DNA of 64,000 bases from contig OY729426.1 in the NCBI GenBank assembly GCA_963422365.1, positions 1,600,001 through 1,664,000 on the forward strand. The letters run 5' to 3'. Made by a program: the position numbers and the translations under genes. Under the pieces are notes generated by a model. The model was not told where the DNA came from. It did not search any database and saw nothing but the letters and a program-made list of their open reading frames with translations. Shown here piece after piece: positions 1 to 64,000 of the stretch (its first letter is position 1; each line of letters opens with the position of its first letter). The DNA is from Nitrospirales bacterium (GTDB lineage: Bacteria > Nitrospirota > Nitrospiria > Nitrospirales > UBA8639).

Positions 1-718
1 GTTGAGGCGCGACTACTTGCGAAGGCGTGTGAGTGATGCCGACGAGGCGGGCGGTGGGTTGTGGCGCAACCACTTGTGAAGCCATGTGGGTGATGCCGGC
101 GGGTTGGGCGATTGGTTGAGAAGAAACCGTGCCGTTTCTGGTCGCAGGCTGAGAAAATGTTTGAGTATGCAGGACCGTCTTCGGTTGGGCCGTGGGTGTC
201 TGGGTGATGCCGACCGGTCGTGCTGTTGGTTGGGGAGCGACCATGCTGGTTCTGGTTGCAGGCTGGGAAGCCGTTTGCATGTGCAGGACCGTCTTCGGTT
301 TGATCGTGGGTGTCTGTGCGACGCTGGTAGGGCGTGGCATGAGTCTCGGAGGCGGCTTCAGGGAAGGTTGGACAGTCGTCTGGGGAGTTACTGTTTGCCT
401 GGTCTGAGTCTGTGTGCGTGGCTTGGACTGAGTCGGCTCCTTGGGAATTGGTTGGGGTTGCACCTGTTTCGGTTTGATCGTCGGTGTGGGCGGCGGTTTT
501 TTCATCGTTTGACGATGGGTAGGAGGCGTGCGGGGTTGAGTGAGTTGAGGGGTGAAGAAGGAAACGGTGATAGGATCTCGCTCCACCCGTTGCGGAACGG
601 GGAGCTTCTGCGAAAGGAGCAGGGCGAGGCCGATCATCATCGTATGCAGGCATACGGATAATCCCCAACTGCTCCAATAGTCTGGATGCTGTATCGCGCG
701 GAAGACGGAACGTTTCAT
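1..718 (-). CDS. tonB: TonB-family energy transducer, N-terminal part (runs off window edge)
   Basis: Not in the ORF track (no stop in window). ATG at 718 reads MKRSVFRAIQHPDYWSSWGLSVCLHTMMIGLALLL (TM anchor with SxxLH motif), then a Pro/Thr/Gln-rich repetitive linker open to base 1. The C-terminal domain is not visible. Confidence 0.7.
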   Translation of the reverse strand, partial: MKRSVFRAIQHPDYWSSWGLSVCLHTMMIGLALLLSQKLPVPQRVERDPITVSFFTPQLTQPRTPPTHRQTMKKPPPTPTIKPKQVQPQPIPKEPTQSKPRTQTQTRQTVTPQTTVQPSLKPPPRLMPRPTSVAQTPTIKPKTVLHMQTASQPATRTSMVAPQPTARPVGITQTPTAQPKTVLHTQTFSQPATRNGTVSSQPIAQPAGITHMASQVVAPQPTARLVGITHTPSQVVAPQ

Positions 719-757
719 TCCCGACCCTTGCCGGTTCGGCGGGTTTTACAAATAATT

Positions 758-774
758 ATGAAACCAATTACCAA
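758..774. promoter_or_regulatory. Fur-box-like site upstream of tonB
   Basis: ATGAAACCAATTACCAA has 3 mismatches to wTGAnAATnATTnTCAw and lies in AT-rich DNA 40 bp upstream of the ATG. Confidence 0.45.
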
Positions 775-961
775 GATCATCTTATTATATACCAGAATAA
801 ACGCTCTCGAACATGTCGAACCACCGGATTAACATGTTCGATCGCCGGATATATGGCTCGCTCAGGCCATCAAGCAGGGGCTCTTCTCTTGTCGTTGCCG
901 GTTTCTTTTGTCATCCCTGTAAATGTTCACTCATTCGTTGACAATTTCCGCTGTCTCCTTC

Positions 962-994
962 TGTCGTTCCCGACATTTGTAATCGGGAATCCAG
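962..994. repeat. REP-like palindrome (GTCATTCCCG-Nx-CGGGAATCCA, CGTC-type family)
   Basis: tgtcgttcccga-catttgtaa-tcgggaatccag; related copies at 2564, 10578, 12393, 12475, 13016, 13181, 20322, 40690. Confidence 0.65.
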
Positions 995-1282
995 GGTTCT
1001 GTTCCAGGCCGGTCCACCCGAATAGATAGACAGTTGTAGCGGCGCCATCTCATGGCGCCTTCTTCTTGGCCGCTAAGGCATGTCCCTGCCCGCGAGCGGG
1101 GATGCGGCCCTACAGTTCCTTCGCAGTCGCTTCGGACAAGCGCTCGGCTCAGACAGCCCTCGCCGAAGCGTCGGATTCGGTGCCGGGGCGCAGCCACGCC
1201 CAAGGCGGGGACAATGACAAAAATTCTTCGGAGGATTTCAGGATGAGGCTATGTTTCGCTTCATTCGAGATGGGTGGAAGGT

Positions 1283-2452
1283 TTATGCTCCCCTGAATTT
1301 GAGAGCATTGGGAATGTTCGTTCGCATGGCGCGAACCGCCGGGAGCAATCCGCCAAGGGTTGCCATGAAGACGCCGAAGAGGACGCCCCATAGTGCGATC
1401 CGAGGAGTCAGGACAAAACCATAGGCCAATTCCGACATGGTGGCGTAGTTAATGGTTGACAGAGAAGTGAATTGAAGCAATGACGCCAGCGCGATGCCCA
1501 GACCGGAGCCAAGGAGCCCGATCAAGACCGACTCAAACACAAAGAGGTTGAAAATCCTCCTTCGCGTGAATCCCATCGCACGCAGGGTGGCGATCTCGGT
1601 GGTGCGATGCGCGACCGCGCCGTACATCGTGATCATGGCGCCGAGGCTTGCCCCCGCGCTGAAGAGCCCAGTCAGCATAAGCCCCATGGTTCGGATAAAA
1701 TTCGAGAGACCGCCGGATCGTGATTCATAATAAGCGGCTTCTTTGGTAATGGCTATCTGCAGGCGGGGATCTTGGTCGATACGGGATTGGAGCGTGGGAA
1801 ATAGCGAGGGGTCGCGCGGTCGAAAAATGGCTGAAGAATAATACGTGCGTCCGAACGCGTCCATGAATCGATCGGCATCCCCCCACATTTCGGATTCAAA
1901 GCCGCTTCCGTCCGCTTCAAAGGTTCCGACCACGGTCCAGTTCTGTCTGCCGAACCGAAGCGTTTGGCCCAGATCCGCATTTTTAAAGCGTCGAGCGATC
2001 TCTTTGCCCGTCACCACTTCATTCGTTCCGGGACGCCACATGCGGCCCTTCACAAGCTTCACTTGAGACCGCACGTGAAACGAGTCTGCCGATCCCCCAC
2101 GGAGGGTCACGTTGCCCGCGGTGTCTGTGCCCCGTTTTACTAAGCTGATGAGCACCACGATTTCAGGCGAGAACAGCGAGTGGCCGTTCTGTTGAGCAAT
2201 TTCCGGAAACGTTCGTAAGATGGCCGTCTGTTCCCGATAGAGTCCGCTTCCGATCTCGGAGATGGCTCCTTTCCGAAGGACCAAGACATTGTCCATGGAG
2301 CCGGTATTGACTAAGGTGTGCTCGACGCCGTGTGCCAACATTAAGACTCCCACAAAGATGAACACGACCAGGCCTACTCCCATGATCGTCAACAGGTTGG
2401 TGGTTCGTCGAGCGAGCAGGTGACGGAAATTGTATGAGAAAAAAATCTGCAT
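1283..2452 (-). CDS. ABC transporter permease, FtsX/MacB family
   Basis: N-terminal TM, large periplasmic domain, 3 C-terminal TMs, RTTEIATLRAMGF motif. Confidence 0.9.
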   Translation of the reverse strand: MQIFFSYNFRHLLARRTTNLLTIMGVGLVVFIFVGVLMLAHGVEHTLVNTGSMDNVLVLRKGAISEIGSGLYREQTAILRTFPEIAQQNGHSLFSPEIVVLISLVKRGTDTAGNVTLRGGSADSFHVRSQVKLVKGRMWRPGTNEVVTGKEIARRFKNADLGQTLRFGRQNWTVVGTFEADGSGFESEMWGDADRFMDAFGRTYYSSAIFRPRDPSLFPTLQSRIDQDPRLQIAITKEAAYYESRSGGLSNFIRTMGLMLTGLFSAGASLGAMITMYGAVAHRTTEIATLRAMGFTRRRIFNLFVFESVLIGLLGSGLGIALASLLQFTSLSTINYATMSELAYGFVLTPRIALWGVLFGVFMATLGGLLPAVRAMRTNIPNALKFRGA

Positions 2453-2494
2453 GGATCTGAGCCGTCAATTCCTATCCAGAAGACATAAGGGCGG

Positions 2495-2596
2495 CCCCCC
2501 CCGCTAACCTTGTCCCCGACATTTGTTATTGGGGAAACTGCGAGGATGACAATTGGCTGTTTCTGTCACTCCCGATATTTTTAGTCGGGAATCCAG
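2495..2596. repeat. Composite/nested REP-like palindromes between the two permease genes
   Basis: ccccgctaa[ccttgtccccgacatttgttattgggg]aaactgcgaggatgaca followed by tgtcactcccga...tcgggaatccag. Confidence 0.6.
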
Positions 2597-2674
2597 TCTC
2601 CGCATCTCATGCGGCCTAGAAAAGGTGCGATCCCTCGAACCCTTGGGGGATCGTGCGGTTAGAACGGGCATCAT

Positions 2675-3841
2675 TTATCCCATATGACGGAGTTCATTCC
2701 GAATCCGGCTGCGGAGGCAGAGCACAAACGGGATGACTGCCCCAACCAGCCCAATACTTACACTGAGGACCACCGCCAGCATCGGCAACTGAGCAGGTAG
2801 CTCAAACACCGTGAAAAACCCTCCCAAATTGCTGGTGAGGAACATGCCGAACCATCTGCTCGCGGGATACAGAAGGGCGACCCCAAGGATTCCCCCGAAA
2901 AGAGAGAGACATACCGATTCGCCGAAAATCAAGAGACTGAGATGAGGAGCCCGAAACCCCAACGTCTTCAAGATCCCGTATTCATGATGCCGTTCGCGAA
3001 CGCTCATTGCCATGGCATTGGCGACAACCAAGATACTGATGCCCAGGATGAGGAAAGACATGATTTCGACTACGCGAATGATAGCGCCGGACATGGTCAC
3101 CATGTTGGCTTGAAACGCCTGTTCTGTTTCCGTTCGGGTTTCCGCTATGGAATTGGTAAAGGCTTGATCGATCTCCGTGGAGATTTGTGCTGCCTGTTCG
3201 GGGTTGGCCATCTGAACCACAAACCAGCCCACGGTCCCTGCGCGAGCCGGATCGTCGAGTCGCCGGCGTTCGTCCACCGCGCTCCAGTGAAGATACATGC
3301 TCCCTTCAGACGCGGTCGGCGTCGTCCTTGTGTAGATTCCTCGTATCGTGAATTCCCAATCGCCCGGATAGAGACTGCCTTGCAGGCGGACAATGTCACC
3401 AATGTCCCAGCCGAGTTTGTCGGCGAGCTCTCGCCCCACGATGCAAGCCCGGCGATCCCGGAGAAAGGCGTTTCGTTGTGCCGGCGGCAAGTGAATTTCA
3501 GGATGGAGCCCTAAATACGAGGTCGACTCTACGGCATATCGAGGAAAAAATGCCTTGCCGTCCTTCCATCGTCCACCAAACCAGTTGGCGTAGGAAACCC
3601 CGCTCACGCCGGGAATTGCGGCAATGCGTTGTTGATAGGCCACCGGTAGTTGAAAGGAAATGGAAACGGCATGCCGGGTTCTCAAGCGATCGGGCTGCGA
3701 TCCCAGCGATCCCGCATACCAGGCCGTGACCGTTGTGCGAAGGAGACCAAAGGCCAGAATGATAATACACATGGTCAGGATGGTTAAAGTCGCCCGGAGC
3801 GGATGACGGAGCACGTTACGGAAGGTGTAGCGAAGCAACAT
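2675..3841 (-). CDS. ABC transporter permease, FtsX/MacB family
   Basis: Same topology as the neighbouring permease; SVRERHHEYGILKTLGF motif. Confidence 0.9.
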   Translation of the reverse strand: MLLRYTFRNVLRHPLRATLTILTMCIIILAFGLLRTTVTAWYAGSLGSQPDRLRTRHAVSISFQLPVAYQQRIAAIPGVSGVSYANWFGGRWKDGKAFFPRYAVESTSYLGLHPEIHLPPAQRNAFLRDRRACIVGRELADKLGWDIGDIVRLQGSLYPGDWEFTIRGIYTRTTPTASEGSMYLHWSAVDERRRLDDPARAGTVGWFVVQMANPEQAAQISTEIDQAFTNSIAETRTETEQAFQANMVTMSGAIIRVVEIMSFLILGISILVVANAMAMSVRERHHEYGILKTLGFRAPHLSLLIFGESVCLSLFGGILGVALLYPASRWFGMFLTSNLGGFFTVFELPAQLPMLAVVLSVSIGLVGAVIPFVLCLRSRIRNELRHMG

Positions 3842-4516
3842 TTATTCCAATCTTCCTTTCTGCAGCCTGCAGATAGTGGCGGCGCGTTGCGCGGCTTCGA
3901 GGTCATGGGTGACCAACACGATCGTCTTGCCTTGTTCCGTGTTCAGTCGTTGGAGCAGGGTCATGATCTCGTCTGCGGCGTCACTGTCCAAGTTGCCCGT
4001 CGGCTCATCCGCCAGGAGAATCGCGGGATCCATCACGATCGCTCGCGCAATCGCCACGCGCTGCTCCTGGCCTCCCGAGAGTTGACGCGGATAATGCGTC
4101 ATTCGGTCGGCCAATCCCACAAGCCGCAAGGCGGTCGACACGTGTTTCGCGCGTTTCGCACGGGACAGGGACGTCAGCAGCAACGGCAACTCCACGTTTT
4201 CAGCCGCCGTCAGAACCGGAATCAAATTGTAGAACTGGAAGATGAATCCGATTGTTTTGGCCCGCCATTTGGCAAGTTGATGGTCGGACAGTTGGTTCAC
4301 ATTGGTCTGATTGATGGACACGTGTCCGCGCACGGGACGGTCGAAGCCGGCCATCAGATTCAAAATGGTGGTTTTCCCCGACCCGGACGGGCCCAGCAAG
4401 GCCACGAAACTCGACGGTGCGATGGCGAGCGTCAGTTGCCTCAGGACGGGTATTTCGATGTCGTCTCGGAAATAGGAATGCGAAACTTTTTGAATGTCGA
4501 TGATGGATGAGGTCAT
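3842..4516 (-). CDS. ABC transporter ATP-binding protein (LolD/MacB-like)
   Basis: GPSGSGKT, LSGGQEQR, LLADEPTGNLD. Confidence 0.95.
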   Translation of the reverse strand: MTSSIIDIQKVSHSYFRDDIEIPVLRQLTLAIAPSSFVALLGPSGSGKTTILNLMAGFDRPVRGHVSINQTNVNQLSDHQLAKWRAKTIGFIFQFYNLIPVLTAAENVELPLLLTSLSRAKRAKHVSTALRLVGLADRMTHYPRQLSGGQEQRVAIARAIVMDPAILLADEPTGNLDSDAADEIMTLLQRLNTEQGKTIVLVTHDLEAAQRAATICRLQKGRLE

Positions 4517-4522
4517 GGGGCT

Positions 4523-5791
4523 TCACTCCTGAGCACGTTCTTGAATGAGACTGCCTGTGACGAGATCGTCGGAGGGATTGATGATAACGGTATTGCCTTG
4601 GACCACGTTCCCTCGAATGGGAATGAGCCCGTTACGAGGCGCTCCGGTTTCAACGGGTCTTTCCGACACCACGTTGTCCTTGACCAGCAGGACCGTCGTT
4701 TGTCCGTTTCGGGTTACGATGGCGTCGGGCGAAACCCCCAAGGTGTCAGGCGGTGCTTCTTCTTGGGAAGCCGACGAGGATTGACTCAAAAAAGTCACCG
4801 TGGCGCTCATGTCCGGAAAGACCTTTTCGTCCAGATCGTCAAAGCGAATTTTGACGGGAATGGTGGCTTTGGTCCGATCGGCCGTCGGGACAATCTGACT
4901 CACGCTGCCGTGATAGATATGGTCCGGAACGGCTTCCAAGCTAATATGGGCCGGTTGGTCGAGGCCCACCGAGTTGAGAAAGGACTCCGAGACTTCGGCT
5001 TCAACTTGCAATGTGCGTAAATCGGCGATCGCGGCGACCGAGCCTCGGGACTGAGAGGCGCCAGCCATCGGCGCCACGATTTCTCCGACTTCGGCGAATT
5101 TTTTCATGACGGTTCCATCAAAAGGGGCGCGAATCAAGGTGTTTTCAACGTCTACCTTCACCGCTTGAATTTCCGCTTGGGCCAGCTTCACCGCCGAGTA
5201 TGATGACCGCACCGATGCCCGCGCTCGACGCAACCGGGCTTCTGCGGTGTCGAGTTCTGACAGAGTGACAAGGCCCTTGTCCCATAAGACCTTGATTCGT
5301 CGGTAATGGAGCGTCGCTTCTCGTAACTCGGGCCGTGCATTGGCCAAGGCGGCCTTCGCGACGTCTAATCGGGCGTGCGTTTGTAAGAGCCTTGCCTTGA
5401 TGTCGGCCTGCTCCAGGGTCGCAATAATTTCTCCTTTGGTAACCCGATCTCCCACGTCAATGCGAACAGCCGTCAAACGGCCCGTGCCTTTTGACGCAAC
5501 GGATGCCTGCCGCTGGGCGACCACATATCCGGTTGCGGTCAAGAGCCCTCGAGCGGGTGACTGAAAGAAACGCTGTACGCGGGTGACTTGAACGCGAGTG
5601 GCGTGCAATGAAAGCCCACTCGTCATGTAGGAGCCGATCGAGAAAAGAATCACGGCGGCTCCGATCACGAACGCAAAGCTTTTCCCGAATCTCTTCGGCC
5701 TGTGAGTGGAATTTTTCTCTATGATGAGGTCGTCTAAATCTGGAGCGTCTTTACCCGAGGGAGAAGAGAAATTCTCGCTTTTCTCTTTCAT
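4523..5791 (-). CDS. Efflux periplasmic adaptor (MFP, MacA/HlyD-like)
   Basis: N-terminal TM, lipoyl halves (GDRVTKGE, IRAPFDGTV), alpha-hairpin, beta-barrel. Confidence 0.9.
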   Translation of the reverse strand: MKEKSENFSSPSGKDAPDLDDLIIEKNSTHRPKRFGKSFAFVIGAAVILFSIGSYMTSGLSLHATRVQVTRVQRFFQSPARGLLTATGYVVAQRQASVASKGTGRLTAVRIDVGDRVTKGEIIATLEQADIKARLLQTHARLDVAKAALANARPELREATLHYRRIKVLWDKGLVTLSELDTAEARLRRARASVRSSYSAVKLAQAEIQAVKVDVENTLIRAPFDGTVMKKFAEVGEIVAPMAGASQSRGSVAAIADLRTLQVEAEVSESFLNSVGLDQPAHISLEAVPDHIYHGSVSQIVPTADRTKATIPVKIRFDDLDEKVFPDMSATVTFLSQSSSASQEEAPPDTLGVSPDAIVTRNGQTTVLLVKDNVVSERPVETGAPRNGLIPIRGNVVQGNTVIINPSDDLVTGSLIQERAQE

Positions 5792-6378
5792 GCATGCGTT
5801 CCTGTCTGATAACCGGAATGGAGAGCATCTCGAAAGAACCGTGGTGATAATCCCGTCGCCTTTTTGAAAAAATGGCTGAAAGAAAACTGGTCTTGGAATC
5901 CGAGGGCCTGGGCGATTTCGGTCAAATTCTGTTCGGAATTTTCTAAAAGGCGTTTGGCCGTTTGAAGGCGAAGCCGTTTCAAATACGCAGAGAAGGGTTC
6001 TCCCATGTGTAGAATGAAGAAAACAGAACAGTACTTTTCCGAATATCCAAAATGTTCTGATAAATCCTTGAGGGTCAAGCCCTGGTGAAGATGGGTCACG
6101 ATGAATTCGTGGAGCCGTTCGGACAGGGTGGGGTTCGATGTCGCGAGGGTGTCGGAATCGGGTGACAGTGCCCGTAAAACGAATTCCTTCGCGATTTGTT
6201 GCTTGTCATGGTTTTGTCGACCTTGATAAAAGCGCCTAGCCCAATTGGCGGTATACGCAAACAATTCGCGGAGTAAGGCATGCTCATCGGCGGCACTGGA
6301 TGGTGACAAGGGACCCTTGTCCTTATCGAGGACGATGACTGAGGCAGAATGGAGATGTTCTTTTTCGTCCGTATTCAT
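5788..6378 (-). CDS. AraC-family transcriptional regulator
   Basis: C-terminal double HTH (LKDLSEHFGYSEKY...IAQALGFQDQFSFSHFFKKATGLSPRFFR); stop overlaps the MFP start. Confidence 0.9.
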   Translation of the reverse strand: MNTDEKEHLHSASVIVLDKDKGPLSPSSAADEHALLRELFAYTANWARRFYQGRQNHDKQQIAKEFVLRALSPDSDTLATSNPTLSERLHEFIVTHLHQGLTLKDLSEHFGYSEKYCSVFFILHMGEPFSAYLKRLRLQTAKRLLENSEQNLTEIAQALGFQDQFSFSHFFKKATGLSPRFFRDALHSGYQTGTHA

Positions 6379-6491
6379 TCAGACCCTTAGCGCGTCATAA
6401 GGGGGGCGGGAGGCTTATCAGGAGGAGGTTGGAGCCTCCCGCTCGTGAAGGGGTGTGATTGATTCCACTCCTTCCTTGGCTGACATTCAAC

Positions 6492-6529
6492 AAAAAAGCC
6501 CAAGAAAGCATTATGCATTCTTGGGCTCT
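6492..6529 (-). terminator. Intrinsic terminator inside the minus-strand cluster
   Basis: mRNA AGAGCCCAAGAAUGCAUAAUGCUUUCUUGGGCUUUUUU: long stem plus U-tract. Confidence 0.7.
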
Positions 6530-6574
6530 GGACCAACGGTCTCGGGCTCTATTCAAATAATCCGTGACGTGTCG

Positions 6575-7087
6575 TTACTCAGGGTCTCCTCGCATCATCA
6601 AGGGATGATTAAAAATCCACATTTCGTACATGGGAATCGCAAACATGATCAAAAACGTAATCGTCATGAGAACGTCGCCGGTCAACAGGGTCAATACGAA
6701 GAGGGGCGACACATAGGTGATGAGCCACGGCGACACGAGATCCAACGTCACGCCCACGAAGGCAACCCAGGTGGTCATCACTTTTACGAGAGGGCTGGCC
6801 ATGGTCAGATACAACACATGAACCATAATCAGAAACACGACCGGTAGCGTGAATAAGTGAAAATGTGTGGTTTCGGCCAATTGCCCGAACGACATGGGCT
6901 CGCCGAAATTATCATCAGACCCGCGATAGTGTTGGGCAATGCCTTTGGGTGTCAGGTCGGTCATGCTGTGTGCCCACACAAAGGTGAAGACAAATCCCGC
7001 GAACATGAAGAGAAGGAACCATGTGTACACCAATCGTATGTGGCGGTCAGTGTCACGTAGCCGAAACCGAGCATTGAAATTCCGCAT
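6575..7087 (-). CDS. Uncharacterised ~4-TM inner-membrane protein with candidate heme/metal His ligands
   Basis: Four hydrophobic segments; THFHLF...VH (H75, H77, H90). Function inferred only. Confidence 0.75.
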   Translation of the reverse strand: MRNFNARFRLRDTDRHIRLVYTWFLLFMFAGFVFTFVWAHSMTDLTPKGIAQHYRGSDDNFGEPMSFGQLAETTHFHLFTLPVVFLIMVHVLYLTMASPLVKVMTTWVAFVGVTLDLVSPWLITYVSPLFVLTLLTGDVLMTITFLIMFAIPMYEMWIFNHPLMMRGDPE

Positions 7088-7221
7088 CGTAAAGCAATCT
7101 TCACCGAGAGCCTTGAGATCTTCTTCTGTCAGTCGAGCCCTGAGCCTTTTCCGTCTCCCTCATTTCCACGCACGCACATCCTCGACCACGACCGGGGTTG
7201 GGAATTGAGAAGATCCCACGC

Positions 7222-7935
7222 TTAGAGCCCGAAGAGGGCTTCAAAGAATCCTTTTTCAGACTTGCCGGCGACCATGATGTTGGTACCGAGACCACGGGGC
7301 TTCAAATAGAATTCATTCACCAGCACGAGGACGCGTTTCACGCCGGCGCTTGCGGACCGCACGGACATCGTCGCCCCCGTGATATTAATGATATCTCGAT
7401 TAATCCGTATCGGGTCCCCGATGGTTTTCCCCTGGTACTGATAATTGAACCGTTTGGTGGCGATCTCATTGCCTCGGGCTTCCCGATACACCAGCACTTC
7501 AAAGTTCGTGACTTCGCCGGCTGAATCAACGGCCACCATGTACGTAATGGGGCGATGCTTGCCGATGGTATTCTGGACGATGGCATATCCGTCGATGTTT
7601 CCTTGGGTCTCCCCAATATAGACATCGAAGGAGGTTTCCGGAAATTCCCAGCCGATGGCTTGTTCGACCATGGTTTTTTGCTCTGCAGTCAAGATCAAGG
7701 TGTCCTTGCGAATCTTTTCGGAATCCGGAAACATGACGGTCGCAGCGTCTTCCTTCGTGAAATAAACTTCTAAATGTCCTAGTTCCTCAGGCGTGAGCCA
7801 TCGATTGAGCTCATGATCCCAGATTTGTTCCTGCGGGGAGGCTTGGGCAAACCCCTGGGATAAAGGAATCCCTAGCAAGACACTGCACATGGCAACAATT
7901 CCTGTAAGTCTTTGAATTAACTTAAAACCGTACAT
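7222..7935 (-). CDS. Exported FMN-binding domain protein (ApbE flavinylation substrate)
   Basis: Signal peptide; GKHRPITYMVAV...YRE.RG; flavinylation motif DIINITGATMS ([S/T]GA[S/T]). Confidence 0.85.
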   Translation of the reverse strand: MYGFKLIQRLTGIVAMCSVLLGIPLSQGFAQASPQEQIWDHELNRWLTPEELGHLEVYFTKEDAATVMFPDSEKIRKDTLILTAEQKTMVEQAIGWEFPETSFDVYIGETQGNIDGYAIVQNTIGKHRPITYMVAVDSAGEVTNFEVLVYREARGNEIATKRFNYQYQGKTIGDPIRINRDIINITGATMSVRSASAGVKRVLVLVNEFYLKPRGLGTNIMVAGKSEKGFFEALFGL

Positions 7936-8372
7936 CCCTTATCCTTTAGTTGTTTGGTAATCCGTTGGGCCAGACGCCGCTCCTCCTCGGCGATGGGGGG
8001 AATGCGTCTCCAGCCGGATTGCGACCTCGCACCCATGGGAGAAAAAAACTCCCGGACTTGCCGAACGGAGATCCTGATCGGCTGCCGGGCTGCTTCGACA
8101 TTCAGAAAAAATCGGGCGCGTTCCTCGTTGGACTCGCGTGAAAACACCCCGGCTTTTCGCTTGGAAGCAAAACCCACCCAATCGGTCGTAATCACCCCCT
8201 TGTCCTTATCCGTTTGACTCAACGCGAATTCATCCACGCTCGCGAGGGCCACGGACCATGCCTGGTCATAGGAACAGCCGGCGTTCACGGTGCTGGGTGC
8301 GCCGCCGGAAAGAGCCGCGCACCCCACCGTGAAAACAACCAAGAGCACAGAAAGAACGATATGCTTACCCAT
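7917..8372 (-). CDS. Lipoprotein (possibly BamC-like helix-grip domain)
   Basis: ATG at 8372 after aaggaa; lipobox FTVGC; DKDKGVITTDW motif. Confidence 0.75.
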   Translation of the reverse strand: MGKHIVLSVLLVVFTVGCAALSGGAPSTVNAGCSYDQAWSVALASVDEFALSQTDKDKGVITTDWVGFASKRKAGVFSRESNEERARFFLNVEAARQPIRISVRQVREFFSPMGARSQSGWRRIPPIAEEERRLAQRITKQLKDKGCTVLS

Positions 8373-8380
8373 AAATTCCT

Positions 8381-8421
8381 TCCCCCATCTCCCCTGGAGG
8401 GAGAGGGCCGGGGTGAGGGGA
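8381..8421. repeat. CCCTCTCCC-Nx-GGGAGAGGG palindromic repeat family
   Basis: Related copies at ~10090-10131, ~10546-10570, ~13108-13166. Confidence 0.55.
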
Positions 8422-8428
8422 TCTTCGC

Positions 8429-9967
8429 CTAGAAGTACGTCGACATATTGAATTGCCACCCGTCGCGATTCGTGGCCGGGTCATTATTTTCCCTCTCATG
8501 TCTATTAAACGTATAGGCTATCTTGAGGACCGAATCTTCTATCGGCCGGAAATTGAGCCCCAGGGTCAACCGGTCGATGGCATTCGGGTTGCTGTCATCA
8601 TCGGTGTTGGTATCCACCTGTCCCCAACGAACGATGCCCGTAAACGTCGAGTCCTGGCCGAAGTAGCCGGGCAAGGCCCTGGTGAGCCCATCCGGCATAA
8701 AGTGGTAATTCAATTGCACGTAATAGCCGAACATATTTTCGGGGACGACGTAACTTCTTCCGAAAGATACATCCTGAAGGCGCCTCGTTGCTCCGGTAGT
8801 ATCCTGAGTGAATATTCGACTCGCAGGACACTGACTTTCATCTTCCAGGGTACAAATCGACTGTGTCCCGCTCCCTTCGGCGTTGGCCCAGGCGGCTTCA
8901 CCCTGGATGTCAAAGGGCCCTCGTTGCAGGTTCCCGTCGATGGCGAGCAGGGTCAGGTAATGGTCCTCAGGGTCGTCCTCCTTGTTCCATTGGCCGTGGT
9001 GAATGGACCCGGCCACCTCGACTCCCAACACAGGGCTGAACGAGATACGGCTGACAATCGCCTTGTTTCGGTTGTTATCCTTTTGAAAACTTCCGCGAGC
9101 AGATCGCAACCCGCTTCCTTCTTCGACCGAAAACTGGCCGTCATCGCCCACAAAACCATTCGTGAGGTAAAATTCGTAGTCGATCTTGGAAAGCGCGGTC
9201 GGATAGACCGTGCCGAAAAAGCCGATCCCGCTTTCGGCAAACGTGGAAGGCAGGATCAATCGGCTCACCATAGGCCGAAGCGGCAAATCGTTCAAGGGCG
9301 AGTCGTGGATGAGGTTGAACCGGCCCATGGGCATCAGGATGATGCCCCCACGCAGGTTGAATGCGTCGTTGAACCGGTAGTCCATGGTGGCGAATTCCAT
9401 CTTGATGTCCCCGTCCCCTTGGTTGCCCTGGGGGCCGCCGTGTTCAACCTCGAGTTCAGCGGCCACGCTGAGCCGGTCCGTGACCTGGGAATAGAAGAAC
9501 GGCACGAAGCGTTCCTGGTCGAAATCAATCCCGTTTCTACAATCCCGTGAGCCTCCTGAATTGTGTTTCGCGCCAGGCTTGCCGTCACAGTCCGAGATTG
9601 TGAAGTCGATGTACCCGCCGATGATGGTTTTCGGCGCCTTGACAAAAGGTCTGGCGTAGATGGTCCGTCCACCCTGCAGGCCAGCACCACCCGAGAAGTC
9701 CGTGCCGTATCGGATTGACTGTTTTGTGGTGTCGCCCATGGCCGGCGCGGAAGTCCCCATTTTGCGCGGGGGCTGCGGTGCCGCTATGGCCGGCCCTCCC
9801 GCTGCAGGTGGCTGCTGCTGTTGTCGCTGTTGTTTTGACCACTCTTCAAACATTTTTCGTATCTGTTCCATTTGGGCAGGAGTAAATTCTTCTCCCTCGG
9901 CCCAGACAGTTGTGTGCGGCACAATCATGAGGACCATCATTGCCCCCGCGATCAATAATCGTCGCAT
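8429..9967 (-). CDS. Outer-membrane beta-barrel protein (porin-like)
   Basis: GGAGG then ATG at 9967; signal peptide; Gln/Pro-rich N-terminus; amphipathic strands (ELEVEHG); C-terminal ...STYF; two Cys pairs in probable loops. Confidence 0.85.
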   Translation of the reverse strand: MRRLLIAGAMMVLMIVPHTTVWAEGEEFTPAQMEQIRKMFEEWSKQQRQQQQPPAAGGPAIAAPQPPRKMGTSAPAMGDTTKQSIRYGTDFSGGAGLQGGRTIYARPFVKAPKTIIGGYIDFTISDCDGKPGAKHNSGGSRDCRNGIDFDQERFVPFFYSQVTDRLSVAAELEVEHGGPQGNQGDGDIKMEFATMDYRFNDAFNLRGGIILMPMGRFNLIHDSPLNDLPLRPMVSRLILPSTFAESGIGFFGTVYPTALSKIDYEFYLTNGFVGDDGQFSVEEGSGLRSARGSFQKDNNRNKAIVSRISFSPVLGVEVAGSIHHGQWNKEDDPEDHYLTLLAIDGNLQRGPFDIQGEAAWANAEGSGTQSICTLEDESQCPASRIFTQDTTGATRRLQDVSFGRSYVVPENMFGYYVQLNYHFMPDGLTRALPGYFGQDSTFTGIVRWGQVDTNTDDDSNPNAIDRLTLGLNFRPIEDSVLKIAYTFNRHERENNDPATNRDGWQFNMSTYF

Positions 9968-10143
9968 CGAACGACCTCCTTGTTGTTGGGGACTCTGCCT
10001 GTCCTCTGGATTACTCAAGGGGCTCTTGTGGCCCTCAAATTCCGTCTTGGTATTGTGTGTGTCTAGTGGATTTCCACCTCTCTAATATACCTCCCTCTCC
10101 CCCTGTGGGAGAGGGGCGGGGTAAGGGGGGGCTTACCCTTTTG

Positions 10144-10341
10144 CTAATAGCCGCATGGCGCTAAGATGACTTCGGTTTCCTTGAGACTGTTATAGGAAAT
10201 AGAGACGATGCGTTTACAGCGTTTACACTTGAGTTCAAGGTTCTCTCCGCGAATTTTTGCGATGAGTTGGCCGCATTCACATCTCGCCTCTGTAGGCTTG
10301 AATTGCTTCCCTAGCCACCGAGTATTTCGATCAGCATCCAT
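10144..10341 (-). CDS. Small Cys4 zinc-ribbon protein, phage Mu Com-like
   Basis: EARCECGQLIAK...LELKCKRCKRI resembles the Com pattern (RC..C.KLL...EIKCPRCK). Start could be TTG 10350 or ATG 10341. Confidence 0.7.
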   Translation of the reverse strand: MDADRNTRWLGKQFKPTEARCECGQLIAKIRGENLELKCKRCKRIVSISYNSLKETEVILAPCGY

Positions 10342-10422
10342 TGAATTCAAAAGAAAGTTGTGGAGTTTCCAAAAAACCCCTAATCAAAAATTAGAATGAT
10401 ACTTGTTTTTATTTAAATTGAT

Positions 10423-10467
10423 TTTGAGAACTTTTATTAACATAGAGCAAGTTTTGTGGCTTGTCAA
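10423..10467 (-). promoter_or_regulatory. sigma70 promoter with overlapping Fur-box-like site
   Basis: TTGACA (10467-10462), 17 bp, TATGTT (10444-10439); TTTGAGAACTTTTATTAAC at 10423-10441 overlaps the -10 and start region. Confidence 0.65.
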
Positions 10468-10739
10468 CTCTTTTCGGTCATAAAGAAAAATATGACTGCA
10501 ACCTGTTGATCGTATTGGTAAAATGAGATGATTGACTCTTATCCGGCCTCTCCCTTGGAGGGAGAAGGCCGAAGAAGTGGATCCCCGCTAAAAACTGCGG
10601 GGAGGACAAGAGGATGTACTGCGGGGATGACAAGCAAGAGCACGAAGGACAAGAAAGAACGGGAATGACCGCATGAATTCCGAAAGGCCATCAAAGCGTA
10701 GTTGTCTGGGGTCTCAGCCGTGAGGCCAACGCAGGGACT

Positions 10740-11319
10740 ATGATGGGCAGAAAAGTCTTGTTGGGGGTAGCGATTCTTTCTCTTGTTGTTGTGACGGGAT
10801 GTGCGTCAGGGCTTTCGGATACTTCCCCGGACTCGATGACGAGTGAATTGGCGTTTGGCTATGTTCGAGTCGAGACCAAAGGGCCTCATCCGCGTGCGTT
10901 TCCAACCAAACTGAGGTTTTTCCCCCTGACCAATCAAGAGACGGGAGCACGATTTCGAGTTGACGTAAATTCCAAATCGGGCGTGTTTTCGATGAGATTA
11001 CCGGCTGGACCGTATTCCATTGACCGAGTGCAATTTAATGCAGGCCCGTTTCAGGTTGAATCCCATGTGCAATTGACATTTCAGGTACCCAAAAAGAAGT
11101 TGGCTAGGGGGCTGGCAATTTGAGGTCGAAACGCCGCGTACCGTTCGGCTTGTGCGGATTCGGATTCTTGAAGGGGATGCGGAGTTCTCAAAGAAATTTT
11201 CCGCGGATCTCGGATCAGAACGAGCACCCATTGAAACGACGTTGCCGAAACCTGAGACATTCGAAGCTCGTGTGTTTTCGGTTGCCCCTCAACCGAGAGT
11301 CAAATATTTCCGTCGTTGA
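10740..11319 (+). pseudogene. Frameshifted lipoprotein gene upstream of apbE
   Basis: Lipobox VTGC; the frame breaks near 11105, and another frame continues WQFEVETPRTVR...PRVKYFRR to TGA 11319. Confidence 0.6.
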
Positions 11320-11335
11320 TAAACTGCCTGACAAA

Positions 11336-12370
11336 ATGATGAAAGGGGTTCCTCTCGTCTTGGTTGGACTCTTGGGTGTCTCTTTCGCGTGTTGGCCGGG
11401 CTTCAGTCTGCAGGGATATGCTGCCGCACCCCATGTGGCCAAGCGCGGCCAAATGCATATGGGGACCCTGGTCTTTTTGACGTCCGTCGCCCCAAATGAA
11501 CGGGTGGCTCACGATGCCATTGAAAAAGGGTTTGCCGAAATTCACCGCCTGGAAGAAATCTTGAGTGCGTGGATTCCAGACAGTGAACTCTCCCGCGTCA
11601 ATGCCGCGGCAGGGAAAACGCCCATCAAGGTCAGTCCGGAAACCTTAGAGGTCTTGGCGCGCTCTGTAGACATGGCTCGAGTGACCGATGGGGGTTTCAA
11701 CGTTGCTATTGGTCCGGCCGTAGAGGCCTGGAATATTAGTCGTGAAGGGCGTATCCCGACTCAGGAAGAATTAGAGGCCACACGTCCTTCCATGGATCTT
11801 TCCGCTATTCATCTCAATAAGGACGCGGGCACCGTATATCTGGCTCGTTCCGGGATGCAGGTGGATATCGGCGGGATCGGCAAGGGATATGCCGCGGATT
11901 TCGTGGCCCGCGTGATGCGAGAAGCCGGTGCCTCAGCGGGCGTGGTCGCCATTTCCGGGGATATTACAACCTTTGGGCGCTTGCCCGATGGCCAACGTTT
12001 CGTGTTCGGCATCCAGCATCCTCGAAAAGAGAATGGGATCACGATCGGGCAACTTGAACTCGAAGATGAGGCCGTTTCCACGGCTGGTGATTACCAACGA
12101 TATTTTCTGAAGGACGGCATTCGTTATCATCACATTCTCGACCCTCAAACGCTTCAGCCCGCGCGTCTCTCTCAGAGTGTGACCATCGTAGCCCAAACCG
12201 GTGTGCTTGCCGATGGGCTCGATACGGGAATTTTTGTCATGGGTCCGGAAAAAGGGATGGCTTTGATTGAACGCCTGCCCGGAGTCGAAGGCGTGATTGT
12301 CGGTGCGGATGGAACCGTGTCCGTCTCTTCGGGATTACAAGACCGGTTGCAGATGAGTCCAGGGCCGTAA
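11336..12370 (+). CDS. apbE: FAD:protein FMN transferase ApbE
   Basis: MGT, SELSRVN, DIGGIGKGYAAD, STAGDYQRY, RYHHILDP, ADGLDT; start reassigned to ATG 11336. Confidence 0.95.
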   Translation: MMKGVPLVLVGLLGVSFACWPGFSLQGYAAAPHVAKRGQMHMGTLVFLTSVAPNERVAHDAIEKGFAEIHRLEEILSAWIPDSELSRVNAAAGKTPIKVSPETLEVLARSVDMARVTDGGFNVAIGPAVEAWNISREGRIPTQEELEATRPSMDLSAIHLNKDAGTVYLARSGMQVDIGGIGKGYAADFVARVMREAGASAGVVAISGDITTFGRLPDGQRFVFGIQHPRKENGITIGQLELEDEAVSTAGDYQRYFLKDGIRYHHILDPQTLQPARLSQSVTIVAQTGVLADGLDTGIFVMGPEKGMALIERLPGVEGVIVGADGTVSVSSGLQDRLQMSPGP

Positions 12371-12392
12371 CCGGTTCGGGGAAGGCAGGCTC

Positions 12393-12505
12393 TGTCATGC
12401 CCGCCGGGGTGTGATCGGGCATCCATCTGGCTTGTTCAACGCTTGTCCTCATGAAAGGGGAAGGGCAATCCAATCTGGATTCCCGCTAGAAACTGCGGGA
12501 ATGAC
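12393..12505. repeat. Inverted pair of REP-like palindromes (REPIN/BIME-like)
   Basis: tgtcatgcccg...cgggcatcca and ctggattcccgc...gcgggaatgac in opposite orientation. Confidence 0.6.
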
Positions 12506-13015
12506 CATTTCAACAAGCCCAGACCACGTCAGGCGCTAAACGCGAAAACATCCAAACAAATGAATGAGTCTTGTCAACGAATAAGTGAGGGACTTATACG
12601 GAATGCTAGTCGGTGGGATTAGTTGAACGAGTGACTAGAAACCGTTATTGCGTGGGGAATAGAACGCGATAAAGAAGATCATCGCGAGATACGAGAAATA
12701 CGTTTGAGGCAACTTCGTAATGGTCTGGATAGTGTGTTTCTAGGAGTTTTTTCGTTTCACCAGTTGGCTTGATTAGCACAACTGCAACACAGACATTGTG
12801 CCTCCTTTCTCTTCGTGAGAGAAACTCAGGATATGAAATCCTTTTCCCCTAGCAAACCTATTATTTAAAATACTTATCCGTGCCAAATCGAAACGCCTAA
12901 CAAGTGATTATGGTTCCATGTTCAGCATTTATTATCCCCGACGGCAAGGATTAACAGTCTGAACCCATGCTATTTTCACAGGGCATGGTTACTTTCGGGA
13001 AGGACAGTCATCACG

Positions 13016-13208
13016 GTCATTCCCTCTCTGGTGTGAGCGGGAATCCATTCCCCGATTAAAACCTTCGGAGACATGCTGGTTTTTTCTGCGCGTGTCCTCA
13101 CGCCTGTCCCCTCCACCCCAGCCCCCGACTCAAGGCCGGGGGCTGGCTCTCTCTCCATGGGAGGGATACATACGAAGTGAATTCCAGCTAGACACTGCGG
13201 GAATGACA
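13016..13208. repeat. Composite REP-like cluster
   Basis: gtcattccc...gcgggaatcca and attccagc...gcgggaatgac flanking a CCCTCTCC-type palindrome. Confidence 0.55.
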
Positions 13209-13215
13209 ATACGAT

Positions 13216-13974
13216 TTATTGTTCGTCGTCTTCGTTTTTCTTATGCATCATATTGCCGCCATGGGCCTTCATGCGTTCGTGAATGTTATCCATCCGAGAT
13301 CGTTGCTCGGGGGACAACACGGCTTTGGCGTCCCGCTTGGCTTTGATTGAAGCCATGTAGAGCTTCGTCTTCAAGGCATGCATGGCGTTGAATTGCACTT
13401 CAATGTCGGAGAGACTCGCTTTCTCGTCTTTCAAGACTTCATGCAGGTCGACACTGGCTAATTGCACTTCGGCCTTCATCTTGATCCGAGTCTTCTTATA
13501 CGTCGTCTTGAGCGCATGAAGTTGCTGCTCTTGTTTGGCTGTTACACTCATTCCTTCTTTAAATTTCAATAGATGCGTAATAAATTCCGTTGCGCCCTGA
13601 TGGGTGCCGGGATGCGTAGAACCGAAACCATGGCGATCATGCCCTTTGGTGTGGTGGCTTCCGTATCCTGACGAATGCATTGGATGATGCCCTTTGCCAT
13701 GCCTCTTATGCATGCCATCATGTTGGGAAGACCGGGAATCGTCACCATGCCCCTGATACGAATCTTTTGGGTGATGGCCGCCGTCATGGGGCAATGCGCT
13801 CGATTTGCCGTGATTATGGAGGCTGGTGGCAGCATGAGCATCCTTCGAATCTTCATGCGGCAATCCATGCATAGAGTCAGGAGGGTCGGCAAAAGCTGGA
13901 ACGGCAGACAGCAAAACGAGCATGGTCAACAGGGAAACAGGTGAAAACCAGGAAGGTGGTTCATGGATTCTCAT
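13216..13974 (-). CDS. Exported His-rich protein with Spy/CpxP/ZraP-like helical domain
   Basis: AAGGAGG then ATG at 13974; signal peptide ending AFA; 21 His in about 98 aa; VLSPEQR (LTxxQ-like). Confidence 0.8.
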   Translation of the reverse strand: MRIHEPPSWFSPVSLLTMLVLLSAVPAFADPPDSMHGLPHEDSKDAHAATSLHNHGKSSALPHDGGHHPKDSYQGHGDDSRSSQHDGMHKRHGKGHHPMHSSGYGSHHTKGHDRHGFGSTHPGTHQGATEFITHLLKFKEGMSVTAKQEQQLHALKTTYKKTRIKMKAEVQLASVDLHEVLKDEKASLSDIEVQFNAMHALKTKLYMASIKAKRDAKAVLSPEQRSRMDNIHERMKAHGGNMMHKKNEDDEQ

Positions 13975-14152
13975 GTTCGGTTCCTCCTTATGAATGGTTG
14001 GTCGATGGGATAAAGGGTTTGTCGGTGTGAAGTTTTCAACATTCGCGGGGTGTCCTCTGAGTGACGACAATAGGCCATTATAAAACACTGAAGATAGTGA
14101 TTGCGAATTGAGGCCTTGGCCTGTTTCAAGTGACGCCAAGAGAAAACGCGCA

Positions 14153-15220
14153 TCACGCATTTCTGTCAAAGAGTACCGTGTGGGTGGCAATGACGTTCAA
14201 TCCCACCTTTGAGTCGAGAGGGAACAATTGGGTCGAGGCTTCGCTGCTATGAACGAGATCGCCGGAAGCCAGGCGGATTCCATAAATCGTCTCCGAGCCT
14301 CGAAACTGCCGGGATTCAACGGTTCCGTCTCCGTTATTGGTTCCACAAATTTGGATGTCATCCGGTCGAATCATGACCACGACTTCAGGGCCGCCCGGGT
14401 AGCCGTTCGGCATCGGGAACGTGCCGAGTTGAGTCACGACGACAGAATCGTGGATGGTTCCAGGGATGAAGTCGGCGTGCCCCACAAACTCCGCGACAAA
14501 GGGCGAAACCGGAAGATGGTATATGGTTTCGGGTGCTGCGAATTGTTCGAGTTTCCCGTTATTCAAGACGGCCACGTCATCAGCCATGGCAAAGGCTTCT
14601 TCATGATCATGCGTGACGAGAACGGCGGTGGTTTGAGTTTTTTTCAGCAAGTGCAGGAGTTCCATGCGCATGCGGCAAGTCGTATCCGGATCCAGGTTGC
14701 TGAACGGCTCGTCCAACAGGAGCAGCACCGGTTGGGGGGCAAGGGCGCGTGCCAATGCCGCGCGTTGCTGTTGGCCGCCCGACAGCGAATGAGGGTATCG
14801 TCGGGCAAGTTCTGAAAGCCCTGTGAGAGACAACATCTCATCAATTTGGCCCCTCCGGTTGTTTGCTGTTGCATGCGGCAACCCGAATCCCACGTTATCC
14901 TGTACGGTCAAGTGCGGAAAGAGCGCATAGTCCTGAAAAACCATGCCGACCCGCCGTTGTTCGGTGGGGACGTGCCGATCAGTCGCCGAGACGATTGCCC
15001 CGTTCAGCCTGATTTCGCCGGCGGACACCGATTCAAATCCCGCGATAGCCCGAAGCGTTGTGGTCTTCCCGCATCCTGACGGCCCTAACAGACAAATAAT
15101 GTCACCTTTCTGAGCCGAAAAGGAAATCCCTTCTAGCGCTAAGGTGTCGGCTTCATACGAGCAGGCGACGTCTTTCATCTCGAGCACAATGGGCTTGTCG
15201 TCGGGAGGTCGTGGCATCAT
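14153..15220 (-). CDS. fbpC: Fe(III) ABC transporter ATPase (FutC/FbpC/SfuC)
   Basis: GPSGCGKT, VFQDYALFPH, LSGGQQQR, TOBE-like C-terminus; operon context. Confidence 0.9.
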   Translation of the reverse strand: MMPRPPDDKPIVLEMKDVACSYEADTLALEGISFSAQKGDIICLLGPSGCGKTTTLRAIAGFESVSAGEIRLNGAIVSATDRHVPTEQRRVGMVFQDYALFPHLTVQDNVGFGLPHATANNRRGQIDEMLSLTGLSELARRYPHSLSGGQQQRAALARALAPQPVLLLLDEPFSNLDPDTTCRMRMELLHLLKKTQTTAVLVTHDHEEAFAMADDVAVLNNGKLEQFAAPETIYHLPVSPFVAEFVGHADFIPGTIHDSVVVTQLGTFPMPNGYPGGPEVVVMIRPDDIQICGTNNGDGTVESRQFRGSETIYGIRLASGDLVHSSEASTQLFPLDSKVGLNVIATHTVLFDRNA

Positions 15221-15291
15221 ATCCGTCTAAGAAAAATCTTCCTTGCCGGATTTGCTAAAGCGGATCTCATGGCAGAGTGGACACGGTGAGG

Positions 15292-16911
15292 TTACGTCGG
15301 TTGTCGATCTTTTTGCATCAATAATAACACGACCGGAATGGTAATGACCACGATCAGCAAGGCCGGAGGCGCAGCTAATTGATACAGTTCCTCACTGGCT
15401 TCAAGCCAAATTCTGACGGCGAGTGTGTCGAATCCCACGGGACGCAGCAGGAGTGAAGCCGGCAATTCCTTCATACATTGGACAAACACGAAGATCCAGG
15501 CACTCAGAAACCCACCTCGCACCAACGGCAGGGTCACGTGAAAAAAGGTTCGAAGGGATCGAGCCCCAAGGCTTCGCGCCGCCTCTTCGAGATTCGGCGT
15601 GAGCTGCTGAAGGGTGGATTCCATGCCTTGCAGTGCTGCCGGGAGAAAATGGACCAAATAGGCCAGGAGCAAGACGAGCACCGTGCCATACAGTTGTGGA
15701 ATGGTGTGCGAGACCAAGACGAATACGGCGAGGGCGGCGACCGGCCCTGGAAGCACATAGCCGGTATACGCCCCTTGCACACAAAAAGTACTGGTCCAGG
15801 TCTGATGTCGGCACGCTAAATAGGCGAGGGGAATTCCACAGATTACGGCCACCGTGGCCGTGATACTCGAGAGCGAGACACTGTTCCACACGTATCCGAT
15901 GAATTCATGAGAAATCTCACCGGCAGACGCGGCTTTAACAGTCCATTGAATGAGCAGAAGCACCGGCAGGCCGAAGGCCGCTCCGAACACGAGAAGAAGA
16001 TAGCCTGTAAACAGCAGAGCCGTGAAGGGAGGGCAAGGTTGAGGAACCGGTGTTCGATACCGGCCGGTGGTTTGGTAAAACCGGCTCCGTTGTCGGAACC
16101 ACCGTTCGCCGAACAGAAAGATAAATGCGCACGCGACTAATACCAGACTCAAACAGGCGGCTGCCGTGTTGTCGAATCGTCCGGTCATTTGCTGGTACAC
16201 GGCATAGGTAAAAGTTTGAAAGCGCAACAGCGAAACCGCGCCGAAATCAGAAGCGACGTAGAGAATCGCCAAGAAAAGTCCGGCGATCAGTGATGGGCGG
16301 ATGAGCGGAAGCGACACTCGGAAGAACGTCGTCACTCGATTGGCTCCGGTCGTGCGGGCGACTTCTTCAAAGGAGATATTAAAATTTTTGAGAGCCGATC
16401 GAGCCAACAGGTATACAAACGGAAACGTGTTCAACGCAAGAATGAGAACCGCGCCTGCAAAACTAAAAGGTGAAAACAAAAGAGAGTCTGTTCCGGCCAT
16501 GGTTTGCCAGACGTGTTCCAGCGTGCCCCCGCGTTTTAACAGGTAGGTATAGGTATAGGCCAGAACGTAGGAGGGGATGGACAAGGGCAAAATCAGCAAC
16601 CAATCCCATATTCGGGACCCGAGAAAGGTATAACGAGTCAGGATCCAAGCGAGTGAGACTCCCAGGGTCAGATTCACGACTGCGACGCCAAGGGATAAGG
16701 AGAGCGTGTTGAAGAGTAATTCCGGGACCCGTGTAGCCCAGAGTCTTCGCCACACCGCCGGGTCTGCCGTTAGGGCCGAAAAGGCGATGTAGAACAACGG
16801 CAGCATGATCGCAAGGGCCAGGGAAAAGCCGAGCAGGACAAGCGGAGAAGGGAAACGAAAACGGAGCGATGACAGTGGGAGAAAAGGGTTAGCGGAGTCC
16901 AACGTCTTCAA
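15292..16911 (-). CDS. fbpB: Fe(III) ABC transporter permease (FutB/FbpB/SfuB)
   Basis: Two BPD permease halves with EAA motifs (EEVARTTG, EEAARSLG). Confidence 0.9.
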   Translation of the reverse strand: MKTLDSANPFLPLSSLRFRFPSPLVLLGFSLALAIMLPLFYIAFSALTADPAVWRRLWATRVPELLFNTLSLSLGVAVVNLTLGVSLAWILTRYTFLGSRIWDWLLILPLSIPSYVLAYTYTYLLKRGGTLEHVWQTMAGTDSLLFSPFSFAGAVLILALNTFPFVYLLARSALKNFNISFEEVARTTGANRVTTFFRVSLPLIRPSLIAGLFLAILYVASDFGAVSLLRFQTFTYAVYQQMTGRFDNTAAACLSLVLVACAFIFLFGERWFRQRSRFYQTTGRYRTPVPQPCPPFTALLFTGYLLLVFGAAFGLPVLLLIQWTVKAASAGEISHEFIGYVWNSVSLSSITATVAVICGIPLAYLACRHQTWTSTFCVQGAYTGYVLPGPVAALAVFVLVSHTIPQLYGTVLVLLLAYLVHFLPAALQGMESTLQQLTPNLEEAARSLGARSLRTFFHVTLPLVRGGFLSAWIFVFVQCMKELPASLLLRPVGFDTLAVRIWLEASEELYQLAAPPALLIVVITIPVVLLLMQKDRQPT

Positions 16912-17929
16912 TGACAGTCATCGTGGGATCGCGGAGTTGAGCCAAGCGGCTTAAAGGAACACGGGCCACCTGAACACTCTGAAGCGGCAGCAGTTCAGGC
17001 GCAGCCGTCACATGAGGATTCAGGGGATATTCTTTGTTCACGTTCGCGAACATGCGTTGCCCTTTGGGAGAGATAAGAAATCGGATCAAGGCCTGAGCCT
17101 GCGCAAGGCGTTTGGTGTGCGCAGTGATGCCAATTCCCGCGGCATTGAGAATAACGCCCATACCCTGATTCCCTTGATCGGTCAGCAGCGGGGCAATCGG
17201 TGCATCGGGGTGTTGGGCCAGATGACGGTTAATATAATAATGATTGACCAGACCTGCGGCCACTTCCCCGCGTGCCACGGCTGCCACAATTTGCCGATTT
17301 TTCCCATAGACAAATGACCCTGCATTGTCCTTTAAACCTCGCAGGAACGTGGTGGTCGCCTCATTCCCCTTCACTGCACGAATAACCGACACGCCGTTCT
17401 GCAAGTAGACGCTGCCTGCACTGGGAATCGCGAGGTTACCTTTCCATTTCGGGTCGGCGAGATCCAGAATAGAGGAGAGATCGCCGGGGTGGACCATGGC
17501 GGTGTTATAGACGATCACCCAAAGTCGACCTGATAAGCCAATCCAACTATTGTCCGGTGCCCGGAATCGGCTGGGAATGCTTTTCTCAAGGTCAGGAATG
17601 GTACTGGTTTGGAGCAGCTGTAATTCACGCGCGCGCTCCAAGGTTCCGGCGTCATTGGTAATGAGGACGTCAGATGGAGTCCGATCCCCTTCCATCCGAA
17701 GCCGGTTGATCAACGCCGTGCTGTCCGCAGTCAGCATTTGAATGCTGATGTCCGATTCGGCTTGAAACGCATCGAGTACCGGTTGAATGAGCCGTTCGGC
17801 TCGGCCGGAGTAGACCACCAGCGTATCCCCGGCATAGCCCAAGGACGGGAGGGCGAGGGCTGCCACGAAGAACAAACAGACTTTTCGAATGAAGATGATG
17901 AGACGATTGTCGCGAATCCGTTGTCTCAA
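16889..17929 (-). CDS. fbpA: Fe(III)-binding periplasmic protein (FutA/FbpA/SfuA)
   Basis: VYSGR, NHYY tandem Tyr ligands; likely TTG start overlapping the fur stop (TTGA). Confidence 0.9.
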   Translation of the reverse strand: MRQRIRDNRLIIFIRKVCLFFVAALALPSLGYAGDTLVVYSGRAERLIQPVLDAFQAESDISIQMLTADSTALINRLRMEGDRTPSDVLITNDAGTLERARELQLLQTSTIPDLEKSIPSRFRAPDNSWIGLSGRLWVIVYNTAMVHPGDLSSILDLADPKWKGNLAIPSAGSVYLQNGVSVIRAVKGNEATTTFLRGLKDNAGSFVYGKNRQIVAAVARGEVAAGLVNHYYINRHLAQHPDAPIAPLLTDQGNQGMGVILNAAGIGITAHTKRLAQAQALIRFLISPKGQRMFANVNKEYPLNPHVTAAPELLPLQSVQVARVPLSRLAQLRDPTMTVIEDVGLR

Positions 17930-18414
17930 CGTCGTTCTATCCTTGCATTGGCGATCAAGTCTCGCCCGCAATTTTTGCACTCACCCTTCGGCAATTGTAT
18001 GGGGGTCCCATATAGTTCTAGTTTATGGGTATGAATCGTAAAACCGTTATTTCTCGCGACTTCTTCTTGTAATGCTTCAATCTGGCAATTCTCGAATTCT
18101 ATGATTTTATCACACACCGTGCAGATGAGATGATCATGGTGCCCTTTGTGGGCCACATTATCGAACTGAGTCTGATTGCCGAAATGTTGCTCTTGCGCGA
18201 GGCCGGTCTCGCACAGAAGTTTAAGCGTGCGGTAGACCGTGGCAAGGCCGATATGGGGGTTCTTCTTGGAGAGCAGCCGATACATCTGTTCGGCCGTTAC
18301 GTGTTCCATCTTCAAAAAGGTCTTGAGAATGTTCTCACGTTGGCGGGTCAGCTTAAGGCTGTTTTTAGAAAGGTGTTGCTTGAGAATCTCGAGTTCTTTG
18401 ATGGGCTTTGCCAT
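17926..18414 (-). CDS. fur: Fur-family transcriptional repressor
   Basis: LTRQR, GLATVYRTL, HHDHLICTVC, C-terminal CKNC; heads the Fe(III) uptake operon. Confidence 0.92.
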   Translation of the reverse strand: MAKPIKELEILKQHLSKNSLKLTRQRENILKTFLKMEHVTAEQMYRLLSKKNPHIGLATVYRTLKLLCETGLAQEQHFGNQTQFDNVAHKGHHDHLICTVCDKIIEFENCQIEALQEEVARNNGFTIHTHKLELYGTPIQLPKGECKNCGRDLIANARIERR

Positions 18415-18445
18415 ACCAATAAATTCCCATGTGTATAGAAAAGCT

Positions 18446-18474
18446 ATTAAACCGAAATATGGTCGAAGGGTCAA
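18446..18474 (-). promoter_or_regulatory. sigma70 promoter of the fur operon
   Basis: TTGACC, 17 bp, TTTAAT, 32 bp upstream of the fur ATG. Confidence 0.5.
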
Positions 18475-18583
18475 GCCAGCAGTGAACGTCATTGAGAGTG
18501 ATGACAGTTTTTTTTAGCAAGAGACTCTCTTGCCCGGACCGTATTTGCAGCCATGCGTATCTCTCGCTACCTTAAAAGCTGTC

Positions 18584-19491
18584 ATGGCGTATCCTTATCG
18601 CTACCAGGCTGCCGACTACAACCGAGCCTTTGCCATCGGGGTGTCACTCAATCTTGTCTTTGTCTTTATTGAAGCGGGGTGTGGCATCGTGACGAACTCA
18701 CTGGTGCTGGTGGCCGATGCCGGACACAACCTGAGCGATGTCTTGAGCCTCCTCCTGGCCTGGGGAGCTCGTGTCTTGGCCCGCCCGTAAACCCACACCG
18801 AGGCGGAGCTATGGTTTTCGGCGGGTGACGATTTTCGCCTCACTGCTGAGTGCCATCCTGTTGCTGATGACACTTGGTGCTGTCGCCTGGGAGGCGATTG
18901 GACGGCTGGACGCGCCTCTGCCGGTCAGTGGCGTCACGATCCTTATGGTTGCCGGTATCGGCGTGGTGATTAACGTGTGGACCGCGTTCCTCTTTCTGTC
19001 AGGTCGCAAGCACGACCTCAATATTCGGGGGGGGGGCGCATTTGCATATGGTGGCTGACGCAGGAGTCTCGCTTGGGGTGATGATCGCGGGTCTCGCCAT
19101 CATGGCCACGGGCTGGTTGTGGCTGGATCCTGCGATTAGTCTGCTCATGAGCGCGCTTATTCTTGTGGGTACCTGGGATTTGTTACGCGACTCGGTTAAC
19201 CTCGCCCTTGATTCAGTGCCGGATAATATTGATCCGAGGGCAGTCGAATCCTATCTGATTGGACTGCCGGATGTGCTCAGAGTCCACGATTTGCATATCT
19301 GGGCAATGAGCACGACGGAAGTTGCCATGACCGTTCATCTGGTCGTCCCTCATATCTCCACCGATAATAGGTTTCTGCGGCACATCTCGCATACTTTGCA
19401 TGATCGATTTGGCATTGCCCATTCTACTCTGCAAATCGAACGGGGCGAAGAAGAGGAATTTTGCAAACAGGCGCATCCCGAGAATGTTTGA
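18584..19491 (+). pseudogene. czcD: Cation diffusion facilitator (CzcD/ZitB-like), two frameshifts
   Basis: ADAGHNLSD, YGFRR, LN.RG..HMVAD and HDLHIW motifs are split over 3 frames; breaks near 18780 and at G10 (19027-19036). Confidence 0.85.
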
Positions 19492-19564
19492 GAAAGTAGG
19501 AGTCTTCGCGTTGACGATTTCTCTTGTGGCTCGTTAGGATCACCCCCATCCCGAGTCACTCATT

Positions 19565-20134
19565 ATGCGAAAACCTCAGGAAATCACTATTGATCGGACA
19601 TTGCTGGTCTATGGGCTGCACTTGGCCCAGGACAAAGAATGTTCCATGGTCAGCGATGTCAAGGTGCAACAGCTGGTCTTTTTGGCTGAGTTGCAAATGC
19701 TTGGAAAAGGGGTACGCGGATTGCATTATGAATTTATGCGGTTCCCCTATGGGGCATTCAGTAAAGACCTCGATAATGATTTGCTGGCACTGCGTAAAAA
19801 AGAACGGTTGCAGAATTTTGATGTCGTTGGGTCGGCGGAAGAGTGTATCCCTTTATTAGATGAAGAGATGGCTTCAGGAAGCGAGGCGAACGAACAAATT
19901 ATGGAAATCCTGCAAGACGTCGTGGAGACCTATGGGCCTCAAGAGGTGGGGGAGATCACGAAATCCGTGGAAGACCTTGAAATCAGCGTGATCGATCGAC
20001 CCGAAGAAAAATTGTGTGTTCGGGACATTCCGTTTCATTCTATCGTGCTAGTCCCCTCCCGCATCGATGTCACCGGAGAATTTTCTGTTTCTCCCAAAAC
20101 CTTGTCTCTCCTGAATAGGGCGCTTGGCTCATAG
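19565..20134 (+). CDS. Hypothetical protein, Panacea/SocA (DUF4065)-like
   Basis: VKVQQLVFLAE...YEFMRFPYGAFSKDL resembles the KLQKLxF...F..Y.YGP motif. Confidence 0.55.
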   Translation: MRKPQEITIDRTLLVYGLHLAQDKECSMVSDVKVQQLVFLAELQMLGKGVRGLHYEFMRFPYGAFSKDLDNDLLALRKKERLQNFDVVGSAEECIPLLDEEMASGSEANEQIMEILQDVVETYGPQEVGEITKSVEDLEISVIDRPEEKLCVRDIPFHSIVLVPSRIDVTGEFSVSPKTLSLLNRALGS

Positions 20135-20139
20135 CAGGC

Positions 20140-20474
20140 TCTCGTCATTCCTGTATGTGTTCAGTTCTCCGATTAAAAACGTCGGGGACAGGCATTCGTT
20201 GACAGAATAAGGGATTGACCGCCGTCTCTTTCTGTTGTAGCAGCGACATCCCCTGATCAAGTCGAGGGCAGGCTCATGGTGCGTTCTTCTTGGCCGCATA
20301 AGATGCGCGGCCCTACATGGACTGGATTCCCGATGACAACTGTCGAGAATGCTAGAGGGGGGAGAGAGCCTGTCCACGACTGGATCCCCTCCCGGGTCAA
20401 GGCCAGGGACATGGCTAAATTTGTCCGCGGCATTTGTTATTGGGGAAACTGCGGGGGAAGGGACGGGAATGACC
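20140..20474. repeat. Dense cluster of degenerate and nested REP-like palindromes
   Basis: Several GTCATTCC/GGATTCCC units; the 33-nt segment at 20421-20453 matches 2510-2542 with 2 mismatches. Confidence 0.55.
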
Positions 20475-20560
20475 GGAGGGAATAATAAAAGCGGAGCTGG
20501 GCCATGTTGACCCAACTCCGCAGGCTCCCAGCACCGCATGCTCGATAAACAATCCGCCAG

Positions 20561-20881
20561 TTACTGTGATGTAGGTACTGAGACAGAGTTCCCAATCATG
20601 AGGCGTTCCTTCATCTTTGCGTACGTTTTCTTGCCAATGCCCTTGACCTTCACTAATTCCTCCACGCTCTTGAACGGACCATTGGTGGTTCGGTATTCAA
20701 CAATCCGCTTAGCCAACCCTTTACCGATTCCCGGCAGTTGTTGAAGCTGTTTGGTAGTGGTGGCGTTCAGATCTATCTTGACCTCGCTCGCGAAGGCCAT
20801 TCCGGAAAAGCTGACGATGAGCATGAGCGCAAGCATGTTGAGTGTGAAGTAGGACCGACTCAGTTGGTGAATGTGTCTCAT
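20561..20881 (-). CDS. comEA: ComEA-family helix-hairpin-helix DNA-binding protein (exported)
   Basis: AGGAGG RBS; signal peptide; IDLNAT...LPGIGKGLAKRIVEYR...GPFKSVEELVKVKGIG. Confidence 0.9.
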   Translation of the reverse strand: MRHIHQLSRSYFTLNMLALMLIVSFSGMAFASEVKIDLNATTTKQLQQLPGIGKGLAKRIVEYRTTNGPFKSVEELVKVKGIGKKTYAKMKERLMIGNSVSVPTSQ

Positions 20882-20939
20882 GGTTATTCCTCCTTTGAAA
20901 GGCGTGAACGGAAAAAGTAGCGCCAATGATTGGTCTATA

Positions 20940-20956
20940 AGCAAAGAGCATGCCGA
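20940..20956 (-). promoter_or_regulatory. sigma54 (-24/-12) promoter candidate for comEA
   Basis: TCGGCATGCTCTTTGCT, exact GG-N10-GC spacing. Confidence 0.5.
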
Positions 20957-21163
20957 AAAAACGAGAAAACGAGTTATTCGGAAAAGCATTTGATTGATAA
21001 GGGGTTTTTGTTCATTCCATTCTGGCTGGTCCGGCAGGCGTGGTTCTGAGAAACACAACGAATTGTCTACCTTGATAGACAGTTTTGTATCTTGACAGTC
21101 AGGCGAGGGAAGTTTTTGTGGATGAGGCCGGCGAACCGAGTTCAGAACAAGATGCCATAGTGG

Positions 21164-22708
21164 TCATCGAGTGATGGTGAAGCCGTAAATTTCCCCGATT
21201 TTGGTCCGGAGGTATACTAAGAACGGCTCCACGCTTAGCGAATGTCCGGTGATTCGGTGAAGGAGGTCGGTGGATGAATACTGCCGTCCACATTGATGGA
21301 TGTGGTGGTTCAGCCAGGCTTTGAGTGAAAGCAGATGGCCTTGTTGGATTTCGGTTTCCAGTGCAGGGATGTCTTGACAAGCCTGCTGAAAAAACATCGC
21401 GGCATAGAGGTTGCCCAGGGTATACGTGGGGAAGTAGCCCAATGCTCCAAGGGACCAATGAACGTCTTGCAGCACACCCTCGGCATCGCGTTTGGGGACA
21501 ATCCCAAGATATTCCTGCATCTTCTCCCGCCACAGATCAGGCAGGTCTTCGACCTTGACCCGTTGTTCAATCAAGGCTAACTCTATTTCAAAACGCACCA
21601 TAATGTGTAGATTGTAAGTAACTTCGTCCGCCTCCACCCGAATCAGAGATGGTTTCACCGCATTCAAGGCGGCATAGAAGGTGTCCAAGGACACCGCCCC
21701 GAGTTGTGACGGAAAGTGTTGTTGCAGCAGTGGGAAAAAATGTGTCCAGAAGGCTCTGGACCGCCCCACGCTGTTCTCCCATAACCGTGATTGGCTTTCA
21801 TGTATGCCGAGAGAAAGTGCTTCACCCAAGGGGGTACCATACTGCTCTTGGGGCAGGCCTTGAGCATAGAGACCGTGTCCGCCCTCATGGAGGCAACTCA
21901 ACAGGCAGGAGGAGAGATCCTTGTCAAAGACGCGCGTTGTCACGCGTACATCAGTGGGGTGAAAAGACGTGGTAAAGGGGTGGGCGGAGAGATCCAAACG
22001 TCCTCGGTTGAAGTCATACCCCATACCGTGGAGCACCAGGTTCCCAAACGCGACTTGCTGTGTTTTATCGTAGGCTTGAAACAAGATCCGATCATCCGGC
22101 GGCGAAGAGGATTCTTGGACGTGTTTCAAAAGCACAATTAATCCGTCACGAAGAGTGGCAAAGAGGGGCTGTAGCTGGGCCACGGTGGCTCCAGGCTCGT
22201 AGGTGTCCAATAAGGTATCGTAGGGGGAATCCTCGTAGCCTCTGGAGTCAATCTCTTCAAATTTCAAGGCGATGATCGTCCGAAGGTTGGGGAGAAAGTG
22301 CATGAAGTCGTTGCGTCGGCGTGCCTCGGCCCACACTTGCTGGGCCAGGGAACATTCGCGCTCCAGGCGATTCACAAAATCTGAGGAGAGCTTTTTGGCT
22401 CTGCTGAAGTCACGCCAGGTTTCCCGAAGCAGGGCCTTGGATGCGTCATCGAATCCAGCGGCGTCGGTGTTGGCGAAACCAGTTGTTGGATCAATATGGT
22501 GCAATAAGAGGTCTCCAATTTCGGGGGCCACAAACTTGGCGTGGGCCAGGGTCTGAAGCGTGGCAAGTTGCTCGGCACGGGTTTGACCTCCGCCGGCCGG
22601 CATGTAGGTTTCTTGATCCCAAGACAGCAGGGCTGCGGCATCCTTGAGGTGTTGTATTTCTAAGAGTTTAGACTTTAAGGTCATCAGTGCTTGCGTGGGG
22701 TTGGGCAT
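21164..22708 (-). CDS. Carboxypeptidase Taq, peptidase M32
   Basis: HPF, DVRVT, HEGGH, HESQ, IRVEADE, QDVHW, GYFPTY motifs. Confidence 0.95.
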   Translation of the reverse strand: MPNPTQALMTLKSKLLEIQHLKDAAALLSWDQETYMPAGGGQTRAEQLATLQTLAHAKFVAPEIGDLLLHHIDPTTGFANTDAAGFDDASKALLRETWRDFSRAKKLSSDFVNRLERECSLAQQVWAEARRRNDFMHFLPNLRTIIALKFEEIDSRGYEDSPYDTLLDTYEPGATVAQLQPLFATLRDGLIVLLKHVQESSSPPDDRILFQAYDKTQQVAFGNLVLHGMGYDFNRGRLDLSAHPFTTSFHPTDVRVTTRVFDKDLSSCLLSCLHEGGHGLYAQGLPQEQYGTPLGEALSLGIHESQSRLWENSVGRSRAFWTHFFPLLQQHFPSQLGAVSLDTFYAALNAVKPSLIRVEADEVTYNLHIMVRFEIELALIEQRVKVEDLPDLWREKMQEYLGIVPKRDAEGVLQDVHWSLGALGYFPTYTLGNLYAAMFFQQACQDIPALETEIQQGHLLSLKAWLNHHIHQCGRQYSSTDLLHRITGHSLSVEPFLVYLRTKIGEIYGFTITR

Positions 22709-22893
22709 AAGACGTGACTCTCGTTATTCAACGCTGGATCATCTCCAATAATGTTTCCGATAGGTGATGGAGAAGGGGACTGTACAAAGCGCCACGTTTG
22801 AATGCAAGGTGGCGTGTGAAAATGCAGGGTCCTGGGGAACACCTGATTCGTCTCTATCCCTTCATGACAGAAAACCAGAGAAAGGAGCAGTAT

Positions 22894-23234
22894 ATGAAAG
22901 ATTTCATTGCGCCTGATATTGAAGCCTATGCGGAGGAACATTCGATGCCGGAATCGGATGTCTGTCGTCGGCTCAGGGAGGAACCCTATCATTCCGTCGA
23001 GCTTCCCGTACATGGTGGTTGGCCAGCTAGAAGGTATCTCCCAAAGGCGTCATGCTCATTGATAATGTGCTCTGGAGTGGGGAGGGGCTCAAGCACCCGG
23101 TACCGGATGGTGTCACTGCGGCGCTTCAAGACTTGAATCGGATCGTAGTTGCCGATCCCCGTGTGACGTCGGTGTTCGTGACCATCAGAGATGGCGTATT
23201 GGTCGTCCGATTCAGCAACGAAAGCCTGCAATAA
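22894..23234 (+). pseudogene. O-methyltransferase (caffeoyl-CoA OMT-like) remnant with internal deletion
   Basis: RBS plus N-terminus (IEAYAEEHS...LREE) and C-terminus (IDNVLWSG...DPRV...IRDG) in different frames; SAM-binding core absent. Confidence 0.75.
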
Positions 23235-23287
23235 GCTACGATGGACAACCTCTCTGCCATTTGTCTATGTACCTGCCCTCAAGGGTT

Positions 23288-23603
23288 TTTCCCACACTAG
23301 ATTTTGTGGTGTCTATCACGTAGCCACCATGCCCAAAAAACAGGCAAATTGGTGAAATGCCTTCTGTCCTTTCCTTTTTTTTGGTAGTACAAAACTAATC
23401 CACAATGTTGTCCCCATTTTTTGTTGATGAATCATTGCACTCTTCATGTTTCAAATAAAAACAATGAGTTATGATGCTTGTTTTACGTAATCCACAATAA
23501 GTACCTGTGAATAGATGGTGGATGACTGCACAGGTTGGTGAATAACCTGCAGCGTAAGGCGAGAAGATTTTTTTTGATGACGATAGAGGCTGATTGTGGG
23601 TAG
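23288..23603. promoter_or_regulatory. AT-rich cluster of DnaA-box-like 9-mers
   Basis: TAATCCACA at 23396 and 23488, TTTCCCACA 23288, TGTGAATAG 23506, GGTGGATGA 23517, GGTGAATAA 23537, TGTGGGTAG 23595. Confidence 0.4.
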
Positions 23604-23944
23604 AGTGACCAGGTAAAAAGAGAAAAATGATCCTGATCAACTCCAGCCAAGGCTAGGAGAATTGTGAGTATGAAACAATTGATTCACCAAGAGGGATCAC
23701 AAAGTGGAATGCAGTCTGGTCTACGTGAATCCCTATTCTGGTCGGGATAACGGTCCTTCAACTGCTCCGGAGACGTACGTATGACATCCTGTTTGAGAAC
23801 CCGTTCGAATTCTTGGAGGGATCTCGTTTCCCTTAAGAGAGCGGTTTCGATTCAGCAGACTGCTAGTCGATACGGAGTACAGGCAAATGACACTCACCCG
23901 AGAGGGCGGGGTTCACAATGAATGGTGCGGGCCATGGGAACCGG

Positions 23945-24520
23945 CTAGCGAATCGCTCGGCGTCGAAAGCAATGGGTCGTATGATCGTTGACCATGCCAG
24001 TAGCTTGCATGAACGCGTAGCAAATAATCGAGCCGACGAATTTGAACCCCCGACGTTTCAGGTCCTGACTCATGGCATCGGAAATCGGTGTGTGACAGGG
24101 AACGTCTTTCGGAGATTTCCAGCGATTGCGAATCGGTCGGCCTTTGACGAATTGCCAGATATACTCATCAAAGCTTCCGACTTCCTTTTGGACGCGAAGA
24201 AAGGCGTGTGCATTTGAAATGGCCGCGTGAATTTTGAGTCGATTCCGAATAATGCCGGGATTGCTTGCCAGGTGGTGCACTTTTCGTGCGTCGTACCCGG
24301 CGATTGAAGCGGCGTCAAAGTGATCAAAGGCTGTTCGGAACGCTTCGCGTTTTTGCAAAATCGTGTTCCACCTTAACCCTGCTTGCGCGCCCTCAAGTAT
24401 GAGAAATTCAAATAACTGCTGATCGTCGTGCAAGGGGACGCCCCATTCATGATCATGGTACTGAATCAGGAGCGTATTGGTCGCCCAGGAACATCGTGTG
24501 GGTGAGGGGTGGTTCATCAC
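23945..24520 (-). CDS. tag: DNA-3-methyladenine glycosylase I
   Basis: RCSW, YHDHEWG, LEGAQAGL, IIRNRLKI, GMVNDH...C. Confidence 0.95.
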   Translation of the reverse strand: MMNHPSPTRCSWATNTLLIQYHDHEWGVPLHDDQQLFEFLILEGAQAGLRWNTILQKREAFRTAFDHFDAASIAGYDARKVHHLASNPGIIRNRLKIHAAISNAHAFLRVQKEVGSFDEYIWQFVKGRPIRNRWKSPKDVPCHTPISDAMSQDLKRRGFKFVGSIICYAFMQATGMVNDHTTHCFRRRAIR

Positions 24521-24539
24521 AGGCGTTTTCGGTATCCGT

Positions 24540-25730
24540 TTAGTCCCGGTCTTGGTTATGGATCTCGATGATCACAGGGCAATGATCGGATAATTGTCGA
24601 TAGGCAAGCGGGTAGTTTCCCTTGATTCGCCGGCATCCCGTCACGGCACAATAGCCGGTGACGCGCGCTGACCGAGTGCGCACTTCGGCCATGTCCTTTG
24701 CCACCAACACGTGATCCAACCAACCGCCCCGACCGCGAAAATAATGCGAGCATTGAGGCTTCAAGGAAAGATCATCAAATCCAGGCGTTTCTTTCGCCAC
24801 CATTCGTCTGAGGTATTTCAATTCAGATCTTCGTGAATGATGATCGCCGGCACCCATGGTATTCAAATCGCCTAGGATGATCACGTCTTGATCTTCTTGG
24901 AGAAAGCGCGCAACCGTGGTGTCGATACGGTTGAGTGCCCTGTGTCGATCTTCGACCGCAAAGACCGTAGGGCCTGACTTGAGGTGAAGGCCAACCAAAT
25001 GAAAGTCCACACCCTGTCGGTGTGTTGATTGAACACGCGCGTAGTGGCCGGGACGGAGTCCGCCCTCGCATGGGTTTTGCGCGGACAGGGCTCTGCGATT
25101 AAAGGGCCAGAGGCTCTGAATGTCAGAGAGCCTCACCCGACTCGCATTCCACAATATCCCCACGTGATGGCCATCAGGCTTTCCGCATTGTTGAACCGAC
25201 CATTGCCAACCATCTCCCGTTTGTTGTTCGAGTGCTCTCAAAACCCGATTCCACGAGTTCTGAGCCTTGATGGTTGTTAAGCTTTCTTGAACGACCAGGA
25301 TATCCGGTTGCATCCACACAAGGGTGCATGTCAACCATCCTAAATCAGTTGGCGCGGCAGAACGATCCGGTCGGGCAGGTGGGCTGCCGTAGGGGAACCA
25401 TCGGATATTCCACGTCCCAAGCCGAAGTGCATCGGGAGCGGGAACGGCCAGACGACCGCCGTTCTCGACAACGTATTCGCAGTGCGTTGGAGATTTCCAA
25501 ACCAACGCTTCTTCTTGCGAAGAACTTTGATGGAAAGCAGGGGGGTGTGCCTCTTCATGCGCACCCGGTCCTTGATCGGTTACGAAGGGGATGTCCTGTT
25601 GCACGGATTTTTCGGCACCGTCCGCAAAGGCATCGGCCACGGATACAAAAAAGACATTGTTGACCCCAAACATTGAGACGACAATGAGGCTGAAAACCAA
25701 AGAGCAACGCTGCATCACGATCTCCCACAT
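24540..25730 (-). CDS. Exported endonuclease/exonuclease/phosphatase (EEP) family protein
   Basis: Signal peptide; TWNI, QE, HLKS, GDLN, LDH, SDHCP. Confidence 0.85.
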   Translation of the reverse strand: MWEIVMQRCSLVFSLIVVSMFGVNNVFFVSVADAFADGAEKSVQQDIPFVTDQGPGAHEEAHPPAFHQSSSQEEALVWKSPTHCEYVVENGGRLAVPAPDALRLGTWNIRWFPYGSPPARPDRSAAPTDLGWLTCTLVWMQPDILVVQESLTTIKAQNSWNRVLRALEQQTGDGWQWSVQQCGKPDGHHVGILWNASRVRLSDIQSLWPFNRRALSAQNPCEGGLRPGHYARVQSTHRQGVDFHLVGLHLKSGPTVFAVEDRHRALNRIDTTVARFLQEDQDVIILGDLNTMGAGDHHSRRSELKYLRRMVAKETPGFDDLSLKPQCSHYFRGRGGWLDHVLVAKDMAEVRTRSARVTGYCAVTGCRRIKGNYPLAYRQLSDHCPVIIEIHNQDRD

Positions 25731-25921
25731 AAACCACTCATTTGCCCATACATACTAAACCGTGGTCAAGCAAGCATGCCCTGGGCCACGACCCGGGGGC
25801 GTGCAGACCGGTAGTCTCGTCTCAGCCATTGGTTGTTGAGGCGTGGACCGACGCGTTATGCTTTTTGAATAATCGGGTGCCGTGTGGTCAAAAACGTGAA
25901 GAGTGCTGATTGAGGTGAAAG

Positions 25922-27604
25922 ATGGCGCAGACAAACATCAATAGTGCAATTGCCAACAAGGCGGTCCTCCGACCAATTGAGCATGTGGCGAAGGAAAAAT
26001 TAGGGCTTGATCGAGAGGACTTGGACCTCTATGGAAAATATAAAGCCAAAATTCCGTTGTCAGTGCTCAACGCTTTGCATGAAAAACCCGACGGGAAATT
26101 AATATTGATGACGGCCATGACGCCCACCACGGCCGGAGAAGGCAAAACCACGACGTCCGTCGGCTTAACCGACGGTTTGGCGAAGATCGGGAAAAAAGTG
26201 ATGGTGGCCTTGCGGGAACCGAGTTTGGGGCCGTGTTTTGGCATGAAAGGCGGCGCATGCGGAGGCGGGTACGCCCAAGTCGTGCCGATGACCGATATCA
26301 ATCTCCACTTTACGGGAGATTTCCACGCCATTACCTCAGCGCATAATCTGCTCTCGGCGATGGTGGATAACCATGTGTATTGGAGGCATGAACCTCTTTT
26401 GGATGCGAGGTACATTACCTGGCGGCGGACCATGGATATGAACGACCGGTCGTTACGCCAAATCGTCACGGGGTTGGGCGCTGCCGCGAATGGCTTTGCC
26501 AGGGAAGGGCATTTCGACATCACGGCGGCCTCTGAGGTCATGGCGGTGTTGTGTCTGGCAACGGATTTACACGATTTGCGACGACGGTTGGGGAACATCA
26601 AAGTCGGACAAATTCCGCACAAAGAATTTGTCTTTGCCAACGATATAAAAGCACCGGGTGCCATGACCGCGTTGTTGAAAGATGCGTTCAATCCCAATTT
26701 GGTTCAGACCTTGGAACGGAATCCCGCCTTTGTGCATGGTGGACCATTTGGCAATATTGCGCATGGGTGTAATTCGGTCGTTGCCACGAAGGCGGCGTTG
26801 AAATTGGCGGAGTACGTCGTGACCGAAGCAGGGTTTGGTGCCGACCTGGGTGGGGAGAAATTTTTTAACATCAAATGTCGGCAGGCAGGGTTAACGCCGG
26901 ACTGTGCCGTGGTGGTGGCAACAGTCAAAGCTTTAAAACTGCATGGAGGAGTCAATCCCCAAGAGCTGACAACGGAAAATCTTGAGGCACTCAAACACGG
27001 CCTGCCGAATTTAGTGCGGCACCTGGACAATATAAAAAAATTCGGCGTGCCCGTGGTCGTGGCCATTAATCGATTCACGAGCGATACCAAGGCCGAATTG
27101 GACCTGGTGCATGAAATCTGTGCCGGTTGTGGAGTGAACGTGGCCTTGGCGAATCATTGGGCCCAAGGAGGGGAGGGAGGCATCGCGTTAGCGGAATTGG
27201 TGGTGAAGACGATCCAAGACGAGCCTGCCGACTTTCATCCCCTCTATGTTGACGACCTGCCGCTTGCTGAAAAAGTCCGGATCGTGTCGCAAGAGATTTA
27301 TGGTGCGGATGATGCGGAGATTCCTTCAGCCGTACTCAAACGATTTGAGGAATTGGAAACCCGGGGCTATGGCCGCTTTCCTGTCTGCATGGCCAAGACC
27401 CAATACAGTTTTTCGACCGATCCTGCCAAGAAGGGTGCGCCCACCGGATTTACCATTCCCATTCGAGAAACACGCTTGGCATTGGGCGCCGAATTTCTCG
27501 TCGTGTTGACCGGCGATATTATGACGATGCCCGGGCTGCCGCGTGTGCCGGCTGCTGAAGCCGTGGGGGTCGGGGCAGAGGGGGAGATCGTCGGACTGTT
27601 TTGA
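25922..27604 (+). CDS. fhs: Formate--tetrahydrofolate ligase
   Basis: [40 protein letters not shown]. Confidence 0.97.
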
Positions 27605-27955
27605 TTGTGGCCGTCGCGTGGGAGAGACAAACTCATTCGCATAGTGGTTCACAGACTAGCCTCAACGATCAAGGAAGCATCTTTGACCAAGTGTTGAGCT
27701 TGTTTTGCCCTTATCAAATACTTAAGATAACCAGAGACTTGCCTCAGCCCTTTGATTAATTCACGAAGGTTTACGTATGGCCGATTTTTTCTTCAGTGTG
27801 TTCATTGTCGTCCGGTGGCACATATCTGGATTTATTGCCATAGCCCTAGTAAAGCGACCGGAGCAAGGAAACCCCATTATTTAAGGATATCGTGCTTCCT
27901 TATTCCCGCCTTCTTTAGCGTGCCTATTCGGCCCATTTAGGTTGTGCGGACATCT

Positions 27956-29962
27956 ATGGCTGCTTTTACCTTAGAGTCTGATTTCGCCCCGAAGGGAGAT
28001 CAGCGTCAAGCGATCGATGCGTTGACTGAAGGGGTGAACGTCGGCAAGCCGCATCAGGTCTTGCTTGGTGTTACAGGATCAGGGAAGACGTTTACCATGG
28101 CGAATGTTATTGCCACGGTCCAGAAGCCGACGTTGATCGTGGTGCATAATAAGACATTGGCGGCACAGTTGTACCAGGAGTTTAAATGTTTTTTTCCGCA
28201 CAATGCCGTGGAGTACTTTGTCAGTTATTACGACTATTACCAGCCCGAAGCCTATATTCCTTCCACGGATACCTATATTGCCAAAGACGCCTCGATTAAC
28301 GATACCATTGATCAGATGCGACATGCGGCAACGTCGGCACTTTTGGAACGCGACGATATTATTATTGTGGCCTCGGTCTCCTGCATCTATGGCTTGGGCT
28401 CACCGGAGGTCTATCATGGCATGTTGCTGTACCTCGAAGAAGGGATGGGCATTCGACGAGAAGCCATTCTCGCCAAATTGGTGGAGATTCAATATTCCCG
28501 AAATGATGTCAAGCTTCAGCGCGGTATGTTTCGGGCGCACGGAGATGTCATCGAGATTTTCCCTGCCGCCTCGGATTCGAATACCATCCGCGTAGAATTA
28601 TTTGGCGACACCGTTGAGTCGATTTCTGAAATTGATCCGCTGACCGGCCGGCCACTCGGGCGACTCTCCAAGATTCCCATTTACCCCATGAGTCACTATG
28701 TGATTGCTCCTGATCGATACGACAGGGCCTTGCAGGGAATTGAAGAAGAACTGGAAGAACGCATTGCCTCTTTCCGGCGACACAATCAACTCCTTGAAGC
28801 GCAGCGTGTGGAGCAGCGGACGAAGTTTGATCTCGAAATGATTCGAGCGATGGGCTATTGCCACGGGATTGAGAATTACTCACGACATTTGAGTGGCCGT
28901 GCATCGGGCGAGCCGCCTCCGACGCTGCTGGACTATTTCACCAAGGATTATCTGCTGATTGTTGATGAGTCCCATGTGACGGTTCCTCAATTCGGTGGGA
29001 TGTACGAAGGTGACCATTCGCGCAAGAAAACGTTGGTCGACTATGGGTTTCGGTTGCCGTCGGCCATGGATAACCGTCCGCTGAAATTTAAAGAATTTGA
29101 AAAAGTCATGAAGCAGGTCATCTATGTGTCGGCCACACCCGGGCCGTATGAGTTGACGCATGCCGGCAAGAGCGTGGTGGAACAAATTATTCGGCCGACG
29201 GGCCTGATGGATCCCGTGATCAAGGTCAAGCCGGCGAAGGGGCAGGTGGATGATTTATTGCAAGAAGTGAAGGCGATCATTGCCACAGGCTTTCGGGTGT
29301 TGGTGACGACCTTGACGAAGCGCATGGCTGAGGACCTGACTGAATACTACCACGAGTTGGGGTTGAAGGTTCGGTATCTTCATTCCGATATCCAGACGCT
29401 TGAGCGGGCGGAGATTCTTCGCGATCTTCGGAAGGGAGTGTTTGATGTGCTGGTCGGCATCAATCTGCTGCGCGAGGGGTTGGATCTGCCGGAAGTGGCG
29501 CTCGTCGGCGTGTTGGATGCGGATAAAGAGGGGTTTTTACGCGGCCATCGTGCGTTGATTCAAACCGCTGGGCGCGCGGCCCGAAACAGCGAGGGCACCG
29601 TGATTCTCTATGGCGACCGAATCACCGATTCCATGAAGGTCACCATAGAGGAAACCACTCGGCGACGGCAGATCCAGGCCGAGTATAATCGTGAGCATGG
29701 GATTACGCCGGAGACCATCAAGAAACGAATTCATGATTTGGAATATCACATTGCCGAGGCCGATTACGTTGAAGTGAGTATCGCTGCGGAGGAAGAAGCC
29801 GTCTATGCCACCGAAGCCGATATGGAGACGATGATCGCTTCCTTAGAACAGGAAATGAAAGCTGCGGCAAAAACATTGGAGTTTGAACGGGCTGCGAAGT
29901 TGCGTGATCGGATTCGAACGTTGCGGCAGCAAGAGCTTCGGTTGGGCGGCTCGATACGCTAA
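27956..29962 (+). CDS. uvrB: Excinuclease ABC subunit B
   Basis: [23 protein letters not shown]-terminal UVR domain. Confidence 0.98.
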
Positions 29963-30097
29963 CAGGCTCCTACAAACGCCTACACCTACCCATTTGTCAT
30001 TCTGAGCCACAGGCGAAAGAATCACTCTTTCCAAAAGAGAGAGCCTTTCAAGCAGATCCTTTCCTTCGCTGTCGCTCAGGTAAGTGCTTGTTACCTG

Positions 30098-30358
30098 CTA
30101 GATGTTTTTGTAGAGATAGATGCCGAGAAAAATACCCAAGATCGTGAGCAGGTTTATTTTGAAGAGAAAGCCGAGGGTGACTTTGATCAAGACTAAATCG
30201 ACAGTAAGGGGTGGGGCTAGGCCCAGGGAGAGCGATCGTGCAAAAATGGTTTGAATCAGCTCGGATGACGAAAAAACGGTGAGAAGTTCACCTAACACTC
30301 CGCCCAGCAGACCACCGATGACAATAAACCCTATTAACGTCCAGCCTGATTTTTTCAC
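30098..30358 (-). CDS. Small membrane protein (DUF4321-like)
   Basis: GTG start; GGLLGGVLGE...PPLTVDL...N.L.ILG pattern. Confidence 0.7.
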   Translation of the reverse strand: MKKSGWTLIGFIVIGGLLGGVLGELLTVFSSSELIQTIFARSLSLGLAPPLTVDLVLIKVTLGFLFKINLLTILGIFLGIYLYKNI

Positions 30359-30550
30359 CTGCGCACTCGTTGAAACCGGAAATGAAGAAGACGTATTTTT
30401 CGGAAAACAAAAAATAAGGGAAAATACTAAAAAGAACATACGGCAATCTTCCCAGTAAGTCAAGAAAGCGTTTTTCTTGACAGCCTTTTCAAGGCTTGAC
30501 TAGACTGTACGAAATTTTCTTTGTATTTTCGAAGCGTTAGGAGTGTTTTC

Positions 30551-31942
30551 GTGTTTTCATCTCTCACCGCAAACATCGATGCCGTGCTCAAAAAGCTTCG
30601 GGGAGCCGGTGTTCTCAAAGAACAGGACGTTGTCCAGGCCTTGAAGGAAGTCCGCTTGGCTCTGCTTGAAGCCGACGTCAATTTTAGAGTGGTCAAGGAC
30701 TTCATTGGACGTGTTCAGGAAAAAGCCATAGGCAACAAAGTCCTCGAAAGTCTGACGCCCGGGCAGCAAGTCGTCAAAATTGTGTGGGAAGAATTACGCG
30801 ACTTGATGGGCCATGGACATTCCGGCCTATCGCTCTCTTCTCACCCGCCGACTATTGTGATGATGGTGGGCCTGCAAGGGGCAGGGAAAACCACCACCTG
30901 TGGCAAAGTCGCCCGGTTGTTGACCCAACAAGGAAAGCGCGTGTTACTGATTGCTGCCGACCCGAGACGGCCTGCTGCTGCGGAACAATTAACCGCTTTG
31001 GGCGCCAACATGGATGTTCCGGTTCATCGTGCGGACCGGCTGCTGTCGACTCGCCCAGAGGTCGTGCGTTTTTGTTCAGAGGGTGTCTGTCGTGGGCGGG
31101 ATCACGGCTATGACGTCGTGATCCTGGATACCGGAGGCCGGCTTCAAGTTGATAGCGAATTGATGTTGGAACTGGAAGACATACAGGCTGCCGTGACGCC
31201 ACAAGAAATTTTGTTGGTCGCTGATGCGATGACCGGTCAGGAAGCGGTCAATGTGGCGGAGCAGTTCGATCAACGCGTGGGTGTGACTGGCGTGATTTTG
31301 ACCAAGATTGAGGGTGATGCGCGAGGGGGAGCCCTGCTTTCGATGCGGGCGGCTATCGGGAAGCCGGTGAAGTATCTTGGCATCGGTGAAAAATCCGATG
31401 CGCTGGAACCGTTTCATCCTGATCGTATGGCCGCTCGGATTTTGGGGATGGGTGATGTGTTGTCCCTGATTGAAAAGGCCCAACAATCCTTTTCGCAAGA
31501 AGAAGCCTTGACGTTGCAAAAAAAGGTTTCGAGCAATACCCTGACCCTTGAAGATTTTCGAGATCAGATGAAACAGGTCAAGAAGCTGGGGTCTATGGAG
31601 CAAATTCTGGGCATGCTGCCTGGGGCCGGGAAGCTGAAGTCGATGATGAATCCGGGGGCGAGCCATGAGCTGCCGGAAAAGGAAATGAAGCGGATGGTCG
31701 CGATTATCGATTCGATGACACCCGCAGAGCGTGTGGATCATGCGATCATAAACGGCAGGCGTAAGAAACGCGTGGCCAAGGGGAGTGGAACCTCTGTTCA
31801 AGAGGTCAATCGGCTCATCAAGCAATTCCTCACGGCACGAAACATGTTGAAGTCCCTGGTTGGTGGAAAGCTTGGGAAACAGGGGAAGTTAGGAAAATTC
31901 AAGAAACGGCGAAAGCTGATTCGTGCCCTTCAATCCCCCTAG
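30551..31942 (+). CDS. ffh: Signal recognition particle protein Ffh
   Basis: GLQGAGKTT, DTGGR, TKIEGDARGG, M-domain; AGGAG then GTG start. Confidence 0.97.
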   Translation: MFSSLTANIDAVLKKLRGAGVLKEQDVVQALKEVRLALLEADVNFRVVKDFIGRVQEKAIGNKVLESLTPGQQVVKIVWEELRDLMGHGHSGLSLSSHPPTIVMMVGLQGAGKTTTCGKVARLLTQQGKRVLLIAADPRRPAAAEQLTALGANMDVPVHRADRLLSTRPEVVRFCSEGVCRGRDHGYDVVILDTGGRLQVDSELMLELEDIQAAVTPQEILLVADAMTGQEAVNVAEQFDQRVGVTGVILTKIEGDARGGALLSMRAAIGKPVKYLGIGEKSDALEPFHPDRMAARILGMGDVLSLIEKAQQSFSQEEALTLQKKVSSNTLTLEDFRDQMKQVKKLGSMEQILGMLPGAGKLKSMMNPGASHELPEKEMKRMVAIIDSMTPAERVDHAIINGRRKKRVAKGSGTSVQEVNRLIKQFLTARNMLKSLVGGKLGKQGKLGKFKKRRKLIRALQSP

Positions 31943-32120
31943 CCCGGTGTTCTTTCTGACGGGTGAAGTTCTCGGGCGCACGACTTGTCGGAATGGCGCG
32001 TGTCGCATCGCGGCAACGACTAGGTGTGAGAAGAAATCAGGCTAGGGTGTATTTCTGATCTTCAACCAAGTATAATCACTGGCTTTTGGGAAAAACTTAC
32101 TTCACAGGAGGTTTATACTC

Positions 32121-32399
32121 GTGGCAGTACATTTGCGTTTAACCCGAATGGGGCGACACAAACGGCCCTTTTATCGGGTCGTTGCCGTGGATTCCAGAGC
32201 ACGTCGAGATGGAAAGTACCTCGAGATCGTCGGTACGTATGATCCTTTACAAGAACCAGCCGTCACCAACTTAAAGTCAGATCGTGTGTTGGACTGGCTT
32301 CAAAAAGGGGCCCAACCGTCGGTGACCGTTCGCACACTCCTTCGGCGGTCCGGAATTTTGAAGACGTTCGAAGAATCGAAAAAGAAGACGAACGCCTAA
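32121..32399 (+). CDS. rpsP: 30S ribosomal protein S16
   Basis: LRLTRMG...PFYRVV..DSR..RDG, GAQPS. Confidence 0.97.
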   Translation: MAVHLRLTRMGRHKRPFYRVVAVDSRARRDGKYLEIVGTYDPLQEPAVTNLKSDRVLDWLQKGAQPSVTVRTLLRRSGILKTFEESKKKTNA

Positions 32400-32448
32400 G
32401 CGCGTTGCTCGATGCGGGGTTACTTCCCCTGAGAGAAAAGTCCGGTCG

Positions 32449-32970
32449 ATGGAAAATATGGTCACTGTTGGGAAACTGGTGAAATCCTTTGGGGTGAGAG
32501 GACAGGCGCGGGTGCTTTCACTCACGGACGTTCCGAATCGGTTCGAGAATCTTAAGGAGGTGACCCTTGAGTTGCCGACGGGCAAAACCTTGGTGACGAT
32601 GGTGACCGATGTCCATCCAGATGGCCAATTCTATCTCTTGCGATTTGGGGCCTTCTCCACGCCAGAGGAGGTGGGGGACTATCGCGGGGCGTGGTTGAAA
32701 ATTCCCCAAGAGGAGGTTCCCCCTGCGCCTGAAGGTCACCATTATCAATTTGAATTCATCGGGTTAACGGTGAAAGATGAGTTGGGCAACGTGTTCGGAA
32801 CGTTGGAGGAAGTGGTGGCCTTACCGCATCAATATCTGTTTGTGATCCGCAGAGCAAACAAAGAGTATCTCTTGCCCGCTCTGCGAAAATGGATCTCTTC
32901 GATCGACCTCGCCGGAGGCGTCATGACCGTCGCACCGACTGCGGAATGGGCTGGTGACGATGCAGTGTGA
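32449..32970 (+). CDS. rimM: Ribosome maturation factor RimM
   Basis: VGKLVKSFGVRG, PRC barrel; synteny. Confidence 0.93.
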   Translation: MENMVTVGKLVKSFGVRGQARVLSLTDVPNRFENLKEVTLELPTGKTLVTMVTDVHPDGQFYLLRFGAFSTPEEVGDYRGAWLKIPQEEVPPAPEGHHYQFEFIGLTVKDELGNVFGTLEEVVALPHQYLFVIRRANKEYLLPALRKWISSIDLAGGVMTVAPTAEWAGDDAV

Positions 32971-33727
32971 AATTCTGACATTGTTTCCCGAAATGGTTGC
33001 AAACGTCGTGTCGCACTCCATTGTGCAGCGTGCGCAAGACAAAAAGCTGGTTTCGATTCGCGTCTATAATCTCCGTGATTTCAGTGATGATCGGCATCGA
33101 GTGGCTGATGATACGCCCTACGGTGGCGGATCCGGTATGATCATGAAGGCTGAGCCTATTTTCCGGGCGGTTGAGGCGTTGGGCCAAGAGCGGAGTCAAT
33201 TACGGATTATCGTGCCTTCACCTCAAGGGCTGCCCTTTACGCAACGGCTTGCCGAAGAGTTGAGTCAAGAATCGCGATGGCTGGTGTGGATCTGTGGTCA
33301 TTATGAAGGCCTTGACGAACGAGTGATGATTTGGCTAGAGCCTGAAGAAATTTCTCTTGGTGATTACGTGCTGACGGGAGGGGAACTGCCGGCCTTGGTC
33401 ATGATCGATGCGGCTGTCCGATTGGTTCCCGGGGTGGTGGGTGATCCCGCGTCGGTGAAACAGGACTCCTTTTCCCAACCCTTGTTGGATTTTCCCCATT
33501 ATACCAAGCCGCATACGGTTCGCGGGTGCCAGGTTCCTGACGTCTTACGGTCAGGCAATCATGAGGCCATTCGACGGTGGCGTCGCAAAGAAGCCTTGCG
33601 GAACACGTATGGCAAACGGCCCGATTTGTTGCGACAGGAGTCGTTAACCCAAGAAGATCAACAATTATTGTCAGATATTTCTCAAGAATGTGAACAAGTC
33701 ATGTCAGTGAGTGAAGGGGGAGGATGA
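32960..33727 (+). CDS. trmD: tRNA (guanine-N1)-methyltransferase
   Basis: [31 protein letters not shown]. Confidence 0.97.
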
Positions 33728-34164
33728 CCATCATGAATCGGCTTCAACGGCTAGAGCAAACATTCCCGACGAACTCCGTCCCGGTGTTTGAAATTGGGGA
33801 CACCGTTCGTGTGCATGTGAACGTGATCGAAGGGGAGAAAGAACGGGTTCAGGTATTTGAAGGCGTCGTGATTGCTCGAAAAGGCAAGAAAATCAGCGAG
33901 ACGTTTACCGTTCGTAAAATCTCTTATGGGGTGGGGGTGGAACGAGTGTTCCCTGTGAACTCTCCCAATATCGCGAAAATCGACGTGAGACGAAAAGGGA
34001 AAGTCCGGCGAGCAAAGTTGTACTATCTGCGTGACAAAAAGGGGAAGCAAGCCAAAGTCGCCGAACGAGAGTTTTCCCGAACCGCAAGCAGAACAAAGGC
34101 CGCAAAGGGCAAGCCTGCGGCTACGGCAAGCGTAGCGGCTTCAGCCGAAGAAGCGGTCCAATAA
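33724..34164 (+). CDS. rplS: 50S ribosomal protein L19
   Basis: [30 protein letters not shown]. Confidence 0.97.
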
Positions 34165-34189
34165 TCCGATGTGATTCTCTGTTGGTCTT

Positions 34190-34852
34190 GTGACGTTGAC
34201 CAATGACGCCATAGGGTTGGGAGCTTTAGGACCCACGTGCGATCTCGAAGAGGATGCACGGGCCTGTGGGTATCGACGGGTCGCAGGGTTAGACGAGGCT
34301 GGGCGTGGGCCTCTGGCCGGGCCGGTTGTCGGTGCAGCCGTGATTGTGCCCCGTCGCTTTTCGTTGCGAAGTCTTGATGATTCCAAAAAGGTGAGTCCCA
34401 CGGAACGGGACACGCTCTTTTCGGTTATTACCAAGTACGCGATGGCGTGGGGAATTGGCGTCGCGTCTGAAGCCGAAATTGACTCGCTCAACATTCTCCA
34501 AGCGACTCGTCTAGCTTGGCAGCGGGCAATCAATCAATTGCGTGTCTCACCGGATTTTTTGTTAATCGACGGATTAACAGGTGCTGACTTTTCTATTCCT
34601 CACCGGTCTGTCATTCAAGGCGACCAACTTTCGTCTTCCATTGCCGCGGCGTCAATTCTTGCCAAGGTTTTCCGTGACCGAATGATGTGTGAATACCACC
34701 AATGCGATCCTCGGTATCGGTTCCATATTCATAAAGGGTATCCAACGCCGGAGCACCTCCGCTTGCTCCGTCAGTTTGGACCAAGTCCGGCCCATCGGCA
34801 CAGTTTTGGTCCAGTGCGCAGTTGTCTGACGACACCTCAGGAGGGTGTATGA
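34190..34852 (+). CDS. rnhB: Ribonuclease HII
   Basis: GLDEAGRGPLAGPV, DSKK, IAAASILAK, HKGYPT. Confidence 0.96.
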   Translation: MTLTNDAIGLGALGPTCDLEEDARACGYRRVAGLDEAGRGPLAGPVVGAAVIVPRRFSLRSLDDSKKVSPTERDTLFSVITKYAMAWGIGVASEAEIDSLNILQATRLAWQRAINQLRVSPDFLLIDGLTGADFSIPHRSVIQGDQLSSSIAAASILAKVFRDRMMCEYHQCDPRYRFHIHKGYPTPEHLRLLRQFGPSPAHRHSFGPVRSCLTTPQEGV

Positions 34853-35235
34853 GCCTCACCCCACAGATCTTAGGCAAGGAAGCCGAAGCCGCTGCCGAAC
34901 AGTTTCTTCGCCAACAAGGGTATCGGATCCTTGATCGCAATGTTCGGCTCGGTCGTGGAGAGTTGGATATTATCGCCCGGGTGGGGGAGACGCTGATCTT
35001 TGTCGAAGTCAAAGCTCGCCGAACGGATCACTACGGAGGCGTGTCTCATGCGGTGACGGCACGAAAAGAGCAACAACTCATTCAATTAGCTGCTCAATAT
35101 CTTGCGCACCATCGCTTGGAAAATCAGCCCTGTCGGTTTGACGTGCTCTTCTATGATGCGGCAACTCCTGATGCTCCCATTCTTGAACATATTGAAAATG
35201 CCTTTGAGGTGTCCGGCGATGATCGGCGTTGGTAA
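34849..35235 (+). CDS. yraN: YraN (UPF0102) family nuclease-like protein
   Basis: GKEAE, GELDII, FVEVKAR, RFDV, HIENAF. Confidence 0.92.
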   Translation: MSLTPQILGKEAEAAAEQFLRQQGYRILDRNVRLGRGELDIIARVGETLIFVEVKARRTDHYGGVSHAVTARKEQQLIQLAAQYLAHHRLENQPCRFDVLFYDAATPDAPILEHIENAFEVSGDDRRW

Positions 35236-35295
35236 GCGCACTGAATATTGCCATGAGGACCTGGAAAGATTTTGCCGTGCTGAGCCGTTGTCCCT

Positions 35296-35964
35296 ATGAT
35301 CCAGTTGTTCCGTGTCTCCAAATTCTACGATCGATATGCGGCACTTGATGGTGTCTCGTTTCGGATCGCCAAAGGTGAATGTGTCATTCTGACGGGACCG
35401 AGTGGTGCGGGAAAGACCACACTGCTCAAGGTGATCTTTGGCGCTGAGGTTCCTGATGCAGGGCAAATTCTTGTGCAGAACCGCAATATTGCTCGGTTAC
35501 GTGGAGGTGATATCCCTCGTCTGCGTCGAACAATCGGTATTGTGCTACAAAACTTTCAGTTGCTTCCGAATAAAACCGTATATGAAAACGTGAGGTTGCC
35601 GCTCATTATTCAAGGCGTAAAAAGACGCGAAGCGCGGAAACGAGTGGGGGAAACCTTAAAGGCTGTAGGAATGGATCACAAACAGGCGATACACACGGGT
35701 GTCCTCTCGGCCGGCGAGCAACAACGAATCGTTATTGCCCGGGCTGTCGTGACCCGCCCCATTCTGTTGTTGGCCGATGAACCGACAGGAAATTTGGATG
35801 CAGAATTAACAGTCGAAATCGTGGAATTGTTTAAAACGATTCATGCTCAGGGGACAACGATTCTCTTGGCTACCCATAACCGAGGGGTGGTTGAGCAGAT
35901 CAAGGGCCGGGTCTTGCATTTGCGAGCAGGTCGCATCGTGTCTGATGAGGGGGCGAGATCGTAA
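35296..35964 (+). CDS. ftsE: Cell division ATP-binding protein FtsE
   Basis: GPSGAGKT, ADEPTGNLD; upstream of ftsX. Confidence 0.93.
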   Translation: MIQLFRVSKFYDRYAALDGVSFRIAKGECVILTGPSGAGKTTLLKVIFGAEVPDAGQILVQNRNIARLRGGDIPRLRRTIGIVLQNFQLLPNKTVYENVRLPLIIQGVKRREARKRVGETLKAVGMDHKQAIHTGVLSAGEQQRIVIARAVVTRPILLLADEPTGNLDAELTVEIVELFKTIHAQGTTILLATHNRGVVEQIKGRVLHLRAGRIVSDEGARS

Positions 35965-36860
35965 TGCGGTCGTTGCATTTACTCCTGGAAGCCATGACCA
36001 ATCTCCGCGTGAATCGAGGGAGCGTGGTGATTGGCATTGTCACGACGGCCTTTACCATTGCCTGCTTTGGCGTTTTTTTGTTGTTGTACCTCAATCTCAA
36101 CAATCTTGCCGAATCACTGCAGAGCAACATTGAAGTGATTGTCTACGTCGATCCCGAGGCCTCAACGCAGATCATGTCCGGCGTGAACCAGCGTCTGGAC
36201 AGTGAACCGGCAGCCACGGGCATCACCTTTGTGTCGAAAGCACAGGCGCTTCAAAAATTTCATGAACAGTTTCCCGATGAATCGATATTATTGGATGGGA
36301 TGGGCACCAATCCGCTCCCCGCGTCGTTTGTCGTCAAATTGTCTCCACGGTTTCAGGATGCCGAATCCATGGGGGCGTTTGCGGAGCGCGTCCGGCACTT
36401 TCCCGGCGTGACCCACGTGCGGTACAACCAGGATTGGATTGAGGACTTGGCCCTGTTTGTCGATTCCTTTGAATTAGGGGCGGTGGTGATTGGGGCGATT
36501 CTGGCCGTGGCCACCGTGACGATTATTGCGAATACGGTTCGGTTGTCCTTTCATACGAGACGAGAGGAGATTGAAATCCTTCAATTGATCGGCGCGACGA
36601 GTGTGTTCATTGCCGTCCCCTACGTGATCGAAGGCGCGATCCTGGGAGCCTTGGGAGGCACGCTGTCCCTCGGTTTGTTGAAAGGGACGTTTGAATATTT
36701 GCGATTAGAACTCAAGGCGTCAGGCTGGTTTCGTGGGTTGGAACATATTCTGACGTTTTTCCCCGAGCCGATGTCCGTTTTTTTGATTCTGGCCGGTATG
36801 CTGTTAGGATGTGGGAGCAGTTTGCTCTCAGTATTCGGGTTAATGAAAGCGAAAAAGTGA
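35964..36860 (+). CDS. ftsX: Cell division permease FtsX
   Basis: 4 TM, NPLP motif, RREEIEILQLIGAT. Confidence 0.92.
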   Translation: MRSLHLLLEAMTNLRVNRGSVVIGIVTTAFTIACFGVFLLLYLNLNNLAESLQSNIEVIVYVDPEASTQIMSGVNQRLDSEPAATGITFVSKAQALQKFHEQFPDESILLDGMGTNPLPASFVVKLSPRFQDAESMGAFAERVRHFPGVTHVRYNQDWIEDLALFVDSFELGAVVIGAILAVATVTIIANTVRLSFHTRREEIEILQLIGATSVFIAVPYVIEGAILGALGGTLSLGLLKGTFEYLRLELKASGWFRGLEHILTFFPEPMSVFLILAGMLLGCGSSLLSVFGLMKAKK

Positions 36861-38005
36861 TGAGGCACTTGCTCTTCGTGACGGCTCTTGGGATGTCGGC
36901 CGGACTCCTCGCCCCTCAATGGGTGTTGGGCCAACCTTCTTCAATCCAAGACAACATTGAGAAAGAAAAATTTACCCTGGAGCAGTTAAAGCAGGAAATC
37001 GAGAAAACCAGCAAACAGCGTGATCGGTCACGAAAAAAACATGATGCGGTCTTGCAATCGATTGAGCGGCTGGATCGTCGATTGCACAAAGAACGGCGAG
37101 AGGCTGCTGCAATCAATCGGAAACTAAACACCATTGACCGGGAACTGAACAAGATGGGCGCTCAGTTAACTACGCTTCGATCCAAGATGAACGAGAAAAA
37201 GGCCGTGGTTGGCACTCGTCTACGACGGCTCTATATGGAAGGACAGGCCGGCTGGTTTCAACCATTATTGACGGCCCATTCGTATGCAGAATTTCAATAT
37301 CGGCTACGGTGTCTTTCCTTGCTTGCGACGAGGGAGCGCCGCTTATTTGAGGAATACCAACGCAAGGAAGTTCAAAAAAAACAACTTCTTGCGCAATCGG
37401 CGAAAAAACATGAATCGTTGGTAGTACAGAAAGGCCGAGTTGACAAAACAATGGACGGGATTCGAGACCTCACGTCTCAAAAACGTGTTGTCTTAGCGAG
37501 CCTTAAAAAAACGCTGCTCACGCTTGATCAGGTTGAAAACCAAAAAGATGCCCTCCTCAAAAAACTGGATGACGCCGCGGGAATCAAGAAACGCACGCCG
37601 GATTCGTTTCAAAGGGGTGAGTTGTTGTGGCCCGCTGAGGGCGATCTCGTGGGAGGGTTTGGGCGGCAACGGCACCCGATGTTCGATACGTCTATGAATA
37701 GGAAAGGGATTGAAATTGCCACAAGGGAAGGGACGGCTATCTTGGCCGTTTCAGACGGGGATGTGGTCTATGCGGATTGGCTCAGAGGATATGGACTTGT
37801 GGTCATTCTGGATCACGGCAATAATTACTTTACGTTCTATGCGCATGCCTCCAAGTTGCTGGTGAAAGAGGGGGAAGCCGTTGCCCAAAGAGACGTTCTT
37901 GGGAAAACAGGGTCCTCCGGTTTGACCAATCGAACCATTTTATACTTTGAGTTACGGAAAGGAACCAAGCCGGTGAACCCGTTGGGGTGGTTGGTCAAAC
38001 GGTGA
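36860..38005 (+). CDS. envC: Murein hydrolase activator EnvC-like (coiled coil plus degenerate M23)
   Basis: Signal peptide, long coiled coil, M23 domain lacking His ligands (KGIEI, LYFE). Confidence 0.85.
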   Translation: MRHLLFVTALGMSAGLLAPQWVLGQPSSIQDNIEKEKFTLEQLKQEIEKTSKQRDRSRKKHDAVLQSIERLDRRLHKERREAAAINRKLNTIDRELNKMGAQLTTLRSKMNEKKAVVGTRLRRLYMEGQAGWFQPLLTAHSYAEFQYRLRCLSLLATRERRLFEEYQRKEVQKKQLLAQSAKKHESLVVQKGRVDKTMDGIRDLTSQKRVVLASLKKTLLTLDQVENQKDALLKKLDDAAGIKKRTPDSFQRGELLWPAEGDLVGGFGRQRHPMFDTSMNRKGIEIATREGTAILAVSDGDVVYADWLRGYGLVVILDHGNNYFTFYAHASKLLVKEGEAVAQRDVLGKTGSSGLTNRTILYFELRKGTKPVNPLGWLVKR

Positions 38006-38141
38006 GCCTGTCTGGAATCAGCACGAAGGCCTGGGCCTTCTCTGGACTATTTTACGATTATCGTGATGCGGAATAAGATTCGAGAGGCCCAGGTAGTACA
38101 ACGATTGTCATTGTCTTTTTAACCAGAGTTAGGATGTCGAT

Positions 38142-39467
38142 ATGGAAAAGGGACGCTCTTCAATAACATGGGTTTCCGGGCTCATTGTGTTCGGTGCGCT
38201 CGTCGTAGGGTTGATGATTGGAAAAGGACTAGAAAAAACAGGCTATGCCAGTGAATCCTACGAAGAGATCAAAATTTTTGCTGAAGTTCTGACTCAGGTG
38301 AAGAAACATTACGTCGAAGAGGTTCAGACCAACGATCTTGTTCATGGGGCTGTTCGCGGCATGCTCAAAACGTTGGATCTGCATTCCGCGTACATGACCC
38401 CGGAGATGTATCAAGAAATGAAGGTGGAAACCAAGGGAGAATTTGGGGGATTAGGCATCCAGATTGGGATCAAAGCTCATCGTGTCATCGTCATTGCTCC
38501 CATTGAAGGAACACCCGCGCACGCGGCCGGCATAGAAACCGGAGATATTATTTTGAAAGTCGATGAGGTACTGACGAAAGACCTCACGCTGATGGAAGCG
38601 GTTCAACATATGCGAGGTCCCAAGGGAACAACAGTCACGCTGACGGTAGAGCGAGAAGGGGCCCGAGGAACGCTGAGCTTCACCTTGATTCGGGATACGA
38701 TTAAGATTCGCAGTGTCCGATCCCGGATCGTTGATGATCACATCGGCTATGTGCGGATCTCTCAGTTCCAAGAATCCACGCCCCAAGATCTTCGCCGCGA
38801 ATTAGTGAAGTTGCGCGACGAAGGCACTCAAGGACTCATTTTAGATTTACGCAATAACCCCGGGGGGCTCTTATCCGCGGCAGTTGGGGTCTCCGAGCAA
38901 TTTTTGCAGTCTGACAAATTAGTCGTCTCAGTCAAGGGCCGTGATGGTCGGAAAGATGAGTATCGTGCCCGCCCGCCAATGGATCCCGATGAATATCCTA
39001 TGATTGTCTTAGTCAACCAGGGCTCTGCAAGTGCGTCAGAAATCGTCGCAGCTGCGATGCAAGATTGGGGGAAAGCCGTCATCCTGGGGAAGACAACGTT
39101 TGGAAAGGGTTCCGTTCAGACTATTCTTCCGTTGTCAGATGGGTCAGGACTGCGGCTGACGACGGCGAAATACTATACGCCCCGTGGCGAGTCGATCCAT
39201 TCCGTTGGAGTCAAACCGGATATCGTGGTGGAGCAAAAACCGATGACCTTGGGTGAGGAGCAGAAAGAGCCCACGGCGACCACCCCGGAAGAGGATGTCC
39301 GCCCTTCCTCGGCCAAGGCATTGGGCAATGATCCGGATCCGCAAAAAGATCTTGAAGCGGTCATGAAAAAGGACGTGCAGCTTCAAAAGGCTATCGAGTT
39401 ACTCAAGACGTGGAACGTCTTCAAAGACCTGCACCCCTTGAATCGGCATAGGGTGGTCACAAGTTGA
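38142..39467 (+). CDS. ctpA: C-terminal processing protease, S41 family
   Basis: PDZ (GLGI), DLRNNPGG, SASASE, TFGKGSVQ. Confidence 0.93.
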   Translation: MEKGRSSITWVSGLIVFGALVVGLMIGKGLEKTGYASESYEEIKIFAEVLTQVKKHYVEEVQTNDLVHGAVRGMLKTLDLHSAYMTPEMYQEMKVETKGEFGGLGIQIGIKAHRVIVIAPIEGTPAHAAGIETGDIILKVDEVLTKDLTLMEAVQHMRGPKGTTVTLTVEREGARGTLSFTLIRDTIKIRSVRSRIVDDHIGYVRISQFQESTPQDLRRELVKLRDEGTQGLILDLRNNPGGLLSAAVGVSEQFLQSDKLVVSVKGRDGRKDEYRARPPMDPDEYPMIVLVNQGSASASEIVAAAMQDWGKAVILGKTTFGKGSVQTILPLSDGSGLRLTTAKYYTPRGESIHSVGVKPDIVVEQKPMTLGEEQKEPTATTPEEDVRPSSAKALGNDPDPQKDLEAVMKKDVQLQKAIELLKTWNVFKDLHPLNRHRVVTS

Positions 39468-39693
39468 GGACAATAGCGGTCGTGGTTTTGGTGACGCCGT
39501 CCACACCGCGTATCCGCGAAAGGACGACTTCGTTGAGGGCCTCTAGCGTTTCCGCTTCAATTTGGACCACTAAATCATAAGGACCGGTGACGGCATCGAC
39601 TTTCTTCACCCAGGGAATGCGGGTGATCGTTTTATACGCACTTTTCGTGTGATCTCCTGCCACATCAATCATCGCAAACGCAGATACGGCCAT
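39457..39693 (-). CDS. Stand-alone Lrp/AsnC ligand-binding (RAM) domain protein
   Basis: VTGPYDLV, IRGVDGVTKTTT; no HTH. Confidence 0.85.
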   Translation of the reverse strand: MAVSAFAMIDVAGDHTKSAYKTITRIPWVKKVDAVTGPYDLVVQIEAETLEALNEVVLSRIRGVDGVTKTTTAIVLNL

Positions 39694-39779
39694 TGCTCGT
39701 TATTTCGTCTTTGCATGGTGGAAGAAGGTGCGCGGCGCTCTTTTCTGCCGGCGACCTTATCAAAGGCTTGGCCGTAGGG

Positions 39780-40262
39780 TCAATCACTCGTCGAATGTTC
39801 ACGTAAATTCTGAATAGCTGCGAGCAGTTCGTCCGCGGTCGCGCTGACTCCCGGTCGCGTTCTGAGCAGATGAGAGCGGGCAAGTGTCTCCAGATCGTCG
39901 AGCGTCTGAATGCCGAGTCGATAATACACATCATGCACAATGGGTTCGGAAAAGCCGGGGAGAAGGATCCATGGACGAATTGCCGGTGGCAAGGGTGTTG
40001 TGAGTTCTTCATAGGCCTTGATGGTGCCGGTCTCGACGTATTCTTGAATTTTTATCGCCAAGTCTTTCCCAATGCAGGGAAGGGTTTGGAGAGCCCCTTG
40101 ATGAGCAAGCTCGGCAATGGGATCCTCCAAGTTGGCGATCGTGTCGGCTGCTCGTTGATAGGCCCGAATCCGATAAGGGTTTGCTCCATTGTTCTTCAAC
40201 AACGCTGCCATGGACAGGAAGAGGTTGGCGAGGGCGTCGTTCGAATCGTGGATCGTTGGCAT
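39780..40262 (-). CDS. DNA polymerase X N-terminal (HhH) domain-only protein
   Basis: NPYRIRAY..AA, LPCIGK..A.KI.E..ETG, LGIQTLDDL; no palm or PHP domain. Confidence 0.8.
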   Translation of the reverse strand: MPTIHDSNDALANLFLSMAALLKNNGANPYRIRAYQRAADTIANLEDPIAELAHQGALQTLPCIGKDLAIKIQEYVETGTIKAYEELTTPLPPAIRPWILLPGFSEPIVHDVYYRLGIQTLDDLETLARSHLLRTRPGVSATADELLAAIQNLREHSTSD

Positions 40263-40477
40263 ACGGCGAAGTCGTTTGAGAATATGAAGTGATCCTATTG
40301 TAAAAGATTGTGCTTAGCGATGATAGGTCCCCTCGCTTCTGGGCAGCTGGAAAAAGGCCACGTTCCCAAATTGACAAGGCTTGAGAGGCTTTCGTAGGAT
40401 GCAACTATGTGATCGGCGAGACGTTGCAGAGCGAACGGAGCGTGACTGGGCAGAAGGTTTTCGAAGAAACTCCACGC

Positions 40478-40711
40478 ATGTACATTCAAGTTAATGGTGA
40501 TTCACGTAACGTGCGTGCGGAGATGAATGTGACGGGGCTCCTCCAAGATTTGCAACTGAATGCCGAACAAGTGGCGGTGGAAATCAATCTTGAAATTCTC
40601 GAAAAACAGGCGTTTGATGCCCGAATGCTGCAAGAAGGTGACCGCATTGAAATTATGAGCTTTATCGGAGGGGGCGCCCCTTGCCCCTGTGTCATTCCCA
40701 CCGTCTGTTAG
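40478..40711 (+). CDS. thiS: Sulfur carrier ThiS with C-terminal extension
   Basis: MYIQVNG...VAVEIN...GDRIEIMSFIGGG followed by APCPCVIPTVC. Confidence 0.9.
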   Translation: MYIQVNGDSRNVRAEMNVTGLLQDLQLNAEQVAVEINLEILEKQAFDARMLQEGDRIEIMSFIGGGAPCPCVIPTVC

Positions 40712-40807
40712 CGGGAATCCAGCTTGTTTTTTCTTCGCGTGTCACCACGAAATTGAAAAGAGGAGGAAGACGTCGAGTATGGTGGTTCTAAGAGATGGAG
40801 AGAGGCC

Positions 40808-41581
40808 ATGAGTGACGATTGTTTGACCATAGCCGGGCGAGAGTTCCGATCCCGTTTGTGGGTCGGGACGGGAAAGTATAAGGACTTTGTTGAGACGCAG
40901 CGAGCCATTGAAATTTCTGGCGCGGATGTCGTCACCGTTGCCGTACGTCGAGTCAATATCACGGACGGAAATTCCGAGAATCTTCTTGATTATCTTGATC
41001 CGAAGCAATACACCATTCTTCCCAATACCGCAGGGTGCTACACGGTGGACGAGGCAGTGCGCTATGCTCGGTTGGCCCGGGCAGCCGGGGTCTCGGATTT
41101 GGTGAAGCTCGAGGTGATCGGCGATGAGCGGACCTTATTTCCTGATACCGCCGGACTCGTTGAAGCCGCAAAAATATTGATAAAGGAAGGATTCGTGGTG
41201 TTGCCTTATACCAACGACGATCCTGTCGTGGCCCAAAAGCTTGTCGATATCGGATGTCCGGCGGTCATGCCGTTAGCGGCCCCGATTGGTTCTGGATTAG
41301 GAATACGCAATCCCTACAATTTGAAAATCATCCTTGAAACCGTGAACGTGCCGGTGATTGTCGATGCAGGAGTGGGAACCGCTTCCGATGCGGCGTTGGC
41401 CATGGAATACGGGGCAGATGCGGTATTGATGAATACCGCGATCGCAGAGGCACAAGAGCCCATTGTCATGGCTGAGGCCATGAAGTACGCGGTAGAAGCT
41501 GGACGGTTAGCATATCAAGCCGGGCGCATTCCTCGAAAACTCTATGCCACCGCGAGTAGTCCGATCGAAGGTATGTTATAG
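40808..41581 (+). CDS. thiG: Thiazole synthase
   Basis: GTGKY, LPNTAGC, KLEV, PIGSG.G, DAGVG. Confidence 0.97.
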
Positions 41582-41681
41582 CCTGACGTCATTTCCGCCC
41601 TGCTCCTCCTTTGTAAGGAGGGCTGTTGCATTCTGCGCAGGATGACAAGGGTGACCGTCGAGGCCTTTCGTGTTTGTGACA

Positions 41682-42317
41682 ATGAGTCGTCTTCCCCCTT
41701 TGTATGTCGTCACCGACCGGCACCAAACCGGAGAGGCTGGTTGTCTCCAGATCCTCAGAGACATCATCCCTGAACAAGGGATGATGGTACAAATTCGGGA
41801 AAGAGATCTTGGATCCCGAGAGCTGCTACGGTTTGTGAAGGCCATTCACCTCATGGCCCATCCCTTTTGTGTTCCGTGTTTGATCAATGACCGCGTGGAC
41901 TTGGTTCTTGCCACTCAGGCCGCAGGCGTGCACCTTCGCTCAGACAGCCTGCCCATCAAAGAGGCCAGAAAATGTTTGGGCCCTGATTATCTTATTGGGA
42001 AGTCGGTCCATTCTGCCCAAGAGGCGCTTCAAAGCGAGAAAGAAGGTGCGGACTTTGTTGTGCTCGGGCCGGTGTATGCGACACCCTCAAAACGTGAATA
42101 TGGCCCCCCGTTAGGTGTTCGCGCCATTCGCGAAGCCAGTCGGCACTGTACAATTCCCGTGTATGCGATTGGTGGGATGACGCCTTCTCGCGTGGAGAAC
42201 GTGATGGAGGCCGGTGCCGTTGGCGTTGCGGTCATTTCTTCAATTTTCCAAGCCTCGTCTCCACGCGAGGCTGTGACGACATATTCTACGCAACTGCGCA
42301 AATGGATCTCACGGTAA
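41682..42317 (+). CDS. thiE: Thiamine-phosphate synthase / TenI family
   Basis: QIRE, INDRVD, GVHL, SVH, T.SK, AIGG. Confidence 0.85.
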   Translation: MSRLPPLYVVTDRHQTGEAGCLQILRDIIPEQGMMVQIRERDLGSRELLRFVKAIHLMAHPFCVPCLINDRVDLVLATQAAGVHLRSDSLPIKEARKCLGPDYLIGKSVHSAQEALQSEKEGADFVVLGPVYATPSKREYGPPLGVRAIREASRHCTIPVYAIGGMTPSRVENVMEAGAVGVAVISSIFQASSPREAVTTYSTQLRKWISR

Positions 42318-42333
42318 GAAGGTCTGCTTTCTA

Positions 42334-42363
42334 TTGACCCTTTCCGAAAACCAGTGCTAGAAT
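42334..42363 (+). promoter_or_regulatory. sigma70 promoter of the proteasome operon
   Basis: TTGACC, 18 bp, TAGAAT with extended TG. Confidence 0.5.
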
Positions 42364-42501
42364 TTTTTCCGGGAGTCCCCGAGAGGGAACGGGAGGCTCA
42401 TGTCGTCTGTCCCTATCAATACAAGGGATTCAGAGGTTGAGAAAATAACAGGAGCCTTTTGCCGGTCGTTCTTTTTTGTGATTGAGCAGGGTGAAGATTC
42501 G

Positions 42502-44181
42502 ATGGGATTGAGAAAACACGAAGACTCGACTCGGGAGATCGAGAAACTTCGCGGAGAACTCCAATCCTTGGAGAACGAAATGCGGCATTTGTACGAAACC
42601 CGCATGAAATTGCAGCAATCACAAAAACAAAATGAACGGTTGACGGCCAGCCTCCAAGAAGCCAAAACCCAGATTGAAAGCCTCTGCACGGAGATCGCCA
42701 AACTCACGGCCCCGCCGTCCTCTTACGCGCTCTTCTGTAGTCTGAATGATGATGACAGCGCCAACGTCTACATCTCAGGCAAAAAAATGCGCGTCAGCGT
42801 GCATAGTTCGGTTGCGAGTGCGACCCTACGAAAAGGGCAAGAAGTGATTGTGAATGAAGCCTTGAATATTATCGAAGCGCGTGCCTTTGACCCTCAAGGA
42901 CAAGTGGTGACGTTCAAAGATCAGCTTGATGGGATACGGGTTCTGATTCAATTGCATCATAATGAAGAGCGAATCGTCGAGTTGGGTGAGCCGTTACTCA
43001 ATGAGTCTCTCAGCGTTGGCGACCATCTTCTCTATGATGCCAGGTCGGGATATGTCATTGAGAAAATCCCCAAAGCTGAAATCGAAGAATTGGTGATAGA
43101 AGAAGTGCCGGATGTGCAATATAAAGATGTCGGGGGGGTGACGAAAGAAGTCGAGCAGGTGACGGATGCCGTGGAATTACCCTTTCTGTACCCTGATCTT
43201 TTCAGGGAGCATCGCCTGACCCCGCCAAAGGGCATTCTGTTATATGGTCCTCCAGGGTGTGGAAAGACGATGATCGCGAAGGCCGTGGCGAATTCCATTT
43301 CACGAAAAATGCGACATTTATCCGGCAAAGAAATACGAAGCTACTTCCTACACGTAAAGGGCCCTGAACTGTTGAATAAATATGTAGGCGAATCGGAACG
43401 GTACATCCGGGAAATATTCGCCAAAGCTCGAAACAAGGCGGCAACCGGCAATCCGGTAGTCGTGTTTTTTGACGAGATGGACGCGTTATTCCGTACGCGG
43501 GGATCGGGGATTTCTTCCGATATTGAGTCCACGATCGTTCCGCAGTTTTTGGCGGAACTTGACGGGGTCGAGAAGCTCAAAAATGTGATCGTCATCGGAG
43601 CGAGTAATCGGCAAGATCTGATCGATCCGGCGGTCTTGCGAACGGGGCGGTTGGATGTGAAGGTCAAAATTCCCAGACCGGACAAACACGGTGCTCGCGA
43701 GATTTTTGCCAAATATCTCACCAGCGATCTGCCGTTTGCCAAAGAGGAACTTGATCGGCATGCGCAGGATCGTCATGTGGTTGTGTCGCACCTTCTCGAG
43801 ACGTCGGTAGAGTCGATGTATGCCACGTCAGAAGATAATAAGTTTCTGGAAGTGACGTATGCCAATGGAGAAAAAGAAACTCTCTACTTCAAAGATTTTT
43901 CCAGTGGCGCTCTTATCGAAGGGGTGGTCTCACGAGCGAAAAAAAATGCGGTGAAACGAGCCATTAGCACGGGTGCAAAAGGCTTGAAAGAAGAAGACCT
44001 TTTGTGCGCTATTCGGGACGAATTCAAGGCACATGAAGATCTGCCCAATACCACGAATCCCGATGATTGGGCCCGCATCGCCGGGAAAAAAGGCGAAAAA
44101 ATTATCCATGTTCGCACCCTCACCCCTGGCTCGGAAGCCGCACGCGAAATTGAAACCGTGAGTGCCGGGCATTACTTTTAA
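42502..44181 (+). CDS. arc: Proteasomal AAA ATPase Arc/Mpa
   Basis: Coiled coil, OB domains, GPPGCGKT, ELLNKYVGE, DLPNTTNPDDWARI, C-terminal GHYF (HbYX-like). Confidence 0.96.
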   Translation: MGLRKHEDSTREIEKLRGELQSLENEMRHLYETRMKLQQSQKQNERLTASLQEAKTQIESLCTEIAKLTAPPSSYALFCSLNDDDSANVYISGKKMRVSVHSSVASATLRKGQEVIVNEALNIIEARAFDPQGQVVTFKDQLDGIRVLIQLHHNEERIVELGEPLLNESLSVGDHLLYDARSGYVIEKIPKAEIEELVIEEVPDVQYKDVGGVTKEVEQVTDAVELPFLYPDLFREHRLTPPKGILLYGPPGCGKTMIAKAVANSISRKMRHLSGKEIRSYFLHVKGPELLNKYVGESERYIREIFAKARNKAATGNPVVVFFDEMDALFRTRGSGISSDIESTIVPQFLAELDGVEKLKNVIVIGASNRQDLIDPAVLRTGRLDVKVKIPRPDKHGAREIFAKYLTSDLPFAKEELDRHAQDRHVVVSHLLETSVESMYATSEDNKFLEVTYANGEKETLYFKDFSSGALIEGVVSRAKKNAVKRAISTGAKGLKEEDLLCAIRDEFKAHEDLPNTTNPDDWARIAGKKGEKIIHVRTLTPGSEAAREIETVSAGHYF

Positions 44182-44211
44182 TGCTCGTGCTCACGGCTGA
44201 ATGAGGAGCCC

Positions 44212-45687
44212 TTGCAGCGCATTATTGGGACAGAAACCGAATTTGGTGTTGCCTCGCGCCATGTCCACACGTCTGCTCCTGTTGAGGATTCCCTCCAACT
44301 CATCAGTTATTACCCTTCTCTCATGACCCCCCAAGCTCTTTGGGACTACGAGAACGAAAATCCTCTGCGAGATGATCGAGGGTTTGAAGTCGAGGGTGAC
44401 CGTGAACGGCCGGGGCCTGAGGATAATCGTGCGCTCAATAAGTTGTTGACGAACGCCGGTCGACTGTATGTCGATGGAGCGCATCCCGAGTATTCGACGC
44501 CGGAATGTAGTACGGCTCGAGAACTGGTCGCGTATGAACGGGCCGGTGAACTCATCGCCGCCAAATGTTTGGAAGCCATGAATCGTCCGGCAGGGGGAAA
44601 CAGGTACGTGCTGTACAAAAATAACTCTGATGGAAAAGGGAATAGTTACGGGTACCATGAAAATTATTTGATGGCCCGTTCAGTGCCATTCGCCGCGATT
44701 CTTCAGGCGTTGTTGCCATTTTTTGTATCACGTCCCATCTTTGCAGGGTCAGGGAAAGTCGGATCTGAAAATGGGGCCGCGCGCACGAAGTATCAAATCT
44801 CTCAACGCGCGGACTTTTTTGAATGCATCGCGGATCTCAACACCATGGTCAAACGCCCCCTTGTCAATACACGTGATGAGCCTCATGCGGACGGCGCGCG
44901 GTTTCGACGGTTACATGTCATTGTCGGTGACGCCAATATGGCGGAACTGTCCACGTATTTAAAGGTGGGGACCACAGCGATTGTGACGCATATGTTGGAC
45001 GAGGGCGCCGACATCCCCTCATGCGTGTTGGAAAATCCCGTAGAAGCCATCAAGATCGTCTCACGTGACCTCACCATGAAGGCCGATCTGAAATTATCCA
45101 GGGGAGGGGTGACAAATGCACTGGCCATCCAACGCGCCTATCTCCGGGCCGCACATGATTTTTATGCTTGTCGCGAGTTGTCGCCTGCGACAAAGGATAT
45201 TCTGGTGAGGTGGGAAACCGTTCTGAATAAACTCGAGCAGGATCCAAGGCAATTGATTGCGGAACTTGATTGGGTGGCGAAACAACAGATGATCGAGTCG
45301 TACATGGACCGGAAGGGCTGTGGATGGGATGATCCGCGTGTCGCATTGATGGACTTGCAATACCATGATATTCGGCCTGAAAAAGGGCTCTATTATACGC
45401 TTGAACGGAGCCACCGTATTGAGCGGTTGCTGGATGATGAAGCGATTGCCAGCGCAGAGTTTCATGCGCCACGGGGCACTCGAGCCTGTTTCCGCGGGGC
45501 TTGTCTTCAGAAATTTCCTCACCAAATTTATGGGTCCAGTTGGACTTCGGTGCTCTTTGACGTGGGAGATGCCTCCGTCAAACGAGTGCCGTTACTGGAT
45601 CCATGGAGAGGCACTCAGGATTTGACCAATGCGTTGTTGGAGGATGTGGAGACGGCTCAACAACTCCTGGATCGGTTGTCCGCGTAA
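44212..45687 (+). CDS. dop: Pup deamidase/depupylase Dop
   Basis: GTETEFG, WDYENENP, HPEYSTPE, NNSDGKGNSYGYHENY, SQRADF. Confidence 0.92.
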   Translation: MQRIIGTETEFGVASRHVHTSAPVEDSLQLISYYPSLMTPQALWDYENENPLRDDRGFEVEGDRERPGPEDNRALNKLLTNAGRLYVDGAHPEYSTPECSTARELVAYERAGELIAAKCLEAMNRPAGGNRYVLYKNNSDGKGNSYGYHENYLMARSVPFAAILQALLPFFVSRPIFAGSGKVGSENGAARTKYQISQRADFFECIADLNTMVKRPLVNTRDEPHADGARFRRLHVIVGDANMAELSTYLKVGTTAIVTHMLDEGADIPSCVLENPVEAIKIVSRDLTMKADLKLSRGGVTNALAIQRAYLRAAHDFYACRELSPATKDILVRWETVLNKLEQDPRQLIAELDWVAKQQMIESYMDRKGCGWDDPRVALMDLQYHDIRPEKGLYYTLERSHRIERLLDDEAIASAEFHAPRGTRACFRGACLQKFPHQIYGSSWTSVLFDVGDASVKRVPLLDPWRGTQDLTNALLEDVETAQQLLDRLSA

Positions 45688-45734
45688 AAGAAGGATGGGC
45701 TGAGGAGGAGCGGAACGCCGGTATCGTGATAAGG

Positions 45735-46571
45735 ATGCCTATGGAAGGGATCGGATCAAACAGGTCGGCGAGTCATTACTCAAGTTTTTTTGATTTTATT
45801 GCGCACACCAGGCCGGATCTGACGCCCGCCGCGCGGTGGGGGACAGGGGGACAGGGGTCTGCGGATGAGATGCACCGAACGCTCCTAGCCCAGCTGACGC
45901 ACGGGACGACCGTATTAGCCGTCAAGTATGAGACGGGGGTGGTCATGGCCGGCGATCGACGCGCGACCGAAGGGTATCAAGTCGCGTCGCGTCGAATGGA
46001 GAAGGTGTTTAAAACAGACAGCCATTCCGCCGTGGCCATTGCTGGAGTGGCCGGCCCGTGCGTGGAAATGGCCACGTTGTTTAGCATTGAACTGGAACAT
46101 TATGAAAAACTGGATGGTGTGCCGTTGTCCTGTGAAGGCAAGGCGAATCGGTTAGGGCACATGGTCAAAGCGAACTTGCCGATGGTCATGCAAGGGTTAG
46201 TCGTGATCCCGCTGTTTGTGGGGTTTGACGTGAAACACAACCAGGGCCGGATTTTTAGATACGACGTCACGGGCGGGAAATATGAAGAAACGGAGTATCA
46301 TTCAGTGGGGTCTGGCGGAAAGGATGCCCGTGTGACTGTGAAAGAACGGTTTCGCAAACACCTGTCCGGAGCGGAAGCGATCACCTTGGCCCTGCAAGCG
46401 CTGTTAAGTGCCGCGGAAGAGGACGTAGGAACCGGCGGCCCTGATGTATTCCGCGGCATTTATCCCACCCTCAAACTCGTGGATGCCCAAGGCGTGCGAG
46501 ATGTTGAAGAAGCCGATGTCGCCGCTCAGTGCGAGCAGGTAGCTCGATCGCGCTCGAAACAGGAATCGTAA
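45735..46571 (+). CDS. prcB: 20S proteasome beta subunit
   Basis: Propeptide then HG/TT catalytic Thr, AGDRRAT, GSG. Confidence 0.95.
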   Translation: MPMEGIGSNRSASHYSSFFDFIAHTRPDLTPAARWGTGGQGSADEMHRTLLAQLTHGTTVLAVKYETGVVMAGDRRATEGYQVASRRMEKVFKTDSHSAVAIAGVAGPCVEMATLFSIELEHYEKLDGVPLSCEGKANRLGHMVKANLPMVMQGLVVIPLFVGFDVKHNQGRIFRYDVTGGKYEETEYHSVGSGGKDARVTVKERFRKHLSGAEAITLALQALLSAAEEDVGTGGPDVFRGIYPTLKLVDAQGVRDVEEADVAAQCEQVARSRSKQES

Positions 46572-47257
46572 TGTCACTCCCGTTTTACGTATCCCCGGAA
46601 CAATTGATGCAGGATAGAGCCGAGTATGCGAAAAAAGGTATTGCGAAGGGACGATCGATCATGGCCATCGAATATCAGGACGGCGTGTTGTTTGTAGCGG
46701 ACAACCCGAGCCGTTCATTGTGCAAGATTTCGGAAATTTACGATACGATTGCCTTCTCGGGGGCGGGGCAATACAGTGAATTTGAACAGCTGCGCACGGC
46801 CGGCATCCGACACGCCGATTTAAAAGGGTTTCTGTATAGCCGTGAAGACGTCACGGCTCGTGCGTTGGCCAATGCCTATTCGCAAACCCTGGGCACGATT
46901 TTCAGTCAAGACCTGAAACCCTTTGAAGTCGAAATTCTGTTAGCCCAAATCGGGAACGGGTCTCGGGAGACGGAGTTGTATCGCATTGCGTTCGATGGGT
47001 CCATTTGCCACGAACAACAATGTGTGGCCATCGGAGGACGGGCCGAGGCGTTGGTTGCGGCCCGTCGCTCGCAGGGGGGCGGGAGCATGCCGGATCTGCA
47101 AGCCGCCCTGCTTCATGGCATGAAGGCTCTTGACACCGCCACGAATCAGAACGTGTCCCTTGAAGGTCTCGAGGTGGCGGTCCTTGATCGAACGCGTGTC
47201 GGGCGTCGTAAGTTTCGTCGGGTTGCCTTTGAAGAGGCCAGGGCCCTTCTCTCCTAA
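46571..47257 (+). CDS. prcA: 20S proteasome alpha subunit
   Basis: PFYVSPEQLMQDRAEYAKKGIAKGRS, LEVAVLDR. Confidence 0.95.
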   Translation: MSLPFYVSPEQLMQDRAEYAKKGIAKGRSIMAIEYQDGVLFVADNPSRSLCKISEIYDTIAFSGAGQYSEFEQLRTAGIRHADLKGFLYSREDVTARALANAYSQTLGTIFSQDLKPFEVEILLAQIGNGSRETELYRIAFDGSICHEQQCVAIGGRAEALVAARRSQGGGSMPDLQAALLHGMKALDTATNQNVSLEGLEVAVLDRTRVGRRKFRRVAFEEARALLS

Positions 47258-49674
47258 TCCCTCCTCCTTCTTGTTTGGCTGCGATTCGGTTGAAAGCGGG
47301 ACGCGAAGCAGGATTGACAGCATGAACTCACCCTGGAGGTCTTCTTGGGCGAGGATACACTGGTGTAGTGTGTAAAGCCCAAGAAAGGCACCCCCCTAGA
47401 GACCGGCACGTTTCGAGCATTCCCCCCCCTGTGTCAGATCCAGCCCTGCCTGAAAAGCCGTGGCGCCCTGCTCGCTGTCTGCCGACCTCTTGCAGTGGGG
47501 GGGGATGGCCGAGGCCCCTTCCTCCCTACAAGCCCACCGTCCAGGAAAACACGATGCCGTGCTCAGTGGCGCTGTCAAGGGTGGTTTGCTGTATCCCCTC
47601 GAGGCTGAGGGCCATGGCCTCGTGGACCTGGAGGTGGCCGCCCAGCCGATACCGGCTGGTGGCCGGCCCGGTGGCGACGCCCCCGTAGGGCGTGACCCGC
47701 CACCCAGGCCGGCGCAGGGCCAGCCCATAGCCAACGTCCGCCGTCAGCCGGCCCACGGCCCCGCCCGCGGGCGCCCCGTTGCCGGCCGGCCCGGCCTCAC
47801 GGCCCCACAACTGCTCCACGCCACTGGCCGGGGTGCCCCACGTCGGCTCGAACGCCACCCACAGCCCCTGCCCCCCCAGCCCCTCTCCTACTTTCACGGC
47901 GAGACTGCCGCCCCAAGCCTCAAAGTCCGTTGCCTGATGCGCCAGCAGATACCGGCCGCGAGCCGCGAGACTCACCCCCCACCACCTCTGCTGATACTCG
48001 ACCCCGCCGCTGAGCTCTGCTCCCATCCCCGTCTCGGCGTCGCCGTTGTCCCAGCGCCCCCCCAGCTCCACACTGGGCTGCAGGGCCGACTCTGGTGACA
48101 GGGCGACGTCCGTCTTCATCGCCAGCGCCACCCGCGCCCGGTGCGCCACCCCGGTCACCGCCGCCAGCCCCGCGGCTTCGTCCGCTTTCACCCGCACGGC
48201 AAACGCATCGGATTTTACCGCCACCTCGATCCCGTGCCACGTGGTCAGCGCCTGCCGCCCGCCTACCGCGGCCAGCAGCAACTGAACGTCCGTCTCCACG
48301 CGCCCGGCGGCGTCTTGCACCTCCAGCTCCCCTACGCCCGCGCCCGCGAGGCCCCACAGCCCAAGCCCCGGAGACGGCGTGTAGTGGACATAGGGCAGCA
48401 CGCTGGTCATGGCTAGGTCTACCTCGCCCCGGATGCCCCCTCGCTCGCCGCTGACCAGGAGAAAGTCCCCCGCGACCTCGTAGTCCAGGCCCCCCACGCT
48501 GTGCGACACCGCGACGCCCGCTAGCCCCTTCTGCCCGAACCGGTAGTCCAGTCCTACGTAGCCCGTGTAGACCGCCCCGTCGGTCTCCAGGAGCTGACTG
48601 GAAAAGCCGCTGGCTGCCCCCGTGCCCCAGAAGGTCCAGCCCGTTGTCAATTCACCCTCGTTCGTCCCGGTCAACGGCACGGCAAACTCGCTGCGCGCAA
48701 ACACGTCCGTGGCCGCAAGCCGCGGGGACCGGCTCGGGGCCACCCGGCCCTCGGCCGCTCGGCCTCGGCCGGCCGAGTCCCGGCTCGCTCCCGTCAGGCC
48801 CAGCACCCCGCCCAACACCCCCGCTACGGACCGGACGTCCAGGGCGGGGACTGCCGTGCCCCCCACCGTGACCGCCGGCTTCCCAACCGGCGGCGCCCCA
48901 AACCGGCGCCCGATCACGGCCACCGCCTCGGTGGCGGCTGTCCGCCCGAACGCCGCGAGGGCCACCGTGAGCGCCCGGGAACGGTGCGTCACCTCAGCAG
49001 CCTGCACCGTCACCCTGAAGTGCAACTGCCCCGTCTGGCCATCGGCGTCCGTGGCCGTGTCGGTGAACCGCGTCTTCGCCACCGCCTCCGTGGGCGTGCC
49101 GGTGATGGTGCGCGCCTTTGCCTCAAAACTGAGCCCCGCCGGGAGAGCCGGACTCAGCCGGTAGGTGATCGGCCCGTCTCCCCCCGTGGCTGCCGGCAGC
49201 CGCACGTCAACGGCCTCGCCAACCGTCCAGTTGTACTCCTCAATCGAGGCTGCCCCGAAACCCGGCAGGGGCGACCCCACGACAAACACCGAAAAGCTGC
49301 CTGTTTCGCCGCAGACATACCCGCGGGGCGCCGCTGCCGGCGACAGTTTCTCCCACGTCTGGGCCTTATCGGCAAGATGATACACAAACAGCGTCCCCGA
49401 CAGCCCGGCGGGCTGCTGCAGACAGACCGTGGCCGCTGAGGCGAGCGGCGCGTCCAGCCGGATCTCCAGGGAGGCCGGCTCGGCCCCAAAGGTCACCCCG
49501 GCCGGCGCCGCCGGCCGGGCGCGGGGCACCGCAAACGCCACCTTGGTCACCCCGTGCCCGGCCGGCAGCGTCAACTGCACCCCCGCCCCGTTGATCACCT
49601 CTGCGGTGATTTTGTTGCCCTCTATCTTGGTAGTGTGCGGGACCACACCGGTGATTTTAACGGATAACGCGACA

Positions 49675-52600
49675 CTCGAAGTCGCAGCAGAGGTGAGAGA
49701 TTCCGCCGTGCTGCTGGCATCGGTCCAACTCACGGTGACGGTGATGGCCGCCCCGACATCGGCCTGCGTCAGAATGTAGGTTCCACTGGTGGCGCCTACG
49801 ATGGCAGTGCCATCGCGTTTCCATTGGTAGCTGAACGTCGGACTGCTCGGCCCGTCCGGGTCGACGATCGTGCTGGTCACCGCGGTCAGTGTCTCTCCCT
49901 GGGTCACCGTGCCGGTGAGGGTAACGGCCCCGGTCGGCGGGTCGTTGACGTTCGCCACGTTCGACGTTGCAGCAGAGGTGAGGGTCTCCACGGTGCTGCC
50001 ACTGTCGGTCCAGCTCACGGTGACGGTGATCGGAGCCCCGACGTCGGCCTGCGTCAGGGTGTACGTCGCCTGGGTGGCGCTGCTGATGGCAGACCCATCG
50101 CGCGTCCACTGGTAGGTGAACGTCAGACTGTCAGGGCCGTCCGGGTCGGAGATCGTGCTGGTGTCTGCGGTCAGTGTCTCTCCCTGGGTCACCGTCCCCG
50201 TGATGGTGACGGCCCCGGTCGGCGAGTCGTTGGTGTTCGCCACGTTCGCTGTCGCAGCAGAGGTGAGGGTCTCCACGGTGCTGCCGGCATCGGTCCAGCT
50301 CACGGTGACAGTGATGGCCTTCCCGACGTCGGCCTGCGTCAGGGTGTAGGTGCGGCCGGTGGCGCTGCTGATGTCCGCCCCGCCGCGTTTCCATTGGTAG
50401 GTGAAGGTTAGACTGCTCGGGCCGTCCGGGTCGGAGATACCGGAGGTCTCTGCGGTCAGTGTCTCTCCCTGGGTCACCATCCCGGTGATGGTGACGGCCC
50501 CGGTCGGTGCGTCGTTGGTGTTCGCCACGTTCGCTGTCGCAGCAGAGGTGAGGGTCTCCATGGTGCTGCCACTGTCGGTCCAGCTCACGGTGACGGTGAT
50601 CTTGGCCCCGACGTCGGCCTGCGTCAGGGTGTAGGTGCGGCCGGTGGCGCTGCTGATGGCAGACCCGCCCCGCTTCCACTGGTAGGTGAACGTCAGACGG
50701 CTCGGGCCGTCCGGGTCGGAGATCGTGCTGGTGTCTGCGGTCAGTGTCTCTCCCTGGGTCACCATCCCGGTGATGGTGACGGCCCCGGTCGGTGCGTCGT
50801 TGAAGTTCGCTACGTTCGACGTTGCAGCAGAGGTGAGCGACTCCACGGTGCTGCCGGCATCGGTCCAGCTCACGGTGACAGTGATGGCCTTCCCGACGTC
50901 GGCTTGCGTCAGAACGTAGGTCGCCTGGGTGGCGCTGCTGATGGCAGACCCATCGCGCGTCCACTGGTAGGTGAACGTTAGACTGCTCGGGCCGTCCGGG
51001 TCGGAGATGCCGGAGGTGTCTGCGGTCAGTGTCTGGCCCTGGGTGGCCGTGCCGGTGATGGTGACAGCCCCGGTCGGCGAGTCGTTGGTGTTCGCCACGT
51101 TCGCTGTCGCAGCAGAGGTGAGCGACTCCACAGTGCTGCCGGCATCGGTCCAAGTCACGGTAACGGTGATGGCCGCCCCGATATCGGCCTGCGTCAGGGT
51201 GTAGGTGCGGCCGGTGGCGCTGCTGATGGGATTCCCGCCGCGCGTCCACTGGTAGGTGAACGTCAGACGGCTCGGGCCGTCCGGGTCGGAGATGCCGGAG
51301 GTGTCTGCGGTCAGTGTCTGGCCCTGGGTCGCCGTCCCCGTGATGGTGACAGCCCCGGTCGGCGAGTCGTTGGTGTTCGCCACGTTCGCTGTCGCAGCAG
51401 AGGTGAGCGACTCCACAGTGCTGCCGGCATCGGTCCAAGTCACGGTGACGGTGATGGCCGCCCCGACGTCGGCTTGCGTCAGCACGTAGGTGCGGCCGGT
51501 GGCGCTGCTGATGTCCGCCGCGCCGCGTTTCCATTGGTAGGTGAACGTCAGACTGCTGGGGCCGTCGGGGTCGGAGATCGTGCTGGTATCCGCGGTCAGT
51601 GTCTGGCCCTGGGTCACCGTGCCGGTGATGGTAACGGCCCCGGTCGGCGAGTCGTTCAAGTTCGCCACGTTCGATGTTGCAGCAGAGGTGAGGGTCTCCA
51701 CGGTGCTGCCGGCATCGGTCCAAGTCACGGTGACGGTGATGGCCTTCCCGACGTCGGCCTGCGTCAGCACGTAGGTGCGGCCGGTGGCGCTGCTGATGGG
51801 ATTCCCGCCGCGCGTCCATTGGTAGGTGAAGGCCAGACGGCTCGGGCCGTCCGGGTCGGAGATCGTGCTGGTGTCTGCGGTCAGTGTCTGGCCCTGGGTC
51901 ACCGTGCCGGTGATGGTGACGGCCCCGGTCGGCGGGTCATTCACGTTCGCTACGTTCGCTGTCACCGCCGAGGTGAGGGTCTCCACGGTGCTGCCGGCAT
52001 CGGTCCAAGTCACGGTGACGGTGATCGGAGCCCCGACATCGGCCTGCGTCAGGGTGTAGGTGCGGCCGGTGGCGCTGCTGATGGGATTCCCGCCGCGCGT
52101 CCACTGGTAGGTGAACACCAAATTACTGGGGCCGTCCGGGTCGGAGATCGTGCTGGTCACTGCGGTCAGTGTCTGGCCCTGGGTCACCGTCCCGGTGATA
52201 GTGACGGCCCCGGTCGGCGAGTCGTTCAAGTTCGCCACGTTCGACGTTGCAGCCGAGGTGAGGGTCTCCACGGTGCTGCCGGCATCGGTCCAAGTCACGG
52301 TGACGGTGATCGGAGCCCCGACGTCGGCCTGCGTCAGAACGTAGGTCGCCTGGGTGGCGCTGCTGATGGCAGACCCATCGCGCGTCCACTGGTAGGTGAA
52401 CGTCAGACGGCTGGGGCCGTCCGGGTCGGAGATACCGGAGGTGTCTGCGGTCAGTGTCTGGCCCTGGGTCACCGTCCCGGTGATAGTGACGGCCCCGGTC
52501 GGTGCGTCGTTGAGGTTCGCTACGTTCGCCGTCGCAGTCGAGGTGAGGGTCTCCACGGTGCTGCCGGCATCGGTCCAAGTCACGGTGACGGTGATGGCCG

Positions 52601-54785
52601 CTCCGACGTCGGCCTGCGTCAGGGTGTACGTCACTTGGGTGGCGCTGCTGATGTCAGACCCATCGCGCGTCCATTGGTAGGTGAAGGCCAGACTGCTGGG
52701 GCCGTCCGGATCGGAGATCGTGCTGGTATCCGCGGTCAGTGTCTGGCCCTGGGTCACCGTGCCGGTGATGGTAACGGCCCCGGTCGGCGAGTCGTTTATG
52801 TTCGCTACGTTAGACGTCGCATCAGAGATGAGGGTCTCCACAGTGCTGCCAGCATCGGTCCAGCTTACGGTGACGGTGATGGCTGCCCCGACGTCGGCTT
52901 GCGTCAGCACGTAGGTGCGGCCGGTGGCGCTGCTGATGTCCGCCGCGCCGCGTTTCCATTGGTAGGTGAAGGTCAGACTGCTGGGGCCGTCGGGGTCGAC
53001 TATCGTGCTGGTATCCGCGGTCAGTGTCTGGCCCTGGATCACCGTGCCGGTGATGGTAACGGCCCCGGTCGGCGAGTCGTTTACGTTCGCTACGTTAGAC
53101 GTCGCATCAGAGATGAGGGTCTCCACAGTGCTGCCAGCATCGGTCCAGCTTACGGTGACGGTGATGGCCGACCCGACGTCGGCCTGCGTCAGCACGTAGG
53201 TGCGGCCGGTGGCGCTGCTGATGGCCGCCGCGCCGCGTTTCCATTGGTAGGTGAAGGTCAGACTGCTGGGGCCGTCGGGGTCGACTATCATGCTGGTCAC
53301 TGCGGTCAGTGTCTGGCCCTGGGTGGCGGTGCCGCTGATGGTGACGGTGCCGGTCGGCGGATCGTTAGCGTTGGTTACACTCGCTGTCGCAACAGAGGTG
53401 AGAGACTCTGATGCCCCATGAGCATCGGTCCAACTCACGGTGACGGTGATCTTGGCCCCGACGTCGGCTTGCGTCAGGGTGTAGGTGCTACTGGTGGCGC
53501 TGCTGATGGCCGCCGCGCCGCGTTTCCATTGGTAGGTGAAGGTTAGATTGCTGGGGCCGTCGGGGTCGGAGATCGTGCTGGTATCCGCGGTCAGTGTCTG
53601 GCCCTGGGTCACCGTGCCGGTGATGGTAACGGCCCCGGTCGGCGGGTCATTAGCGTTGGTTACACTCGCTGTCGCAGTCGAGGTGAGGGTCTCCACAGTG
53701 CTGCCAGCATCGGTCCAGCTTACGGTGACGCTGATGGCTGCCCCGACGTCGGCTTGCGTCAGTACGTAGGTGCGGCCGGTGGCGCTGCTGATGGCCGCCG
53801 CGCCGCGTTTCCATTGGTAGGTGAAGGTTAGATTGCTCGGGCCGTCGGGGTCGACTATCGTGCTGGTATCCGCGGTAAGCGTCTGACCCTGGGTGGCGGT
53901 GCCGGTGATGGTGACAGCCCCGGTCGGTGAGTCGTTGAGGTTCGCTACGTTAGACGTCGCATCAGAGATGAGGGTCTCCACAGTGCTGCCAGCATCGGTC
54001 CAGCTCACGGTGACGGTGATGGCTGCCCCGACGTCGGCTTGCGTCAGAACGTAGGTGCGGCCGGTGGCGCTGCTGATGGCCGCCGCGCCGCGTTTCCATT
54101 GGTAGGTGAAGGTTAGATTGCTGGGGCCGTCGGGGTCGGAGATCGTGCTGGTATCCGCGGTAAGCGTCTGACCCTGGGTGGCGGTGCCGGTGATGGTGAC
54201 AGCCCCGGTCGGTGAGTCGTTGAGGTTCGCTACGTTAGACGTCGCAGTTGAGGTAAGTGATTCGGCAGTGCCGCCGCCGTCGGTCCAGCTTACGGTGACG
54301 GTGATGGCCGACCCGACGTCGGCTTGCGTCAGCACGTAGGTGCGGCCGGTGGCGCTGCTGATGGCCGCCGCGCCGCGTTTCCATTGGTAGGTGAAGGTTA
54401 GATTGCTCGGGCCGTCGGGGTCGGAGATCGTGCTGGTATCCGCGGTAAGCGTCTGACCCTGGGTGGCGGTGCCGGTGATGGTGACAGCCCCGGTCGGTGA
54501 GTCGTTGAGGTTCGCTACGTTAGACGTCGCAGTTGAGGTAAGTGATTCGGCAGTGCCGCCGCCGTCGGTCCAGCTTACGGTGACGGTGATGGCCGACCCG
54601 ACGTCGGCTTGCGTCAGCACGTAGGTGCGGCCGGTGGCGCTGCTGATGGCCGCCGCGCCGCGTTTCCATTGGTAGGTGAAGGTTAGATTGCTGGGGCCGT
54701 CGGGGTCGACTATCGTGCTGGTGTCTGCGGTCAGTGTCTGGCCCTGGGTGGCGGTGCCGCTGATGGTGACAGCGCCGGTCGGGAC
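49675..54785 (-). repeat. 18 tandem 285-bp coding repeats (GAVTITGT.TQGQTLTA...DPDG...TYQW)
   Basis: Exact 285-bp periodicity (49826, 50111 ... 54671); two further copies at ~56800-57350. Confidence 0.95.
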
Positions 54786-56795
54786 GCCGTTATCGTCATC
54801 GGTCAGGGTGACGGCGACGCTGGCGATGCTCACTGAGTTGTAGCCGCCGCCAGAGGCTGCATGGGTGATGGTGGTACTTCGTTCCCCATCGCTGCTGTCG
54901 TCCACCCCGGTAACGGTGATGGTCTGTGCCGCATTCCAGGTGCTGGTGGTAAAGGTCAGGGCCGCAGACACGGTGGCCACGCCGGTATTACTGCTGGTGG
55001 GGGTGACGGTGACGGTACCAGTCGGCCGGGTGTTGAGTTTTACGGTGTAGGTGGCGGTGCGCCCGGCGCTGGCTTCGGTGACGGTAACACTGGTTTTGGA
55101 TAAGGTGACACCGGCGGTGTCGTCATCGGTCAGGGTGACACTGACGCTGGGGATGACCACTGCGTTGTAGCCGCCGCCAGCGGCTGCATGGGTGATGGTG
55201 GTACTGCGTTCCCCATCGGTGCTGTCGTCCACGCCGGTGACGGTGATGGTCTGCGCGGCGTTCCAGTTGGTAGTGGTAAAGGTCAGGGCCGCAGATACGG
55301 TGGCCACGTCGGTATTGCCGCTGGTGGGGGTGACGATGACGTTGCCCGAGGGTTGGGCGTCCAGTACCACAGTGTAGGTGTTGGTATTACTGTTGCCACT
55401 GGCTTCGGTGACGGTGACGCTGCTTTTGGATAAGGTGACGCCGGCGTCATCATCGGTGTTGATCACCGATACGTCCACTGGGTCAATGGCGCCGTAGAGA
55501 GAGTCTAAACTGTCGGCCTTGGCCAGTACGATGTTATAGGATTGATCCCCGTCGCCCAGGCTGTCATCCACACCGGTGACGGTGACCGTCTGTGGGGTAT
55601 TCCAGTTGGAATCGGTGAAGACTAAGCTGCTCTTGTCAACCCTACCTTCACTGCTGTCGGAACTGGATACGGCGATTCTGACATTCTCTTTCGGCTTGGT
55701 GTCCAGCACGACCGTGAAGGTGTCAGTGTCGCCGGCTTCGGTGGTGGCAGTGCTGCCATTGGTCTCGGTGACGGTGATACCTGCGGTGTCGTTGTCGTTA
55801 TATAGCACTGCTATAGATCGCCGGTTTTTATGGTCCTGCTGAGAACCGTAGCCACCACCGGACAGAAAATGCCAGACAAAAATGATGCGTTGATCGCCAT
55901 TATCGACTTGGTTATCCACGACGGTGACGGTTACGGTCTGCGGGGTATTCCAGGTGGATGAAGTGAAGGTCAGGGAGGCCGGTGACACGGTGATTTCATT
56001 AGGGAAATTATTATTGACTGATACGTTCACGTCCGCAGGTGGTTGTTCATTCATTTTCACGGTGTAGGTGCCTGTGCTCGACAGTCCTCCGCGTCCTCCT
56101 TCTGCCAGAGACAGACTGGATTCGGAAAGTGTGAAGCTGGTGTCGTCATCGGTCAGGGTGACACTGACGCTGGGGATGACCACTGAGTTGTAGCCGCCCC
56201 CAGAGGCTGCATGGGTGATGGTGGTGGCTCTATCCACAATGCTGCTGTCATCGATACCGGTGACGGTGATGGGCTGTGCCGTATTCCAGTTGGTAGTGGT
56301 AAAGGTCAGGGAGGCCGGGGAGACTCTGGCCACACTGGTATCGCCGCTGGTGGGGGTGACGGTGACGGTGCCCAAGGGTTGGGCGTCCAGTACCACAGTG
56401 TAGGTGGTGCTACGCCCAGCGCTGGCTTCGGTGACGGTGACACTGGTTTTGGATAAGGTGACGCCGGCGGTGTCGTCATCGGTCAGCGTTACCGCTACGT
56501 CGTCGATGCTCACTGAACTGTAGCCACCGCCAGAGATTGCATGGGTGATGGTGGTACTTCTATCAGCATCACTTCTATCATCCACACCGGTGACGGTGAT
56601 GACCTGTGCCGTATTCCAGTTGCTGGTGGTAAAGGTCAGGGCCGTGGACACGGTCGCCACACTGGTATCGCTGCTGGTCGGCGTGACGGTCACCTCGCCA
56701 GTCGGCTGGGTGTCGAGCACTACGGTGTAGGTGACGGTGCGCCCAGTGCTGGCTTCGGTTACCGTGACACTGGTTTTGGATAACGTGACGCCGGC
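54786..56795 (-). repeat. Six ~110-aa Calx-beta-like repeats ending in DDD/DND
   Basis: GVTLSKTSVTVTEA...YTVVLD.QP...LTFT..NWNT.Q..TVTG.DD...DDD. Confidence 0.8.
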
Positions 56796-57349
56796 GACCG
56801 AAGTAGCCGCAGAGGTGAGAGTCTCCACGGTGCTGCCAGCATCGGTCCAGCTCACGGTGACGGTGATCTTGGCCCCGATGTCGGCTTGCGTCAGGATGTA
56901 GGTGCGGCCGATGGCGCCGCTGATGTCAGTGCCATCGCGTTTCCATTGGTAGCTGAACGTCAGACTGCTCGGGCCATCCGGGTCGGAGATCGTGCTGGTG
57001 TCTGCGGTCAGTGTCTGGCCCTGGGTGGCGGTGCCGGTGATGGTGACAGCCCCGGTCGGCGGGTCATTCACGTTCGCCACCTTCGCCGTCGCAGTCGAGG
57101 TGAGGGTCTCCGCCGTGCCGCCCCCGTCAGTCCAGCTCACGGTGACAGTGATCTTGGCCCCGATGTCGGCTTGCGTCAGGGTGTAGGTGCGGCCGGTGGC
57201 ACCGCTGATGGCAGTCCCGCCGCGTTTCCATTGGTAGGTGAAGGTCAGACTGTCAGTGCCAGGGACGTCCGGGTCGGAGATGCCGGAAGTGTCCGCGGTC
57301 AGTGTCTGTCCCTGGGTCACCGTCCCGGTAATGGTGAAGATGCTGCTCA

Positions 57350-59950
57350 GGGTGACGGGCACGAACTCGGACTCCTCTCCTGTAACACTGCCTGCCACCG
57401 CACGGATCTCGAAACCATACCTGACGCCGTTGGTCAGACCCGTTACCACGTATCTGGTGGTGTCCTTTCCACTCCCTGGTATGTCAGTCCAAGGACCCTC
57501 AGTAAAACCACCGCCATCAAACACGAAACGATGCTTTTTGAGCTGATACCCGGTGATGGTGGGATTGTTCGGATTATCCCAGGTCAACGTCACCTGAGAG
57601 TCACCGGCCATCGCCTTGAGTCCGACAGGCGGCGACACAGGCGTCGCACTGACGGGATCGGACGGCGTCCTTGTAACAGCGCCTACCATCGCACGGATAC
57701 GGAAACTATACCTCACGCCGTTGGTCAGACCCCTTACCACGTGGCTGGTGGTGCTTGATCCACTCCCCGATATGTCAGTCCAACTCCCACTCTCGCTACT
57801 GCCAGTCCACTGCTTGATCTGATACCCGGTGATGGAAGCGTCATTCGGATTACTCCAGCTTAACGTCACCTGAGCGTTGCCCGGCGTCGCTGTCACAATA
57901 GGCTTGTCTGCCACAGGCGTCGCGCTGGCGACATCCGACCCCATCCCCGGAACACGACCCGCCATCGCACGAATACGGAAATGATACCTCACGCCGTTGG
58001 TCAGACCCGGCACCGTGTATGTGATCGTGTCCTTCCCACTCCCCAATATGTCAGTCCAACGCCCTCTCTCGCTACTGCCCGTCCACCGCTTGATCTGATA
58101 GCCGGTGATGGAAGCGTCATTCGGATTACTCCAACTCAACCTCACCAGACTGTCGCCCGCCGGCGTCGCTGTAACAGCAGGCTTGTCCGGCTGTACCGCT
58201 GGCGTCTCACTGACGGGATCGGACGGCGTCCCTGAAGCATTGGTACCTGTCACCGCACGGATACGGAAACTATATCTCACGCCGTTGGTCAGACCCCTTA
58301 CCACGTGGCTGGTGGTGCTTGATCCACTCCCCGATATGTCAGTCCAACTCCCACTTTCGCTACTGCCCGTCCACTGCTTGATCTGATACTTGGTGATCGA
58401 AGCGTCATTCGGATTACTCCAGCTTAACGTCACCAGAGCGTTGCCCGGCGTCGCCGTCACGGCAGGCTTGTCCGGCACCGGCATTGCGCTGACGGGATCT
58501 GACTCCACCCCTGGGAAAAGACCCACCATCGCACGGATACGGAAACTATACCTCACGCCGTTGGTCAGGCGCCCCACCACGTGGCTGGTGGTGCTCGATC
58601 CACTCCCCGATATGTCAGTCCACTCCAACTCCCACTCTCGCGACTGCCCGTCCACCGCTTGATCTGATACTTGGTGATGGAATCGTCATTCGGATCACTC
58701 CAACTCAACGTCACCACGCGATCACCCGCACTGGCACTGACGACAGGCTTGTCCAGGAGTACCGCCCTGACGGGATCGGACGGCGTCCCTGCAACATTGG
58801 TACCTGCCACCGCACGAATACGGAAACTGTAACTCTCGCCGTTGGTCAGGCCACTCACCACGTGGCTGGTGGTGCTCGATCCACTCCCCGACATGTCAGT
58901 CCAACTCCCACTCTCGCTACTGCCCGTCCACTGCTTGATCTGATATTTGGTGATGGCAACATCATTCGGATTACTCCAACTCAACGTTACCTGAGCGTCG
59001 CCCGGCATTGGCGTCACGGCAGGCTTGCCCGGCACAGGTGTCGGACTGACGGGAGTGGACGGCGTCCCCGGAACGCTGCAAGTAGAAGTTGTGATTCTCC
59101 CAAAATGACATGTTTCCACCGCACGGATGCGGAAACTGTAACTCACGCCGTTGGTCAGACCCCTCACCACGTGGCTGGTGGTGCTCGATCGACTCCCGGG
59201 AATGTCCTTCCAGCCATTGGCCGGCTCGCGACTGCCCGTCCACTGCTTGATCTGATACCCGGTGATATAGCCTGCGATCCTCGACCAACGTAACGTCACC
59301 TGAGCGTTGCCCGGCGTCGCCGTCACGGCAGGCGCAGCAAGCGGTACCGTAATGATCGTAACGGCAGAGCTGGACTGAGGCCCGGTAGAGGGGCCTGCCA
59401 CCGCACGGATGCGGAATCTATAGATAAGGGTCGTAACAGAGGTGTTGGTCAGACCCCTCACCACGTAGCTGGTGGTGTTCGCATTACTGCCCGGTATGTC
59501 AGTCCACTCCTTCGCACCGCGCTCGGTAGACACTGAATCCCACTGCTTATACTGATACTTGGTGATGGCGGCGTTATTCGGATTATTCCAGATCAACGTC
59601 GCCTGATTGTTCCCTGCTACCGTCCTGAGGCCGGTGGGCTTGCTCGGGCGCGGCGGTGGCGGGGTCGCCGGTGTCGCATTGGCCTCAGACGGTTTCCCTC
59701 CCTTTTTGCCCACCATCCAACGGATTTGGAAACTATACCTGACGCCGTTGGTCAGACCCCTCACTACGTGTCTGGTGGTGCTGGCATCACTGCCCGGTAT
59801 GTTAGGAAATTTAGGAAATTTAGTCCATGCCCCGTTGACATAAATCCGCTGCCTGATCTGATACCCGGTGATGGCGGCGTTATTCGGATTATTCCAGGTC
59901 AACGTCACCTGACCGTCGCCCGCCACCGCCTTGAGACCGGTGGGCGCGGC
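57350..59950 (-). repeat. Nine fibronectin type III repeats
   Basis: P...A..G..QVTL.W.NPN...IT.YQ...W.DI.GS...V.GLTNGV.Y.FRIRA. Confidence 0.9.
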
Positions 59951-60589
59951 TGCCTGAACAACGGTGACCAGCGACAGGAGCAGCGTACCAACCAGGGCAA
60001 GGCTCACCTGCCCCACCGTCACAGAGGGAGCAGCACCCCCCCCTCAATGGCGGGATGGCGCGTCCTTATAGCAAGTAGCTCAGGTATGATGGGGCCCTCC
60101 TCCTGTGACAGGATGCAAATCGAGCCATCGTATCCCATCACGGTCAACGGGTGTCAACCGTCCCTCTTCGTTCTCCCTGAATGCAACACCTCCCTTCCAC
60201 TCACAAGCCGCTATGTGCAAACGGATGGGGCGGCCCCCTCACCCGCCACCGCCCCCCACGGGCTTGCCGCGCCCACGTCCTCTGGCTCCTCGTCGTCGCC
60301 AACAGTCCTCAGATGAAAGCCCGCAGATCTCCAAAAGGGCGTCGCTCTGTGTGTTGAAAAAATTCTGACCTTACAAACGTCGGCACTTATGCTTAAAATG
60401 AAGTTGACGGAAAAAATGAAGACTGGGGAAAAACAACCTCCGAAACTCTGCCTCTAGCAATGGATTTTGTGGTCAGTCGGGTAGCCTGTCCAAGCTGATG
60501 AACGAGAGGGGAGCGGCGACCACGGGTCTATTTTCATGTAGAACTGGCCGCAACGTTGCGCGGCTTGTCGGCGACGACCGGAGGAGTCG

Positions 60590-61963
60590 ATGAAACGCAT
60601 CTTTGGCCTTGAATGTGAATACGGGCTAATCTTTTCTCCTCATGGCCGAGTGAGGCTGCCCGTTGAAAAGATTTTGGGGTATATTTTCGAAGGGTTGATT
60701 CCCAACCGTTGGCCGTCGAACGCTTTTCTGACGAATGGCGCCCGGGTTTACCAAGACACCGGCTGTCACCCGGAATATTCCACACCGGAATGTGATGATA
60801 TTGTCGAGCTGGTGGTTCATGAGAAAGCGGGCGAGCGCCTGCTCGAATCCTGTGTCCCCACGGCCGAAGCGCGTCTTCGAGAAGAAGGCCTTGCCGGCGA
60901 CATCTACATTTTCAAGAATAATACCGACTCCTGGGGGAACACCTATGGGTGCCATGAAAATTTTCTGATGCGGCGCGACGTGGAGTTTGGGAAGGTGGCC
61001 GAGCACCTCATGCCCTTTTTTGTGACGCGCCAAATTTTTGCCGGATCAGGCAAAGTGCTGAAGGTCTCCGGCAAGCCTCACTATTTTCTCTCTCAGCGAG
61101 CCCAGCATATTCACGAACCCACCTCGGCCTCCACCACGTCGTCCCGAAGCATTATCAACACGCGGGATGAGCCGCATGCGGACGCCGAACGGTATCGACG
61201 GCTTCACATCATTCTGGGGGATTCGAATCTGTCGGAGTTTGCCATGTATTTGAAGGCCGGCACGGCGGATCTGGTGCTGTCCATGATCGAAGCCGGGCAC
61301 TTGGTCAAGGGCATTGAATTAGAAGATCCCGTCAAGGCCCTCCGGGACATTTCCCGTGACCCCACGTTGAGACAAAAGGTGAAGCTGGAGGATGGCCGGG
61401 AATGCTCCGCGTTGGATATTCAGCGGCTGTATTGGGAGCAAGCCTCCGAGTTTCTCCTCACGCAACCCTACGATCAGGTGACAGCGGACGTCTTGAAAGA
61501 ATGGGAACGGGTCTTAACGGCCTTGGAGGCTGATCCCATGCAACTGGTGCGAGAGATTGATTGGGTCACCAAACAATGGCTGATCCAAGCGTATCTCGAC
61601 CGAAAAGGGGGCGGGTGGGATGACCCGCGTGTGGCGATGATGGATCTGCAATATCACGACGTGAACCGGAAGCGGGGCCTCTATTATCGGTTAGAGGCGC
61701 AGGAGAAGACGGTGAAGCTGGTGGATGAGCGAGCCGTTACCCGCGCCATGGCCGTGCCGCCCCAGTCGACCCGGGCCAAGGTGCGAGGAGATTTTATTCG
61801 CTTTGCCCGTGCCCACAATCGATCCTACACGGCCGATTGGACCTCTTTGAAATTAAATGGATATTGGGAAGAAACGATTTTGTGTCTGGATCCGTTTTGT
61901 GCGGTCAATCGGCGGGTGGATGACTTGCTGGCTCAAGTGCCGGCGGCGAGCCTGGAGCCATGA
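60590..61963 (+). CDS. pafA: Pup--protein ligase PafA
   Basis: RIFGLECEYG, NGAR.Y.D.G.HPEY, NNTDSWGNTYGCHENF, SRSIINTRDEPHAD, TRAKVRG. Confidence 0.93.
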   Translation: MKRIFGLECEYGLIFSPHGRVRLPVEKILGYIFEGLIPNRWPSNAFLTNGARVYQDTGCHPEYSTPECDDIVELVVHEKAGERLLESCVPTAEARLREEGLAGDIYIFKNNTDSWGNTYGCHENFLMRRDVEFGKVAEHLMPFFVTRQIFAGSGKVLKVSGKPHYFLSQRAQHIHEPTSASTTSSRSIINTRDEPHADAERYRRLHIILGDSNLSEFAMYLKAGTADLVLSMIEAGHLVKGIELEDPVKALRDISRDPTLRQKVKLEDGRECSALDIQRLYWEQASEFLLTQPYDQVTADVLKEWERVLTALEADPMQLVREIDWVTKQWLIQAYLDRKGGGWDDPRVAMMDLQYHDVNRKRGLYYRLEAQEKTVKLVDERAVTRAMAVPPQSTRAKVRGDFIRFARAHNRSYTADWTSLKLNGYWEETILCLDPFCAVNRRVDDLLAQVPAASLEP

Positions 61964-62886
61964 AAGGGGCTTCTCGTTGGGGCTCAGACCCCCCGATCGT
62001 CACTCGCCGGTGGCTCATGGGGTTGGTGCTGGGGCTGGCGAGCCTGTTCCCGGTCCCTCTCTCTGTCACGGACGGGGCTCAGCCGGCCGGGGAGGCCGAT
62101 GGCCCATTAAGGGGCACACAAGGGGCCGTGGTGGTGGTGCGGGTTCCAATCCAGGACCGGCCGGACCGAGTCACGGGGACATTTCTCAAACGAACGGTGA
62201 CGTTTTTTCCTGTCAAGGAACAGGTCTATGCCGGCCTGTTGGGGCTGGATATGCAAGATCCTCCCGGTCCGCATGAACTCACGCTTGAGGTCGTCTATCC
62301 TCAGCGGACCGACCATCGTCGGCTGTCGGTGCTGGTGAGGAGGAAAGCGTACCCTGAGCAACGGGTGACGTTGCCCCAACACATGGTGGATCTCGATCGG
62401 GACACGCTGGCTCGCGTCAAGGCCGAAGCCCAAGTCCTGCACCACGCCTTTGAGCATGTGGTGCCGTATCCGTTGTGGAAGGGAGAATTTCTTGAGCCGG
62501 TGCAGGGACACGTCTCCGGACGCTTCGGCAGTCGCCGGGTCATCAACGGACACCCCCGACAGCCTCATAGCGGTGAGGACATTGCGGCTCCCGAAGGTAC
62601 GCCCGTGGCGGCAATGAATGAGGGGATTGTGCGGCTGACCTTGAATCACTTTTTTACAGGACACGGGGTCATCGTGGACCATGGGCTTGGCCTGTTCTCC
62701 ATGTATTTTCACTTATCCGGCGTGGTGGTAGAGCAAGACCAAGCCGTGACGAAAGGGCAGGTGATCGGGTATGTCGGTGCAACGGGACGGGCGACCGGGC
62801 CACATCTTCATTGGGGCGTGCGACTGAATGGAGCCCGGGTTGATCCCTACGCGTTGCTGGCGCTGCCCTTTGACACCCTCTTCTAA
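61960..62886 (+). CDS. M23 family metallopeptidase (exported)
   Basis: HSGED, YFHL, TGPHLHW zinc motifs. Confidence 0.9.
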   Translation: MKGASRWGSDPPIVTRRWLMGLVLGLASLFPVPLSVTDGAQPAGEADGPLRGTQGAVVVVRVPIQDRPDRVTGTFLKRTVTFFPVKEQVYAGLLGLDMQDPPGPHELTLEVVYPQRTDHRRLSVLVRRKAYPEQRVTLPQHMVDLDRDTLARVKAEAQVLHHAFEHVVPYPLWKGEFLEPVQGHVSGRFGSRRVINGHPRQPHSGEDIAAPEGTPVAAMNEGIVRLTLNHFFTGHGVIVDHGLGLFSMYFHLSGVVVEQDQAVTKGQVIGYVGATGRATGPHLHWGVRLNGARVDPYALLALPFDTLF

Positions 62887-62889
62887 CCG

Positions 62890-63616
62890 CAGCGCGTGAT
62901 CCCCCCGCTGGTTCTGCCCAACGGCTGTGTCTGGTGCGGCTCCGGGATTGGGCTGAACAATCGGTACGTTGAGGTGGCCAAGCTCTGGGGCTGACACCGG
63001 GCGGGTCGTGGCCGGGGATTCGTGTCCGGCGGCGGCAAGAGGGGGGGGGATGGCCGTGGTCGCCGAAGCCTGTCTTGCGGAATCCGGGCGAGTGATCGGC
63101 GTGCTTCCTAAGTGTATGGCAGAGCAACATTTCGCCCGGCACAACGTCTCCGCTCTTCACGTGGTTGGGTCGATGCATGCGCGTAACGCCCTCATGGCGA
63201 AGGTGGCCGAGGCCTTTATGGGGCTGCCTGGCGGATACGGTACGCCGGCAGCGTGTTGTGAAATGATCACCTGGCCACAGCGTCGGATTCAGCCGAACCC
63301 CTGTGGGCTCTTCAACGTCAAGGGCGTGTTTGAGTCGTTCCTCACCCTTGTTCGATCAGCCGCTCCTTTCCCACTTCTGCCTTCTGCCTTGTTCCTTCTG
63401 CCTTTCGTGTTTGAGTCGTTCCTCACCCTTGTTCGATCAGCCGCTGCGGGAAGGGTGTATCGCCCCGGAGCCTCGTGCGTTGGGCAGCGCAGCCTCTGCT
63501 CCGGAGACACGGCTCGATCTGTTCGAGCCAGCCGTCACGCCGAATCCCGCTTGAGCCGGGCGGCTTTCTTAAGGAGAAAACAGCCCCGATTGGTTTTAGA
63601 TGGACACTGGGCTTAG
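62890..63616 (+). pseudogene. Degenerate LOG-family nucleotide phosphoribohydrolase (TIGR00730-like)
   Basis: GGM...GRVIGVLP...SMHAR...LPGGYGT...P.GLFNV; decayed N-terminus, altered TLEE motif, internal duplication. Confidence 0.75.
63325..63445 (+). repeat. 40-bp perfect direct repeat flanking a 41-bp TTCTGCC-type insert
   Basis: cgtgtttgagtcgttcctcacccttgttcgatcagccgct at 63325-63364 and 63406-63445. Confidence 0.9.
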
Positions 63617-64000
63617 TAGGCCGGGGGGCGCGAAAGGGGGCGGCTGGTGACCAGTTCGACAACCCGCAGGTTATCAAAGGCAAAGGCTCCTCCCCCGGTG
63701 GTCATGAGTCCGATTTGTCCGGTTGAGAAGGTCGAATCAGAGACCGAGAGGAAGAATTGGTTGTCGAACGAAATCTCAAAAAAATCTTTGCTCACAATCG
63801 TATTTCTCTGGACACGCAGAAAATGCCACAGCGTTCTTTTCTTGGGCCGCACAGCCTGTGCTTTGATCAGCGTCGGGATCCCCTCGTCAAACCGATAGAC
63901 CCTGACCATATTGCTTGCCGGGGACACGAGCACAGCATAAAAATTCTTCACGTCCTGCAGCCCCAACACCAGCCCGGCGGCCGAGGTCGGGGTGCCGCGT
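63613..64000 (-). CDS. C-terminal part of a beta-sandwich protein (DUF1080/concanavalin-like), start outside window
   Basis: AGLVLG..D..NFY, WHFLRV, GQIGL...FDNLRV pattern. Confidence 0.6.
   Translation of the reverse strand, partial: RGTPTSAAGLVLGLQDVKNFYAVLVSPASNMVRVYRFDEGIPTLIKAQAVRPKKRTLWHFLRVQRNTIVSKDFFEISFDNQFFLSVSDSTFSTGQIGLMTTGGGAFAFDNLRVVELVTSRPLSRPPAY

Follow-up and report, generated by a model that had tools for sequence, protein, structure and literature searches.

The locus described here raises the question of which membrane protein supplies electrons to an exported, predicted flavinylated protein in a genome where most of the usual donors were either not found or lie far away. 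The window (the whole stretch of Nitrospirales DNA analysed, 64,000 nucleotides) contains the candidate, a small membrane protein of four helices, next to the gene for the flavoprotein itself.

The cassette and its core pair

Four genes on the minus strand encode a predicted outer-membrane porin (8429..9967; about 512 aa), lipoprotein A (7917..8372; about 151 aa, with a Cys after a hydrophobic segment), an exported, RnfG-related FMN_bind protein (7222..7935; PF04205), and the inner-membrane 4-TM protein (6575..7087; 170 aa, Pfam family PF27139, Aq_1264_TM). On the plus strand lies apbE, encoding FAD:protein FMN transferase (11336..12370). The positions and orientations which the initial annotation gave to these five genes hold. 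Its description of them as partly overlapping applies to the lipoprotein A and FMN_bind genes, which share 19 bp, and to no others when ribosome-binding-site-supported starts (9967 for the porin, 8372 for lipoprotein A) are used. The longest apbE reading frame starts at 11120, but the gene probably begins near 11336. Features missing from that annotation have been added: lipoprotein B (10740..11319, plus strand), which is frameshifted near 11095-11105 both here and in the short-read contigs of three runs and intact in relatives (about 204 aa); a conserved Fur-type 7-1-7 operator (10422..10442); and fur with an Fbp/Fut-type ABC transporter of binding protein, permease, and ATPase (14153..18492, minus strand), conserved neighbours of the cassette in Nitrospirales. 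The end of the -10 element of a sigma-70-like promoter for the porin operon (TTGACA-17-TATGTT; 10439..10467, minus strand) overlaps the Fur-type box. In the contigs of one run, guessed to be RNA, the minus-strand genes were covered in parts and apbE not at all; no weight is given to this.

Gene order is identical in all 18 Nitrospirales loci fetched, so the cassette is not a chance arrangement. Lipoprotein A accompanies it in Nitrospirales only, among the loci compared. The core is a conserved 4-TM/flavoprotein gene pair. Of 151 Nitrospirota genomes taken in a single draw, 37 had a match for the FMN_bind protein, and these are exactly the 37 with a short-loop 4-TM gene, at adjacent coordinates; genome G090 lacks both. 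Outside this phylum, the FMN_bind gene is present in 74 of 80 4-TM loci, and in 46 of the 47 with 4 kb on both sides. The co-occurrence on which the initial annotation had made its proposal depend is therefore found in both samples. The porin gene (beside the pair in 19 of these 80 loci) and apbE (in 9) are accessory by position outside Nitrospirota, and in five of five Myxococcota-type genomes tested apbE lies elsewhere in the genome. The link of the 4-TM protein to ApbE is also seen in two proteins, P0209 and P0253, which fuse the two domains, while ApbE is fused to FMN_bind in loci L069 and L070. No longer fused forms occurred among 7996 candidates, a weak negative since two ApbE fusions were known already.

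The FMN_bind protein scores 33.2 bits against PF04205 (cut-off 22) and is the single such match in the genome. It has a hydrophobic N-terminal segment and the motif I185-T-G-A-T-M-S191, with flavinylation predicted at T189; G187, T189, and S191 are invariant in 90/90 aligned FMN proteins, in agreement with the initial call of an exported protein bearing a flavinylation motif. H127, YRE150-152, and RF162-163 are also conserved. The ApbE protein, the sole copy in the genome, matches PF02424 with an E-value of 3e-79. Two components of an ApbE-flavinylation cluster, apbE and an exported FMN_bind substrate with [S/T]GA[S/T], are present; as the membrane component that carries electrons, the 4-TM protein is a candidate by its conserved His, its predicted trimer, and its cytochrome-c paralogues. 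The porin shows a weak match to Porin_O_P (E 0.023) and a sequence search revealed no relative in the PDB; a C-terminal Phe occurs in the window protein and in 42 of 44 family rows, and the conserved residues are E171, E173, E175, E191, H221, and E245.

Histidines and predicted assembly of the 4-TM protein

The remark that the usual membrane donors are missing from the window extends to the genome (98.6% complete), where no match was found to PF03116 (Rnf/Nqr), PF01794 (MsrQ), or PF14358 (DUF4405). RnfD/NqrB being absent, a reading as an Rnf/Nqr subunit was discarded, as was PepSY as donor, whose sole clear copy is frameshifted and lies at a distance of 360 kb, next to a TonB-dependent receptor that is itself broken. 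One DsbD/CcdA domain lies far from the cassette. Neither the 4-TM protein nor any of 107 aligned members matches PF03929, PF01794, PF14358, PF02683, or PF03116. A direct Pfam search with the window protein gave no match at all; PF27139 was assigned through homologues, being precomputed in 120/120 among the matches listed (71-90% identity), and the family name is that in the Atlas record of P0034. No mention of PF27139 or aq_1262-1265 was found in the literature searched, where no title or opening of an abstract describes the module; the cluster table of PMC8238504, Table S1 of PMC11334425, and Pei et al. 2014 may list the family.

The protein has histidines at positions 16, 40, 53, 75, 77, 90, and 161, of which H75-x-H77 sits at the start of TM2. 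These two are the only invariant columns in 107 rows, and likewise in 38 paralogue-rich rows; an earlier count of 109/109 is slightly flattering, as P0131 and P0135 lack HxH and look frameshifted at that point. HxH was seen in 137 of the best 150 representatives, and 11 are fragments which do not reach it. For H90 the count is 81 of 108 distant representatives, and neither the cytochrome-c nor the His-loop paralogues conserve it. The initial annotation had singled out H75, H77, and H90, and argued for b-heme from histidines 13 residues apart in one helix. The first two are invariant; H90 is clade-specific, for which reason H77-H90 was rejected as the heme pair and that argument is left unsupported. 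What is new here is the invariant H75-x-H77 and a trimer prediction in its place.

The AlphaFold2 monomer (pLDDT 92.5) consists of long helices at 15-43, 67-93, 99-125, and 128-157 and a short one at 47-55. Of the check proposed initially, the modelling thus yielded a four-helix fold, and Foldseek gave no match at E 0.001. No fold match is significant by itself: generic bundles dominated the whole-monomer search, and soluble helical bundles (Z 8.7-8.9) reach scores equal to or above those of the matches discussed below. As a homotrimer, the protein scored 0.87 against 0.00 for the best of three controls. Among proteins of solved structure, 20 of 30 that are pairs of one chain and 1 of 23 that are single chains attain the mark used, a calibration that differs from our run, which had three copies only, a custom alignment, and a heme ligand, gave output free of heme positions and ligand contacts, and could reflect the predictor's memory of solved trimers. 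Contact agreement between runs was at least 91%, with pLDDT at least 82. In the predicted homotrimer helix 2 is central: TM2 lies on the axis, which is lined by hydrophobic V83 and I87, TM1 packs on the neighbour's TM2/TM3, H75 is in contact with residues 31/34 in TM1 of the adjacent subunit, and H90 falls in the subunit interface near the axis. H75 and H77, on opposite faces of one helix in the model, would ligate hemes between subunits rather than along the helix.

The proteins of one paralogous clade carry a CxxCH cytochrome c as an insertion immediately ahead of HxH. Several of their loci also encode multiheme cytochromes or a Cyc2-like porin-cytochrome, and a redox function is therefore indicated.

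Iron context and possible direction of electron flow

The proposed setting in iron acquisition is supported by a Fur-type box and by iron-uptake neighbours. The box, conserved in Nitrospirales, is the genome's best match to a matrix built from relatives' sites; elsewhere, 61 of 72 loci have it where the FMN gene begins, whereas it occurs in 0 of 70 windows taken downstream and at 6 of 451 starts of other genes. One of the two consensus strings behind these counts was picked after the sites were seen, and the matrix includes one mis-picked site (L056). A regulon test gave a mixed picture in the two Myxococcota-type genomes to which it was applied: G155 has matches ahead of exbB and of a cytochrome c-FTR1-like gene, whereas in G151 several lie before non-iron genes, three of them at the starts of oxidoreductase or regulator genes. 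No Fur-box passage was found in PMC9973013. Neighbours of the module elsewhere include FeoB, FTR1, ferritin-like proteins, and TonB/ExbBD. The adjacent Fbp-type ABC transporter of the window is presumably specific for Fe(III).

The reading that we favour, with a probability of about 0.48, is that a tri-heme cytochrome b trimer passes membrane electrons to the flavoprotein, which reduces Fe(III). Iron shortage would probably de-repress the pair through the Fur-type box. The 4-TM homotrimer would likely bind three b-hemes near the periplasmic face, each sitting in a cleft between two subunits, where H77 from one and H75 from the following one would hold it, with a geometry like that of heme a of heme-copper oxidases and with styrene oxide isomerase as the solved single-His version. 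Quinol may be the donor, and FMN on T189, its attachment by ApbE being predicted, the likely acceptor; the flavoprotein would then reduce Fe(III) complexes entering through the porin, and the adjacent ABC transporter would take up the freed iron, a role that FeoB or FTR1 would have in other lineages. H90, kept in the window subfamily only, may form a cytoplasm-side site for quinol, metal, or a further heme. Several points count against this mechanism. Electron transfer from quinol to FMN would be uphill in potential, and hemes on one side of the membrane leave the electron source unexplained. The fold scores, no better than those of generic bundles, and the failure to detect sequence homology to oxidases weigh on the same side. 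The best FeoB match in the genome reaches 51 bits, versus 170 for a true FeoB_N, and no FTR1 was found there, so the import step for Fe(II) is unaccounted for.

That same gap speaks for a reading which we consider unlikely, though worth keeping in view, namely that the trimer serves as a permease or handling hub for metal: its histidines would bind metal, not heme, and a flavoprotein reduced elsewhere would deliver Fe(II) to it. Many Myxococcota units consist of box, FMN_bind, and 4-TM genes only, the transporter not being nearby; the position of H90 in the model would suit such a hub; and a third clade, with an acidic, His-rich periplasmic loop, is found in Co/Ni operons (CbiMQ, DUF4198, OprB). 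The FMN-fold partners of this His-loop clade have no motif at the usual place, which implies that flavin is not needed in every branch. The hydrophobic lining of the predicted axis argues against a permease, as do H75 and H77, which would face the inter-subunit clefts and not the axis, the electron transfer implied by the cytochrome-c clade, and the transporter that is often already adjacent.

Improbable in our view is the reverse flow, in which the same heme trimer and flavoprotein oxidise periplasmic Fe(II), sending electrons into the membrane and feeding Fe(III)-specific Fbp or FTR1 importers. The adjacent importers are mostly Fbp-type or FTR1, both of which move Fe(III); in L046, a cytochrome-c paralogue is encoded directly behind a porin-cytochrome of the Cyc2-like kind; and barrels of that kind are also picked up by the porin profile, with E-values of 1e-8 and 2e-6 in a search of small size. 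However, covalent FMN carriers of this type are low-potential and poor oxidants of Fe(II). FeoB also adjoins the module, in L033, and iron-linked flavinylation clusters are read as reductases (PMC8238504). Similarly improbable is an iron-sparing or stress-defence redox branch under Fur-family control, with the flavoprotein replacing a periplasmic cytochrome c when iron is short or the trimer detoxifying peroxide or NO: the sister clade has its fused cytochrome c where the window clade has a short loop and a flavoprotein partner, flavin-for-cytochrome exchange is proposed for iron-poor settings (PMC8238504), and the local Fur-family protein scores below every named cut-off. On the other side, uptake better accounts for a dedicated acid-lined porin and for the iron importers that these units contain, a cleft with two His would leave no open position on the heme for a ligand, and no terminal acceptor enzyme recurs among the neighbours.

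Should electron transfer from a heme trimer to the flavoprotein be correct, a new membrane partner would be added to flavinylation-linked electron-transfer systems, and the sole ApbE and sole FMN_bind gene of nitrifier-lineage genomes, in which neither FeoB nor FTR1 was found, would be explained; iron demand is high in this lineage. A wider proposal, held tentatively and at rather less than even odds, is that Aq_1264_TM proteins are stand-alone single units of the heme-copper oxidase fold which retain both heme-ligating histidines and form C3 trimers with three bis-His hemes b. As membrane cytochromes b they would form a class of their own, and they would be a present-day model of the module whose triplication gave rise to oxidase subunit I. 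The trimer would act as a plug-in electron terminal with an exchangeable periplasmic side: an ApbE-flavinylated protein where iron uptake is under Fur control, a fused cytochrome c where multiheme or Cyc2-like proteins are neighbours, and a loop that binds metal where Co/Ni is taken up. One membrane module would then join the flavin-based and cytochrome-based periplasmic routes.

Relation to known systems

The FMN_bind protein is related to RnfG/NqrC (TIGR01947, 29.9 bits; PDB 9ERI_G, E 2e-5) and has the same motif, but it falls far below the RnfG cut-off (102), carries the extra conserved residues given above, and comes from a genome without RnfD/NqrB. Similar in overall plan are the ApbE-flavinylation clusters with membrane cytochromes (PepSY-like FoxB, MsrQ-like, and DUF4405/FezC; PMC8238504, PMC11334425). 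They likewise combine apbE and an exported FMN_bind substrate with [S/T]GA[S/T] with a membrane protein that carries His, are under Fur control, and have iron transporters as neighbours. The window 4-TM protein belongs to none of those families; they have two heme sites across the membrane, whereas it has HxH on one helix at the periplasmic side, is predicted to be trimeric, and is accompanied by its own porin.

Styrene oxide isomerase (PMC11374702, PMC12502698) is a small membrane homotrimer, the assembly predicted here for the 4-TM protein; it has heme b at each subunit interface, ligated by a His close to where TM2 begins. The TM2-4 model matches its residues 46-156 (PDB 8PNU) with Z 7.8 over 93 residues and, if ungapped, places H75 on residue 59, within one residue of the ligand H58 (PMC11374702). 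Identity is 6%. With its single His, the isomerase leaves the iron open as a Lewis-acid site for epoxides; the 4-TM family, by contrast, retains two His and is paired with a flavoprotein. The MAPEG trimers (mPGES1, MGST2, and LTC4S), which share the oxidase core topology (PMC4602095), are the highest-scoring natural membrane match for TM2-4 (Z 8.7, 16% identity), but possess neither heme nor HxH and carry out glutathione chemistry.

Oxidase helices IX-XII match with Z 6.8-7.8, the histidines being in register if ungapped, although unrelated bundles score equally. Against residues 406-525 of R. sphaeroides COX1 (Z 6.8, rmsd 4.2, 101/101 aligned, 16% identity), H75/H77 would, barring gaps, fall on HFH 419-421, the heme-ligating HxH of helix X; against ba3 59-173 (Z 3.6), H75 would fall, again if ungapped, on residue 72, which we take to be a heme ligand; and against qNOR 342-462, on the same assumption, about seven residues from the heme ligand. 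Profile searches of the PDB found no oxidase, and hhalign against oxidase units gave a probability of at most 1.1% with a shallow oxidase alignment (25-30 rows); sequence-level homology was thus not detected, and the family is described as working like these units rather than filed as a member. Oxidase subunit I comprises three fused units, whereas the 4-TM protein is one unit, is without the copper-site His, and appears to have TM1 swapped to its neighbour. It has in common with helices X-XII of subunit I, and with the four-helix "HCO homology" proteins reportedly described by Pei et al. in 2014 (cited in PMC4602095), a set of four helices of which the second opens with HxH and, by prediction, a three-fold assembly with helix 2 in the centre. 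Provided that three hemes are bound through HxH, the trimer would offer a small, expressible test object for the proposed origin of the oxidases from a four-helix heme-binding trimer.

Genes and conserved core of the locus

The open reading frames match the layout described in the initial annotation: a predicted porin (8429-9967, with only a weak Porin_O_P match in Pfam), lipoprotein A (7917-8372), an exported FMN_bind protein (7222-7935; domain confirmed by Pfam) and a 170-residue, four-helix membrane protein (the 4-TM protein; 6575-7087), all on the minus strand, and apbE on the plus strand (probable start 11336, end 12370; ApbE confirmed by Pfam). The 4-TM protein had no match in the Pfam copy searched; PF27139 (Aq_1264_TM) is present in 120/120 of its close homologues among the matches listed, the names of which indicate Nitrospirota. 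apbE is preceded by another lipoprotein gene that contains a frameshift, and short-read contigs from three runs carry identical letters at that place. The genome (98.6% complete) contains one match each to ApbE and FMN_bind, and none to RnfD/NqrB, MsrQ or DUF4405; its PepSY gene is broken and distant from the cassette, and its one DsbD/CcdA domain is located elsewhere.

The 4-TM profile matched in 50 of 151 Nitrospirota genomes and the FMN protein in 37, exactly those with a short-loop 4-TM gene, and in these the two matches have adjacent coordinates. A pattern scan of GTDB genomes gave 237 relatives, the best 80 of which were analyzed; these are mostly Myxococcota with some Methylomirabilota, so that many are kin. 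Of these 80 loci, 74 contain the FMN gene, 19 the porin and nine apbE. The expectation that the 4-TM and FMN_bind genes should also occur together in other genomes was thus borne out (37/37 Nitrospirota genomes; 74/80 loci). ApbE was encoded elsewhere in the genome in 5/5 genomes tested from this set, four of which have other FMN_bind proteins. The full cassette, with an adjoining Fbp-type ABC transporter, is found in 18/18 Nitrospirales loci fetched; two genomes of another family show an arrangement of porin, ApbE-FMN fusion and 4-TM protein, and in two database proteins the 4-TM domain is fused to ApbE. From the co-occurrence counts, the location of ApbE and the fusions, the fixed core is the flavoprotein plus the 4-TM protein, while porin, lipoproteins and the position of apbE are variable.

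Several further features were observed. Between apbE and the ABC transporter (13216-14190, minus strand), in a position conserved in the window's family, lies a gene for an exported protein that is rich in His and has an LTXXQ/CpxP-like domain; loci L060 and L062 have tandem or broken copies. After the 4-TM gene, an AraC-type regulator, an HlyD adaptor and MacAB/LolCDE-like ABC genes (1283-6378, minus strand) form a run shared with L060, L066 and L071 and absent from most relatives. Short repeats occur in and around the operon (8388-8420; similar elements near 10084-10128 and 10545-10610); they look like dispersed REP-type elements, since 8388-8420 and 10578-10609 are also matched by contigs that, in the same runs, come from other places. 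A 3709-residue ORF (47526-58655, minus strand) has a G+C content of 60-70% versus approximately 52% in its surroundings. Several Nitrospira-family loci (L064, L066, L067, L071, L072) carry, downstream of the 4-TM gene, an HD-domain gene and a lipoprotein of about 580 residues, by eye diheme cytochrome c peroxidase-like; L072 has a second porin copy. The record for L183 is labeled as an enterobacterial MAG; in the tree its 4-TM protein clusters with Myxococcota and alphaproteobacterial rows, and it is probably a mislabeled bin.

Histidines, clades and predicted structure of the 4-TM protein

Of the three histidines highlighted by the initial annotation, two held: H75 and H77, at the start of TM2, are the sole invariant columns in 107 full-length rows, whereas H90 is present in only 81/108 distant representatives. 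A tree of the TM2-4 core, built from 40 rows picked from the loci, resolves three supported clades, all retaining HxH. Clade 1 is flavoprotein-partnered and has H90 in 80/80 scanned loci, which were picked with a pattern specific to this clade. In clade 2 the periplasmic loop preceding HxH contains an inserted CxxCH cytochrome c; some members are surrounded by multiheme cytochromes or placed behind a porin-cytochrome which, by its signature, we take to be Cyc2-like, and others have unrelated neighbors. Clade 3 has an acidic, His-rich loop and resides mostly within CbiMQ-DUF4198-OprB operons, its FMN-fold partners having no motif at the usual place.

The cytochrome c-fused paralogue is directly downstream of such a porin-cytochrome (N-terminal CxxCH, porin barrel) at L046:3586-5671 and 6 kb from another at L043:866-2131; in Cyc2-type electron transfer it is a candidate for the inner-membrane partner. 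It also lies amid genes for 11- and 6-heme proteins in L044; in L234 the surrounding genes encode 4-, 6- and 9-heme proteins, one of which includes a cytochrome b domain. The paralogue with the His/acid loop ends OprB-DUF4198-CbiMQO-type operons in L035, L037 and L041 (also L036, L039, L042, L045, L047 and L048), where the exported FMN-fold protein begins with a His motif and has no C-terminal flavinylation motif.

AlphaFold2 models the monomer as four long helices (pLDDT 92.5). Complex prediction with three copies and three hemes scored 0.87 versus 0.00 for the best control, a mark reached by 20/30 proteins solved as pairs and 1/23 solved as single chains, a calibration only rough here. Contacts agree by at least 91% between trimer runs, with pLDDT of at least 82. 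In the model the three TM2 helices come together at the axis (83-83, 84-83, 87-83), TM1 packs against the neighbor's TM2 and TM3, and H75 contacts residues 31 and 34 of the neighbor. By a helical-wheel estimate, H77 points the opposite way, to the second neighbor, from which we surmise that an H75 and an H77 would share each inter-subunit cleft.

In the weak Foldseek list for the monomer, MAPEG proteins and oxidase subunit I recur. On re-alignment, subunit I of cytochrome c oxidase (COX1) ranks first, spanning residues 26-549 (139 aligned, Z 7.8), a span that would fit TM1 standing in for COX1 helix I next to helices X-XII. A model of TM2-4 matches R. sphaeroides COX1 406-525, ba3 oxidase 59-173, styrene oxide isomerase (SOI) 46-156 and mPGES1 59-153. 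Only end points of these alignments are visible, and if they are ungapped, H75/H77 fall on COX1 419/421, the HFH position, and H75 on ba3 residue 72, all presumably heme ligands; H75 likewise falls one residue from SOI H58. According to the published accounts, SOI is a trimer in which H58 ligates a heme b between subunits (PMC11374702; PMC12502698). Because soluble bundles score as high as the oxidase matches, the alignments provide end points only, and sequence-profile tests of the 4-TM family against oxidases reached none of them, the 4-TM protein is described as one that would work like a single oxidase unit and is not classed as a member of the oxidase family.

Iron context and proposed role

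A palindrome, which from its consensus we take to be of Fur type, precedes the porin in Nitrospirales. With a matrix built on the sites of 18 relatives (one site a mis-pick), 10422-10442 is the top-ranking site of the whole genome; the best promoter-like site reaches into it with its -10 end. In other phyla, using two consensus strings of which one was picked after inspection of the data, at least 11/14 box matches occur at the FMN gene start in 61/72 loci versus 0/70 downstream windows and 6/451 other gene starts; four of these six belong to two Methylomirabilis loci, in an operon starting with fur (plus FTR1 in L199). A genome-wide test of the box in two Myxococcota-type genomes was mixed. 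Neighbors among the relatives' loci include FeoB, FTR1, Fur, a ferritin-like protein and TonB/ExbBD; neither a FeoB-level match nor FTR1 was found in the window's genome.

TonB-dependent receptor and TonB genes lie just upstream of the window (L203:15173-19911), the receptor being preceded by a weak match to the box (rank 35 with the relatives' matrix). Elsewhere in this genome (G000:C1:1245253-1248694), TonB-dependent receptor and PepSY-TM genes are each split over several frames, representing either the remains of a siderophore-uptake unit or mistakes in the assembly.

The reading we favor, at close to even odds (roughly 0.48), is an iron-shortage operon for reductive iron acquisition. Iron shortage would de-repress the operon and T189 would acquire FMN through ApbE; the trimeric cytochrome b would draw electrons from the membrane pool and reduce the flavoprotein, which would in turn reduce Fe(III) complexes arriving via the acid-lined porin, the iron then being captured by the adjacent importer. 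Of these steps, we infer the electron donor, the direction and the iron import. That the 4-TM trimer is instead a metal permease is unlikely, and Fe(II) oxidation supplying Fe(III) importers is more doubtful still. An iron-sparing or stress branch is the least probable, by a little.

Comparison with known flavinylation systems

The flavinylation-linked membrane partners described in the portions of the literature consulted (PMC8238504, PMC11334425) are Rnf/Nqr-like, MsrQ-like, PepSY-like, DsbD and DUF4405/FezC; the consulted text of these two papers contains no mention of the Aq_1264_TM family. The flavoprotein and 4-TM module is real and conserved and, judged against that text, represents an apparently undescribed form of flavinylation-linked redox system of the envelope.

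Follow-up and report, generated by a model that had tools for sequence, protein, structure and literature searches.

A Com-like zinc-ribbon protein as a candidate two-level RNA regulator of a probable iron-uptake operon in Nitrospirales

Introduction

The Com protein of phage Mu recognizes CC(N)2-3GAG within the loop of a hairpin that a C-G pair closes, and the 3' arm of this target coincides in part with a structure inhibiting the initiation of translation (PMC6483171). In Pseudomonas, com-like genes precede llpA bacteriocin, tailocin cargo and levansucrase genes, and their general regulatory role is described as still to be explored (passages of the review PMC6240691). Work on Com has so far concerned only its role as a translational activator in phage. 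BglG/LicT/SacY (RAT) and AmiR, NasR and EutV (ANTAR) are protein antiterminators, and ANTAR sites are tandem hairpins that can control either termination or access to a ribosome site. Tandem Fur boxes precede the psp porins of Geobacter metallireducens and Desulfuromonas (passages of PMC545781), and ApbE-flavinylation clusters have been linked to iron uptake (passages of PMC8238504).

Here we describe an operon of a Nitrospirales bacterium (GCA_963422365.1), a relative of nitrite oxidisers, within a 64,000-nt stretch of contig OY729426.1, referred to as the window; all coordinates are window positions. We consider it probable that Fur-type derepression yields a Com-like protein that switches on porin translation and acts as an antiterminator in the middle of the operon. 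Under iron shortage a Fur-family repressor would leave the promoter and the Com-like first cistron would be made, as the conserved operators and the gene content suggest. By analogy to Mu Com, the protein would recognize a C-G pair, a C.A mismatch and an unpaired G. This motif appears to be presented twice, either in two hairpin loops (porin leader) or in a symmetric internal loop (mid-operon). In the leader, bound protein would hold hairpin 2, and therefore the OFF helix between the 3' arm of this hairpin and porin codons 7-9 would break and porin translation would rise. At 6547-6523, bound protein would hold the first strand of the terminator, allowing read-through to the araC and ABC export genes. 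The outcome may be a feed-forward threshold or delay under Fur.

Results

As originally predicted, the first gene of the operon encodes a Cys4 protein of about 65 residues. The ORF (10341-10144) comprises 65 aa from its ATG and has the pattern CxC-x15-CxxC. All four cysteines are invariant in 70/70 homologues, and the differences among homologues at the three codon positions (0.20/0.06/0.54) show a purifying pattern. The gene was found in 27/27 and 53/57 genomes of the two nearest families. A Shine-Dalgarno sequence is absent ahead of the ORF in 67 of 78 loci. A search against Mu-like_Com, suggested with the original prediction, did not reach the Pfam cut-off: the window protein matched neither PF10122 (22.9 bits) nor any NCBIfam model, and weak PF10122 matches at E<=1 were obtained for 15/70 homologues (best E 7.6e-4). 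The relationship came instead from profile comparison. The profile of the homologues aligned to Mu Com by hhalign (probability 91.7, E 7.8e-7, 30 columns, 37%). PHROG 6417 'translational regulator' (E 1.4e-5) and PHROG 13819 gpCom (E 0.0064) were matched by 72/93 and 45/93 family members, respectively. Atlas features gave 0.95 to 'FluMu protein com' clusters and 0.90 to a PF10122 cluster. Judged by these profiles and the codon pattern, the ORF is conserved, protein-coding and a distant relative of Mu Com. The CAT, PRD and ANTAR models of Pfam found no match in the protein. Its predicted structure (pLDDT 59) was too poor to judge the cysteine arrangement, a Foldseek search with this low-confidence model returned no match at E<=0.001, and a predicted complex of two copies with Zn (score 0.24) gave no usable answer.

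The positions of all features are collected in Table 1. Within the window the neighbours of the Com-like gene are porin, FMN-binding, ApbE, ABC and fur genes, the FUR-family gene being located at 17926-18492 (Pfam search); these neighbours bear out the predicted chromosomal, porin-led setting. The gap between the Com-like gene and the porin gene is intergenic and 176 nt long. The porin profile found no match among PDB sequences, and a fold search returned porins as matches.

Table 1. Features of the operon and its surroundings (window positions)
Feature	Position	Strand	Basis or remark
Sigma-70-type promoter TTGACA-17-TATGTT	10439..10467	-	hexamer match; position conserved in homologues
Fur-family operator 1, degenerate here	10425..10439	-	directly 3' of -10 hexamer; homologue consensus TAATAATCGTTATCA
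Fur-family operator 2, degenerate	10392..10410	-	11/19; 14-15/19 at the same place in L035, L053, L072
Com-like Cys4 zinc-ribbon protein, 65 aa, without Shine-Dalgarno	10144..10341	-	profiles, codon pattern
GC-rich repeat-type hairpin	10092..10120	-	varies among homologues; probably an inserted repeat outside the switch
Com-type hairpin 1: GGGC / loop CACAAGA / GCCC	10020..10034	-	conservation, compensatory pairs
Com-type hairpin 2: GGAC / loop AGGCAGA / GTCC	9990..10004	-	hairpin parsing
OFF-helix 5' strand GUCCCC	9988..9993	-	overlaps 3' arm of hairpin 2
Porin Shine-Dalgarno AAGGAGG	9975..9981	-	sequence
OFF-helix 3' strand GGGGGC, porin codons 7-9	9942..9947	-	pairing would cage Shine-Dalgarno and AUG
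Outer-membrane porin, 512 aa, OprO/OprP-like barrel	8429..9967	-	fold search; Porin_O_P below cut-off here
Predicted lipoprotein	7917..8372	-	weak DUF3576 / NlpB-like matches
Exported FMN-binding (flavinylation-target) protein	7222..7935	-	PF04205, E 8e-8
Membrane protein resembling Aq_1264_TM	6575..7087	-	similarity
Terminator-type Com element GC-CCGA-GAC-loop-GTC-CAGA-GCCC, symmetric 4x4 internal loop	6523..6547	-	conservation, covariation
Intrinsic terminator hairpin and U-run	6489..6529	-	5' arm is 3' strand of Com element
AraC-family regulator, first gene past terminator	5788..6378	-	Pfam
Membrane-fusion protein, ABC ATPase, two MacB/LolC-type permeases (distal operon)	1283..5791	-	Pfam
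Divergent lipoprotein gene and ApbE flavin transferase	10740..12370	+	Pfam

The predicted promoter TTGACA-17-TATGTT is present ahead of the Cys4 gene (10/12 match, 10467-10439, minus strand). Taken alone the match is weak, because 2 sites of that quality occur in 2.5 kb compared to 1.5 in shuffles. A TTGAC hexamer precedes the operator in nearly all of 81 homologue upstream regions (by eye). The Fur-like box of the window scores 11/19 against the E. coli consensus, a value reached at 5607 positions on the plus strand of the genome. In the six homologues checked, the boxes score 13-15/19 and stand in tandem. The predicted box is weak in the window copy and stronger in these six relatives; scoring used the E. 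coli consensus, and sequence alone cannot separate Fur from PerR, Zur or Mur. Operators and gene content together indicate that the operon probably serves iron uptake.

The Cys4 site had also been suggested to sense metal. The proposed two-level activator would then work only with the right metal (Zn vs Fe) or in the reduced state, an extension that we regard as unlikely. In its favour, a second layer beneath Fur invites a second signal, the CxC knuckle is unlike that of Mu Com, and genes with a metal link often follow (porin, cupredoxin, TonB receptors, PepSY, bacterioferritin-like), some of them named tentatively from sequence features. However, paralogues also precede genes for HD-domain, TPR and DUF6125 proteins, which are not metal-related, and occur in phage methyltransferase modules. 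In addition, the zinc of Mu Com is described as structural (PMC6483171). The metal of the Cys4 site is most simply structural, and metal sensing finds no support; a feed-forward arrangement under Fur would explain the anatomy without it.

In the porin leader the GAG motifs were found at the predicted positions, namely GAGGGCC-ACAA-GAGCCCC at 10036-10019 and GAGTCCC at 9995-9989 (minus strand), and the SELEX consensus from which they had been recognized agrees with the published one (PMC6483171). With 4 nt, the spacer of the tandem motif falls beyond the published (N)2-3. As a linear motif, tandem GAGNNCC-N2-5-GAGNNCC is by itself no rarity, with 38 occurrences in the 2.5-Mb genome, but the double hairpin is present there a single time. 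GAGTCCC is no lone half-site, being the loop end and 3' arm of the hairpin GGAC-AGGCAGA-GTCC (10004-9990), whose loop begins with A in the window and with C in nearly all homologues. A hairpin with a C…GA loop (loop N1-4) is present in 79/80 distinct homologous leaders compared to 13% of 8000 shuffles, so that the motif is kept behind homologues, a check set out with the original prediction. The MAFFT alignment of the leaders misplaces some loops and pair counts taken from it therefore understate pairing; in a separate parsing the hairpins were taken one by one. The third stem pair is compensatory (GC 21, AU 12, GU 8 of 41). Over 116 homologous hairpins the loop spacers are N4 in 63, N3 in 49 and N2 in 3. 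Strict SELEX spacing is kept in 52/116, and in neither hairpin of the window, where the spacer is N4 and the loop of hairpin 2 has A as its first base. The reading as linear repeats was rejected, since loop length varies and stems covary. Of the predicted GAG-N2-CC repeats the sequence is present, but the actual unit is a hairpin or internal-loop structure. The GC-rich hairpin at 10120-10092, which is variable and has no U-run, was rejected as a part of the switch.

The 3' arm of hairpin 2 can pair instead with porin codons 7-9, thereby enclosing the ribosome site. The glycine codon of the signal peptide is GGG in 77/78 loci, compared to 635/3095 glycine codons of the porin body. In the aligned glycine column GGG is found in 65/65 porins; among 49 invariant four-fold columns, whose median is 0.61, this is the top value. 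The sequence of the OFF-helix partner shifts by clade, and the OFF duplex beats synonymous recodings at p<=0.05 in 27/29 and 32/52 loci. In two loci, L041 and L042, the coding G-run is missing. Pairing and codon usage indicate that an inhibitory structure competing with the hairpin site is present in the leader.

The direction of the translational effect was addressed by folding. Forcing the hairpins of the window made opening of the ribosome site 2.3-5.2 kcal/mol cheaper in 4/4 windows tried, a test biased towards the model because any forced upstream hairpin tends to favour opening. Of 52 double-hairpin leaders, opening of the -18..+20 window became easier in 16 and harder in 18, without a gain in the median. 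When the whole leader is folded, hairpin 2 needs no help to form, and the partner of the coding G-run is the C-run of the repeat hairpin. Mid-operon antitermination might be combined with repression of porin translation, the freed coding segment covering the ribosome site, or with mere stabilisation or processing of the leader. Such a scheme, which we judge to be quite improbable, is consistent with the Nitrospira-type leaders, where opening at -16..+6 was harder with the element forced (26/29; second computation, median -1.5). It also fits the start-less AAGGAG(G/A) in 47/80 leaders, a feature hinting that mRNA stability or ribosome standby is involved. However, the same Nitrospira-type leaders gain in opening when windows extend to +20 or +27 (27/29 and 29/29), the OFF helix reaches 10-12 bp and is synonymously constrained, and Mu Com is itself an activator. 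For the predicted control of the porin leader by the Com-like protein, the modelled energies are mixed in sign, and the competing helix under synonymous constraint speaks for it.

A second RNA element, unnoticed in the original prediction, is located at 6547-6523, and its 3' strand doubles as the 5' arm of an intrinsic terminator. A mid-operon element was found in 43/62 loci; none was present within 420 nt in 10/62, and it was degenerate in 4 (by eye). When distinct elements were chosen by the 3' strand only, the 5' strand was present in 40/40, compared to 0.4% in shuffles. The inner pairs are AU 24 / GC 16 and CG 24 / UA 12 / UG 3 / AA 1. The alignment of pattern-chosen elements was left out of the conservation evidence. 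RNA element and terminator are mutually exclusive, and this is conserved; folding makes the terminator the default over the element by about 7 kcal/mol. The element pattern occurs once in the own genome, where pattern scans revealed no trans targets beyond 6547-6523, an element that the bipartite double-hairpin pattern does not pick up. Across the class the pattern was present in 87/151 genomes and a reversed control in 2. The element recurs beside Com-like genes in unrelated contexts. Rfam gave no match near the gathering score in window positions 5000-15000 or in 14 related loci. Since the element overlaps the intrinsic terminator (6547-6489), the Com-like protein is likely to act as an antiterminator too.

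Further support for a link between protein and element is provided by a motif-first scan of metagenomes. With spacers of 6-11 nt, 39/57 matches overlap a terminator and 20/57 have a Com-like ORF; with other spacers the numbers are 1/58 and 0/58. By pattern, the element adjoins 12/21 paralogues of the KCKRCKR type and 0/7 of a divergent type; inspection by eye raises the former to 15. In viral contigs the motif pattern gave 23 matches, none with a Com-like ORF or terminator. A protein search of these contigs gave 10 loci, with four com genes overlapping methyltransferase-like ORFs; one viral locus, L092, has the terminator-type layout. All locus counts overstate independence, because the loci are kin, mainly from two clades.

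The elements might also be protein-independent switches (metal-ion riboswitch, thermometer) or targets of another protein, with the Cys4 gene as a passenger. Indeed, 26/39 terminator-overlapping short-spacer matches have no Com-like gene in the examined flank, and in genome G272, which yielded no Com match, the element is present with both the Com gene and the 5' part of the porin gene missing from the locus. We nevertheless consider this very unlikely. Flanks were limited to 300 nt at 43/123 loci, and distant elements are expected in a regulon: that of the window is 3.6 kb from the gene, and G098 has two elements 10-14 kb away. Where ORF and element do occur together, the Com-like ORF ends 7-35 nt 5' of the element in most of 20 cases, and it is the divergent paralogue type that goes without the element. 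Moreover, the element measures only about 25 nt, agrees with the known Com target and has no Rfam match. That the protein is a DNA-binding transcription factor at the GAG..CC repeats, as its automatic database name alone ('Com family DNA-binding transcriptional regulator') and the frequent DNA binding of zinc ribbons would have it, is scarcely credible. Loop length varies, the stems contain G-U and compensatory pairs, the orientation is confined to one strand, the site is far 3' of the promoter and there is overlap with terminator arms, all of which points to RNA.

Discussion

The favoured reading, with Com-like protein made under Fur-type control and acting at both RNA elements, puts one and the same RNA motif in charge of a ribosome site and a terminator, both within a single chromosomal operon that is conserved across Nitrospirales. 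If true, the few protein antiterminators known would be joined by a very small, sensor-less family, and iron control in nitrite oxidisers would gain a post-transcriptional layer. With tiny parts and predictions at the level of single bases, the model is testable in vitro and with E. coli reporters, and the pair of protein and element could serve as a compact two-mode RNA switch. A far broader claim would make Com-like zinc ribbons a widespread, undescribed class of cellular RNA regulators, in which a single 65-residue domain would use one two-fold C.A/G motif to antiterminate and unlock translation in the same operon and would sense Zn/Fe or redox through Cys4 as a second input beside Fur, with Mu Com as a phage offshoot; we hold this to be doubtful. 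For the operon arrangement reported here, targeted literature searches, together with Rfam, revealed no description.

The psp porin likewise resembles PF07396 weakly, lies behind two Fur boxes and has homologues in Aquifex (passages of PMC545781), and ApbE-flavinylation clusters likewise hold an FMN-binding protein with ApbE close by (passages of PMC8238504). The passages concerned in both reports mention no zinc-finger mini-gene or RNA switch. As in RAT and ANTAR systems, the 3' strand of a small RNA structure is the 5' arm of a terminator, and the two-fold site suits two protein units. Unlike RAT and ANTAR proteins, the Com-like protein has no CAT, PRD, ANTAR or sensor domain, and its element has no Rfam entry. 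With the com-like genes of Pseudomonas it shares being a Cys4 mini-gene, often unannotated, ahead of a cellular cargo gene; those genes stand in phage-derived contexts, and the passages of the review mention no RNA target, terminator or iron link (PMC6240691).

The closest likeness is to Mu Com/mom: a Cys4 zinc ribbon of about 60 aa encoded just ahead of its target, a C-G-closed hairpin with a C…GA loop (in Mu, AUGC-CUGCGA-GCAU) and a competing inhibitory structure that overlaps the site, in different geometry. In Mu Com the cysteines follow CxxC-x16-CxxC, compared to CxC-x15-CxxC here, and the loops here come in pairs, most of them with one extra base. In Mu the start codon is paired by the blocking helix, whereas the one described here encloses Shine-Dalgarno and AUG by way of codons 7-9. 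In contrast to Mu Com, the present gene is chromosomal, kept across Nitrospirales and under a Fur-type operator, with no prophage late operon and no overlap with its target or a DNA-modification gene. It also has a second form of the element that overlaps intrinsic terminators, for which Mu has no described counterpart.

The Com-like gene and its operon

Over the core of the mini-gene, codon positions 1-3 differ pairwise by 0.20, 0.06 and 0.54 (81 sequences). Among 301 genomes of the phylum, 94 carry a relative; in the two nearest families 27/27 and 53/57 genomes do. The codon-position differences and the spread among relatives thus mark the mini-gene, on sequence grounds, as a real gene. A profile search returned 1158 representatives at E≤0.001, and comparison of the profile with Mu Com gave a probability of 91.7, with 37% over 30 columns. 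PHROG matches were obtained, and the Atlas neighbours bear the name Com. The window protein does not reach the PF10122 cut-off of Pfam, and 15 of 70 homologues gave weak PF10122 matches. Judged by these comparisons the 65-aa protein is a distant relative of Com. No Shine-Dalgarno sequence precedes the mini-gene in the window copy or in 67 of 78 loci; therefore, little of the protein may be produced. The source genome contains a second Com-like paralogue (G000:C1:1588885-1589016, minus strand), ∼11 kb before the window, behind a TonB-receptor cluster and with imperfect hairpins on its flanks. It is followed by a gene pair that we take to resemble the BrnT/BrnA type of toxin-antitoxin.

The promoter, Cys4 and leader motifs named in the original prediction were found where it had placed them. 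Relatives of the sequence place the host in the Nitrospirales. The 512-aa protein is predicted to form a barrel, with OprO and OprP among the nearest solved structures (pLDDT 59), and the cargo of the neighboring ABC transporter is probably ferric iron. We infer a link of the operon to iron from its gene content, from the operator, and from two published precedents, namely PF07396-like porins behind Fur boxes (PMC545781) and flavinylation clusters adjoining iron transporters (PMC8238504). Control by Fur and iron would be expected. GC-rich repeat-type hairpins of the CCCTCTCCC…GGGAGAGGG kind are inserted in several intergenic regions and differ among homologues.

Features of the operon and its surroundings (window positions unless prefixed by a homologous locus, L)
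Feature	Position	Strand	Remark
Sigma-70-type promoter TTGACA-17-TATGTT	10467-10439	-	followed by AT-rich operator region
65-aa ORF, CxC-x15-CxxC	10341-10144	-	
Leader, 176 nt	between 65-aa ORF and porin	-	
Start-less SD-like site	near 10073-10065	-	window variant; also L004:5229-5235, L067:5152-5159
Hairpin 1	10034-10020	-	
Hairpin 2	10004-9990	-	
Exported 512-aa protein	start 9967	-	
Operon after porin			lipoprotein, FMN-binding protein, Aq_1264-like membrane protein, AraC regulator
Terminator-type element	6547-6523	-	between membrane-protein gene and araC
Operon, distal end			membrane-fusion protein, ABC ATPase, two permeases
ApbE			divergent to operon
Exported His-rich protein	13216-14190	-	LTXXQ / heavy-metal-resistance-like domain; immediately behind ABC transporter
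ABC transporter, solute-binding protein, FUR-family gene	14153-18492		
GC-rich repeat-type hairpins	10120-10092; near 10560-10545; near 8420-8385		
ORF of 3709 aa	47526-58655	-	

Conserved hairpins in the porin leader

The best 80 of 337 genomic matches were compared and, together with the window, gave 80 distinct leaders. A C-G-closed hairpin with the loop C-N1-4-GA is present in 79 of these 80 and in 13% of 8000 dinucleotide shuffles; 36 of the 80 contain two. Marine-type leaders have two separate hairpins, and Nitrospira-type leaders a single hairpin stacked on a symmetric internal loop. Loop interiors are free to vary and stems covary: one stem pair is GC 21, AU 12 and GU 8 times (n = 41), and one closing pair is U-A.

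The original prediction had named GAG(N)2CC as the consensus selected by Mu Com, and PMC6483171 bears this out, giving GAG(N)2CC as SELEX core and a bipartite form with (N)2-3. According to the same paper, Com requires CC(N)2-3GAG in a C-G-closed hairpin loop with GA unpaired, and its binding is thought to melt an adjoining translation-inhibition structure. The Mu record contains the hairpin AUGC-CUGCGA-GCAU. The window hairpins do not match the strict SELEX motif, because their loops have N4 spacing and the second starts with A. In the source genome the double hairpin occurs once and the linear tandem motif 38 times.

An SD-like AGGAG(G/A) without a start codon was seen between the mini-gene stop and the hairpins, mostly 107-122 nt upstream of the porin start, in 47 of the 80 leaders (best 80 of 337 matches; 5% in shuffles). 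It may serve to stabilise the mRNA, act as a standby site for ribosomes or pair with hairpin 1.

A competing helix around the porin start

In the computed fold from -85 to +30, the 3' arm of hairpin 2 (9993-9988) pairs with porin codons 7-9 (9947-9942), and this OFF helix encloses the porin Shine-Dalgarno sequence and AUG. Hairpin 2 and the coding-region helix are mutually exclusive. The OFF helix is a counterpart of the Mu translation-inhibition structure. Its partner differs by clade, with 10 bp in Nitrospira-type leaders and 12 bp in the homologous locus L047. At the signal-peptide Gly codon, 77 of 78 loci use GGG, as against 635/3095 Gly codons in porin bodies, and the signal peptides around it are otherwise divergent. 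When 68 full-length porins were aligned, the Gly column (GGG in 65/65) came first among the 49 four-fold columns that are invariant (median 0.61). The OFF duplex is stronger than synonymous recodings (p≤0.05) in 27/29 Nitrospira-type and 32/52 double-type loci. Two loci, L041 and L042, have no coding G-run, and in a whole-leader fold the G-run pairs with the inserted repeat hairpin instead of the hairpin 2 arm.

Forcing the hairpins in an opening test that is biased toward gain reduced the opening cost for the window leader by 2.3-5.2 kcal/mol in four intervals. By the same test, double-type leaders gained in 35/52 cases for -18..+13 with no median gain for -18..+20, and forcing the Nitrospira-type element gave a loss in 18/29 for -16..+6 and a gain in 27/29 for -18..+20. 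A positive effect of the hairpins on porin translation, as modelled here, is less certain.

A terminator-overlapping element inside the operon

Elsewhere in Nitrospirota, paralogous Com-like genes have behind them, and in some cases also ahead of them, the element GC-CMGA-G…C-CAGA-GCCC, whose 3' strand doubles as the 5' arm of an intrinsic terminator. Element and terminator exclude each other, and in the window folding favours the terminator by ∼7 kcal/mol. Of the 35 relaxed matches that the source genome contains, the window copy alone overlaps a terminator. It was absent from the original prediction. The mid-operon element is present in 43 of 62 loci reaching far enough; the other 19, assigned partly by eye, comprise 5 intact-looking and 4 degenerate elements and 10 loci with none within 420 nt. 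A selection based solely on the 3' strand and the terminator gave 40 distinct elements, and the 5' strand was present in 40/40 (0.4% in shuffles). Their inner pairs are AU 24 / GC 16 and CG 24 / UA 12 / UG 3 / AA 1, representing few independent changes since the elements fall in two main clades. Of the 151 genomes that represent the class, 87 contain the strict pattern, usually as a single copy, and 2 the reversed control. In Nitrospira-type loci such as L060, L064 and L169 an HD-domain protein (HD_5) lies behind the mid-operon terminator, whereas the window has araC there; the switch appears to have been kept while the gated gene changed.

Co-occurrence of protein and element

A motif-first metagenome scan yielded at least 123 hits (115 distinct; 43 with 300-nt flanks only). 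Among the matches listed, spacers of 6-11 nt were accompanied by a terminator in 39/57 and a Com-like ORF in 20/57 cases, other spacers in 1/58 and 0/58. Downstream genes among these matches encode porins, cupredoxin, HD-domain, TPR and DUF6125 proteins, Pfam naming covering 16 of 35 ORFs. On viral contigs the scan pattern occurred with a Com-like ORF or terminator in 0/23. Within the paralogue loci (38 of 40 parsed), the element lies beside 12 of 21 KCKRCKR-type paralogues by pattern (15 by eye), 2/6 of the intermediate type, 1/4 CxxC-type proteins and none of 7 loci of the divergent type. The latter (…VVKCxRCG…; L146-L148, L150, L152, L154, L155) are mostly convergent with another gene. In genome G272 the element occurs with neither the Com gene nor the 5' part of the porin gene, and the G150 contig stops short of both. 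Overall, Com-like protein and element appear to travel together.

Terminator-type elements flank the Com-like gene on both sides in L125, L131 and L133, and such elements before and after the gene would imply positive autoregulation. L314 (G098:C15:24500-41000) has two terminator-type elements at distances of 10 and 14 kb from its Com-like gene. One of them precedes a putative ECF sigma / FecR / TonB-receptor cassette; a putative bacterioferritin-like gene lies upstream of the Com gene. In viral loci L086, L087, L089 and L094, the com genes overlap ORFs that resemble methyltransferases and have a DPPY motif, and CC-N-GAG repeats lie ahead of the start; viral locus L092 shows the terminator-type layout instead.

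Proposed function and comparison with known systems

Leader and mid-operon forms share a local motif (C-G pair, C.A mismatch, unpaired G), presented twice in each, which suggests two units of the presumably RNA-binding Com-like protein per site. The simplest function would be a feed-forward threshold, in which leaky transcripts would yield no porin and no distal gene products before enough regulator has built up. Metal sensing by the Cys4 site, raised as a possibility in the original prediction, is possible but unlikely.

In PMC6240691 com-like genes, described there as having an unexplored general role, precede llpA, tailocin and levansucrase genes. A literature search, with most subscription journals and supplements outside its scope, returned no chromosomal Com-like regulator with an RNA target, iron link or antitermination. 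Rfam 15 gave no match to the elements in window 5000-15000 and 14 related loci. The porin leader would work like Com-mom. The mid-operon element resembles those of the RAT and ANTAR antiterminators, although the system belongs to neither family. We consider it likely that these loci represent a conserved variant of the Com system, undescribed in the literature and Rfam as searched here, Com-mom-like at the leader and RAT/ANTAR-like in mid-operon.
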